Translations under genes and position numbers: made by a program | Notes under the pieces: model-generated | Database searches by the model: none | What the model was told of the DNA's origin: nothing | What the model saw: the letters and a program-made list of their open reading frames with translations, nothing else | Shown: piece by piece, positions 1 to 64,000 of the stretch | How positions within the stretch are numbered: the first letter of the stretch is position 1 | How the letters are laid out: every line of letters begins with the position of its first letter | DNA from: Podarcis filfolensis | Taxonomy: Eukaryota | Direction: 5' to 3' (one strand) | Length of the DNA stretch: 64,000 nt | Assembly (NCBI GenBank): GCA_964270895.1 | Contig: OZ185437.1

Positions 1-479
1 ATAGGAGGTCAGCCTAAACAAAAAGGATTTTAAAACTCTTTTAGATATAGCGAGAACTAGCAATGCCAAATTATATTTTCCATTGTCAGAGGCACTAAGA
101 CAGGGAAGCATCCATGTATCTTGTGAACCTTATGCTAAACTAATCCACACTCTGGAACTGTATTTTGTGCCACTTAAAAATTCATATATACATACACTGT
201 AAATATAAGACACAGAGAGAGAGGTGTTCATTTTTTGGCAGAAGTAGTCGAACACAATTTGGAAAAGCCTCGAGGCAAAAGAATATAGGAAGATAGACAG
301 TTCCAAAGATAGACCGACTGGTTTGGAAAAGGATTAATGGCACTTCTGCACTGCGATGTTTCTCTGTGGCTCTTACAAGCCAACTCCTAAAGAAAGGAAA
401 GCCAGACAACATCCCAGAGGTTCAAGATGTGCTCCAAGTGTCTTGATGGGGAATATGTGGTAACTACTACCCACCTAGA

Positions 480-820
480 GGGACGTGGGTGGCGCTGTGG
501 TCTAACCACAGAGCCTAGGGCTTGCTGATCAGAAGGTCAGCGGTTCGAATCCCTGCGATGGGGTGAGCTCCCATTGCTCGGTCCCAGCTCCTGCCAATCT
601 AGAAGTTTGAAAACACATCAAAGTGCAAGTAGATAAATAGGTACCGCTCCGGCGGGAAGCTAAATGCCGTTTCCATGTGCTGCTCTGGTTCGCCAGAAGC
701 GGCTTAGTCATGCTGGCCACATGACCCGGAAGCTCCCTTGGCCAATAAAGCAAGGTGAGCGCCGCAACCCCAGAGTCGTAAGTGACTGGACTTAACGGTC
801 AGGGGTCCCTTTATCTTTAC
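480..820 (+). mobile_element. Sauria SINE (tRNA-related head, Bov-B-type tail)
   Basis: Head gggacgtgggtggcgctgtgg, B-box ggttcgaatcc, tail ggggtccctttatctttac. TSD tacccaccta at 468-477 and 821-830. Confidence 0.92.
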
Positions 821-1121
821 TACCCACCTAATCTCCCTTCCCCGATCACCTGCCTTTCAGAGAAAAGCAAGATCCTTTGCTGAAAAATCACTGATGCTCA
901 TCTAAATATGCCTGTGGCAGCGGGGCGGATGGGGAGTTGCAATCCAAGAAATACACTTAAACCAAGGGTTGGGGAAAGGAAACCTTCATTCACTGAAAAG
1001 TAGTAAACTGCAAAGAAAGTTGACCTTTTAGAATGGTTCACAGTCACATTTTCCATACACATAAGCAGTGGTAACATGCCCTCCAGGACTGAAGGGCATC
1101 AGCATGGACAGAACCATACAC

Positions 1122-1516
1122 CAGGGGTTGGCAACGTGCGGCCCATGGGCCGGATGCAGCCCATGAAGACCGTTTTACTGGTCCACGAGCCGCCCCCAAA
1201 CTGAGCCGCCCGCTCAGCGAGTCCCCCGCGTGCTGCACTAAACCAGTGCAGTGCGGCGCGGGAACTTCACCGAGCGGTGCCAGAAATTGCGTCTGCACAT
1301 GTGCAGATCCCGGAAATCGCGTCTGCACATGTCCAGACGCCAGAAATTGCTTCTGCACAGGTGCAATTTTCGGCACCTGGGCATGCGCAGAAGCGATTTC
1401 TGGCACGGTGGACATGCACAGATGCAATTTCCGGCATTGTGCTGTGCCAGTCTGGCCCATGGACGATTTCCATGGGAGTGATCCAGCCCATGGCCGATAA
1501 ACCTCGCTGATCCCTG
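1122..1516. mobile_element. hAT-Charlie-like MITE with an internal 30-bp repeat array
   Basis: Termini CAGGGGTTGGC / GCTGATCCCTG; perfect 8-bp TSD ccatacac at 1114-1121 and 1517-1524. Confidence 0.85.
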
Positions 1517-2609
1517 CCATACACAGTCACAGTCATGCCAGATTGCTGTTCCCTTTTGTTTCCTGAAAGAAGCACAATACTGCACCAATGGATTTAGATC
1601 CAGCTTCTGAGTGGCCTATAAGCCTAAGATAGGGTGGAAGCCAGTGGGGAAACAACATACACGCTCCTCACCCCATCACAGGGTTCAGCATCCACCCTGC
1701 CCAAACTGATTTGTGGCTATATCTTCATAACAGCTTTCTGAAAACACTTTGGAACATAATAATCACCACACACAAAGGGAAGGAAATATCACCTGTGCTA
1801 AAAGTGGTTCTGAATCTCTGGATGCTATCCTTCGATACAGATTTTTGTAACATTGAGCAGGGCCTCCCAAGATTGAAATCCAGGCCTCAGAGGTTGAAAT
1901 CTACCGAGAATTAGGAAACTTGTGTTCTAAGTTCTACCTGTTATCTTGCTTCATGTTGTAATCTAGACCAAGCAAAATGAAATATTTACACTTGTTCCCT
2001 GTTATCTGATAAGCCCAACTCACGCTCAGCTTCCTCTAAGGAAGAGATGGGGAGAAACTGGGATGATTTGCATTGACCAGCAAGACTTTCCAACTTTGAC
2101 TACTTCAATAATAGCAAATAAAAATAAACAAATCTCTTCCATGGCTGACCCTGTGCTAGTTGCTTCTCTCTCAGCCTCAAGAGTTCCTCTGCTGTAGGAG
2201 AGTACGAACTGGCTGCTCTTGACTACTGGCCAGTTTTAGAACTTGATATATACAAATCCAATCTGTATTAACCCCTATGCAAATTTGTACTTTTATGTGT
2301 ATGTCAGTGTATGGCTTAGGGCAGTCTTTACCAATGAGTGCCCTCAAGATGTTTTGGACTACAACTCCCATCAGCCCTAGCTAGCACGTGTTGGGTTATT
2401 TTAGATATATAGTCCAAAACAATGGGAAGGCGCCCAGCTGGCAAAGTCTGGTTTCTAGGTTGTGAAGCTTGACATTTAATTCACAAATGGAGTCAGTTTT
2501 GCCTTCCCAAGTCCAGACGCATTTGATTTTGTTCCACTGTTGGCTCCAGTTGGACTGTGGAAAGTTGGACAAGGGCACCCCTCTCGTTCACAATATCTTA
2601 TGATCAACA

Positions 2610-2968
2610 AGGCTCTGGAACTGGCTGTGGGAGTTCAGCCTGGATACGAGGAGAATGAGAGGAGATATGATGGTCATCGTCAAATATCTAAAGGGCTGTC
2701 ACATGGAAGATGGAGCAAACTTATTTTCTCCTGCTCCGGAGGGTAGGACCCAAACTAATGGCTTCAAGTTACAAGAAAGGAGATTCTGACTAAACCTCGG
2801 GAATAACTTTCTGACAGCAAGAGCTCTTTGACAGTGGAACAGACTCCCTCAGAAGGTTCCAGACTCTCCTTTCTTGGAGATTTCTAAGCATGGATGCTTT
2901 AGTTGAGATTCCTGCACTGCAGGTGGACTTGGTGAGCCTTGGGGTCCCTTCCAACTCTACAATTCTAT
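2610..2968 (+). mobile_element. CR1 LINE 3' fragment
   Basis: Decayed ORF2 C-terminus (…RGDMMVIVKYLKGCHMEDGANLFSPAPEGRTQTNGFKLQERRF…) and terminal ggtcccttccaactctacaattctat. Confidence 0.88.
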
Positions 2969-3689
2969 CACTGTGTCTTCTTCAGCTTTGGAAAACAAAA
3001 AATGAGATGCTATCTCCACAGAACATATGCTTAAAGAGCTCAAGCGTGTGTTGTGTCGCACTGCTGATGATGCGCGTTTGTTTGGACTAGCAGCAATTGG
3101 CAAGGGGACCAACAAGCTCCCATGTGGCTTGTGATTATCAGGCACACTGGAGTCAGGTTGACTGAAACAAACATGACAAGATTTGCTGCACTAGCACAGA
3201 AGTGGAGCATGAAAAGGGCACATCCAGGGAGTGGTTATTTTAGAAGTAGACACAATCTGCTCCTGTTGCGCACTTACATGGTCCTTTAAATCTACAGGCT
3301 CTGGGGGTTTCTTCCAGCACTTGTGCTTCTCTAATCACATGGCAAACAGGTCTAACTGTGAGACAAGCATGGAATGTACAGTTACGCACTTCCAACTTCC
3401 TTTATAGGCCTTTTTGAGGGCATGTCCTCATATTTCTTACCAGTACTTTTAACAGAAAAAAATATATTGTAGTTCTCTCCACTGCTCCTTTAATATTACC
3501 CTCTCTCATCTTTGACTATGAATCATTAAAAAAGAAAAAACGTGTATGACTAAATGAGTATCTCTGAGCATGAATGGAGTCCTTTTTCTCCACACTGAGC
3601 TCTTGCAATCTACTCCCACACAGTTAAGGAACAGGGCTTCCCCCTAGGGCAGGTGACAAGGCTCCCAGGAAATCCTCAACAGTAGCATC

Positions 3690-4066
3690 TTTCAATTTTA
3701 AGAACAAGATTGAACTTCTTTCCGCAGGGCCTGTAAGACAGAGCTATTCTGCCTGGCTTTCAATTTGAATTTAGCCTGATTTTTTATTCCCCTTCCTTCC
3801 CTCCCTCTCCCCTTTTTATGAAGATTACCCACTCTGGGATCCCACAGCTAATTCTCCCCTGGTCTCCTCGCTGGCCCAAATAGGACTAATTTAGCCAGCT
3901 AGCTCTGGTGATCATCTAATGTTTATTGGATGGATTTTCCATCTAAATTGTTTTATGCTGTTTTTGTTGCAGCAATTAAGTGTTTTAAATTTGTTGTTAG
4001 CTGCCCTGAGCCCGGTTTTCTGAATCGGGAAGGGCAGGGTATAAATAAAATTATTATTATTATTAT
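3690..4066 (+). mobile_element. L2-type LINE 3' end
   Basis: gttagctgccctgagcccgg...gggcagggtataaataaaattattattatt tail; a similar tail lies at ~8700-8880. Confidence 0.7.
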
Positions 4067-4641
4067 TAACAGAATCCCGATGACACAATCTGTTCTTGGT
4101 AACCTTTGCACAACTTGCAATTTCTGGTGTTCTCGCACACCATTGCTAAACTTTTATATCTACATACTTTTAGCCCTACTTTGTGCTATGTCCCCAGCTG
4201 GGATTGTGAGCTGCTAATTTACCCACAACAGCAGCTGGCATATCATTACAAAATAAAAAAGGCATCTTGTTTACAATGTGCCAGGTTAGAACAATGCAAT
4301 CTTTAGAGAGTCAGGAGCAAGGTTACTGTTCTAAAAGGTACTTTGCTTTCCCTGAAATGGTTAGGATTGACACTCAAGGAAACGTTCTCAAGGTTAGGTG
4401 GAAAATGAGAGTATGAAGGTCAAGCAAGGAAATTATCACAACCTGCACAAGCTGAATCACCTCCCCCCCCACCCCACGTTGCCCTGTGGGAAAGAACATG
4501 CCTTACACCAAGTCAGACCATTGGTTGATCCAGCTCATCACTGTCAACACTAGGGCTGGGTGAGATATTGATATATAGCCGGAAACCAGTTTGAAGTCCA
4601 TAATGTGATATTGGTTTGTTAAGTTTGGACCTGGCAATATA

Positions 4642-4884
4642 CAGTCGGTACCTTGGATCCTGACCACCTTGGTACTAGGGATGTTTTGGATCCCAAACAT
4701 CGCAAACCCAGAAATGAGTATTCCGGTTTGCTAACGTTCTTTGGAACCCGAATGTCCGGCAGGGCTTCCGATTGGCTGCAGGAGCTTCCTGCAGCCAATC
4801 AGAAGCCACGCTTTGATTTCCGAACATTTTGGAAGTTGAACGGACTTTCGGAACGGATTCCATTTGACTTCCAAGGTACGACTG
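4642..4884. mobile_element. Tigger/pogo-like MITE (family B)
   Basis: TIR CAGTCG(G)TACCTTGG / CCAAGGTACGACTG with TA on the left and CA on the right. Same family as 23729-23977, in opposite orientation. Confidence 0.8.
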
Positions 4885-4978
4885 CATCGTGAATCATGAT
4901 GTGCGTGTGTGTTGTGCAAAAATCACAATGTGGGAATTACGTGAAAGCCAGCCAATGCCTCTGTATAACTCCATCTTA

Positions 4979-5480
4979 CCGTATTTTTCACCCCATAGGA
5001 CGCACTTTTTCCCCTCCAAAAATGAAGGGGAAATGTGTGTGCGTCCTATGGGGCGAATGCAGGCTTTCGCTGAAGCCTGGAGAGCGAGAGGGGTCGGTGC
5101 GCACCGACCCCTCTTGCTCTCCAGGCTTCAGGAAGCTATCCCCCCAGCCCGGCAAGCTCCCAGAGCGATGCCAAAGCTGTGCGCAGCTTCGCCATCGCTC
5201 TGGGACCCATTCTGGGGGCTGGGGTCGGGGGAAGCTCGGGCTTCCCCTGCCCCCAGCCGCGCAAGCTCCCAGAGCGATGCCGAAGGTGCGCGCACCTTCG
5301 CCATCACTCTCCGACCCGTTCTAGCTCCCGTTCTGGGGGCTGGGGTCGGGGAAAGCTCGGGCTTCCCCCGCCCCAGCCCCGCGCCTGGGGGGGGAAATAA
5401 TTTTTTTCCCTTTATTTCCCCCCCCCCCAAATCTAGGTGCGTCCTATGGGCCGGTGCGTCCTATAGGGCGAAAAATACGG
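4979..5480. mobile_element. TcMar-Tc2 (Kanga-like) MITE
   Basis: 27-bp TIR CCGTATTTTTC[A/G]CCC[C/T]ATAGGACGCAC with TA TSD at 4977-4978 and 5481-5482. CpG-rich palindromic interior. Confidence 0.85.
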
Positions 5481-6020
5481 TATTTCAGTCATTGTGAGAT
5501 ATAGGTATATTGTGATGTTTCACTGCTGATATATCACTATGTTGAAAACCAAATATCACCCAGCCCTAGTCAACACTAACTAGCAGTGCATTTCCAGGAT
5601 TTTGGACGTTTCATGTTGGTGACTGAATCAGAGTATCTGCAAAGCAGATGTTCTACCACAGACCTATTGCCTTTTAAATAAGGAAGAATCCTGAAGTCTT
5701 GCTATATAGTATTAACATTGCTTATTGTATTCTGTGTGTGTGCATGCTCACTCTTGTAATAAACAGCTTTGTTTGTTTTTTGAATAGCAGAGTAGCTTAT
5801 ACATGCACAGTTGTCATTATGTTTTTAAAAGGATGAAATAGAAATCTACTCAGTTAAAAATGGAACAATTAAGCACAATTAGTTATTCTAACAAAAGGAT
5901 ACTAGAACTAAAGCTATTTTACTTTGTAAGGATTAAATATGCAATTTTCCCTTGTTGATTGTTTAGAGTAAATGACAAAGGCAAAGCATCCAGCTGCTTC
6001 AGTTGAAGCCATGGAATTAA

Positions 6021-6379
6021 GGGACCAGTCGCGGGTGGCGCTGTGGGTTAAACCATAGAGCCTAGGATTTGCCAATCAGAAGGTCGGCGGTTCGAATCCC
6101 CACGATGGGGTGAGCTCCCGTTGCTCAGTCCCTGCTCCTGCCAACCTAGCAGTTTGAAAGCACGTCAAAGTGCAAGTAGATAAATAGGTACTGCTCTAGC
6201 GGGAAGGTAAATGGCGTTTCCGTGTGCTGCTCTGGTTCGCCAGAAGCGGCTTAGTCATGCTGGCCACATGACCCGGAAGCTGTACGCCGGCTCCCTCAGC
6301 CAATAAAGCGAGATGAGCGCCGCAACCTCAGAGTCGGTCACGACTGGACTTAAATGGTCAGGGATCTCTTTACCTTTAC
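6021..6379 (+). mobile_element. Sauria SINE
   Basis: Full-length match to the other copies. Direct repeat ggcaaagcatc at 5980-5990 and 6380-6390. Confidence 0.92.
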
Positions 6380-7684
6380 GGCAAAGCATCAACATATCCC
6401 AGGGCTTTTCCCCACACCTTTTGAGTCCTACAACCTTCCTTGGGGCTGCTTAAGGAAGTAAGTCTGTATACCCAGAGGCAAGAAAGCTGAGGTCAGGGAG
6501 CTTGTGCCCTTAGCTCCCCCATTATATATTTGTTTTAATATTTTTAAAATTATAAACCACCACATTGGATGCCTGAGTAGAAAGGCAGTATAGAAATCAT
6601 TCCCTGTACCAAATCCCATGACAATCAAACTCAGCATGCAGTTACTGATGAATTTGTGTGAAGCTGCCTTAGGACCTGCATTTAAATTGCAAGAATAAAC
6701 AATACAACTATCTTTTGATTATCGTTCTCAAATACAAAAGAAAATGTTTTAGCACACAAATCATTTTGAATACACTTGTGAATTGTGATGTTAAAGTTTA
6801 AAATTTTATGTCTCTTAAAAGTTTTGATTTCAGGCACATCAAAATCTCACTGTGAACACCTTTTTCTTTGCACATTTTGTCACTAATTCCTTCAGTCAAG
6901 CGCTGATGCATGCCAAGCCAACTCTTTTGCAACATTGTTGAGTGTATGTAAGTTTTTATAAGTATGAGCTATGAGAGACTATGTTCACCACTTGCCACTG
7001 ACAATGGAATTTTGAGAAGGATCCTTGGAACAAAAGAAACATTAGACACATCATCCATAACTCTTTATGGCAGCACAGGCTATGGAAGACTTCAAGCTAT
7101 TGCTGTAAGTTCACCACACAGTTCTTCAGCATCTTCGTTTCCATTGAGCATCCATGATTTCTGCAATTTTTGCAAGCCTCAAGTACACCTTCAGTAGATT
7201 TTTAGTTGATACTATATACTGTATCTATTTCATATATACATTTTTTAAAAAATCTAATGTATGAATTACTTCAAAGATGATAAAATTCTTCAAAATGTAA
7301 AAGGAAAATCTTATCAGAAATTTATAACAAAAACTAATTTGTAGAAAACTGTGCCCCTCAAAAGTCAGTACTGCACTCCTCTGAAGTCTGCACCCTAGTT
7401 GGCCTAATGATATAACCCACCCTGGTCATAGGCTAGCAGCAGCTAAGCTCACATTTTCAGTGTTGTTGTTGCTATTAATTAATTAAACTCATACGCCACC
7501 CTGGAGACCACACTTTCTATAGTGTACCATAACTGTGATCAGCTAAGTGCCTCTAAGACAACAGCCAGCAATACACTTTTCACTTTCCTTGGGTAGGAAA
7601 ACAGAAACATAAAAGGATGAATTTGGGAGTGCTCATTTAAAAGGGAAACACAAAAACGCCCAAAATATTACTGATGGCAGAAAT

Positions 7685-7823
7685 CAGGATTAGGCAAACT
7701 CGGCCCTCCAGATGTTTTCAGACTACAACTCCCATCATCCCTACCTAACGGGACCAGTGGTCAGGGATGATGGGAATTGTAGTCCCAAAAAACATCTGGA
7801 GGACCCGAGTTTGCCTATGCCTG
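7685..7823. mobile_element. Palindromic hAT-like MITE (139 bp)
   Basis: Near-complete fold-back (actacaactcccatcatccct / agggatgatgggaattgtagt); TSD gcagaaat at 7677-7684 and 7824-7831. Degraded relatives near 2320, 13930, 22400 and 53715. Confidence 0.88.
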
Positions 7824-8059
7824 GCAGAAATAATAACACCCACACTGAAGATCTTCCTGCACTAAGAGCTTGCTGGGCATCTTTCACGAACTACAGTACA
7901 GTATATTCAAATCAGGGAGGCATTTTAAATGTTTTACCACTCCCTGGTAAAGAGGAAGTCTGCAGGGCACAGTTCCCTCCGGCGTTCTCCAGTCCTCCAT
8001 GGAAGGCCCATAGCAGGGATCCACCCCCAGGGGGAGAGTCCTGGGAGATTCCCCTTTTC

Positions 8060-8630
8060 CCCTCTTACCTAAGGTGACCTCTTCTTCCCACCCACTCGCA
8101 TCGCGGTCTTACTTTGCTGCCCGCAGCCCTTTGCACCGGATTCAGTCCAAGGCTGTAATCCTTGAAAGCCAGAAAGACGCCCGGAAGTCGGGAGCTGCCG
8201 GGCAGAAAGCGCTCGCTGCCCCGCGCCTCCGAGACCCTCACCTGGCTGGGTCGCGCCGCCCGGCCGGCCGGATTCTGCCGCGACCCGAAGCCACGAGTTC
8301 CAGGACTTCTTCACCTGGCCGCCCGGCTCCTTAACCCCTCCGACGGCTCTTCCGCTCCTGATTGGCTCCGGCGCGTTCTCTTTCTCGAAAGGCTGCTTTC
8401 GGAATGCCGCGTCTCCTCATTGACGCAGGCGGCTGCCGCTCAGGAAATGCCCAGCCTTCTGCCCAATGAGGAAGATGGGCAGGGCGGCAATCGACCAATG
8501 GGAAGCAAGCCTCGTCAGTATTTCCTCTGTTGGGTGTGTGTGTTTTTTAAAGGTCTGTGCTGCAAATAAACAGCAACGCGTTGGGAGCCCGGTAGGGAAA
8601 TGAGGTCGAATCTGTGGCTCGCGGCTACGG
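8060..8630 (-). promoter_or_regulatory. CpG-island promoter of a minus-strand gene divergent from ITPKB (PSEN2 suspected from synteny only)
   Basis: CpG rich; ETS site CCGGAAGT 8181-8188, ATTGG 8361, CCAAT 8463 and 8495, GGGCGG 8482. Minus-strand donors CAG|GTGAGG (8241) and TAG|GTAAGA (8078). No recognisable coding sequence. Confidence 0.65.
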
Positions 8631-8879
8631 ATGCATGAGAAGGGAATGCAATAGTTTTGTCACCTTCTGCAATTCCTGTCTATAAATCTGCACTGCTGGT
8701 TGATTGCATTTCTTCTCCTGTGATGAGGCTGCATTTTAATGTTGTATTTTAATCTTGTTTTTAAGTTGTATTCAATCAACTGGTTTTTATTATTGGTTGT
8801 TAGCCGCCCTGAGCCCGGCCTTGGCTGGGGAGGGTGGGGTATAAATAAAATTTATTTTGTTGTTGTTGTTGTTGTTATT

Positions 8880-9045
8880 CTGCTTTTCCTCCAAGGGGCT
8901 CAAGGTGGAAAACCTTGTTCTGCCCCCCCCCACCTCGTGTCCTCAACAGCAGCCCTGTGAGGTAGGCTGGGCGGAAAGGCATTGACGGATTTGAACCCTG
9001 ATCTCCCAGGGCCTGGTTCAACACTCTGACCACTGCACCACGCTA
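8880..9045 (-). mobile_element. Degraded MIR/CORE-type SINE
   Basis: Motifs caacagcagccctgtgaggtaggctggg and tttgaaccctgatctccc...gaccactgcaccac. Confidence 0.6.
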
Positions 9046-9603
9046 TTAATAACATGCATGTGGCTGAGAGAGATGTCTTTGTTGAGGTAGCTGTGTAGTG
9101 CATCCAGTCACAAAGTCACTTGAACGTACGGTCCTAAAGATATGTAATAAACTAATTGTGAGGATATCAGTTTTGTGAGGGATGCAGGGCAAATCTCAAC
9201 CATGTTTGCTCAAAAGCAAGCCGCATGTTTACTGTACATTCTATTTTGTATTTTAAGGACAAGTTTAAACTGCCCAGAGGACTGAATTAAAAGGGTGGTA
9301 TGTTGTCACTTCCAAGTAATAATGCTTAGGACAGCAAGCTGAGTTTGCATTTGAATCTAGAGGCCTTAGAGGCCAAAACACTGCTCCTTAAAAACTGGGC
9401 AGATACTTATTTCCCCAGAAGAACAGCTCAGCCCTAAACATGCATATTCAGAAGTAAATTACAGAGCGTTACAATGAGTTTTCCTTGCAAGTTTGTTGAA
9501 GATTTCACTCACAAACTAATTTTCCCACACGCTCTTACAGCTACACAGTGGCATGACTTCTGTTTTATCTATCTGTCTTAATTTTTTAAAAAAAATCAAC
9601 TGA

Positions 9604-9930
9604 TAGTGTAGTGCCAGCCGAGAACCTGGATGACCAGGGTTCAAATCTCCACCTAGCCATGGAGCTCACTTGGTGAATTTGGGCCAGTCACTGCCTCTCA
9701 GCCTGACCCACCTCACAGGGTTGTTGTGGGGGTTAAATGAGGAAAGGAAGAACCAACGCCAGAACTCACCATGAACGCCTCCCTTGTTCTCTTGTAATGG
9801 CAATGGTGCCCACCTGAGAGGTGCTGGAACTGAGTTCTGGCAGAAAACCCCCCTGGGAAGAACCATGTACGCCACCTTGAGCTTGGAGAAAAAATATGGA
9901 ATATAAATGCAATAAATAAATAAATAACCA
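9604..9930 (+). mobile_element. MIR/CORE-type SINE interrupted by a hAT-like MITE (9754-9855)
   Basis: CORE-like ttgggccagtcactgcctctcagcct...cctcacagggttgttgtg and an aataaataa tail. Inner element flanked by 8-bp TSD ggaagaac at 9746-9753 and 9856-9863. Confidence 0.75.
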
Positions 9931-10839
9931 GCCAAGGAACAAATTATTCTACCAGCTTACGTTTTATTAAGAACTTTTTTGAACAGTTTCCTGTGCCTGC
10001 TCACACTGTGAGAAGGGATATATATTTTTCAGGATTTTGTTTCTAACCGCAGCTATTAAGAACCCTGCAGGCGGAATCTCCCTTCACATTCTACTTTTCT
10101 AAATAGATCACATGCCAAACAGCTGACCCTGGAGGAAACTTAATTATTGTTTCTAGTCATTCTTTGATTCATAATTGTCAAGCTTCCTGAGGAAATAATT
10201 ATAAGTGTAGTGTTGTGGTTAGACTGTTAGATTTAAACCTGAGGGGACTCTCGTTCCAATCTCCACCCAACCACAAGGCTAAGATATTTTGTTGCCTGAA
10301 GTAACACCACCCTGCTAGAGCCAACACTTTTAAAAGTCTTGCTAGAGTATTTGGACACCAATTCCCTCCCCCCACCCCCTGGTTCCATATGAACATATTT
10401 ATTATAGGAGTTTTTCTAAGTTTTCAACTCATTAAAAATATTATGTCAATGTATAATATAATGAGTGGCTCCAGGATCTAGTAAAAAAACTACTTTGAAG
10501 TGAAATTGTATTCCTGGGAAGCCCATTGAATTCAACCCCCTAGCCTCATACACAATAGACCACACAACAAAGCTGTATTAAAAAAAAAACATTCTTGTTA
10601 CATAGGCTTTTGGCCCACTTGAAAATGTGTTATAATTGGGTTTGGTTTTTTTACTGATGTTTTACCTGCCTTTGTTTTATCACTGTCAATTTCATTGCTC
10701 TTGTATTGTATTATGCTGTCTTTGTAATGTTGCTGTTAGCCACCTCCAGTACCATTCAGTGGAAAGGTAGGTTACAAATTTAACAAATAAATAACTCCCT
10801 TTTGTTGACTTTTATTGGGAAAAGGGGAGTGGGAGGCCA

Positions 10840-11365
10840 AACCTATTAATTTTCCTTGATCTCATAGCATTTGATGTCATTGACTATACAATGGTACCTC
10901 GAGTTACAGACGCTTCAGGTTACAGACGCTTCAGGTTACAGACTCCGCTAACCCAGAAATAGTACCTCGGGTTAAGAACTTTGCATCAGGTTGAGAACAA
11001 AAATTGTGCAGCAGCGGTGCGGTGGCAGCAGGAGGCCCCATTAGCTAAAGTGGTACCTCAGGTTAAGAACAGTTTTAGATTAAGAACAGACCTCCAGAAT
11101 GAATTAAGTTCTTAACCTGAGGTACCACTGTAGTGTCCTTCTAGATTGCATTGCAAGCTTCCTTTCTTATCTGCAGGACCAGAGTGTTGCACAGTGAGGC
11201 TCCTTGCTTATGTCCTTGTTGCACAGCCCCATGGTATTTCTACTATGGGGTTCTGTAAGGCAACATCATGTCTCTAACGTTCTTTAATACCTATATGAAA
11301 TTGTTAGGAGCTGGGGATTTGGTGTCCAGTATCACCCATATGAATATGACGCCCAACTCCATCTT
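10840..11365 (+). mobile_element. L2 LINE reverse-transcriptase fragment (decayed)
   Basis: Remnants of LDLxxAFD, GVPQGSILSPxLFNxYM and HQYADDTQL motifs; split by a MITE. Confidence 0.7.
10889..11130. mobile_element. Tigger-like MITE (family A), inserted in an L2 RT fragment
   Basis: TIR CA(A)TGGTACCTC / GAGGTACCACTG, TA TSD. Confidence 0.88.
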
Positions 11366-12612
11366 TCAGTTCTATTCTAAATCAGAAGCACCATTCATAT
11401 GTAGGATCAGGCCAATAAGCGGAGACTGTATCCTAACAAAACAGAGTTTCTGTTGCAAAATGGTTCCTAGGTGTGTTTAGAATCTCCCCATAAGGGGATA
11501 ACAATTGCAGAGAGGATTCTGTGTGTGTTCTCAGCACTTGGTACTGAACCTTAGGAAGGTCTGAAGTAGAGCCAGTGCATATGGAGGCATTGGGAGCATG
11601 TTTTGCAAAAGCATCTCTCACTTCTGCTTCAAGCCCTCGTAAGTTCACCCTGGCTGCCTCATGAGGTCTAGAGACTTGTAGAAATCCACAGAAGTGTGTA
11701 AAATAACTTACATGCTCTTCCTTTTTGCTCAGGTTCTGTAAACGTAGGCAAGCAGATGCTGGGTTCTGAAACAGAATAATTACATGTTTTGGTGCATCAT
11801 AGCTGGAGTGCTCCACATTTCAGCAGGTTTACATTGATTTATGTAGAAAGCATACAGCCCTTTATTAAAATTATTTATGCCAGTCAGGAAAACATGCACA
11901 CACAATGTATTGTTGGCAAGTCTGCTGGAGCACTGTATCTAAAAATAGATGTTTATAACAGAAAAAGCAAATCTCCAGCATTCAAAATAAATTATACAAA
12001 GCACAATTTTGTATACAGTATATTGTTTTAGTTTTGACAGGGTCTAATGCTTGCCATGTTTATGTCTTCACATAATTCAGAGGATTTCAGAGAGGTTAGG
12101 GTGCTAAGAGGCAGGATACAAAGGAAACAGGGAGCCAAGGACATTAAAACATTATTGGTGTTCTTGTGTTTTATGGGTATTTATGGTCTGACTTTATTGC
12201 CTTTTGTATGTTGTAAGCCAACCAGATATACTTTATGAAAGTGTGGATTATAAATATTTAAATTAACAAAAAGCTGGGGAAAAGGGCACAGAAAGGCCCT
12301 CAGTGGTGGATGGTCCTCAGAGTTAATGGCAGGCGGAGCCAACGCATTCTAGTTTTGTCCCTGCTGAGTTCCCAAACAGTGACACTTGAGTCCAAAGAGG
12401 AGGAAGCTGACAGGCTGCGTCCCTCTCTGGATTGCTTGCAAGTAAGAAGGCAAGCTGAGAGCAGACTGAGGTTGGTGGGGCAGTGCCCTGTTTTCCCCAA
12501 TAGACTAGTCTCCATAGACTAGTGGACTTCTGAAAGGCATGTAAGACTGAAATATAGATTGAGGTTCTCCCCAAGGCAGGCCCTTTTACTTTCTCTATCA
12601 TTTGAAGGTTTT

Positions 12613-12867
12613 GAAGAAGAAGAAGAAGAGTTTGGATTTGATATCCTGCCTTTCACTCCCTTTAAGGAGTCTCAAAGTGGCTAACATTCTCCTTTCCCTT
12701 CCTCCCCCACAACAAACACTCTGTGAGGTGAGTGGGGCTGAGAGACTTCAAAGAAGTGTGACTGGCCCAAGGTCACCCAGCAGCTGCTTGTGGAGGAGCG
12801 GAGACGCAAACCCAGTTCCCCAGATTACGAGACTACTGCTCTTAACCACTACACCACACTGGCTCTC
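12613..12867 (-). mobile_element. Squam3-like (MIR/Ther1-derived) SINE
   Basis: Reverse complement begins gagagccagtgtggtgtagtggttaagag, contains the CORE-like gtgaccttgggccagtcac and ends in a (TTC)n tail. Confidence 0.8.
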
Positions 12868-15800
12868 TTTGCACACACTATGCCTTCTAGCAAGATTTGA
12901 AAACCCAAATGAGTTTGTTACAGGGGATTTCTTGGCAAGTGTGCCTTCTGCATCTGTTTCTGATTTTAGTGTTGCAGTCATTTCTAGGACAGATAAGTAT
13001 TGTGCTGAGGGAAAGCTCCATATCCTTGGCCACCATGTTATCTACTTCCATTACATTTGTAACCTTCTGTCCCTTTTAGTGCCTGTAAGCTAAAAGTCAA
13101 AGCAACTCATGATATGGCAAGCATTTGGATTTGCTCAGCTAACCTTTCTAAGGTGTGTAGAAAAACTCATCTTGCTCTATTTTAAAACTGGAACATGGAT
13201 AAAATGTCCTTTTGTTGACTTTCTGTGTGAAACTGTGCCAGGTTTGGAGGGCCAGATGAAGACCTTTCTAGGCCTCTTAATAAAATAGTCACCAGCCACT
13301 ACTGGTTTCGTGAACCCACAGTCTGGAAATTTGTTCTAGAGCAGCAGTTAAGTTTCATAGTAGCTAAACTTTGGTGGAAAGTCCCTGGTCTACACAATGC
13401 CTTCCTTGTTGAGGCTTAATAATCTGTTGACAGCCCTCTTCAGGCATTCAAAGTGATGTGCGATAAGGGGCAGTGTACAAGCCCAGCCCTCAGTGTCTTC
13501 ATTCCCTCAGGACAGCTTATCAAATTGAGCACCAAGACCTGAAGGGGGCTTCTAACCCTGTTCAGCTAGGTATAGATCGAATCATCCAAGAGATCAGGGC
13601 TCCCAGTCACATGGAGGCAAAGTGTGCTCATCTGAATGCACTGAAAGGACCCTTTCAGACCTCCCTGCCTAATGTGGGAAAATCAGGGCATTGCTCTTGG
13701 ACAGGAATGTGTTGCCTGAATGCCCAAACGGCCTTCATCTCTTGCATTGAAGTCAAGTAACGTGCTGTAACGTGGGAACTCTTATACACGTGCACTGATC
13801 TTTGAATAATCCTGGATCTCGAGCTTTGTTAATTTGCTGGTGATGTACAATCCTGGATCCATGAACCTGATTCAGTGACGGCCTTCTTTCATTTCCGTGT
13901 GTATTATTGTAACTTTGCAAACCTCTAAATCTGGGATGGGGAACCTCTGAGGCTCCAGTTGTTGCTGGACTACAAATTCCACAACCTCTCACAATTAGCC
14001 ACGCTGGATGAAGCTGGTGGGAGTTGCAGTCCAACAAAATCCAGAGGGCCACAAGTTCCCACACTGCTGTACTAAATGAATGAGATTCACTCTCAAAAGG
14101 AAGGCAATCCTAAATGGGAGAGAATTCAAAGGGACTTTCACACATACATGCACACACACATTTAGTTTAAATCTCTTATGCATCAGGAAAAGGAGCTCAC
14201 AGTTCCCTGGAACTTTCCCTGTGAACCTCTAATCCTTCCTGATGGTTTCTGGGATTGCCTTTCCATCCCTGAAGATGCAGTGAGCCTGTTTTGTTTGCAG
14301 AGGGAGAATGATGAATCTTCTCCTTTGAATGTAGGGAAATATCTTTGCTGTTGACAGTTGCAGCTGCCAGACATGGCCATTGTGCCACTAAGGGCTTCCC
14401 CAAGCAATGCGTAATGAGGGCAGAGGCCCTGAGACTTGGCATTTTGCAGTCCTGCCTCTGTGAGCAATTACAACAGCCCTGTATTATTATTCAGACTGTA
14501 TCTACTAAGTATCTTCAATCAATCTTGCAGATGCAGCAGTTGCTTTTACAAGTTGTATACGGCTATACAACTTCAGATTGGGGTGGGGGTTGCCTAACTG
14601 GTGGAAACTAATTTGAATTAAAGCCATCTATTTACTGGCGTGTATGTAAATCCTCTGTCTGACTTTTTGATCAGCACAGCAAAAAAGAAGAACACACTGG
14701 GAGATGTGTTTGCCGCGTTGCAGGCTGCTGTGTTTTGCTTGTCATTAGCTCTGGATTTTACTAGAAGTTGCCTAACAAACAAATTATGATGGAAGCTGCC
14801 ACATTTCATAGATAAGAGATAATACCAATATTGCAAGTAAAACATCCAATCAAAGGAGATGGATCTGGGCTTCCCTTACAGAGGAACTCATGAGAATGAA
14901 GAATCATGACAAGGAATAGAGATTTGAACCCTGATCTCCCAGGTCCTAATCTGACACTCTAACCACTACACCACAATGGCTTCCTAGAGTCCTTCTGATA
15001 TGGGGCACTCTATAAATTAAGTAGGTAAATCAATATGGGGGATGAAAATGTCACTTAGAGATGGATCTGAAATATTTTTCTTGATACTTGAATTTGTTTC
15101 ATTATGGATTGTGTCATTTGACGTTTTAATGTGTTGTAAACAACTTTGATTTTTTTTCTTTAAAATATAAAGTGGTATAAAAATGCAACGAGTAATGATG
15201 ATGATAACAGAATCCCTCCTAGTTTGCATATTGTATACAATGAGAGGTGAACAGAATCATTTCTGTGTCTCTTATGGCTGGATAAAAAGTCCTTTATATT
15301 AGTGTTTATTTTCTATTGTTTCTTCTTCCTCTTCTTCTTCTTCTTCTCTTCCTCCAGCCTTGTGAGACATATGTAAAAGGCAACAAATTAACCAATTAAT
15401 TAGTCGGCATTGTACCCCAATTTTTAAAAACCACCTCTGGGTCTCAAAACAGCTTGCAAAATAATATATAAATTAAAACTATCTGAAAACATATCACCCG
15501 TATATGACTCTCCTCCCTCAACTGTTCAGGATGCTACCAGGAGCATGAAAGTGGATGGTCAGAGCTCCCACAATTCATGCCATTTATAGTCAGTACAATA
15601 CATTACTCATTGCTGGCTGCACAAGTTGGTTCTCAGAAAGAGAGAAGAGAGAGCAACCTGTACAATTACAGTCTGTCTGAACAGGAGGAATAGCATCTGC
15701 CTCTGCTTCTCTCTTTGGATACGAGGCAAGCAAAGGGTGAGTGGGTGGGGTAGAGTGGGGTGGGTCAGGATGATTGTTGTGCCCCGCAGAGTGGTAACCA

Positions 15801-16053
15801 AAGCAACTGCCTCAAGTACTCGGCAGCAGTCCCAGTATTGTCAAGAAAAAGAAGACCTATCTCTGCCTTATGAAAGGAAATTACAAATTCTTTTAATAAT
15901 AACTATAATAATAATCTCGTATTATTTTATTTCCTATTGGTAAGAATGTTTTGTTCCACTATAATAAGGGAAATATAAGAACAGCAAGCAATAGCATTGG
16001 CCTCATCTTATTCCCAGAAACTGTTGATGCAAACATGTACATAAATTTTCTAA

Positions 16054-16293
16054 GGGATGCAGATGGCACTGTGGTCTAAACCACTGAGTCTCTCGGGCTT
16101 GCCGATCGGAAGGTCGGCAGTTCGAATCCTGTTGCGCCAGAAGCAGTTTAGTCATGCTGGCCACATGACCCAGAAAGCTGTCTGTGGACAAACGCCGGCT
16201 CCCTCGGCCTGAAAGCAAGAGGAGCGCCACACCCCATAGTCGCCTTTGACTGGATTTAGCCGCCCAGGGGTCCTTTACATTTTACCCTTACCT
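16054..16293 (+). mobile_element. Sauria SINE, internally deleted variant
   Basis: Head and tail match, central ~120 bp missing. Imperfect TSD tacataaattttct / tacatatattttct. Confidence 0.85.
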
Positions 16294-16731
16294 TACATAT
16301 ATTTTCTCAGCCATTTACCCAAGTTTCCACTTACAGACCCTCAAATTTTCCCTATTTTCCAGGGACAATCCCAGATTTACAGAAGCCTACCCGGTTTCTG
16401 ATTTGATCCCAGAATGTCCCGCTTTTCCTTAGGATGTCTCAAATTTTCATTGGAGAAATGTTGGAGGATACGGAGTGATGCACCCCACCCTCTGAGCCAA
16501 AGAGCTAAATAACTATACAACCTTTAGAAGACGTCTGAAGGCAGCTTTGTATAGGGAAGTTTTTAAATGTTTAATACTTTATTATGTTTTTATTTATGTT
16601 GGAAATTGCCCAGAGTGGCTGCAGCAATTGGGATATAAATAATAAAAGTGTTGTTGTTGTTGTTGTCGTCATTATGGAATAAGACTCCCTATTTTCATCA
16701 GAGAAATGTTGGAGGGCATGCCTTTACCCTA

Positions 16732-16773
<42 letters not shown>
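16732..16773. repeat. (AAT)14 microsatellite
   Basis: Direct count. Confidence 0.95.
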
Positions 16774-17701
16774 TTAAAAGCCAAACAAATCCATAATTAT
16801 AAATGTCTGACAATCAAATTATCCTTTTGAAGGTGGGATTTTCTTGTTGATGAAGCAAAAAAATGAAACCACCAGAGGGAGCTAAATTAAAAAAAGGCTC
16901 AGTTTCTGCTTTAGGCCTAACTGAGCCTTGCCATTGCATCAAAACCCAAACTTGGGGAAAAAATGGAGGAGAGCAGCATGAAAGACCTACCCGTATCAGT
17001 GTGTGTGTTTTTCAAGGTTTATTTTTTTTAATGGAGGGGAAGAACCTGCTTTGCTTCACCCCATGTGTTGTTATAATTGGTTCTGCTCAATTTAATTTTA
17101 TTATGTTATGTTTTGCCTACCAATTTCCTTTTCAAAACTTCCAGAGTAGATAATCATTTTATGGTAACCATGTGCTGGTCAGGAAGCAAATTCTATTCCT
17201 TACTGTCATTCTTTGTTAATCATAAGGATCACCACAAATAGGAAGTGTAGGGGGGGAACCTCTTTCATAGCTACAGCTGCCATTTTTGATGGAACATACA
17301 GAACCTGAACTCATTCATGCACCCTTCTGAACACTGCAAAGCCATATACTTTGGTTAGTCCTGGCCAAATTCTGTATGCTAACATGGGCTTCAAAAGTCA
17401 AGCAAAATCATCACAAACAAATGTACTTATTTTACAGATACAGGTTTTGTTTTCTCTTTCCTGATTTTATTGCTTGGTTATGACCATTTTTCTTGCATTA
17501 TACCTACTGAAAGCTGAAATAAAAATATTTACAAGCACACACACAAAAAATGGTCAAGTGAAACTGCAAGACATGCACTGAACCAAGTTTGGATCAGCAG
17601 TTTGGCATCTGTTGTTAACTCTGGCTTTATTAAGAAGCTGTAGGGGCATGCAGTTTTTTCTGTGGAAATGTCAGATTCCTAAAACAGAAGGAAGCAAAGC
17701 T

Positions 17702-17761
17702 TGTGGTTGTTGTTTAGTCGTGTCCGACTCTTTGTGACCCCATGGACCAGAGCACGCCAGA
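17702..17761 (-). mobile_element. Bov-B (RTE) LINE 3' stub, 60 bp
   Basis: gttgttgtttagtcgtgtccgactctttgtgaccccatggaccagagcacgccag; TSD caaagct at 17695-17701 and 17762-17768. Confidence 0.75.
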
Positions 17762-20700
17762 CAAAGCTAAGGGAGGAGAAATGAAGCCACGTTTTTCAGG
17801 AGCAGCCCTCTGTTCTTATTTATTTCATTTCATTTCATTAATGAATGAATTCCTGAAGCTATTTAACAGTAAAACCATTGATTAAAAAACACGTATTAAA
17901 ACCAGTTTCAGATATAAGCTACTTTCTTGTTAACAGCAGCATTTGCAAGGCATTCAGTACATTCTGCCTACCTTCCATGCCATTTCTAACGATGGCACCT
18001 CTCTAGCAAAAAGACCCCCCTTTCCATTAAAGGTTTGGAAAGAGAAGGGTACACATTGTTCTCCCTCCCCAGTGAGTCTGTTCAGGATCATACTGCCCTT
18101 CTGAGATGCTTTGTTCGCTGTGCATGATTCCCTCCCTTGCTTGCTTGCTCTTGATCAGCAGATCCAGCTCAGCTTTGGATCCTAGTAGATGTGGGAGGAT
18201 CTTGTTCATTAAGAATAATGAAAAGGAGAAAATGTCATGCAATTGGCAGGATCTGTACAATTCCGCCCCACCCCCTCAAATAACACTCCCATAAAGTCAA
18301 ACCCCTAAAGCGACTCCAACTTTCCTTCTCCTTGTCCAGCTATTCATCTTCAGGCAGCATTTTGTAGCCATCCTTTAAAGGACTGGTTTTAACAGTGATT
18401 TCTGTTCTCTGGTTATGGGTGTAAGTCCTGGAACCTACTCTATAGCTGTACTTTGTCGATCTGGTTGGCAGCACAATGAAGACATTTGGATATGTTAGTA
18501 GTGCTGCCTACAAAAAAAAAAAAAAAGTGGAGAAATTGACTGGAAATGTGTCCTTTGGGGATGTCCTTCCTCTTAAAATTTATTATATTATTATATTATA
18601 GTACAATATAATATATTATATTATGTATTCTACTTTTCTAGGATACTATTTTTCTTTAAAAAATAAAAAGGGGTGCTGGAACTCACCACGAATACCTCCT
18701 TTGTTCTCTTATAATGGCCATGGTGCCCACCTGAGAGGTCTGGCAAGTTCTGGCTGAAAAAAGCCCTAGATTGATAAGTTCCCCACATCTCCTTCAAGAA
18801 CAAACATAAAATTTATAATTTCTTTCTAGGAAACTCTTCCTTAGGATCTTATAGGATCTTATTTTACTCCATTGCAAAGCACTCTTCATATGAGCTTCTT
18901 GACTGTTACTCAAAACCCCTTACATTGATCCTGAGAGAGGCCTCAAAATTATATGGGGTTCTTATCAAAATGTAAAAAAGGATGGTAATGACTTGTCTAT
19001 GGACATTTTAACAAACCATAGAAGGACAAATCATCTTTATACTTGATGGTTCCTTTCCAATAGAATGAAGGGGAATTCCACTGGTGAATGGAATTTGTTT
19101 ATTGCAGAACATACTACTGGTAAATGCAATGTGGGTGTGGGTGTTTGGTATCCCATGAGAACTATATACAAAAGCAAATGTAGATGGTGAGTTTAAAGGA
19201 GCAAGCCTCTTATTTTCTTGGCATTTTACTTACCCACACAGCCCAAATCATGTGTGTGGTTTGTCGTTGTTTCTTTACTGAATGAGAAGTCCATTCAAGG
19301 TGGCTGACTATTAAAAATGCTAAAACTAAACATCAAGGTTGGAAAACGCAATGTTATGAAATGACACACCAATCACAGGCCATTTGTGGTCTTCAGAAAT
19401 TGATGGCATGAGCTGTCATGTTCTAGTTTGCTGGTTCAATACTATGGATGGTCAGATTGATGTTGAATTAGGTTTGAATCATTGGTTTGAATCATATGAC
19501 AATTAATTGTAGCGCTGGAATAATGTCACTTTGCTTCCCCCTTTCCAAGTAATGCAAGTTTGGTTGACCAAATGGGATTCAAAAGTGAGGACTGAGGACA
19601 GAAGTATTTTGAAAAGAACAAAATAATCAGAATAGAATTTTTTTCCCCTGAAGGATACAAGCAAACCTGTATGCAACGTGAAAAAGTTGTGCTTAGCAAA
19701 ATGTTGTTGAAATTAAAGTATTCCCCCCCGCCGCCCTCTCTTGCTTTGAGCCAAATTCCCTAGTCATGACAGTCCCTGGATAACGTGGATTCAGAGTATG
19801 GGATATCAGTTGTGCGGTGACTTGGAGAGGTGTTCATCAAATGTACATGAACTTTTAGCAGTGGACAGTCATCCTTCAATCGTCTCAATCCAATTTCTTT
19901 GAAGTATTTTCTAAATCTCCCTGCTCAACTTCTAATCCTGGGTAGGAAATTAAATTGAGTGTTTGCCTGACATCAACATATTGAGATTTAGCTCCTGAAG
20001 TAATTAATTTGCTGCCCATATCACTTTGAGGATCAAGTCAGCACTGGCTCAGGAAACCACATGGTTTGGGAGTCACCTGTTTCTCCTCGTATCACCTCTA
20101 AATCCTAACTACTACTAGACAGTCTACTAAGGCTGCAACCCTATGCAAACCTGAGACACTTACCTATACACACTTACTTCTCAGTAGATGTATATAGGAC
20201 TGCACTGAAAAATGTTGGGCCAGCTAGCCCTGAAGAGTAAAAACACTGGCCCACCTGCGGGTGATTTCCAAGGGGAGACCCTATTTATGAGGAAGCCACT
20301 GTTGGCAGTGAGTTGCTGCTCTCATGTTGGCCCCAAAAGGAGTACAGTACCACCAAAATGCAGTCAGTCCTTTGGGTTTTTCCTTCTGGGTGTAAGGAAG
20401 GAGAGCAAACAAGGAAAACAGCAAACAAGGAAAAGTTCTATTACTACTAAACATACTTGAGCATCCTAATCAAAGACTGCTGTTATTGCTGCAACAGACT
20501 GAAAGTTATGTAACACTATACACTTGTCTCCTCCTGGTCTAATTTTAAAGCCCATACTGCACTCATTTTACACTTCCTTTTTGCCAGATCCAAATTTGCA
20601 CTCTGTTTAACCTAAAATATTGAACTAACAATATACTGTTCTTCAAAGGCCCTACATATAGGGCAAAACAGGCACTCCTTGCTAATTCCACACCCGACAG

Positions 20701-21660
20701 GCTGCCTTCACAATGGTCTAATAGCTCTTTGTTATTAGATCATCTCTAAACAAAATCTCAAGACCATCTCTTTAAAAATGATGTCACCATACATGCTAGG
20801 ATGCTTAACATCCCTACAACTAACAATTTCTTGTACAAGTAACTTTAATCCAGGTCTAGGCTGCCCAGCAATTGGAATGATGGTGGAGGGTTGCTAACAT
20901 ATTCATGTGATTCATGCTGAGCAGCTTCTACTGATAAACCAAACAAGATGATCAACGATCCTCCTTTTTTTCCACAGCCAAAAATGTTGGGTATAAGCGG
21001 CCTTGCATGCCTCCAGTCAGCAGAGGGCAGAGTTGAGACCAACACATTGGGAAAATAGTCTTTGTGGTTTCCCACTAAACACCTAAGCTCTGCCCCTGCC
21101 TTCTGCTCTCTCTCTTTTTCCTCTCTTGACCCTTCTTCTGAATGAGGCAGCCATGACACTACCTGTCACAATGCAGAACATTTGTTTCTTCAGCAATGGG
21201 ACTCCAGTGTATTTTATTATAACTTTATAGCAGTGCTAGCGATGGGTGAACGAGATAGCCGACGGGTAGTAGGTTAGCTCCAGCTTCCAAGCTGTTTTTA
21301 CTCTGCTAATCTTTTTTAATAATAATAAAAAAACTGTAAGCCAACCGATTTTATTTTTTAAACAGTCAAAAAGCACCCCTCCCTGGTTCAAATTGCAGCA
21401 GCAGCACTGGATGGCAGGGGGGAGTGCCAGTATGTTTTGCTCAGCTTGGCAAACAGCAGCTTTGGGAGGGGATTTTTATAAGGAAAAAGACAAGGGGGGA
21501 CGGACTCAAGCCTTTCTCACTTTGCACAGTGACACCAGTCCAGACTGGGACCCTTGTAGCCGCTGCAATGAAAACCTATGGGAAATCCAGTCACAGACCT
21601 CCAATTGTCTTGTCCCATTTTGGCCTCTAAACATCGATGGGAGCATATTAGTTGTAAACT

Positions 21661-22018
21661 GGTGCTGTGGGTTAAACCACTGAGCCTAGGGCTTGCCGAT
21701 CAGAAGGTCGGCAGTTCGAATCCCCGTGACGGGGTGAGCTCCTGTTGCTTGGTCCCTGCTCCTGCCAACCTAGCAGTTCGAAAGCACGTCAAAGTGCAAG
21801 TAGATAAATAGGTACCACTCCGGCGAGAAGGTAAACGGTGTTTCCGTGCGCTGCTCTGGCTCGCCAGAAGTGGCTCAGTCATGCTGGCCACATGACCTGG
21901 AAGCCGTTTGCGAACAAATACCGGCTCCCTCGGCCAATAAAGCGAGATGAGCGCCGCAACCCCAGAGTCGGCCACGACTGGACCTAATGGTCAGGGGTCC
22001 CTTTACCCTTTACCTTTA
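21661..22018 (+). mobile_element. Sauria SINE, slightly 5'-truncated
   Basis: Body and (ACCTTT)n-like tail match the other copies. Confidence 0.9.
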
Positions 22019-22179
22019 GTCACATAGGAAGCTGCTGTATATTTAGTCAGATCATGGGCCTCATGTACCTCAGTATCGTGGGACTCATCTAACTTACAGC
22101 TTCTCTGCAGAGTTTCAGGCAGGATTCCTTCCCACCTCTGCCTGGAGATGTTGGGGATTGAACCTGGGAACCTTTTCCG

Positions 22180-22351
22180 TAGGGCTGCCATACATCTGGA
22201 ATTTCCTGGACATGGCCAGGATTCATCTATCAAGAATGGCCTCTGGGTGGGAATTTTCGAAAAGTGGCTAAAATGTCCAGGAAAACCTGGTCTTATGGCA
22301 GCCCATATCGGAGGTGTTGATTTTTGGGCAATAGGAAATATGGCAACCCTA
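22180..22351. mobile_element. hAT-like MITE inserted in a tRNA-derived SINE (host ~22025-22380)
   Basis: TIR TAGGGCTGCCATA / TATGGCAACCCTA; TSD cttttccg / cttttgtg (6/8). The host SINE resumes with tgcaaagcagatt. Confidence 0.7.
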
Positions 22352-23728
22352 CTTTTGTGTGTGCAAAGCAGATTCTCTGTTGCCAATATATTTTTTTCTA
22401 GTGCAGGAGGTGAGGGACCTGTGGCCCTACAGATATTGTTGGACTACAACCCCTAGCACCCTTGAACATTGGTCACGCTGGCTGGGGTTGGTGGGAGTTG
22501 GTGTGTAACTTCCATTTGGTTTTCCCTCCTTTAGTGCTTCATAGAGAGGCCCTGAGCTTTCTCTAAAGACATAATCACTCAGAACCATCGCTTGACATTT
22601 AAGGGCTGGTGCCTTGCCATGAAAACTGCAATGCACACAGTAATAATTTCAGAAGAGAGGCCCACTGGCTTTTGTAATATGTTGCATGGCAATAAGAAGC
22701 ACCGTACTGTATACAGATCATAAATAAACTGTTGTCCAGCAACCTCATTTAAGGCTCTTTTCATAACTCTGTTGCTTTAGTTTTCAAGATTAATGATAAC
22801 TCCAACCTATCAATTTATTAACATCTGCTGCACATTTTCAAAGCTGTCCTTTCAACAAATTAGAAGCTTGAGATAAAGTTATTCCATGTTCTAAGCATTC
22901 TATTAAATCTTTAGTGCACATGCCCTGAGGTTTGGGTTCTGAGGCGTATGACATTTCCACCTTCCCCTTTTCGGTTCTAAAATTATAAAGTGGTTCCTCC
23001 CAAAGCCCAGAATACCTCCCTATTTTTCTAAAGTTTAAGCCACGCATCATGGAGTGGAAACTTTTACAGCATATACTGTAACTTCCTGCTCATCTCATCC
23101 CTATAAAGGTGCTGTGGATTATCTCAACAATGTCACAAAATGTACATCTATTACGGGTTACGAAAACAGAGACCAAGAAAAAATAGTGCAGAGAATACAG
23201 GGAGAAAAAGAAAATTACCTTCTATGTCACATTTCAGAAAACAAAAGAACTTTTACTGCTACAATAAAAATGATTTAAAGCAAACACAAACCTGTCCAAT
23301 TATGGTTATGTAATTATAGCCTAATGGAATAAGTGTGCCAGGTTAACAAGGGGAATCTTTCCAGCCATTCTTAATAGTGAATTTGAAGACTTGTTGCCTC
23401 TTCCTCTTCCTAAAATCAGTTGGGTAATAGTGTACTATGTCCCGATGCTAAGCTTAAGTCCCCAGTGATTTCACTTGTGCCTTTGAGAAACACACTGCAC
23501 TCTCCCATTCAGAGAGTGCTTCCAGGTGGGAGTTTCCTGTGGAATCGGTGCAGATTGTGCATGCAAGTTTGGGGCTGGGTACACAAAACACTCTTGTTAT
23601 CAAAATGCCAGCCTATACTTTTTCAACATTTAATCTGAATTTCTCCTTCCTGCGGAAAATCTGATTAGTTAAAACAACCTATCAACACCATCACTGGTGT
23701 GGAAGCTTGTTAATGCATTTTCCTGGTA

Positions 23729-23977
23729 CAGTGGTACCTTGGTTGTTGAACTTAATCCGTTCTGGGAGTCTGTTGACTCCCGGAACCGTTTGAAAACCAA
23801 GGCGCGGCTTCCAATGGCTGTAGGAGCTTCCTGCACTCAATCGGAAGCTGTGGAAGCCGTGTCGGACTTTTGGCTTAAAAAGAATGTTTGAAAATCACAG
23901 CACTTACTTCTGGGTTTTCAAAGTTTGGAAGCCAAAACGTATGAGTACCAAGGCATTCGAGAACCAAGGTAAGACTA
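23729..23977. mobile_element. Tigger/pogo-like MITE (family B)
   Basis: Left TIR CAGTGGTACCTTGG, degenerate right TIR, TA flanks; matches the reverse complement of 4642-4884. Confidence 0.75.
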
Positions 23978-24065
23978 TACACCATTTGTAATGTGGAACT
24001 CTCCCCACAGAGTCCGGCAGCTTCATTATACAGCTTCTGGTGAATGCTGAAGATGCACGTCTTTA

Positions 24066-24307
24066 CAGTGGTACCTTGGGTTACATATGCTTCAGGTTAC
24101 AGACACTTCAGGTTACAGACTCCGCTAACCCAGAAATAGTACCTCGGGTTAAGAACTTTGCTTCAGGATGAGAACAGAAATCATGCTCCAGCGCATGGCA
24201 GCAGCAAGAGACCCCATTAGCTAAAGTGGTGCTTCAGGTTAAGAACAGTTTCAGGTTAAGAATGGAACTCCGGAACGAATTAAGTACTTAACCTGAGGTA
24301 CCCACTG
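24066..24307. mobile_element. Tigger-like MITE (family A)
   Basis: TIR CAGTGGTACC with TA TSD; body nearly identical to the other copies. Confidence 0.88.
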
Positions 24308-24408
24308 TATTTGGCTTTTGAGATGAGCCGCATATTTTTAGGACCCACTTTATTTCTGTGATTTAAACTGTTTTTAATACTGTGTTTTCATGTTGTAACC
24401 CACCCTGG

Positions 24409-24710
24409 GTTGGCATCCATCTGTCTTGTGAGACAATGAAGGAATGTGCCTTTGGGGGCGAGGTCAAGCTGTTGGACAGTTGTAGCACCTACTGTGGCTG
24501 TAGAAACTGATGCAGGAGAGACATGTTTTGTTGCAGCTGGTGCAGATGAAGGCGTTCAGTTGTGCTGCTGCAGATGCACCCTGGCATTTCTTCTCTCTGC
24601 TCTCCTTGCAGCAATCATTCCTCCTCTGGTCACTGCTGTGGATACACAACTTGACCGCGTGCTTCAGGCATTGTGATCATCTGCAAGGGATTCTCACACA
24701 GCAGGATTGA
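24409..24710 (-). mobile_element. RTE-clade LINE 3' fragment
   Basis: Minus-frame FICTSCNKTCLSCISFYSHSRC resembles the RTE C-terminal CxxC...SHxRxC motif. Confidence 0.7.
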
Positions 24711-24926
24711 TGTTGCCAGGCTTCATGTCATGGTTGCAGACATCTTTGTAACACAGACTTGATCTGCCAATTGGCCTGGTGCCAGTAGGCAACCCACTGT
24801 AAAGCACTTCCTTGGGGATCCTGCCGGATTCCATTATGTGGGCATGACCAAGCCAGCGTTGATGTCACTGAGACAGGAGTGAGAACATGCTGGACCTTAG
24901 AATAAAGCATAGGTACTGTAAATATT

Positions 24927-25268
24927 GGGACACGGGTGGCGCTGTGTGTTAAACCACAGAGCCTAGGACTTGCCGATCAGAAGGTTGGCGGTTCAAATCC
25001 CCGCGACAGGGTGAGCTCCCGTTGCTCGGTCCCTGCTCCTGCCAACCTAGCAGTTCGAAAGCACATCAAAGTGCAAGTAGATAAATAGGTACTGCTCTGG
25101 TGGGAAGGTAAACAGCATTTCCGTGCGCTGCTCTGGTTTGCCTGAAGCGGCTTAGTCATGCTGGCCACAGGACCCAGAAGCTGTACGCTGGCTCCCTCGG
25201 CCAATAAAGCGAGATGAGCGCTGCAACCCCAGAGTCGGTCACGACTGGACCTAATGGCCAGGGGTCCT
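24927..25268 (+). mobile_element. Sauria SINE
   Basis: Full head. TSD tactgtaaatattg at 24914-24927 and 25269-25282. Confidence 0.92.
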
Positions 25269-25384
25269 TACTGTAAATATTGTGTTTAAGATTATGATTA
25301 TTGCATGTGGAGATGTTTTGGTGGGTGTTTTCTATTGCCACGCCCCTACTTCTGTTTGCTCCCCACCTGAGCAGAAATTTGGCC

Positions 25385-25422
25385 ATCTTTACCTTACCAC
25401 CAAATCTTTACCTTACCACCAA
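25385..25422. repeat. Perfect 19-bp tandem duplication
   Basis: atctttaccttaccaccaa x2. Confidence 0.9.
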
Positions 25423-25964
25423 ATAAAAGAGCCGATTGATACGGCTAAATATGATGCTTTTGCAAGAGCTCGTAATTCATTTCTTTAAAAACCCAATAGA
25501 AACTGATATTGTTCCCTCCCACATCAAATGTACATACCTTCATTTTGCCCATTGTGAAGCATAGTAACTAAGATTGGGTTACATTTGCTTTGGTGATATT
25601 TTTCTTAAAAGATGCATGCACACACAGGTACAGAAATATCTCTACACGTTGCATGTTGGTGCAGACTGCAAATGATGGAAGAGCAACAAATATTCTGCCA
25701 GGGGACAGGCCAAGAATGTGTGAAGGCTAACTTGCCAATCATGTGCACAGAATAACTCCTTTGTGATATGAAGATCCTATATGGAAACTTCCTTACTGTT
25801 ATTTCATTCTTTCTGTTCCTTGTAAGAAAGGGAAGCCGGGGCATAGCTTAGCACTAGTCATATTCATAAATGCACAATCCAGTCAAAGTCAAGCACTTTT
25901 TAAGTCCTGCTGATTTCAGTGCAACTTAACTGTCCTGTTTAAATCACAACTTAAAAAGCAGGTA

Positions 25965-26206
25965 CAGTGGTACCTGGGGTTACAAATGCTTCAGGTTACT
26001 GACGCTTCAGGTTACAGACTCCGCTAACCCAGAAATAGTACCTCGGGTTAAGAACTTTGCTTCAGGATGAGAACAGAAATCGTGCTTTGGCGGCACAGCG
26101 GCAGCAGGAGGCCCCATTAGCTAAAGTGGTGCTTTAGGTTAAGAACAGTTTCAGGTTAAGAATGGTCCTCCGGAATGAATTAAGTTCTTAACCCGAGGTA
26201 CCACTG
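25965..26206. mobile_element. Tigger-like MITE (family A)
   Basis: TIR CAGTGGTACC with TA TSD. Confidence 0.88.
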
Positions 26207-29200
26207 TACTGTTGAGAGCAACTGGACATATTAATGAGTGTGTGATCACAGCCATTAGTAATGATGAATGAAAAATACTGATTCATTACATGCAATCCAC
26301 ATGCTGAAATAGGCTTCCATACCTAGGTCTTCTGGATCAGGTGTGCAAAAGTCTCTTGCATGAGGGTGGAGGGTGGAGGGTTACATCTTGTGCCTGTCTT
26401 CCTTCCATCATGGGGATTCTCACATGGCACTTGTTTGCAAACCAGGCAAGTCTGAGCTGTGGGCGTGGCAACATGTGCACAGTTTTTCACTTTGTTTGCT
26501 ACTACTCCCTTCTTTTATCGATTGGCACAGATAGGCTTTCTCACCATCTGATTAAACTGTTGCCAAACGACAGAAAGTTCAAGCTGAGGGACAGATTAGA
26601 TGCCCTGGCAGCAAACTTGCATGTTCAAACGTGGAACAATTCCAGTCATGTAGAAAGAAGCGCTGGAGAGTCAGTTTGAGCAGCAGAGGGATGTGCAAGC
26701 AGTGACAGGTTCTCTTAGACACATGTAGAAAACCACAGATGTAATAGCAATGTGATAAATTAAGGTGTATTGTTATTCAGCCCTGGATTCTGTCATAACA
26801 TCTTTTGCTGCAATCCTACGTATACTTTCGTGGGAGCAGGCCCCATAGAAAAGGCATCTGAGTGATTGTGCTTAGAACTGTCCTGTTAAACCAGTGAATG
26901 TGTGCTTTTATGTAATATTAGGACCACTTGAAGTTGAAAGTTAGTCCTGGGACACATAAGACTAACACCCTGCTGAAACTATGTATGTCTGGGTTTGAGC
27001 AGTCAGTGCTTGGATTGCATGTGAGCCAGATGTACTCTGCCTTTGGCTCCATGATGAAAGAATGGTGGGATTTAAATGCAGGAAAACAATTTGTTTTATT
27101 TACAATCATTGGTAGCTCGCCCTCCCTATATAGTTCAGGCAGGGTAGGTAACAGCTATAATACAAGAATGTGATACATTCTTTTTATTATACAAGAAACG
27201 TCTGCTTGGCAGTTTTCTGTGCTCCTGCTTGGTTGCTCTGACACCCTGCAATAGAGGTGCACAACATCTTTACAAAGGAATGGCAGGTTGGGATGGAGGA
27301 TGAATCTCTTTTTGTCTGCATTTTAACGAGAAACACCCTAATTTGCACTTCTGAACCAGAACACAAAGTGAAACACAACTACCGGTATCTTTTGAAATTT
27401 ACTCCTTTCTGAGTTTTGCAAAGCAGTTCTTCAGCTAGACAATATGCATAGTTAAGGCATTTATTCATGTGAAATTTGCACAAAACACACACACACACAC
27501 AGACACATCTTAGTGAAAACAACACAAAAAAAGCTTCCTTGGAATTCTTTTAAAAAATGCCAATTGCTGCAGAAATTGGAGAACTGAATGTAAGATTGGA
27601 AGAATGAGACTCTAAGAGAAACCGAAATTGACACATTCTTCCATCCCTAATGGCAGTGACCATTTCTTTTGCTGTGGCCTCATATCACTAGGAAAATGTC
27701 AGCCATGTCAAGGAGCAATACATTACTGTGAGTTTGAACTTGGCAATGCAGAGATCAGATGTGCTGCGTTAATGTGACTGGTCCCTTAAGTGCTGACATT
27801 TAGGTAAAACATACCACATTTCCTAAGACTTTAGTAATTTAGGCAAGCACCCTTGCCAGCCAGCCAATAACCTTTAAAATAGACAAAGCAGTAATTAAAG
27901 TAGAAAAATGCTATGTACTTGACCCCAGCCAAGCCTAAACAAGAAGCTCTCACAGTTATTCTTCAAAATGCTTGAGCGCAGACTTTGTTCCATGGGTGTG
28001 GGACGACAGCTTTGGATGTTACAAAAAAGCAGTGACAGAGCAAGTGTGAGTGATTTGCACTTCCTGTTTTCATGTTTCCAGTATAATGTGCTGTCTTTAG
28101 GTTATGTACTGTTAAGGGCTCCGCCGATCAAAGGGCACACGAAAAAGGAGAGGAACCAAAAATGGGAACAAAGCAACAGGATGCAATTAAGAAACCTATA
28201 TGTTTATTTTTATATTTTTAACACAGCCTTCCTCCAATGAGTTTAAAGCACACAAGGTTCTCCCCTGACTCTGCTATCTCCACAGCTGTTTTGTGAGGTA
28301 AATTATAGATTAAGGGATGGGGACTGGAATGAGGACAACTCTATGGCTGAATTGAGGACCTGAACCATGTTCTATCATGTCTTAACTGGACACTGTAACT
28401 AATCACAGTAGTTCTTCTAGTATAAAAATAAAATGAGTAAGAAACCTCACCCCCACTTTATTCCTTCCTTATCTTAATGCTTATTCTCCTTGTACCCTCC
28501 TTTTCACCCAGTCTCCTACATTGCTTTTTCCCTCTATGGAGTACCTACCTCTGCCCAACGGAAGCAAAAGAAACCTCATTTGCTATAATTTCAGCCATCC
28601 ATCATGGAGTCTGCACTGAAGACAAGATTAAGAGGAACTGGGAGGTTGATTACTTTGAGCTTTGTGTTTCTGTGCAACATATTTATTTTTTCATGCTGTC
28701 ATTTCTAAATTCTGGTTTGCTTTTTAAAAAAAGAGTGTTGTGATTGTGACTGCTGTGATTCTTGAGCGCTGTCTTTTACTGCTGCAAGCTGTTTTACAGC
28801 ATTTTATGGCCTATTGTAAATGTAAATTACGTTGGAAACTTTGAGTTGAAGGGCATTATTTAAGTGTTTCCGTTAAATTATATTATAAACCACCCTGTGA
28901 TCCTCAGATAAAGGGTGGTATAGAAATCCAATAAAAAAAAATAAAACCACAATGTACTATGGGCTCAGAGCAATTCTGAAATTACTGGTCCCCAAACAGT
29001 GGCTTGGTATCAGTAGTACATCATATATCAGAAGAAAAGTCATGTTAGATAGACATAGCAACAACAATGAGTGATGCGGCAATTCATATTTTGGGACATT
29101 AGCTTTCATAGGCTGCAGCCCTCTTCATCAATTGCATGACCCTGAGACCTCAGACTGCTTATAGTCTTCCAGATTGGGGACAACAAATGAGTTGATCCTG

Positions 29201-29392
29201 AATGGAGACAAAATATCAGCAGAAATTTTACCAAACAACAGCAGAATCTTATGCATATCCAGTGGGACTTGCTTCCAGGTAAGGGAGTTTAGGATTGCAG
29301 ACTAAGCAGAGTAATCTCAAGATATTTTGGTATCCAGTGCAGACAATAGAAATGGAGCCCCTATAATAAATTGTATACATCTAGTTGTCAAT

Positions 29393-29567
29393 CATGGGTG
29401 TAGCCAGGATTATTATTTTTTGGTGGGGGGAGGACTTTTTTGGGGAACAGACTTTTGTTAGGGGAGGCAGAACTGATGTAATTGGTCGGTTAGTTAAGTA
29501 TTTCTATTGTTTTACTGGACTGCGGGGGGGGGGAGCTGCCCCCATGCCCCCCTTGGCTACGCCCATG
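29393..29567. mobile_element. hAT-like MITE
   Basis: TIR CATGGGTGTAGCCA / TGGCTACGCCCATG; perfect TSD ttgtcaat. A related copy lies at ~36758-36894. Confidence 0.85.
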
Positions 29568-30134
29568 TTGTCAATAGCATAATTTGATATGCTTCCTATT
29601 TGCATCCTTTTAAAAAAGGATAACATTAAAATGAATAGACAGGAATAATGCAGAAGAGTCAAATGTCTGTAGGGCTGCGAGATACAACCGAATAAGTTTG
29701 TATTAATAACTAAAGCATGTTATTTGGCATCCTTCAGCTGTGCTCAAAAGCTCTTGCAAGACACTTCCATACTCTATTGTACAAAAATTTAAAAATTACA
29801 TTGACCTAAGACTTACAGTCTAAAAGACACAATACAAGAGGGAAAAGGTATGAGGAGGGAAGAGGAAAACAAGCAAACACAGGTACCAGAACTTAGAGAA
29901 CACGGTTCCAGGAAAAGAGGAGCCAAAAGGTAGCTGGTCTGACTCATATTTCTCCTGTAGCAGCAAAGTACTGTAGAGGCGTTACTCAAAGGCAGTTTGT
30001 AGCACCAGAAAAAGCAATGTAGGGAGACAAGGGCAATATATCTTACATGTTAGATTTCTGAATGAGAACATACATTGATATTCCCATCCTAAAAATATTT
30101 CCTTAGAAGTACTGTACATCCTATTGGTTGTGAC

Positions 30135-30293
30135 CAGTGCTATTATTTCTAGAAAACGTGATGCTAGAATTCACCATGAACAGCTCCCTCATTCTCTTAG
30201 AATGGCAATGGCGCCTACCTAAGAGGTGCCGAAACCCACCTGAGTGGTGCTGGAACTGAGTCCTGGCAAGTCCCGGCTGAAAAAAGTGTCTTG
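30135..30293. mobile_element. hAT-like MITE (family also at 9754-9855, ~18640-18770 and 49764-49903)
   Basis: Shared core gaactcaccatgaac...cccacctgagaggtgc; TSD gttgtgac / attgtgac. Confidence 0.75.
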
Positions 30294-30499
30294 ATTGTGA
30301 CAGAGTTGATTTTTAGGTGTGCTTATGATTGCAGCCTTATTTCAATCTCCCATTATTAATTCAATGATCATGTGTAGGTGAAAACCTTATTTTCTTCATG
30401 TCACTGTGGGGGTCCAGCAATGGGCGGCTGGGGGGGGGTGGGGGTTTAAGAAGCAACTGGACTTGATGGGACATTTGCATCCCTGGCTCTCTCTTTGGC

Positions 30500-30730
30500 A
30501 ACACCTGTGCACATGGCTGCTTCTCACAGTGCATAGTTAAACTAGGGAGTTTACTGCCGCAAGAAGTCAAGATGGCCACTAACTTGAATGACTCTAAAAG
30601 ACAAATTAATGGAGGATAAGGCTATCCGTGGCAACTACTCAATATGACTATGCTGTACCTACACTTTCGGAGGTAGTATGCTTTTGAATACCAGTGTCTC
30701 TGGGAATCGCAGGTGTGGAGAGTGCTGTTG
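30500..30730 (+). mobile_element. CR1-type LINE 3' fragment
   Basis: ttctcacagtgcatagttaaact...gatggccactaacttg...ggaggataaggctatc motif series. Confidence 0.65.
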
Positions 30731-30769
30731 TGCTCAGGTCCTGGTTTTGGGCTGACCATGGTGAGAATA

Positions 30770-31500
30770 AATAATAATAATAATTGATTATACCCTGCCC
30801 ATCTGGCTGGGTTTCCCCAGCCACTCTGGGCAGCTCCCAACAGAATATTAAAAACACGATAAAACATCAAACATTTAAAAATTCCCTAAACAGGGCAGCT
30901 TTCAGATGTCTTCTAAAAGTCAGATACAGTGGTACCTTAGGTTACATATGCTTCAGGTTACATGCGCTTCAGGTTACAGACTCCGCTAACCCAGAAATAG
31001 TGCTTCAGGTTAAGAACTTTGCTTCAGGATGAGAACAGAAATCGTGCTCTGGCAGCGCAGCGGCAGCAGGAGGCCCCATTAGCTAAAGTGGTGCTTCAGG
31101 TTAAGAACAGTTTCAGGTTAAGAACGGACCTTCGGAACAAATTAAGTACTTAACCCGAGGTACCACTGTAGTTGTTTATTTCCTTGACATCTGATGGGAG
31201 GGTGTTCCACAGGGAGGGTGCCACTACCAACAAGACCCTCTGCCTGGTTCCCTGTAACCTCACTTCTTGCAGTGAGGGAACCGCCAGAAGGCCCTCGGAG
31301 CTGGTCTTCAGTGTTGGGGCTGAACGATGGGGGTGGAGACGCTCCTTCAGGTATACTGGGCCAAGGCCATTTCCGGCTTTAAAGGTCAGCATCAACACTT
31401 TGAATTGTGCTTGGAAACCTACTGGGAGCCAATGTAGGTCTTTCAGGACTGGTTTTATATGGTCTTGGCGGCCACTCCCAGTCAGGATGCTGGAATAGAT
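30770..31500 (-). mobile_element. L2 LINE 3' fragment
   Basis: Minus-frame peptide DHIKPVLKDLHWLPVGFQAQFKVLMLTFKA...VVAPSLWNTLP and an (ATT)n tail. The 60105-60265 (+) tail is the same family. Confidence 0.9.
30927..31168. mobile_element. Tigger-like MITE (family A), inserted in an L2 3' fragment
   Basis: TIR and TA TSD; L2 sequence continues on both sides. Confidence 0.88.
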
Positions 31501-32046
31501 GGGCCCTTGGTCAGATGCAGCAGGACTCTTCTTATGTTTGGTCTGGTCCTGTGTATAAAAATATACTTCAGGCCTCAAGGCTTGGGTTAATCTTGCCAGA
31601 GCACATTCCCAAAGGACCGTTTTCCCTTTTCAGTGAGCAAAGTCAAGGCCGCACCTCCCTGCACGAAATTAAGACTGAAAAAGGAAACGGGCTCCAGGGC
31701 GGGTTTGGTGGGGGAAGCAAGTGCTGTTCCTGCATGCGTGCACGCTCCTACGTGGGCACATTGCATTATTATTGCCTGGCGGGTGTCTTTGAATGGAGAC
31801 CCCGGCTGCAAAGCTGCAGCAGCCCCAGCTTGGGATCTCGTTCTGTCAAAAGGAGCTGAAAAGGTTTTTAAATAGCTGCAGCAAGTTATACATAGTAAGA
31901 GCGAGCGAGGGGTGGAAAAACGGATGCTGTATCTTTAACCCACAACGGCTGGAGCAGATTTTGTTCTGAGCTAGTTAACAATGGAAACTTTTTTTTTTTA
32001 AGTGTTTCCCTCCATCGGTCCTGCCAAGCACCAGAGAGAGAGAAAA

Positions 32047-32188
32047 NNNNNNNNNNNNNNNNNNNNNNNNNNNNNNNNNNNNNNNNNNNNNNNNNNNNNN
32101 NNNNNNNNNNNNNNNNNNNNNNNNNNNNNNNNNNNNNNNNNNNNNNNNNNNNNNNNNNNNNNNNNNNNNNNNNNNNNNNNNNNNNNNN
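32047..32188. other. Assembly gap (142 N)
   Basis: Run of N following a GA-repeat (agagagagagaaaa). Confidence 1.
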
Positions 32189-32229
32189 TGAAGAAGCAGC
32201 CAATGACAAGGGCGGTGTTGCAAAAGTCG

Positions 32230-32466
32230 AGCGCTGAGCACGGCGGCAGATCGGCCAACAAAACAAAAGTTCTCGATTCCGCCGACCAAACCATTCACTC
32301 GCTCTTTTGCAGCTCGGCTGCGGGGAGAGAGAGGAGGGGCAGTGAACGGACGCCGAAAAAAGCTGCGATCTGACTGTTGGAAATAATTTCTGGGGTGTTT
32401 GGAAGTCTGCGCGCCTTGATGCTAGGAGATGTGAACTAAAGGTGCAACAGCCTCTCTGCGGAACAG
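32230..32466 (+). other. ITPKB: Probable non-coding first exon of ITPKB (5' boundary approximate)
   Basis: Lies in a CpG island just downstream of CCAAT (~32201) and GGGCGG (~32211). Ends at CAG|GTAAGG (donor at 32467). Human ITPKB is recalled to have a non-coding exon 1. Confidence 0.55.
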
Positions 32467-34029
32467 GTAAGGCCAACCTCTCCTATTTCGCTCTCTGCAT
32501 ACCGCCACCCCCCAGCTCGGCCGAGGGGATCGCTCCTTTCGCAGACCCTGTAGGAGCAGAAGAGATTTTTAGGCTGGGTGCGCGGGCGGGCAACGGCGCA
32601 CACATTTCACAATGGCTATTTCTCAAGAGGTTGCCGAACTGCGCTCTGCTCAACTGGCAATGGGGCTCCGAGTCCTTGCAGGTTCCTTTGGCAGAGGGAG
32701 CCTCCGACAAGCTGCCTTTTGGGGCAAGATCCGCTTGGAGTACAAAACCCCAAAAAGTTATGCGGAGACTTCCAGAGAAGCGAATTGTATCCGTTACGAT
32801 GAGAGGCGGTTCAGCCAACGGAGTTAAATCTGCGATGGGGGTGGAGGGCGTTGCGATGCTGATCTGCAGTTACTCACCTTTGTTTGTTTGTTTGGGTAGA
32901 CATCGCCAACATTTGTTTGCCCTGTGTAGCGTGACGGTAAGGCATCCATCACGGGGTTTAGACTGCGCATAAACACACATGGCCACGTCCAGCATGTTTA
33001 ATGCACATCGCCTCCTTTCCTCTCCTTCGGCATTTGGACGCACTCAGAGTTTCCATAAAGGGAGCTGTAATTTTAATGAGCCGTTCAGGTAGCACAGAGA
33101 GTTAGTACGCCACGGTTGACTCCTGCCTCCCCCCATAGATGCAACACTGGAGTAAAGTGTGCCTTGTACTTAACCGAGTCACCAGAGGTATTTGCAGTAC
33201 TGCTTGTACAAAAACAGTGTATGCAAGAATTCTGCAAAGTAAGGTATATGTAAACACACAGATGCACAGGGAGTCCCCACAGGGGTGCATTCAGGTCCAC
33301 AGCTGTGGGTTTTGTTTTGCTATACAAGCGTCGTTTTACATGGAGCTGCTCGGAAATGTGGAATTGCAAGAAAAGTGCTTAAAAGCAGAATTGCAAATAT
33401 GCATACATTATGTATAAAAGCAGAGCCACAAGGCATGCCATTTGTGGTGTTCTGAGAAGCCATAGGCGACAAGGGGAGGGGGAGAGGTAGCATATGTGCA
33501 TAGCAATGTCAAGGAAAAAAAAACAGGGAACATAAGCATAGCCTTGGTCCAGAGGGTTACACAATCCTAAGAACAAACTCATGCTAATATGTGTAGCTAT
33601 GCACAGTGGGTTTAGTAAAGCAATTAATTGCGCTCACAAAAGCCGTGCTGCTAATACTAAACGTGGCGCTCGGCTTTAGGAGTCCATATCTAGTTTAGTT
33701 GTGATATTTGGGGGACTTGAACAAGCCACTTTTAACCTTAGAAATCTTGTAGCAACAACATGGGCTTTGCCTTCCTTGCGAGGGTGGAGTTAGAATGCAA
33801 GGAATCACAAGTGGGGAGAGTGCTCTGGCAGAAAGGTCCAGCTTGTGAGATTTCCTTTGGCATCTGGCTGGCCATGATGAGAACAGAATGCTGGACTAAG
33901 TGGGCGTTTGACTGATCCATCAGGGCCCTTCTTATGTCATTATGATTTGCAGTTACGGAATGTTAAAAAATAGTGTGAATATTTAAAATTCAGCAGCCAG
34001 GTTGCTCACTGGGACAAGATGGTTTAAGC

Positions 34030-34606
34030 TAGCGGTTTTCAACCAGGGTGCTGTGGAATCTGGCAGTGCCTTGAATGATGTTCAGGGATGCCGTGGGCAA
34101 CACTGGCCTCTGTCCCTCTTTCCTTCCTTCCCTCCTTGCATCTCTGCCTCCCAAAGACTTGTGCGGCTGTTGGTTGCAGCAGCCCTGGCTACAAGCTCCA
34201 CAGGCAAATTGGTGCCTCTGGGGCTCCTCAGGGAGTGCTGGTTGCCGGGAGCTGAGACGGCCTCAGAGTAAGCAAGCAAGCAGCCCAGCCAGCCAGTCCC
34301 CCAGCCCTTGCTGTTGGGAATGGACAGACAAGTCCTAGGCCCCTGTGTGGCAGTGTGAGGAGGCATCTCTCTTTGGGGTGGCGCAGCTCAGAGACCAGGG
34401 GCAGCAGCAGCGACTGCCCAGAGGACTCCCAAGGAAAGGAGGCTAAGTGAACACTCCACAAGGGAGGGTATTCGATAAAGGGTGAGAGGCCGCCAGCTCT
34501 GCAAACAAGGGGTGACATAATCTGGCTCCTGAGCCCCACAAGGGTGCCGCAGAAAGAACGTAGTTGGTCAAGGGAGCCGTGGACTCAGAAAAGTTGAAAA
34601 TCTCTG
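34030..34606. mobile_element. hAT-Charlie-like MITE
   Basis: Termini TAGCGGTTTTCAAC / GTTGAAAATCTCTG; perfect TSD gtttaagc at 34022-34029 and 34607-34614. Confidence 0.82.
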
Positions 34607-34629
34607 GTTTAAGCATGTAACACCAAAAG

Positions 34630-35110
34630 TGGTCCAGTTGCACTGGCTGACTATTAGTTTCCAGGCCCAATTCAAAGGGCTGGCTTTGACCTACAAATCC
34701 TTAAATGGCTCAGGACTTCGATATGTTTAGAGCCACCTCTTCACATATGAACTGATCCGGACCCTGCTATCATCATATGAGGCCCTTCTTTGTGTGCTTC
34801 CTCTGTGACAGGTCTGGAGGGTGGCCGCACAAAAATAGACCTTCTTTGTGGTGGCTTACCACTTGTGGTATGCTCTCCTCAATAGGCCTTCCTGGTGCCT
34901 GCGTTACATATATTTAAGTGCCAAGCAAAAACATTCCTCTTCTCCTAGGCCTTTGGTTAATTGAACAATCTATGGCCTTCTAAACTGGGGAGGGAGGTAT
35001 TGTTTTTGTTTGTTATTATGGTGTGTATTTCTGTGCTTTATATTTTTATCCGCCCTGTGATCCTTGAATGAAGGGCAGTGTAGAAATGCAATTAATTAAT
35101 TAATTAATTA
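34630..35110 (+). mobile_element. L2 LINE 3' fragment
   Basis: cagttgcactggctg...gcccaattcaaagggctggctttgacctacaaatccttaaatgg (LHWL..QFKxLxLTYKxLNG) plus tail. Confidence 0.8.
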
Positions 35111-37699
35111 ACAACAATCATAATATTGTTGCAATTTCCAGAGTTTTGTGGCACTTGAAATGAACAAATTTATTTTGGGTTTTGGGGAAGAGTCCACTTA
35201 ATCAGTTACGTAAAGTGTCGCTCTTGGGACTAAACTAGACAAGGCAAAGGAGATCTATGAATAGGAACGCCTACATTTTTTAAAAATGCTATTAATAGCT
35301 GTGGGGTGGGGTAAAGGAATTCCGATCTGGACCTCAGTGATGAGGGAGAGGATGTGAGCCCTTTCGCCTGTGCAATTTTCCTGATTAAAATTGCTTCTCC
35401 AGCTGTTATTAGCACCATGTGGCAAAGCATACAGGTATTGGTGAGGAACTGGGAAAACAATGCAAAGAGATAGGATTAAATATTCTTCTATCACCATAAT
35501 TCAGCTTATATTTGCACAGCTTGTGGGCAAATATGCACTTGCCCAGCTTATAAGTGCATCAAGGAGTAACTGTTCTGTTTTAGATTATCTTGAACAGGCA
35601 TCACAAAAATAGGTGTACACAGCAACACTGCCCTAGAATATTTTAATTGCATGTGCTTATTGAAATATATAGGCATCAATAATAATAGTCACATCTTTTC
35701 CTCTAATGTAGGGATAGAAGCATTTGGCCAAGTGGCACTGGTATGGGATTCTGGTAACTGCATTTGCAGCCAAACCCTATGCATATTTACTAAGGAGTGA
35801 TTCCCATGAAATTCAGTGGGGTTTATTCTCAGAAAAGTGTGTAAGACTAGATTCCCTCCATGAAGTAACTTCACTCAGGTTTCAGCATGCTGTCCAGCAT
35901 CTCACAAATTCAGAATAGTAAACTACTGAGCAAAGCTATGTAGCAACTACAAATGTGCTTAGGTACAGTGGTGCATAGTAGCATGGTTTGGTAACTGCTC
36001 ATCTAAAATTTGTGTCTTATGAGACCTTGTAAGTAGACAGATGCAAAACCCAAATGCTTATTCATGCAGCCAGGCACATAAAATTGCCTCTTAGAAGTTT
36101 TATTTACAGTTAAGCAGCGTACAAATTTTGTTAAATAAATAAATGGGCAGCTGAATTCACAGAGGTAGTCACAATGTAAAAGAAATTAAATGCACACAAT
36201 AAAGGTCTGCATCACACAACTTAGCGCTGCTGAATCGGGACTAGAGCAAACCACACAGATGCGTATAAGACTTAAAAGCTGTAAGTGTTTCTATGCCCAA
36301 AGATTTGGTGGCATTACAAGTTACAAACACAACAGTACACCCATACATAATAATATATGCACCTGTACCAATTCTGGTATAGGAGGAAGTAACTACGTAT
36401 TGTGTGACCCTATGCATATTTAGTCATAAATAAATCCCAGTAAATTCAGTTGGTGCTTATTCTCACAAAAGTTCCTAAGACTGCATCCTTGGGTAGCTCG
36501 TTTATACATGAAGTAACTCTGCCAAGGTTTCAGCAAATTGCCCACGAATTCAAAGCATATGCCAAGGTATATAGCAACTGACGGTATGCACAGGTACAGT
36601 GTAAGGTAGTATGGTATAAAATAAAGGAATGGTGTGAAGTAGGATAGCTCGCAGTCAGTAGAGACGTGTCAGTAGCTCTCCTTCCCTCAGTCTTGTCATG
36701 CCTTTTGTCTTTACAGCTCAATTTTCCAATTCAAGTAGGCCCTCAAATGATTAGCCCCATGGCCATGGGCAGCTGCCCCCCCATCAAGTAAATAATAAAA
36801 AATGCTTAACTGACCAATCGTGTTACAGGTAGCTTGGTTCTGTCCCCCTCCCATAAATCCTGCCCTCCTAACATAAATCCTGACTACGCCCATGATTAAG
36901 CCCATTAGATATGTGAATCTCTTGGCATCCCCACCAGTCTCTCAGGCCTACATCTAAGGCTGCCCACTGCACATTATCCCACAACTCTTGCCTCCATTTG
37001 TTTTAAATAAATGGGGAGGAGAGAACTCAATTTTTAGTCACACCACCTCACTTCCTCCACCCTTTTGGATACATCTTCACCTATAATTTCCTTCAAAACA
37101 ATGGCCAGAGCTATTACCATCCCTCCGCCCTACCAGCAAGTCTAAGACTTTTATTTGCCCAAACGTTAATGTCAGAGTTAAGATCTGGGGGCTAATAAGA
37201 TTTGCCCATGGCTCCCCACTGTGCCCCAATCTTTTTGATCTCTTCCAGTAGCATCCTCCCTGGACTGCCCTGCTCTGTGGAAGGGTGGGGCTATTGGGTT
37301 GTTGTTTTTATTTTTATTATGTATATTGTGATTTTATATCTTGATTTTATTCTGTGAACTGCCCTGAGACCCCTGGGTATAGAGCGGTATATAAATTCAA
37401 TAAATAATAATAATATGCCTGGTCCAGAGGCACTCATGTGTCCTCAGATCTCACTTCTCTCAGTATGCCTGTGACTGTGCTTACTTTAGGGAAAGTTACT
37501 CATCCAGCCGATATAAGTGCTTTCTTTTATTTTCTCTTTTCTTTTCCATTATTTATATATCCCCGAGGCTGTGCCATGGCGTTGAAATCAGAGGGGCTAT
37601 GATTTTGGACTAGTATGGTCTCCATAGGTTCAGTTTAATATTGGGTTTAATGGATGAAATGCTGGATTTGACCAACGTACGGTATCTCATGGGTTTCCC

Positions 37700-39700
37700 C
37701 TCTCCGCCTTACATTAAATACAGTGCATTAAACATTGCGGTAGAGGGGGTGGGTGGGAAATAATGGGTCGGTTGTTCGCCGCTGAGGGTTTTTGGTTTTT
37801 CCCCCCAGCCGGATTTGAAATAAGGTTCCGTTTGATATCTCCGCTGTCTGTGGAAAGGCACATTAAATTGAGTTCTGGTTTGCCGTGCGGGCATTTAAAC
37901 GCTCTCCATAGTTTAAGAGGAGAGTCTGAGCCGCAGCTACTCCCTCATGCCGCCTGCCCGGCCCATGATCCGCGAGCTTCGCCGCCATTGGCTGAGCCGC
38001 GCACGTCGCGGCCAATCAGCGCGCGCGGCTAAAGACGCCTCGGTTTTCCCGCGCTCACTGTCCCTCTTCTCTCTCCCTCTCTCCTCAGTTGTTTATGGAG
38101 CGGCGGGCCGGGGCCAGCACACCGCCTCTGCGCTTCTTCGGCTGCTCCCTGGGCGATGCTGCAGCCGCCACTACTACTGCCGCCGCCACCGCCGGCCCTG
38201 AGAGGACGTGGGCTGCTCGGCAGAGGCTGACCTGGGAGGAGGAGAAGGTGGCGGAGGAGGAGGAGGAAGAAGCGGACCCTTTACTATGGCCGTGTCCTGC
38301 TATACGCTCAACAGCCTAGTGGTCATGAAGAGCGGCGAGGAAGACGAGGAGAAGGGCGGCTGTGGAGGCGGCAGGAGCAAGACGCCGCCCGTCACGCGCA
38401 GGCAGGTGTTGCCTGCTCTGGTCCCGGGAACCGAGAGGCACAGCAGCTACTGCCCGCTGCCCGGGCGCTCCAGCGCTCCTGCTGCCGCCACCCCAGCTTT
38501 CCTGTTCCCGCCGGCGGAGCCGCTGCTGCTGCAGGCTGGGGGCGAGGAGGAGGCTGCGCCCCGCGGACCCCGCCGCCGGCTTAGCAGCCCCAGCTGGGCG
38601 AGCCCCCCTGGCCGCTCGCCTTCGCCCGGCTTGGAAGAGGCGCGCAGGACGGCGCGGCTCCTGCAGCGGCAGAACGTGCAAGTGACTCAGAAAGTGGGGC
38701 TCTTCGAGGCGCACATCCAGGCGCAGAGCTCCGCGGGCACCTTCCTCCTCAAGAGCCCCGGCGCGGGCAGGAGGAGGAGGTCGCCTTCGCCCAGCCCGGC
38801 TCGGGCCGCGCAAGTGCTTGGGCGCGCACCGGAGGCGGGGTCGAAGCAGCAGCAGCGGCGACAGGAGGAGGAGGAGGCGACCGTCGAGGGGCCGGAGAGC
38901 CCCCTGGCCCGGCTAGAGAACACGGCGAGGACGCCGGAGCAGGAGGCGGAGAAGAGAGACACGGGCTCTCCGGTTGCGCAAGGCGCGATGGAGACGGAGA
39001 ACGGACCCCTTCTCAGAGCCCAGCGCCCGGAGGAGGAGATGGGCGGCAGGAGAACTGGAGCGCAGGAGCCCAAAGAGTTGGAGAGCAAGTCGCCTCCGGC
39101 GCGCGTCTCCGAGGAGAGGGAGAAAGGGGACCCCTCGCCAAAGGCGCACCCTCGGGGCGCGATGGACAGGGCGAATGGGGCTTCCAGGACGCAGGAGGAG
39201 AGGAGGCCGGGGTCCGGTGGGGGGCAGGACTTGGAGAAGAGAAGCGGCTCCTCTGAATGCCAGGACTCCAGAGACGTGGTGAGCGCGAGGAGATGTCAAG
39301 GGGTGACGGGGAACGGGAGGCAACTCCTGGAAGACGATGCGCGGCGTGCCCGGGGGCCGCCCAAGGTGAGCGGGTCCCCCAAGGCGCCAGATTTCTTCGA
39401 AGGCGTGCAGGGGAGGAGCGGCTTTCGCGGAGGGCAGGGCTCCGACGCGACGGAGAAGCCCCTTGGAGAGCCGCTCCCGGCAGGAGACCCGCCTTGTGTT
39501 GCCAAGACTGACGGCGAGGAGGGTAGCAGCAGCAGCAGCAGCAGCAGCTGCTTGCTAGTTGTGGAGTGCTCGGCGAAGAAGCTGCCGTCGGCGCCCGAGC
39601 CTTCCCCAGACATTATGGCTGAAGCTAACGGAGCTGGGCTGCAAGAGCAGCAGCATCCTGGGGGGCAGCAGCCTCTGCCTGGGACCTCGGCAGCCCTAGA
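37700..39700. promoter_or_regulatory. CpG island over ITPKB exon 2 with a possible proximal promoter
   Basis: Very GC/CpG rich. ATTGG (~37987) and CCAAT (~38011) flank gcacgtcgc immediately upstream of the exon-2 acceptor. Confidence 0.7.
38089..38285 (+). other. ITPKB: 5' UTR part of ITPKB exon 2 (acceptor AG at 38087-38088)
   Basis: Branch-like CTCAC near 38054, long pyrimidine tract tccctcttctctctccctctctcctc, then AG. Confidence 0.8.
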
Positions 39701-39983
39701 GCAGCAGGAGCAGGGAAAGCCCCTGATGGAAGCTGAGAGTTGCTGCGGAGGAGGAAGCAGCATCCCTGCTGTCATAGTGACTGACCTGGGTGCTCAGGAG
39801 GAGGAAGAGGCAGGAGGAAGCCCCCGAAAGAACATGCCTGTCAGGAAGTTGTCTTCCTCCTCAGCCTCTTCCACTGGCTTTTCCTCATCCTGGGAAGAGT
39901 CTGAGGAAGACATCTCCAGCGATCCCGAGAGATCCTTGGACCAGAGCCCAGCCTTCCTGCAAACCCTGGATAAACCAAGAGTG
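38286..39983 (+). CDS. ITPKB: Inositol-trisphosphate 3-kinase B, first coding exon (N-terminal 566 aa; partial CDS, kinase-domain exons lie beyond the window)
   Basis: ATG at 38286 in strong context (actATGg). MAVSCYTLNSLVVM matches the recalled human N-terminus MAVYCYALNSLVIM. Further conserved blocks are FLFPPAE, SSPSWA, QNVQVTQKVGLFEAHIQAQSS, IPAVIVTDLG and RKLSSSSASSTGFSSSWEESEEDISSDPERSLD...AFLQTLDKPRV. A GTAAGT donor at 39984 follows KPRV; 1698 nt = 566 codons, phase 0. The track's GTG start at 38208 and its read-through into the intron are artefacts. Confidence 0.95.
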
Positions 39984-42511
39984 GTAAGTTCTGAGCAAAG
40001 CAAGTGTCAGGCAATAAGAGAGGTTTTTCAATAGCTTGCCTCTGCAGGTGATGGGTGTCTCCTCTGCCCCTTTTGGAAGGGAATCCTCTTAAAGAGGAAT
40101 AAGTTGTTCACTCACTTTTTGATCTGTTTCTGTTCTGGTGCTTATGATCGCTTTACTTTTACTTTTGCCTTCCCTTAATATTTCATGTGTTTGGCTCATT
40201 CCATCAAGTTTCATTCTGCTAAGAGTGAAATGAGATAACCCGCATCTTCACTCTAAGGAGTCACACGACTGATGTTTCCATTAGGTGTGTTCATCATTAT
40301 GTTGTGCGGGAAATCTGGAAAATGGAAACAGAGTTTGGTGGGGGAAAGGAACCAGAACAGGGTGGTAACACCTCATTTTGAGGGTAAATCCAGAGGTGCC
40401 AGAGGGCAGTGGGCAGCAGGGCTTCTTGCGGTATGACAGAGACTACCATACACTCAAAGTGGTTTGATTTAAACAAAGGTGATTTAAATTGTTTGAATTG
40501 TTAAGGAAAAAGAACAAATTAAAATGATTGATTTAAATGCAGTTTCTTATTTTGAAATTCCTGTAAATTTGCACAGGCATGCTTACTAACTGGTTACTAT
40601 AATAATTTAAATGTATTAGCTTTTAATTAAATAGAGCCTTTATGCATAGCTGAGTCAAGAGACACATTTCTCTTTGGCACTCTCTTTACACATTCAAGAA
40701 TATTAAACAACATCTCTTACTTGATGGCTAAGTAAGAGTATATTTATTTGGAAGGAAGCCCCACTGAAGAAAGTGGAACTTCTGAAAAAATATTGCACAG
40801 AATTTCACTTTGAAGTATTGAGACCATAAGGGCTATTATCTATTGAGCAAAATAGTGTTTATTAATGTGATTGAGAGAAATGTCCATGGCATTTGGTTAG
40901 TAGGCTCATAAATATTCATAACATGAGAACTGAACATATTGCAGAACTCAGGAAGTTGAAGGGTTTAATTAGGAGTACATGATCACCCATATGGGCTCTG
41001 TGGATGATCCTGGCAGTATACAAGATGGCATCTTTTGGATCCTAGTACCAGTGACGGCTTGTTAGACGCTGGGTCCAGGAGGAAATCAGCAATAATAAAT
41101 TCAATACATGCTTCCCTTGTGTCATTTATAATGCTTAGCATTATAACTGAAATAGTTTCACCCAGTGCTATTTTTTACACAAACCTTTCATTAACTCTGT
41201 TTGATAGATGGCCATAATTAGGTTTTAAGATATTTTAAGATACTTTAACATGTTTGTTTATATAGGAGAGACAACTATAATTAATTACTTCTGAAATAAA
41301 AAAAAACCCTATTGTTTGAATTTTCAAAAATAGGATTTTCATTTAAAAAGACATACACACCTTCCATTTAAATCTCCCCAGCACACACAGGACACTTACT
41401 TCAGTATGATCAAATTAGTTTCATATGAATCCCACAACAGTGACTGCAGTTGTTGACTGGAAATACAGACGGGGTGTTGGTGGGGATGCATTTTTTTGCA
41501 CCCGTCCTGATGGTTTTCAGATTCTTGTGGGCCTCTGAGTCCAAGTGTCCAGCTGCCCATAATTGAATTCCATATGGATTTCCAACCTAAGATGAGGGCA
41601 GAAAGTCATCTCACAGTGGGAAAAATAGTTCAGGGCATTTGTTAGAGCTGAGAGAGCTTCAGCTGTTAACACTTGTCCCAGATGATTAGGAAAAAATCAT
41701 TATTTGTCATCTTCTTAAAAAGCCAAACTTTCTAGCTTGCCAGACTCTTCTGTTTCATTGCTAAGACCCCTTCAGCTGTTATTAATCAGGAATGCTTCAT
41801 GCTTTTATTCTCAAGTAAAAGACAAAGCAAGTACCATGCTCCCTCTGTCTGACTTAGCTGTTTGCACAGAAGTCATAGCCACTCATAACCTGAAAATTGT
41901 TTGACTATAAGAGAAGTTCCATACAGACTTCAAGAAGTATCTGAAAGGGAGAAAATAATGTTTTTGACACATTTACCTAACCGAACTAATGTCTTCATCT
42001 TCAAATGTGTTCAAGGGCAACATCCACAAGCTTAGCAAATATATGGTAGTCTGTTGATTTTAAGGATTCTATTACAATATTTTAGCAAACCTATCATTTA
42101 ACTATATTAAATCATACTCGTGTCCGTCTTTATAGACATGCATAAGATGAGCAGATTGTTCATAAATCATTATTATTATTGTTATTGTTATTATTTAAAC
42201 TTAGTAGTTGCTTGTCACCCAAACAGTCTGCAAATGAATTACATTTTTAAAAATACATAAATATCACAGAAAAGGTGGAGGAATCATATAACACATTCAT
42301 ATTCCATACAACATTTTGGAAAAAGGAAAAAACTAAAACACCCACTTCCCATAACAGTGATGGAAAACATTGGCAACACCTTAACAATAAACCAAAAAAT
42401 ACTCCAATCCACCAGCATAAAAAAATTAAAGCTCAACATGGACACCTCCCTCCCTAGTCCAAAAATCATTCATGTCAACATTGTGATTTTTATATCTACC
42501 CACTGTACCCA

Positions 42512-42563
42512 GAATTCTAGGGTCAAGGCCAGCTGCTGAATTCTAGGGTCAAGGCCAGCTGCT
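42512..42563. repeat. Perfect 26-bp tandem duplication
   Basis: gaattctagggtcaaggccagctgct x2. Confidence 0.95.
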
Positions 42564-42589
42564 GTATGTCAGTGCAGGGTGGGTCCTCC

Positions 42590-43340
42590 AGGAATGGTCT
42601 TCATCAAGTTTCTTGATCATTGTCAATTGAGGCTCAGGTGGCCCCTGTGGCTAGGAGTGCCTTTTATCAGCACTGACAGGTATGTTACCTGTGGCCATTC
42701 CTGAACAGGGATAACCTGACTACTGTAGTTCATGCATTGGTAACCTCAAGACTGGACTATTGCAGTGTGCTCCATATGGTGCTGCCTTTGGTAGCCTCTG
42801 CTGGTCCAGAAGCTTCAAGTAGTGCAGAATGCTGCGGCTAGACTAGTGACAGGCATACATGATGCCAATGTTAAAAAGCCCATACTACTTTCCCATCCAC
42901 TACTGAGCCAGGTTCAAGATTCTTCTACTAGTGTAGAATAACTTAGACGCAGGATACCTTAAGGATTACATCACCCTTCACACCCCAAGTCAATCGCTGA
43001 GATCGTTGGGGAGAGCAGTGTTAGTGGTTTCCCATGGGTCAGAAGCACGAATCGTATAAATGAGCAATTGGGCCTTCAGTGTTGCGGAACTCCCTCCTAC
43101 AAGAAGTTAGACAGGGACCGTCTCTGCTGAGTTTCAGATACCTAGCCAAGATTTTTATTTCAAGAGGCCATTGCACCCTGAATGCTTCTTAGATGTTTTT
43201 CTTTGTTTTAAAAAATATTTTAGATTTTTAACTTCTGGTGGTTTAAGTTATGCTTTAAATTTTGTATGTTGTATATTTTATTGTTGTAAGCCCCTTTGGG
43301 ACTAGATGGTGAAAAAGCAGGATATAGTTTCTTAAATAAA
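42590..43340 (+). mobile_element. L2 LINE 3' fragment
   Basis: catgcattggtaacctcaagactggactattgc (HALVTSRLDYC) and cttcaagtagtgcagaatgctgcggctaga (LQVVQNAAAR). Confidence 0.85.
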
Positions 43341-44031
43341 ATAGATATAAACAAAATATCAATGGAAAATAGACAGTTTAGTGTTGGTGTGATGCAAAGG
43401 AGCAAATGGCAATAATTGTTAGGCTTATGACCTCCTAGGTTAAAGACCAACAACTGTATTGTGGTGCAAGATTTCATGGGCTAAAGCCCACTTCGTTAGA
43501 GCAGACTTCAGTATGTGACAGCTCATAACAAAATATGTTTGTTAATTATTAAGGGTCCACAATACTTGTTTTTGTTGCAACTAATTTTACTGTAATTTAC
43601 CTCTTAGCTTAGCTGCAGTTGTTGGGTAGTAAATTGCCTAATATGTGCTTATTGTAAAATATGAATACATGCTGTGTGAGATTTCTCCAAATATTGAGGA
43701 AAGATTCCCCTGGACCCCCTTGATCTTGTCAAGTGTTGGAATAATTTCAGAAATGCATTGTGGCACAATAACTTTTGTGTGTGGGAATTTGTGATTATAG
43801 CAGCATTAAGGTATTCAACTCTCTTCCTTTCTTCGTGCTTTAATTATTGGTCCAGCCACATTGTGCAAGATTGGCTGATTATCTGATATTTTTCTGATAA
43901 ACAACAAGGACTAACTGCCAGTACTTGAACAACAGCAAGAAGAAGGCTATCTTTTTATCAGTGTCAGAAGGTAGGATTTCTTACCCTTATATTCTGGGCA
44001 AGGCAAGGACATAAGGAAGATTAGTCTAGTA

Positions 44032-44418
44032 AAATGGTAAAGGTAAAGGACCCCTGACAGTTAAGTCCAGTCGCAGACGACTCTGGGGTTGCGGCGCTCA
44101 TCTCGTTTTACAGGCTGAGGGAGCTGGCGTTTGTCCGCAGACAGTTTTTCCGGGTCATGTGGCCAGCACGACTAAGCCACTTCTGGTGCAACAGAACACC
44201 AAAACCAGAGCAGCGCATGGAAACACCATTTACCTTCCCGCCAGAGTGGTCCCTGTTTATCTACTTGCACTTTTTGGCGTCCTTTCAAACTGCTAGGTTG
44301 GCAGGAGCTGGGACAGAGCAACGGGGCTCACACTGTCACAGGGATTCGAACCACCAACCTTCCGATTGGCAAGCCCAAGAGGCTCAGTGGTTTAGACCAC
44401 AGCGCCACCCGTGTCCCT
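44032..44418 (-). mobile_element. Sauria SINE
   Basis: Reverse-complement match. TSD attagtctagta at 44020-44031 and 44419-44430. Confidence 0.92.
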
Positions 44419-46472
44419 ATTAGTCTAGTACCTTGACTATTTTGTCCTTAGAGAGTGGGACCCCCCCCTTATGGTGCATGGAATGGGCAGAGAGATTGTT
44501 CGTAAGGAGACACTGGGAAGGGGCAAGTTAACACTAGGAAGTAAGCTGGTTTGCAGGTTTCCTTCGTTCAAGAACAAGGTTTCACTAGATTAACCCACCT
44601 CATCTAGCATCCTCTTCAGCTTCCTGATTAGTCAAAAGAGCAGCAGGACTCATTCATGAAATAAAGAATTCATGGATATCTTGACCTTGTTCCTGCCCAT
44701 TGAAAATGTATAAGGGAGTGAGTATCTGAATACAGGTAACTTGCAACTTAAGCACGTTTAACATGTGTTATTTCAATTGTACATGGTTCACGGCTAGCCA
44801 GTTGAAATCACAGAAATTAAATGTATGGAAGGTGAAGAGCTTAAAACTTCTCTTTGTTCAGGGTTTTCCTGGCCTGGAAAGAGTTTTTAATAATCTCTCT
44901 ACCTTGCTTGGGCTGCTGCTGGTAAGACCCATTCAACGTGCCAGCTCTGAAAGGTAGGACTGCTCATGTGGAGACAATTTTGTGTCCTCCAGGGGGTGGT
45001 TTGAGTATACACATTTTTGCGTATATGCAGCACCCTGAGAGCATAACCCCCACATATGGGGCAAGTTACCTGTATGTGCAAATGCAATCCTGCGGGTCTC
45101 TCCTGTGACAGTCTGAATGCAAGTGTGGGCACATATTTATTGGCATATGCATGTACACACACACACACACTTTATGAGCTCTCTTAATGTTAGATTTTGT
45201 TGAAGTGAGTACAACAGGAGAGAAATCATAAAATCTGACTGCAAGCCAAACTGACAATATATGACAAAATGCATCTTGAGCATACAGCTCTGTATACAAT
45301 TGACAGCAAACAATGTTTCAGTAGTTCAAACCTGGCAGCCCAAATGCAGCCTATTAATTCCATGTAATCCTGCTACCTTGAATGACCAAACTGACCCCAA
45401 CCTTACAATATGTTCTGCCCCCTCCAGGGACCTTGTGCATTCCCAATAGTTCTGAAGTTGCAAACATGTCTTATTTGCGTTTGTGTTATTTCCAAAGGGA
45501 ACATACATATATTTAATACAGCACTTCTGTCCTGAAAGGGCCTTTATGTAACTTGAAACCTTACCATCACGGTCTGCTTGTAATCTAGTTAAGTATCTGT
45601 TTCAGCTAACTTCATGTATCTTGATCCTGAAAGGTTGAAGACATGGCAGCATGAACAACATTCGCAAAGCAGCAACCTATTTTTTATCAGTTTCTGGCTT
45701 GTGGCTTGGAAGTTTGTTGCCAGCCTTTTAACAACTCTTTTGTCAAAATGTGTTTATATTTTATTTTATTCTGTGAGATCTTTTAGTCTACTAAAACTTT
45801 GGAAATCACACTGTTCTCCATTCTAACCCTGGAGGAAAATTTGTTTGTTATTCTACTTTGGGGTAGGCTACTACCTACACAGGAGAGGTGGTGATATGCA
45901 TTAGGAAAATACCTTTCTGGGATGTACACTTAAGTGCTCAGTCAACAGAAGGCTTGCTCTGACCTTTTTCTGAGGCCGTATACTGCCTGATTAAGGAACC
46001 TTTCAGGAACATCCGGTTGTCTATACTAACTCCTGGATGTTCTCTCTGGGGAAGACCTTGTGTTGACATTTCAACACAGTATCACCTAAAGCTATTTTGT
46101 TTTCCACAGCACCAAGTGTCTTAGCTAGGCAAGTATCTCGGATAAAAGGCGATGTATAGTTGATCTCCCTGCCCCCAACTTTAGCTTGATATCCTCAAGC
46201 CCTGAAGAAGATGCCATTTTTGCTGCTGTACTGTGAGAGACAATACATGATTAAATCAGTCTAGTATTTCGTAGCCACCTCTGAAGTTGTTCAGCCCAAC
46301 CATACTCATATAAAAACTGGTATGCAGCTGCTACGTTACTCCTGCATAACAATCCTGTAGCATTGACTGTAGTTATTGTCATTTTGTTGAAATGGAGAAG
46401 GAACACAGAAGGCTGTCTTATGCTGAATCAGTCCATTGGCCCTTCAAGTTTAGCATTGTCTACACTGGCTGG

Positions 46473-46805
46473 TTAAACCACAGAGCCTAGGACTTGCCGA
46501 TCAGAAGGTCGGCGGTTTGAATCCCTGCGACGGGTTGAGCTCCTGTTGCTCGGTCCCTGCTCCTGCCAACCTAGCAGTTCGAAAGCATGTCAAAGTGCAA
46601 GTAGATAAATAGGTACCGCTCCGGTGGGAAGTTAAACGGCGTTTCCGTGCGCTGCTCTGGTTCGCCAGAAGCGGCTTAGTCCTGCTGGCCACATGACCCA
46701 GAAGCTGTACGCCGGCTCCCTCGGCCAATAAAGCGAGATGAGCGCCGCAACCCAAGAGTTGGTCACAACTGGACCTAATGGTCAGGGGTCCCTTTACCTT
46801 TACTT
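46473..46805 (+). mobile_element. Sauria SINE, 5'-truncated, inserted in an older tRNA-derived SINE
   Basis: TSD tacactggctgg at 46461-46472 and 46806-46817. The flanks (~46400-46460 and ~46806-46920) are two halves of another SINE family. Confidence 0.92.
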
Positions 46806-48336
46806 TACACTGGCTGGCAGTGGCTTTCCACAGGGTTTCAGACGGGGGATATTCCTGGCCCCTCCTTGGAGATGCCAGGGATTTAACCTGGGGCTATTTG
46901 CATGAAAGGGAAACCTGTTGAGCTCAAATGTTTGTGTTGCACACCACTTTGCTTCAATAGGGAAGCAGTCTAGAGATCTAAAAGTGGGTGGAAGGATACA
47001 CAAACGGCAATCCGGCATTGTGGAAAGTCACAGCGTCATCTTGTTGTGGAAACTTGAAATATGCTCCAAAGCACATAAGCATAGGAAAGGGCATGTTGTA
47101 ACAGTTATTCCAAAGGAAGAGGAGGCGAATCAGAGTGATGAGCTTGACATCTTTGACAGGCTTGGCTGCTTATACCGTCTGGCCAGAGTGTGGGGCTTTA
47201 CTAAATCTGTGTTTTGCATGCTGGAGAGGAATATATTCAGCTCCGAAAGGATGGAGGACAGAGTGATCCATGAATGTAATACATCAGTGGTGTTGCTTAG
47301 TGCAATTGTCTGGAGGAAGCCCTTGAGGCTGACTACATGGTGTACCTGTCATGCATGAGTCATCATAAATGTGTTCTAATATTATAATGTTGTATGCCCA
47401 GGCATGGAGAACCCTTTTAGAGCCAAAGGCCCCATTACTCCTCTGGAACACTGTCAGGGTTACATTCCAGAACCACAAAGAATCAACAGAGAGAGACAGA
47501 ATCACACATGTTAACCCTTTACTCCACCCAGCCTTTCCATCCTGCTCAGCTGTCTCTTGATTAGACACTTCCAAATCCCTTGAACTATCAATTGTACCAC
47601 ATTAGTTGCCAACACTGGAAGTTAATTCCTATTATATGGTGCTTTATGAATATCTGTTCCATCTTTTCTAGGTATTGTAGGAAAGCTCACTTCTATTTCA
47701 TTGCTATAAGACCAGATCGGATTGTTATTGTTGCTTTAGCTTTTTGCATTTCTGCTGCTTTTTGCCTTGTAGCATTGAATCCAGTTCTCATCCCCTTACT
47801 GATTAGATGTTTTATGTTGTATAGAGGCTGCAACGTTATAGGCTGTGACACAGCAAGCCTTATATGGAGTAGGGCTCGGACAACAATGCAGATTTATGGT
47901 GATGAAGGTAATAGGTTTCTTATTTAGTTAGCATGTATTTTTTTACCTTGCTCATCAGCTGAAAAGCTTGCAGATCAATAAAAAGAAAACAAGATCATCC
48001 CTGGCCTTGGAGTTACGATTTAAAAGGCATGACACAAAAAGAACAAGGGGTTCAGAGGGAGGAAAAAGCAAACTGAGTCACTAGTTCTGAAGTTCTAAGG
48101 ATGACTAATTTAGATGGAAACAGTTCAGGTAGTCTGATGGAACAACTATTGCTAGGTGATAGATGAGGGAGAAAAAGGACCAAAGGCAGCTGGTGACTCA
48201 GCAGAGCCGATGAAATAGCTCTGCTTCTCACCCCTCCCTCTTCTGCAGCCTGATGGAATGGCTGTTAGGGAGCAGGCATTACATATGCAAGGTACTAAGT
48301 TCTATTTGGTGTATTGTAAGCATTCCTGTGCACTAG

Positions 48337-49055
48337 AAGTTGGGGTTCACCCTATAAAGTCGATTGCCTGTAGGTTCAGGGCAGAGAAGTACTTTTTCTA
48401 CATAGCACATGGTTAGACAAATGATGGAACTCCCTGGCACAAGATATGTTGATGAAGTGCAGCTTAGAGCAAGCAGTAGGCAAGGAGAATAGGCCTATCT
48501 ATCCATCCATAAAGGTAAAGGTAAAGGTACCCCTGCCCGTACGGGCCAGTTGTGTCCGACTCTAGGGTTGTGCGCTCATCTCACTTAAGAGGCCGGGAGC
48601 CAGCGCTGTCCGGAGACAACTTCCGGGTCACATGGCCAGTGTGACGAAGCTGCTCTGGTGAGCCAGCACCAGCGCAGCACACGGAAACGCCGTTTACCTT
48701 CCCGCTATAAAGCGGTACCTATTTATCTACTTGCACTTAGGGGTGCTTTCGAACTGCTAGGTGGGCAGGAGCTGGGACCGAAAGACGGGAGCTCACCCCG
48801 CCGCAGGGATTCGAACCGCCGACCATACGATTGGCAAGTCCTAGGCACTGAGGTTTTACCCACAGCGCCACCCGTGTCCCAAGTTGGGGTTCACCCTATA
48901 AAGTTGATTGCCTGTAGGTTCAGGACAGAGAAGTACTTTTTCTACATAGCACATGGTTAGACAAATGATGGAAATCCCTGGCACAAGATATGTTGATGTA
49001 GTGTAGCTTAGAGCAAGCAGTAGGCAAGGAGAATAGGCCTATCTATCCATCCATA
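48337..49055 (+). repeat. 175-bp direct repeat (48337-48511 and 48881-49055)
   Basis: Constant offset of 544, no indels, 5 substitutions. Confidence 0.95.
48512..48880 (-). mobile_element. Sauria SINE (divergent subfamily) flanked by 175-bp direct repeats
   Basis: Reverse-complement head ...agcgccacccgtgtccc and tail aaggtaaaggtaaagg. Flanks 48337-48511 and 48881-49055 are 170/175 identical by manual comparison. Confidence 0.92.
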
Positions 49056-49310
49056 GCTGTTGCCTATTACAGCTAAGGGCGAAGTCTCTCATGTTCAGAG
49101 GTCGTGCATATCTGAGCACAGGGTGTCAAGGACAAGCAGAGAATGACCATCCCTTTAATGCCCTGCTTACAACCCTGCAGAAGTATCTTCCTAGGCTATG
49201 TTGGAGACAGAATGCTGGACTATATGAGCCCTTGGTCTTACCCAGCAAGGCAGTTCTTGTGTTCCCATCCCACGCAAAATGGAATTTGCAGAATGTAGTG
49301 TCCCTCTGAG

Positions 49311-49752
49311 AATATCAGCTTTCATTTTTTGCGGGGGGGGGGGGGAAGAGAGCAAAATCTTCACTTCACACAGCTGCAGCATTTGATAAGGTATGGACAC
49401 TGTCTGCTGAAGGCTTATGGCATGTCTAAAGCTATTAATATAGCCGAAAACAGTGCACAAGGAATTCTTACAAAACAGTGAAAGAGGTAGTGTGCTTCAG
49501 GGAAAGTTTTCCGTTGAATGAGAACAATTATAGATATCATGGCCCTTCTATGAAAAACTTTCCCTGAGGCACACTGCCTCTTTCACTGTTTTTGCAAGCA
49601 TTCCTTGTGCACTGTTTTCGGCTACATTAGTAGCTTTAGACATGCCATAAGCCTTCAGCAGACAGTGCCCATACCTTATCAAATGCTACAGCTGTGTGAA
49701 GTGAAAAATTTGCTCTCTTTTTTTTTCCCTTCCAAAAATGAAAACTTATTTA
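49311..49752. repeat. Long inverted repeat (core arms 49346-49511 and 49552-49719)
   Basis: Manual reverse-complement comparison: about 11 substitutions and 1 indel in ~166 bp; 40-bp spacer. Confidence 0.92.
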
Positions 49753-51825
49753 TTTTTGAAGACCAGGACTTTTTTTTCCGGCCGGCACTGGCTGGAACTC
49801 AGTTCCAGAACCTCTCAGGTGGGCACAATTGCCATTCTTAAGAGAACGAGGGAGGCGTTCATGGTGAGTTCCTGCACCTCTTTTTTCCGGAAAAATAGCA
49901 CTGATGATGATGATAATTTATATCCTACCTTTCCCTTCCCCCTAACAATATAACATTCTAATGGTAACTTTGTAAAATCAATTTGAAAAATGCAACGAAA
50001 CAGCAACGACAAGATTATCAAAACAAAAATGGACAGGGCATCATATTATAAATTAAGACACTGGAGTTGGCATAATACCATGAAGCTAATTAAAGGGGCC
50101 ATCTTAAGATTTAGTTATTTTTACAGATCAACTGTCGAATAATGAGGAACATTTCAGTTTGGATTAAAATTCTCACACCTGGAACTTTTACTCGCCAAGA
50201 CTTCAGCTTATAGTTGTTCTCTGGAGTCTATGCATGTCAACCAGACATATCCTCAAGTCATTAATAAGCTGCATTCTAAATAGCATATGATACAAAATGC
50301 CCTTTATTTTTTCCCTGTGGTGCTACTTGGTTTCATTGGTGTTGGCATGGCGATATTATCATTTCACCCATATACAGGTCCTATCCTTCTTAGAGGATTG
50401 GAACTCATTTGGCACATAGAAGTAGTTTAAAGCAGACATTGGAATAAAAATCTATGCTTCAAGATTTCGTATCGTGAACTTCCTTCAGCTTTCATGCGAG
50501 AGCAATAAATACAAATTCTGTATTTGGCAAAGAGTTTCGAATGTTTAGGTTGCTTGGTTTTTTTGAAGAGCAGAATACCACTGGCATTTGCTAATTTTTT
50601 TGCAATTTGTTTGCCTGACACTTTCCAGCCAGAGGAAAGTGCCACCAAAATCATTTGGAGTTGCTCCTGCCCTGAAACAGGTCAGTTCTTGATGGTTGTG
50701 CAATACTTTATTGTGGCCCAAAATGTAAGATAATTGCTACAACACTTTAATCCTCCATTGTCACTCATTGCTAGCAGATTCCTGCTATGAAAGCTTTATT
50801 GGGGCTCCGTATCTGTGGCTTCCAGAGCATCCCAGCAGCTGGGGAATGTGGAACTATTTGCTAGGCATTCAAAACATTCCATGAAAGTGAAGGCCTTCTT
50901 GCTGGAAGTCTCATGTGATATGCAAGCTGCTGTTAAGATTTACTGTTCCAGCATCTCCTTTGCTAAGTGCAGATAACTGTGAAAGGGTTTTAGCACTCAT
51001 GTGCAACAATCAATAATGGCAACCTGAACAGGGACCGCAAGTCTGCACGCACCACCTGCAGTGTCTCTGGGAGAGCTGACCATTCCCCACTTCACTCCTG
51101 ATCTTCCTGGGCTGAGTAGCAAAGGCTTAAGGGGGATTCAAAGTGTATTTAGCTAAACACATTTAGAAGGCTCCTCATGTTCAAGACCCCTGATAACTCT
51201 GTGAGGGATCCTGCATGGAGCACACAGGAATATTGGGGTGGGGCTTGGATGCTCAGCCCCCAAACTCTTCTTCAAGTTGCCATTTGGTTTCAGACTTCTG
51301 TGTCTCCACATACAATGCAAGGGATCCTAAGATCGCTGTCTGCTTTTAAGTGCAAGCCTCTATTAACATTAGCAAAACAGCATGACTGTTTGGGAAGCCA
51401 GTGTATAAGAGTGTGTAATGTTTGCTAGCTATTGAAAGCGAAAGCTTATTCATTCCTTTGACTGGCAGTGACTGTGAAATAAAGTTGAAGTGAGCTTTGT
51501 TTATATATGACACGTTGTAGCCAAGTGCAAGTCAGACCCTTTGCTTCTGTTTTTCCTGTTCTACGCAGCCAAAAAACCAACCACACTTCTGATTAATTTG
51601 CCATAATTTTTAAAAAATCATTTTTTCTCTGGGTGCAATTGTATTTGGGTAATGAGAAGTGAGAGAAACTCAGTTTGTGGGAGATATGCCTTGTGAAAGA
51701 GTAATGCTAGAACTGAGATTATCCCAGACACTCTTGGGTGACTGGGACTGTGTGTTCTTGGTCCGGTTCAGCAGGAGCTTTCAGGATCAGGAAACAGAGC
51801 TAGTGATTGTGGCACAGATGGGGTA

Positions 51826-52174
51826 AAGGTATAGGGACCCCTGACCATTAGGTCCAGTCGTGACCGACTCTGGGGTTGCGACGCTCATCTCACTTTATTG
51901 GCCGAGGGAGCCGGCGTACAGCTTCCGGGTCATGTGGCCAGCATGACAAAGCAGCTTCTGGCGAACCAGAGCAGCGCACGGAAACGCCGTTTACCTTCCC
52001 ACCGCAGCAGTACTTATTTATCTACTTGCACTGGTGTGCTTTCGAACTGCTAGGTTGGCAGGAGCAGGGAATGAGCAAAGGAACTCACCCCGTTGCGGGG
52101 ATTCGAACCACTGACTTTCTAATCGGCAAGTCCTAGGCTCTGTGGTTTAACCCACAGCGCCACCCATGTCCCTT
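51826..52174 (-). mobile_element. Sauria SINE
   Basis: TSD cacagatggggta at 51813-51825 and 52175-52187. Confidence 0.92.
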
Positions 52175-55100
52175 CACAGATGGGGTAGTTTCACATTATT
52201 TACCATAGGTTGGGTGCAGACCAGGTTTCTTGAAATTAATGAATCCTAAATGTTTTATTTAGGGTATCTTAAACAATATGGAGCTTAGTATATGTTGCCT
52301 TCTGAGCCTAGGGAAGCTGAGCTTGGCTTCAAGATAAGGGTTTGCAAGCCTTTTTCATTCAAGTTTGGGGAATGGTGGGGCAGGCTGTCATAGCAGTCTA
52401 GATCATATGGGGGGAGATACCAGAATAAAAACAGGAGAAAAAATGGATATGCCCACCAGAATTGGGTTAGAGGACATATCCAGAATATCTCCTTGAAGAC
52501 TTTGGAGGGAAGGTTCAGAAAAGGGATTGGCAGGAGGCTGGGTAGAAGCAAGAGTAAAACATGGATTGTATCTGCATGTCTGTATATGCTTGTGCGTTTA
52601 CTGGTGCAGTTTTCCAGCCTGAGCATTCAAATCAATGCACACAGAAATATTTTAAAATAACATAAAATTCCATTATAATAGCAGACTGCTAGAACCACTT
52701 AACAGCAAATTAAAACGACGGTTGTCAGCCAAAAAAAAAAAAAAAAAAGTTTCAGAAATTCCCAAAGAGTAAATCAACACTTACCATTAAAGGTTTTAGA
52801 GAATAAAAGTGCACTGAGCTGCTGATGAAAGCTGTGCGAAAGGAATTCTAGTTGCAAAGGTTCCAGAGGGAGAGAACCACAGCCAAAAAAGCTGTTCATG
52901 AGTCAGGTGCTGCCCGTTTAACTCTGAAATCATAAGAAAATGCTGAGGATAAGCAACCAACAGCATCTTTTTCTCTTGGCTGTTCGGTTTGAAGACAGCC
53001 AATGCTAGACAGGAGTTTGCCAACCTTTTTAAGCCTGTGTAGGGCATTTGGATTATTGTGTGAGCATCTCCTCTGGCCACTTATTTTTAACATATCTTTA
53101 TATAGTGCCATCAGTGTACATTGCTCTGTACACAATTCAGATAAGGAATTCTACCCCAAAGAGCGTACAGTCTAAAACAATGGAAATGGTTTAACTTCCC
53201 TGGATCAAACGCCCTATCCCTGAATGACACACACTCAGAGAGTGGATGCAAACAGTTTGCTTTTCCAAGAGATCTGCTTCCAGTAGAAAGAGAGAGTTAT
53301 TCAGTATACCGCTCCCCTTCCCAACAAAATAAGGGCTGCAACTGTCCCTCCTCAAAAGCTCTGCTGTGTCAAGGCAAGACTTTTGTGGTCTGCAAAAAAA
53401 GTGACAGCAGATTGATTGGGGCAGGCAGACTGCTGTCCAGCTCAGTAAAAGTAGCCGGAGGAACAGAGTCCACATTTTCTTCCCATCGAAAAGTCTTGAA
53501 CCCGCTCACCTTAATGGCCTGGCAGAATTTTAGGACCTGATAGATGACAGCCGAGGCAGCTAACAAAGAAAGGGCAGAAAGGAGATTGAAAACCCAATAG
53601 TGAGCTACAGTCACAGAGGCATATGAGAGAAGGCATCATAAGGATGTCAGCCAATGGGGGCCATTTTTCAATTTCCACTGTTGCTAGGCTAACTTTAAAG
53701 TATATGCAGTGTTCCTTATCCAGTACTCTCCAGATGTTTTGGATTCCCAGCTCCCATCAGCTCCAGCCAGCAGGGCCAGTGAGCAAGGATAGTGAAAGGT
53801 GCAGTTCAAAACCTCTGGAGGGCACCAAATTGGGGAAGTTTTGGCTGCTGCCTGCCTCTGCTTCCTGCCTCTCTACTCCAGATAAAAATAGCAATGTTTG
53901 GAAATAAGGTTGTGGTGATATATCTCAGAAGGAGCCCCGTGCAACTTTGAGGATGGGGGCCTTGCTCTGATTTGTAACCTCTGTATTTTTTTAAATGGTC
54001 ATCAATGTGTATCTCGGGGGAAATGGAGTTGGAGGAAGCTCTGACTGACTGAGAGAAGACTTCCTAAGTTTGCATTTTGAAAACACATCTAGGGTGGTGG
54101 CTCAGTATAAAGGGTGGAACTCATTTGGGTCAGGATGTTGATCTTTGGCAGCCAGTGTTTCCATTCATAATGTGCATTGTTGTTATGCCCCTGAAAAAGA
54201 GTTATCTCTTTCTAAATTACCGTTTTAATCCCCCCCAACATCTTAAAGTAAGTAACACAAGTTGCTAGGAATTCAGTAAAGGAATCACCATAAAGAAAAC
54301 ATTTCTTTAAAATAGAGACCAGCTGTTATTAGTTGGCAACCTAGAAACTTCAGAGAATTAAAATACACAGTAGCTGAAATTACAATCTCAATCTTTCTTT
54401 TGTACACTAGAATAAGTGAAGACATAAAACACCACTGAGCACTGGTACCATAATTTCCATGCCTGCCAGTTTGCTATCTTGTTTTAGAACAGGTTTATAT
54501 TCTAAATGTTTAGTGAAAACATTAGCTCAGTACTAATGTTTAGTCATTGTGTGGCAGTGAAGTCACACTCTTGATTATCTTGGCACCTGGATGTGCTATA
54601 AAATGCCACAGTGGCCTAACTCAGTCTTGCATAATTCTCAAAGTTCATGTTTATGTTCTGGTGGCTGAATACATCAAGTTATTCTCACTAGTTTTAGATG
54701 GATGGAGCCCAAACAAGATTCCACACACACGTGTTAGAATTCAGCAGTCACTGTGGGGAAATTTACTGTTTTCTAGAAATTACTTTGTAAGCCTTTGCCC
54801 TCCTGTAGGAGAGCCAACATGTTGAGGGTGAGATGTTAAAAGGAAGGCCCAAACATTACCAAAACCACATCATGAAAAATATAGTTAACTATGACTTCGC
54901 AACAGGCCCAAGACATTTTTGCTGCCTGAGGTAAATGTTAAGATGCCCCTCCCCTCCCATTCAATGTAGAATAGAGACTGGCAACTGAGTCTTACTTCAA
55001 CACTAGTGAGGGAATGGTGGCTTCTGCTGCACCTGAGGGCTGTAGTGGACAGACCATATGGCTGGAAATCTGTTGACCAGCCTCTTACTTTTGCTCCCTG

Positions 55101-56075
55101 CCACCTCAGCATCTGCTGCCTTAGTCGGCCACCTCACTCTGCCTAACAGTAGGGCCAGCTCTGCTTGATTGCCATGAACACAAGTGCAGTAGCACCCTGC
55201 TTGCCATCCGCCATCTTATTAAAGCCAATTACTACAGCATATATCAGGTGCAGTAATGAATGTGTAGGCCACTGGCTGTGATTGCTTCATGTTGGCAGAA
55301 ATGCCCATAAACGTCAGCCATAAAGCTGAGCCTTCAGAGTGGATGCAAGCTAACAGGGCCTTGTGGGAGCAGTGCATAAAACGGTTCACGGCTAATGTGA
55401 AAATCTGGCTGTGTAGAGGTTTCTACATTTCTTCAAAGAATACTAGGAAAAATCCAAAACAATTACAGATGTGTGCATTTTAGTGGGATTGGCACAGGGT
55501 CCTTTGGGACAGTGCCCATAACAAGTGGTGTGTTTATGCTTCCTTGCCACCGCAATAGTTTTTGTAACTTAAAAAAGGCACATAACATGTAGATGAATAC
55601 ATATGTCCACATATGTAGCCAGCTGTGTTAAGAACAACCCACCCTCCTAGCATGTGCGATGAGACCTCTCCGTCTCAACGAGATCCTACCCAGGAAGAAA
55701 TTTCTATCAGTGCAGCAGACTTGCCTTGAACACCCTTCCTTTTTTAAAGCTCTTTGAATTTGTTGCACTCTAGAAACAGGAATCAGCCTTATACCGATCA
55801 TGAGATTGGTCTCCCTTCTCAGTGTTGTGGCTCTCCCTCCAGTGTTTCATACAGGCGCCTTCCCTGATTCTGCCTGGAGATGCAGAGAATTTAATAGGAA
55901 GTGCATGCTCCACCACTCAGAATGTGAACAAGTCCTCTAACTTAAAAAAGAAGAGGCTACCTCCATCATGCCTGCAGAGAAGCTGCTTTCCCATTTATTA
56001 TGGTCTATAATGCTTCTGATGATAACAAGGAGAATAAAACACTGTTGGTTAGTTGGAAAGGCAACAACAAATAGC

Positions 56076-56233
56076 CAGTGGCGTAGCATGGGGGGTGCAG
56101 GGGGGGGCCGGCCGCACCGGGCGCAACATCTGGGGTTAGGGCAAATCCACGGGTTAGGGGGCGCAAATCCACGGGTTAGGGGGCCAAATTACTTGCCTTG
56201 CCCCGGGTGCTGACAACCCACGCTACGCCACTG
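56076..56233. mobile_element. hAT-like MITE with internal TTAGGG-containing repeats
   Basis: Perfect 12-bp TIR CAGTGGCGTAGC; perfect TSD caaatagc at 56068-56075 and 56234-56241. Confidence 0.9.
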
Positions 56234-59200
56234 CAAATAGCCCTCTGATCAACATTTGCCAAATAGGAACTAAAGTAAAGTTTGGTCATGTTGTGATATT
56301 TACTAAGTGTTGTGCTTGGAGTCAAATCCTTACATTTTAAATGGGTTAATTTCAGTGGCAGCTGGTTCCTATAAAAGCTAATGGGGTAAAGAAAGAGACC
56401 CTGTTCTGTGCTCAGTAACTCCTTGCCTAGACAAGGGATGTGTGCAAATGAGTTCATAACTGCTCATTATGGAATCAGTGCAGTTCACTCAGGCAGGGTT
56501 TGTTTGTTGTTGGGTTTCTTTGCAGTGCCCATCAATATGCCGCCATCCCCATTTGGCTTGGATTTACCTTTTCCATTTAACATTTGATAAGTTAAAAAGA
56601 CCCCTGTCCAGAACCACCAAGCCTGTTCTTTGCAAAGCTATGCACAATTGCCACGCCATCTCTAAACAAAATGGTTGGTCGTGGTTGCCAAAAACGTCTT
56701 GAAAATATAGTGTGCCCCAATATAACTATTGCTTGAACGTGGCCAATATAGCAGCCATCCCCACAATCACAAGGGAAGACTCCTCCTATAGCAACACATT
56801 GCTCTGCTGACACGGTGCTGAGTCTTCCAGTCAGTTTGATAAGTGCCAGCAGCCTTGAGGAAAGGGACACATTCCTTCTGCAGTTCTCTGTTTACCCTCT
56901 TGCAAGCGCTCTGTGATGCTGTCGGGCAGTTTCTTTCTCCTTCAGTTCTCCTTGTCCCCCCATTCACAGCTGGTGACTTTTGCCATATCAAGAAATTGCC
57001 CTGTGAACTGGGTGTCTTGTTTTCTGGAAACGGAACACCACTGAGATAACGTAAGAAGCAATTTTACTGCATGGTTGTATTGCTCCAAAATGGTTATGTA
57101 CATCATAAGAAAATGTCTTCCTGTTCTAGCAAGTGCAGCTTGTTTGACAAGTTGCAAATGGAAATCCATGATCTATCATTGTGATTCAGACACGCTCCTA
57201 CCACCTATGCAAATATATAACTACCACTTACTAATAGTAACAGCTGGTTAAGTTTCAGTTGTACTTTTTATAGTTTATCATTGCCAGAAACTTTTTTTTG
57301 GTAAGAGGGGCAATGAATAAACTTATTATGCTGCTTTCTTCCTCCATGAAGCCGTAATAGCCAATTTATACAATAGTTTCTATAGGGCACATTGGCAGAA
57401 GTGCTTGACCCTATGGAACTGGGAAGGCAAATCTCAGAGGAGGAAAGAAAGAAGGGAAGCTATGCTTTCCTGGAGATCCAGAAACTAAAAAGCTAAGTCT
57501 GCAATCCTTTTGGTATGCTTTGTGCTGCGGGATTTTCTTAAGTTACAGTGTGGTGTTATTGTACCCGTAGGCTACTCATATTAAATGTTTTTCCAATTTT
57601 AGCAGCATTCTTTCCAGGCTCAACTACATTTGTTTTTATCTTCTCTATGGCAATTGATGACCTCAGTCTGAAAATGCCTAATTCCGTAGGATTTCTTGTT
57701 ATGTATTTCTTCCACATCTGGAGCTGAATCAGGGCTGCTTAATCCAATGACATGTTGTAGCATTTTATGCTTTCTGTAATAAATCTCAGATTCAAAGAGT
57801 CAGCAGCGTTTACAGTTTGCAAGTAATAATTTTAAACAGTCTTTAATGATAATACAGAAAGGAGCTTGAATAACGATTCTCCTTCCCGTCCCATCAGAGC
57901 CTACCAGTAGGAAACCAAACAGGGAGAGATAAATGATAAGATAAACAATCTGATCCTTTAATAATTTCACATGGAAAATCAAACAGCAATTTGGCATGGA
58001 AATGGAACAAGAAACAATAACCATGACTTTAGAAGGGATTACAAGAGAAGTCTGCAAATAATAAGATATATAAATGAAGAGGAGTCTCGTGTTGCTTCAA
58101 CACCAGCACCTTTTACTGCTGAAGCGTTGCTTTTCCTCAGTTGGAAGCAGAATATCTATATATATCTATAGGAGAGAAAATTAGTAAAACTAATTTTAGT
58201 AATTAATTAGCAAAGCTAACATGAAGGCTGTAATTTTAAACCTACTTTCTTGGGAGTGAGCCAGATTTAATTTAGTAGGACTTACCTCTGAGAGGACACA
58301 CTTAGGGTTGCTTTGTAAGAGGAACTGTGCAAGGGGCAATTAGCAGGCTATTCAACAGTAATCCTACTCCTGACCTTAACAGGAAGCAATAAAAGGACAG
58401 AAATTGCAAGAAGGAAGCTTTAACTTAAATATACAGGAGCCCTTTGCCTTGTTACTCTGTGTAGGTTTGTGCTCCCATTTTTAAAATGTCAAAAGAAGGT
58501 CTGGAAAATACATGAGGAAAACTCACAAAACCCTGGCTTGCAGTGGGCAATAATAAAACCATATTAAATAACTTGAAGTTAGTCCTGTTGGATTCTATGA
58601 GTTTTATTCCCAGCTAAGTGGTGTTATAATTGCAGCCCAAGCTGCTTCTGAAAGCATTTTTTTTTTTACAGAAATGTATGCAGAACCATATGAAATGTTG
58701 TCTCAGTCTGTAACTGTATGTACAGGTGTGTATGAGAAAGCCCCAGTTTAGACTGTGGGACTTACTCTGGAGTGAATATCCATGGGTTTGGGCTTCTTTT
58801 GATTTATTTCAGCCCAAGTGGTCCTTTTTTGCCATTCCAAAGGCCTGTGCACTCAACATCAACTGCGTATAATGATTTCAAAGCAACTTTAAAAGATTCT
58901 AAAATGAAACAACTTTTTTAAAAGCCAAATGAAAAAGTACAGTAGTTTAAACAACTCCAGTGCTTTCACGCTTTGTCCAGAATGTTGCAGCTAGTATTAG
59001 ATTTGGTGATCTGATGCCACACCATTACACGTCAGATTTTGTAAGCATGTCACACGTTTGCCTGTGTGCACACTGAAATCTTATCATGTGTGTGCCAGTG
59101 CAAAAGGGGAAAAGTTTGGCATTCTTCTTAAGCTTTCATGTCAACACCCCAATATAGGAACCAAAGTGAATCCTTTTGTCAACATCTGAAAAGGATGTTC

Positions 59201-59439
59201 GTGGTTAAAAACAACAACAGACCTGTCAGTGCTTGCTCTAAATATTTGACATAGCAGCCTTTCTGTGCAGTATGCTGGAACCTTGCATAGTACAGCTTCC
59301 CCTTTGCATATATATTATCCTGTTGTGTAATTGGAGAAATAGTCATAGGCACGGAGACAAATTGTACTTCACCAGATGATTGACATATTGTATATACGTT
59401 GATTTTTCAAGCAGAAACGGTCCCCCTTTCTTACAAATT

Positions 59440-59628
59440 GCTGGACGGAAGCAGTGGAACGGACTCCCTTGGGGGGTTTTGGACTCCCCTTCATTGGAGG
59501 TATTGAAGCAGAGGTTGTAGCTGCAATAGATGCTTCAATTGAGATTCAAGCAATGCAGCAGGTTGGACTAGATGACCCTCAGAATCCTTTCCAACTCTAC
59601 GATTCTATAATTCTATGGATTCTATTGG
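59440..59628 (+). mobile_element. CR1 LINE 3' fragment
   Basis: cagtggaacggactccct...ggactagatgaccct...tttccaactctacgattctataattctatggattcta, including the (ATTCTRTG)n-like tail. Confidence 0.8.
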
Positions 59629-59797
59629 AGGCAGACAGTGGTAGGTTGGCAGTTCAGGTTCAGTACTTTCGGGTCAGAATGGATTTACCATGTGCCTGTT
59701 ATAGCCCTGAGCTTATTTTTATAATCTAAAAGCTCCTGCGGTTTGAGATGGTATATGTGCACACATAAGGTCCTTTTAGCATCTCTCTTGCTGTATG

Positions 59798-59808
59798 TAG
59801 ATAGATAG

Positions 59809-59852
<44 letters not shown>

Positions 59853-59862
59853 CAGACAGACA
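59798..59862. repeat. (GATA)n-(GACA)n microsatellite
   Basis: Direct observation. Confidence 0.95.
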
Positions 59863-61340
59863 TAAGAAAGGCCACTGGAAAAGGCAGTAAATTTCTGGCC
59901 TACTAGCAGGGTTTGTTTGGTACCTGTTCTCTCTTCCCTCCCTGCTGAAATTGGTCTTCAAAGAAAAGTGTGTTTGTCTTGTGTCCCAAGCAGTTTTTCC
60001 AGTTTGCAAAGGTGCCCACAAGACCAATAAGGTTGTTAACCTTTAAGATGCAACATAAAAGGCTGCTCAGTGCATACCTCTGATCTAATGCCATCCTGTT
60101 ATTATTTAGAAGACATCTGAAGGCAGCCCTGTTTAGGGAAGTTTTTAATGTTTGATGTTTTATTGTGTTTCTAATATTCTGTTGGAAGCTGCCCAGGGTG
60201 GCTGGGGAAGCCCGGCCAGATGGGTGTGGTATAAGTAATAAAATATTATTAAATTATTATTACTGAAGGGCTACAGCTTAAACTGAGGACAACAAAGCTT
60301 GACTACCGTTGAAACTGAATCATGTTGTGGCATGAAGTAATAAATAGTTGTGGATGTGGGGTGTTGGATGACTTGAACAGCTCCTTAAGAAGTGGAACTA
60401 CACATGCACATTTAGAGAAAATAATTGCCCTAACTCACAGCAGCCAGACATCAGTTTTAGAAATCTGCAGGAAGGTCTGAATTTTGCATGTGGCCAGGAG
60501 GCAAGCCATTCATTCCTTCAGACACTAACAGTAGGGCTATTCAACTGATTTGCTAGATGGACATTCAATACCAGGCAGTGAGCTAGTGCTTTGTCATAAC
60601 TTGAGCAAACAACATACTTTCCAGTTACAGAGAGGGAGGAAGAGAGGGAGAGGAAATTGAAAGTATTTGCTGTTCTGTTCAGCTTCGCTGAGGACCTGTT
60701 CCAACATACAGATTTGTATCCATGGGTGGCTTTTTGGATTGACTCTTATGGAAAGACTTGTGGAAAATGTTACAGAATGTAACTTGTCCAAAAAGCGTTC
60801 CCCTGAGATGCATCTAACTAAACTTAAGAATCAGACTTAACGGGCTTATCCTTGAACTAATTAGAATTGGCCTGAAAGTGTTTCTTGACACCTATTTGTC
60901 CTCCTTATGCTTTGGAACAGTATGGAATGGAATTAAAATATAATTAAAATTATATGCTAAGTGGCCTTTTATGGAAATTATGAATTTTGTTGATTGAGAA
61001 GGAGAGACAGGACATACACATATTAAGCAGATTTTGCTTTGCTCTTTCAGGGCCCAGGGAGGAAACAGGTGACAAAAAAAGTAGAGCCCAACGATGAACA
61101 AAACAAACTTTGCCTTCCTGTTTGCTCACTTGAAGGGGAGGGTTGGCCATATCATCTAGGCTCTGGTGATAACTGTATGGAAAATAAAATTTTACAGAGC
61201 ATTTTCTGAATGAAACATGGTGAGAGGTTCATACCTAAGGAAAATATAGGAGGACTGGGACAGACTGGCTATGCTTTATGTGTTCGTTTCCCCTCACCAA
61301 AAGAATCCTGCTGTGAGGGAAAAAAATTCCAAAATTACTA

Positions 61341-61570
61341 CAGTGGTACCTCAGGTTACATACGCTTCAGGTTACAGACGCTTTAGGTTACAGACTCCAC
61401 TAACCCAGAAATAGTACCTCAGGTTAAGAACTTTGCTTCAGGATGAGAACAGAAATTGTGCGGTGGCAGCGGGAGGCACCATTAGCTAAAGTGGTCTTCA
61501 GGTTAAGAACAGTTTCAGGTTAAGAATGGACCTCCAGAACGAATTAAGTTCTTAACCCGAGATACCACTG
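61341..61570. mobile_element. Tigger-like MITE (family A)
   Basis: TIR CAGTGGTACCTC / GATACCACTG with TA TSD. Confidence 0.88.
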
Positions 61571-61822
61571 TATTTTAAAATAAAGAGTGAGTGGGAGACC
61601 AGCTCTGTTTATATTACCTCTTATAGAGGTAATATATAGAACAGGAAAACAGTGTCCTTGGGGCTACTACCCAGTACCTCTTTCAGGGTGTAGATGATAA
61701 GATATTTGCAGAAGTCCTGATCTTGAGACTAAACAGCTAGCATGATGACCTATGAAGACCAAGTGGCGATTAATTTTTAAAGGCAATATTAGACTTGGAA
61801 AGCTCTAGAAAAGCACTATAGG

Positions 61823-61966
61823 GTAGGATTATGAATAGTTGGTAGAGCATGAGACTCTTAATCTCTGGGTCATGGGTTTGAGCCTCACATTGGGCAAAAG
61901 ATTCCTGCATTGCAGGCGGTAGGACTAGATGACCCTTGTGGTCCCTTCCAACTGTGCCATGCTATG
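61823..61966 (+). mobile_element. tRNA-Lys(CTT)-derived SINE with a CR1-type 3' tail
   Basis: Head gttggtagagcatgagactcttaatctctgggtcatgggtttgagcctcacattgggc matches vertebrate tRNA-Lys-CTT; tail ggactagatgacccttgtggtcccttccaac matches the CR1 ends at ~2940 and ~59570. Confidence 0.8.
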
Positions 61967-62800
61967 GATTTCAGGCAGGGGTCTTCCCCAGGCCTACCCG
62001 AGACCTCCCGCATAAAAACCATGCACTCTGCCTATGAAGCTGCAGCCCTTCTAGTCATCTGACTCTTTCATCCCAAAGTAACTGCTGTTCTGCATCCTTC
62101 ACTTATGCTTTCAGTAGCACTGCCACAGGCTAAACTTGCCATGTGAACTTAATGAACTCAGCACCAATTGACCTTTGGAAATTGCTTGGTATGTGCTGAG
62201 TTCAACACACTTTGTCTGCAGTTGCCCAACAAAACAAAACACCGGTCACACCAAGACACTAAGAGGTCCTAGAGTTCATTAGTTTTGAAGATATTGGGCA
62301 TAGAGCAAGGTATATAGGTCTTCTTTTCAACCAGCCTACGACAAAGAGTGGAAGCCCTGTGCAAGTGTCTCCGTTACAGCCTACCTTGTCATTCTGCAGC
62401 CTGGTAGCGTTCAGTGCAGGCAGTATAATACTCCTTCCAATGTGATTCTGAATATGTTTTCCCAGAAATAAATCCTGTTTTGCCCAATGACATTACTCCC
62501 AAGTTGGCATGTGTAGAACGGAATTTAAGGTTGCCACCCATTGGATACACTTTTACTGAAATGCAAAACGCTGTGCTAGCAGCTTCATAAAATGCAAAAC
62601 ACTTAATTAAATAGCTCAGATATGATTCTGAATTATAACGACCGATGATGCTGATCTGGAATAGCTAGTGTTTTCCTAGGAGCCAGAGAGAGATGTGCAG
62701 ACATATAGCACTGCCTACAACAAATCTAATTAGCACATTTAGAACATTTGCTTGCTATAATTAACTGGATAAATAATATTACGCGATAATATCAATAATA

Positions 62801-62840
62801 TTTTCCATGCTAGATTTTCCATGCTAGATTTCCATGCTAG
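62801..62840. repeat. 14-bp tandem repeat x3
   Basis: (t)tttccatgctaga repeated three times. Confidence 0.85.
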
Positions 62841-64000
62841 TAGTAGTCACATATTTTAATCTGGAAAGTGTCTGGATTGGGGCCAGGGTCCCCACCAGTA
62901 GACTTCCTGCTGTGGTCTCAAACCAAAGGGGAAAGGCCACCAGCCATCCTTTTGCTCCTCGTGAATTGCCTTCCAATAGTCCTTGGAGCTACAGGGGAAA
63001 CCTCTTTGGCCTCTTGCCCTTGCACTCATGCAGTTGTCTGTCATGAGCATGCCACACATGCTCATGACAGACAACTGCATGGAGAGAAAGGGCAGGCTGT
63101 GTAATGATGGGATATACATGTTTGCACAGCGGAGATGAACCACAACAATGCACGTATTGAGTACTCTAGTGTTTTGGGAGTCTGGATCTGGCAATCCCTT
63201 TGCCTCGCTGCAGTTCACGTTGTGGGTATGTTCTGGTATGCCTCCCAAATTCATGTGCAGGCATAATTTTAAGGACATAAATAAAAAAAGTCTCTCTAAG
63301 ATATTTCTGTCTTTCTAAAAAAAGCTTTGAATTCATTCGTAATTGCTCCTCTTGTTTCTGGAACAGGAAGTAGTTTAAGAAACCATCTAGCATGACACTT
63401 AGTGGAAAAAAATGGTTTCAGGGCATTTCAAAACAACATAGCCGTAGTATGATATTTCAAAATTACTGCACTTTCAAGTATAGCCCAAAGATTGAATTTT
63501 TGGGGGGAGAGAGGGTTGTCTTATGATGTCTAGTGTAGAGGACCTTTTGTAGTGATGAACTCTACAACTGCAGAAGACAGCCCTTGTTTTTACACTTCTG
63601 GTGCTCAGAAACAGTAGAGCTACAGGATGGAGAAAAGACTTATTGTTAATGGGAGACAAGGGATCCCAGTGGGGTGATTGGAGCGGGGAGAGGTGAGGAT
63701 GGGTGAGCAGCAACTCTTCTGCATGTCAAATTGAGGGCAGAGGGTAACTTAAAATATTGAAGAGGCTGAGCCTGGGACTTGAGCATCCTAATTCTTTCTG
63801 GGACTAAGAGTTCTGGTGAAGAGTTCTGAATAAAGGAAAGCACTTGGAACTTGGCTAGCTATTGTATCCCAGAAGCAGAAATCCATGATCCCGTGGTGGC
63901 AGAACGGTGGGATTCTCTCTCTTTTTGCAATGAGAAAGGAACACAATTTCTGCTTCTGGGATCCTCCTTAAGCGTACAGGAAAATGGTTTGAGGCACTTA

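Follow-up and report, generated by a model that had tools for sequence, protein, structure and literature searches.

Within the 64,000-nucleotide stretch of Podarcis filfolensis DNA analysed here (the window), a full-length Sauria-type SINE of 369 bp fills the interval between two copies of a 175-bp direct repeat. Both the SINE and the duplication are real, they occur together with base-exact borders, and the ancestral site carried a single copy of the repeated segment and no SINE. We consider it likely that one target-primed insertion produced this arrangement, with the second-strand break falling 175 bp from a canonical-looking first nick. What is observed of the SINE and the duplication is their co-occurrence and similar age, from which we infer that both would have arisen in the same event.

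The locus had been described in a first-pass annotation of the window as a 369-bp SINE exactly abutted by a 175-bp direct repeat with five substitutions, and sequence comparison confirmed this description. The two repeat copies (48337-48511 and 48881-49055, hereafter DR1 and DR2) are identical at 170 of 175 bases (97.1%) and differ at repeat offsets 25 (C/T), 45 (G/A), 94 (C/A), 119 (A/T) and 124 (C/T). The head of the SINE, GGGACACGGG..., ends at 48880 (sense start GGGACACGGGTGGCGCTGTGG), and both SINE ends adjoin the repeat with zero spare bases. The features of the locus, including the two predicted break positions and the target-site duplication (TSD), are as follows:

49055..49056, plus strand: putative first (priming) nick in the pre-insertion site, ...CCATCCATA^GCTGTT; the empty sites are uninterrupted here and the TSD starts with TA
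48336..48337, minus strand: putative second-strand break, 175 bp from the first nick, placed from the left repeat boundary
48337..48511, no strand: DR1, left copy of the duplicated target; adjoins the SINE tail and is continuous with the left flank in empty-site species
48881..49055, no strand: DR2, right copy of the duplicated target; adjoins the SINE head and is continuous with the right flank in empty-site species
48512..48880, minus strand: Sauria-type SINE with the GGGAC head common to the other full-length copies; ends ACCTTTACCTTTACCTT
48860..48870, minus strand: A-box-like motif TGGCGCTGTGG of the tRNA-like head, from a motif search; sense positions 11-21
48807..48817, minus strand: B box GGTTCGAATCC, an exact match to the pol III consensus GGTTCGANNCC; sense positions 64-74
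48512..48528, minus strand: (ACCTTT)n tail, the reverse-transcription priming site of the SINE, of a published tail type (PMC6007223, PMC13295347)

ARAGORN and Rfam (E<=1) called no tRNA or other RNA family in 48200-49200, and a scan for bacterial promoters and terminators, irrelevant to this genome, returned nothing. The claim that the repeat copies show no indels held for the window assembly, in which they align gap-free, but not for another individual of the same species or for P. lilfordi, both of which have an extra CTAT in the right copy. At window position 49038, the right copy is one CTAT unit short of the contigs of X1 (same species), X2 and X4 and of the P. lilfordi assembly; this difference is either a microsatellite polymorphism or a small assembly collapse.

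The placement of the borders was assessed against the eight other copies of the SINE family in the window, which are 75-79% identical to the focal copy. Full-length copies begin with GGGAC, their tails stop at varying points of one hexamer repeat, and copies with readable ends have TSDs of 9-13 bp starting with TA. The tail of the focal SINE is complete and of the same length as in one sister copy. These heads and tails indicate that the borders of the SINE, and hence those of the repeat, are correctly placed. The focal copy has 26 CpG dinucleotides (observed/expected 0.82), the most among the family copies in the window, and contigs at least 90% like it reached a very high summed depth in four of four lizard runs, which assigns it to a young, abundant subfamily. 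In line with this family assignment, 3' repeats of the (ACCTTT)n type are listed for Sauria SINEs (PMC6007223 Table 2; PMC13295347), whose TSDs start with T, usually followed by A, and for whose insertions a T-stretch ~10 nt upstream has also been reported, together forming a "Tn-TA" signature (PMC13295347, PMC6007223). The link between Sauria SINEs and Bov-B LINEs is taken from the literature (PMC13295347); neither the window nor the five orthologous loci yielded a Bov-B copy whose 3' end matches the SINE tail. As a separate observation, many contigs in X1, X2 and X4 join a SINE head to a SINE tail (48880 to 48512/48516) with 1-20 letters between them, often 10-13, which suggests that head-to-tail SINE pairs separated by about a TSD length exist elsewhere in these genomes.

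No other copy of the 175-bp segment was found within the window, which excludes chance as the source of the matching flanks, and no second long SINE-flanking repeat was found there either. For the duplicated DNA, which the first-pass annotation took for a possible old CR1 3' remnant, the window holds no related sequence; weak relatives exist for the right flank alone (49187-49318), at 33864-33993 and 31479-31538. Several further repeats were recorded. A 257-nt direct repeat at 25952-26208 and 30914-31170, 91% identical and 4.7 kb apart, has a weaker third copy at 24053-24309, and the pair could be retroelement LTRs. A very high-copy repeat that is not a Sauria SINE occupies 49691-49924 (summed contig depth in the tens of thousands) and is related to 9762-9822 and 18679-18739. 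In the Z. vivipara sequence, a 214-nt repeat (L005 45965-46178 / 51347-51560) shows 100% identity.

With regard to the gene setting, a GC-rich open reading frame of 608 codons at 38208-40034 (plus strand) is 90% identical to Zootoca vivipara inositol-trisphosphate 3-kinase B (ITPKB) and, searched as a single large ITPKB exon, matched ITPKB across squamates; Pfam and PDB gave no matches to this frame. The focal SINE is situated ~8.3 kb downstream of the exon, inside the ITPKB gene range of all lacertid orthologs, and therefore lies in an ITPKB intron, as had been proposed from the sequence alone.

The pre-insertion state was reconstructed by comparing the window, by BLAST and MAFFT alignment, with the whole ITPKB loci of five lacertid species belonging to the protein cluster of the best ITPKB hit: P. 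muralis (L001), P. raffonei (L002), P. lilfordi (L003), L. agilis (L004) and Z. vivipara (L005). All five are from species other than that of the window, with identities of at most ~98-99%. A single copy of the segment without the SINE was present in P. raffonei (L002 11150-11323), P. muralis (L001 10642-10824), L. agilis (L004 ~11431-11618) and Z. vivipara (L005 15077-15266). In these four species, the left edge runs uninterrupted from ...GCACTAG into AAGTTGGGG and the right edge from ...CCATCCATA into GCTGTTGCC.... One 175-bp copy and no SINE is the state that the first-pass annotation had predicted for related lacertids, and its occurrence in four species, continuous with both flanks, supports the interpretation of the repeat as a TSD.

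The site is filled in P. lilfordi, where DR1 (L003 10848-11022), the SINE (11023-11377) and DR2 (11378-11551) follow one another with both junctions as in the window. Identity between the window and P. lilfordi is 98.9% for DR1-DR1 and 98.3% for DR2-DR2, compared to 96.6-97.1% crosswise, i.e., the repeat copies pair by orthology across species and not within a genome. Further, a 16-bp deletion is present in both copies of both filled species and in P. raffonei, though not in P. muralis, L. agilis or Z. vivipara, and the duplication is accordingly younger than that deletion. Two structural peculiarities of these orthologs were also observed. The P. lilfordi SINE has a rearranged head (L003 11328-11377), in which ~20 nt of the 5' end are repeated and replace sense positions ~30-62, making the SINE 14 bp shorter. 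The P. raffonei sequence contains a species-specific 146-bp insertion (L002 10888-11033) with a 12-bp TSD, 105 bp to the left of the repeat (window 48221-48232).

The same comparison bears on whether an older 175-bp tandem duplication could have existed first, with the SINE landing later in its exact junction. Four species are single-copy at the site, and an outgroup carrying the tandem duplication but not the SINE, which the first-pass annotation had named as evidence against its own reading, was found in none of the sampled species; this makes a tandem duplication preceding the SINE very unlikely. Such an allele is absent from all six taxa. The SINE would, in addition, have had to strike one particular junction base without generating a TSD of its own, whereas the surveyed loci have TSDs of ~5-16 bp; a nested short TSD is absent at the focal SINE, since the end of DR1 and the start of DR2 do not match. 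We therefore rejected this order of events as extremely improbable.

Repeat copies that are 97% alike and enclose a high-copy SINE are a typical trouble spot for assembly, and the right copy in the window lacks a CTAT unit that is present in another individual's contigs; both points would fit a false join or an uncollapsed overlap. This possibility was weighed using short-read contigs from other individuals. Twenty public runs contain part of the stretch, and the contigs of four of them (X1, X2, X13 and, from organism D, X4) were placed on 47000-50500, of which X1, X2 and X13 were informative on the state of the site. In X1, which is from the species of the window but from a different individual and study, one contig comes in from the left flank and stops at 48411, and another begins 25 nt into the SINE head and stops at 48955. 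Both stops correspond to repeat offset 75, the last 31-mer with the copy-specific offset-45 base, and the two contigs, at depths of 12 and 11.2, give way to a shared contig at a depth of 23. Merging of this kind in a k=31 graph indicates two repeat copies per haplotype. In X2 (organism B, another species), a contig leads from the SINE head into DR2 at full depth. The bridging contigs cover only 22-25 nt on the SINE side, below the 31-nt rule, as expected from the k-1 limit at a high-copy repeat. The 569-nt contig of X13 (organism F) runs through 48221-48498 and then directly into 49039-49307, which corresponds to an empty site. Contigs of X13 also break at 48221-48232, the site of the private 146-bp insert of P. 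raffonei, which identifies organism F as P. raffonei or close kin and adds no extra taxon.

Against an artefact, then, P. lilfordi, assembled independently, has the same structure, two other runs yield full-depth contigs specific to one repeat copy, and three DR1/DR2 substitutions are common to different species. The recurrence of the DR1-SINE-DR2 structure in P. lilfordi and in other samples makes a false join of two haplotypes, the concern raised in the first-pass annotation, very unlikely, and on the strength of the P. lilfordi assembly and the independent contigs an assembly artefact was rejected, its probability being negligible.

In order to place the 175-bp TSD within the range usual for this family, six orthologous lacertid sequences (459 kb) were surveyed. 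Pairwise alignments were chained, insertions with an empty site elsewhere were listed, and those matching the SINE family were grouped into 16 independent loci, the six sequences holding 33 SINE copies in all; the size of the overlap was taken as the TSD, which is a crude measure. TSD-sized overlaps were ~5-16 bp, mostly 9-16, with two loci excepted. One is the focal locus, at 174-190 by the crude measure and exactly 175. The other measures 88-89 bp in P. raffonei, compared to 12-13 bp in three further species. The earlier statement that the focal TSD is over ten times longer than usual was thus borne out. A candidate 61-bp repeat pair in P. muralis (L001 46252-46673) was rejected as a TSD, being a tandem satellite. 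A 2026 survey of Bov-B/Sauria SINE insertion signatures, P. muralis included, searched for TSDs of 10-49 nt only (PMC13295347), a range from which such long-TSD cases would have escaped. The one or two exceptions among our 16 loci hint that long TSDs in the Bov-B/Sauria SINE system are perhaps not extremely rare.

The insertion that we favour would have proceeded as follows. A Sauria-type SINE, using the Bov-B (RTE-clade) LINE machinery in trans, would have entered the ITPKB intron in the ancestor of the window's species and P. lilfordi. The plus strand would first have been nicked at ...CCATCCATA^G, and the nicked 3' end would then have base-paired with the U-rich terminus of the SINE RNA tail and served as primer for the cDNA. 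The opposite strand would have broken 175 bp away and not at the usual 10-16 bp, and filling-in of the two 175-nt single-stranded stretches would have left one target copy on each side of the SINE. The distant break may have been made by the element's endonuclease, or a pre-existing nick or DNA end (e.g., a replication or repair intermediate) may have been used, as has been proposed for L1.

As the SINE lies on the minus strand, its cDNA corresponds to the plus-strand sequence, and the plus-strand 3' end ...CCATCCATA would act as its primer. Read in SINE orientation, the focal TSD starts with TATGG. A TA start is found in the sister copies and in the published signature and fits pairing with the U-rich tail, so the first nick looks canonical; the upstream T-stretch of the published "Tn-TA" signature is weak at the focal site. 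The TA at the junction would also serve as microhomology in a repair-based origin. The unusual feature is the far border, between TT and CTAG on the minus strand, 175 bp away. A hairpin or cruciform uniting the two break sites was considered and rejected, since the 195-nt target folds no better than shuffled sequences (z = -0.3). The one feature noted was a 7-bp inverted repeat, TAGCTGT...ACAGCTA (49056-49075, minus strand), forming a hairpin at the first-nick site, its 3' arm including the TA with which the TSD starts. The similarity of 175 bp to the length of a nucleosome repeat or of an Okazaki fragment is no more than a speculation.

A repair-based origin would take the form of secondary lengthening: the SINE would have inserted with an ordinary short TSD, e.g., of 18-20 bp beside its head, and the repeat would have grown later. 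Repair of a break or stalled fork at the tail junction would have copied ~155 bp, with the other TSD copy or an empty allele as template, before the strand rejoined the tail through TA microhomology. A typical short TSD would begin 9-17 nt upstream of the head, an interval that contains no TA; TA dinucleotides are found 18 and 20 nt upstream. An original TSD of 18-20 bp is possible on these grounds, and, with no other TA 9-20 nt upstream of the head, a secondary origin needs a TSD of either 18 or 20 bp.

Lengthening of this kind finds a parallel in the second exceptional locus of the survey, a neighbouring SINE at 51822-52172 (minus strand). It has a 13-bp TSD, CACAGATGGGGTA, in the window, P. 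lilfordi and P. muralis, and its site is empty in L. agilis and Z. vivipara. The P. raffonei ortholog, known from one assembly, is flanked by an 89-nt repeat (L002 14083-14171 / 14506-14594, 96% identical), and its SINE has the same head junction as the window ortholog and four diagnostic substitutions in common with it. Flanking repeats of 13 vs. 89 bp at one orthologous SINE imply that the flanking repeats of these SINEs can change after insertion. Both junction variants end in GGTA, so that either state could be derived from the other by microhomology-guided deletion or template switch. At two sites, the left copy of P. raffonei keeps the outgroup base and the right copies of all four Podarcis are derived, and the duplication at this locus is therefore old. 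The 89-nt state is either an original ~92-bp TSD, shortened afterwards in the other lineage, or an early case of secondary lengthening.

Secondary lengthening at the focal locus is thus favoured by the length dimorphism and GGTA microhomology of the neighbouring SINE and by the two TA dinucleotides near the head. It would also accommodate the three substitutions and the 4-bp indel by which DR1 and DR2 differ in both the window and P. lilfordi, more than a short common stem predicts, the flank containing only one common-stem site. However, both filled species have 175 bp and none a short TSD at the focal locus, and a primary TSD of 18-20 bp would exceed the mostly 9-16 bp of the other surveyed loci. 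The change at the neighbouring locus can, moreover, be read in either direction, because the outgroup bases in the left copy of P. raffonei also fit a long TSD that was later cut down. On balance, we regard secondary lengthening as unlikely at the focal site.

For the age of a single target-primed insertion, the preferred reading, the five DR1/DR2 differences were polarised by outgroups:

offset 25: C>T (CpG) in DR2, both filled species; P. raffonei single copy C
offset 45: A>G in DR1, window only; P. raffonei single copy G
offset 94: C>A in DR2, window only; P. raffonei single copy C
offset 119: T>A in DR1, both filled species; P. raffonei single copy A
offset 124: T>C in DR1, both filled species; P. 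raffonei single copy T

DR1 is also minus one CTAT unit, and offset 94 is C in the contigs of three runs. The pairwise distance between DR1 and DR2 is 2.9%, similar to the flank distances among the four Podarcis (2.2-3.5%), which dates the event to the early radiation of these lineages. This date is consistent with the patchy distribution of the focal insertion. The use of the 5/175 divergence as an internal clock, suggested in the first reading, is roughly workable, with a wide 95% CI (0.9-6.7%) and signs of copy exchange with other haplotypes setting its limits.

The flanks tell different stories on either side of the repeat. In 12 kb of flanks within 45000-57300, the window has 28 derived sites in common with P. 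raffonei and 4 with P. lilfordi (28 vs. 4 vs. 2), and a SINE at 46473-46805 is present in the window and P. raffonei only, whereas the focal SINE, 2 kb away, is present in the window and P. lilfordi only. Over ~2.2 kb to the right (49056-51300), P. raffonei has zero derived sites in common with the window, and at five sites it falls outside a group of the window, P. lilfordi and P. muralis. These conflicting flank sites and SINE markers indicate that the genealogy switches inside the repeat/SINE region, a sequence pattern that points to lineage sorting or introgression, with a recombination point probably inside the repeat or the SINE.

The single copy of P. raffonei (L002 11150-11323) is a mosaic, with G45 and A119 as in DR1, and with T124 and the longer CTAT run as in DR2 and the outgroups. 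A simple tree does not explain this pattern. G45 is accounted for by incomplete lineage sorting, or by introgression, together with a crossover in DR1, and A119 is left over as a single site. The repeat copies may have exchanged sequence with other haplotypes, or may have differed at birth. P. raffonei as a revertant, through recombination between DR1 and DR2, would explain the mosaic, and it was considered also because the flanks group the window with P. raffonei; this was rejected as unlikely because the sites of the right flank contradict it. A better fit is given by incomplete lineage sorting, with recombination at a point within the repeat.

Copies that differed from birth would also follow from another scheme, in which two SINEs inserted in the same orientation at either border of the segment, in different haplotypes, and unequal crossing-over between the SINEs then joined them. 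Geometrically, this scheme yields base-exact borders, and it fits the bases common to P. raffonei and DR1. However, two insertions would have had to land 175 bp apart and a rare recombination to follow, all in a short interval. SINE density here is about one per 7 kb, and neither parental allele is seen in the four empty-site or the two filled species. We accordingly consider this scheme very improbable.

If a single insertion with a distant second-strand break is the correct reading, the position of that break in the RTE/Bov-B system would not be fixed, and SINE insertions could duplicate 100-200 bp of host DNA, which elsewhere could be an exon or a regulatory element. TSD surveys capped at 30-49 nt will miss or misclassify such events. 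The paired repeat copies provide an internal age estimate and a substrate for later recombination, and recombination between copies matters for the use of SINEs as phylogenetic markers in the rapidly radiating, introgressing Podarcis. A broader proposal, which we find distinctly doubtful, would be that Bov-B-driven integration of SINEs in wall lizards repeatedly produces long TSDs, which have been overlooked and are later trimmed or recombined away. Were it true, many "normal" TSDs would be trimmed long ones and insertions could be lost precisely, leaving a site that looks empty; SINE presence or absence would then not be a homoplasy-free marker, and the mosaic single copy of P. raffonei would be such a revertant.

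Compared to ordinary squamate Sauria SINE/Bov-B insertions, the focal insertion is alike in element type, in its (ACCTTT)n tail and in a TSD starting with T (TA), and unlike in the length of that TSD, 175 bp vs. ~5-16 bp at the surveyed loci. The other RTE-clade elements considered have TSDs of 10-20 bp. Nematode RTE-1 (Youngman et al. 1996; Malik and Eickbush 1998), from the same LINE clade (RTE) as Bov-B, is reported to make unusually long TSDs.

A close mechanistic analogy would be with L1, for which "extremely long TSDs" have been described (PMC2912911). According to PMC5223499, L1 TSDs of >100 bp made up <10% of HeLa events and most events from NER-deficient cells, and large L1 TSDs in cultured cells had been found before (Gilbert 2002/2005 and Symer 2002, summarised in PMC5223499). 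They are ascribed to the use of a nick some distance away, to a DNA end from replication or repair, or to a flap that persists (PMC5223499; PMC2912911). By analogy, the focal event would share with L1 an endonuclease-initiated target-primed reverse transcription (TPRT), a normal first nick, a far second-strand break and a long duplicated target. The L1 events come from HeLa or repair-deficient cells, have mostly 5'-truncated inserts and are suspected of being cell-line peculiarities. This contrasts with the focal insert, which is a full-length SINE with an RTE-clade driver, fixed in the wild germ line and with an orthologous empty site.

Long flanking duplications are likewise known from other non-LTR elements, with a 126-bp TSD in the R9 LINEs of bdelloid rotifers and a median TSD of ~900 bp in the Dualen LINEs of Chlamydomonas (both as cited in PMC9977147), where they are also ascribed to widely spaced nicks. 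R9 and Dualen make long TSDs as a rule, in connection with their own endonucleases or target sites; here, a long TSD is the exception, at one of 16 loci, perhaps two, in a family with a norm of ~13 bp. TSDs of >100 bp arising from TPRT are therefore already known for L1 in cell culture, R9 and Dualen, and the novelty lies in a natural case for the Bov-B/Sauria SINE pair, from the germ line and verified phylogenetically.
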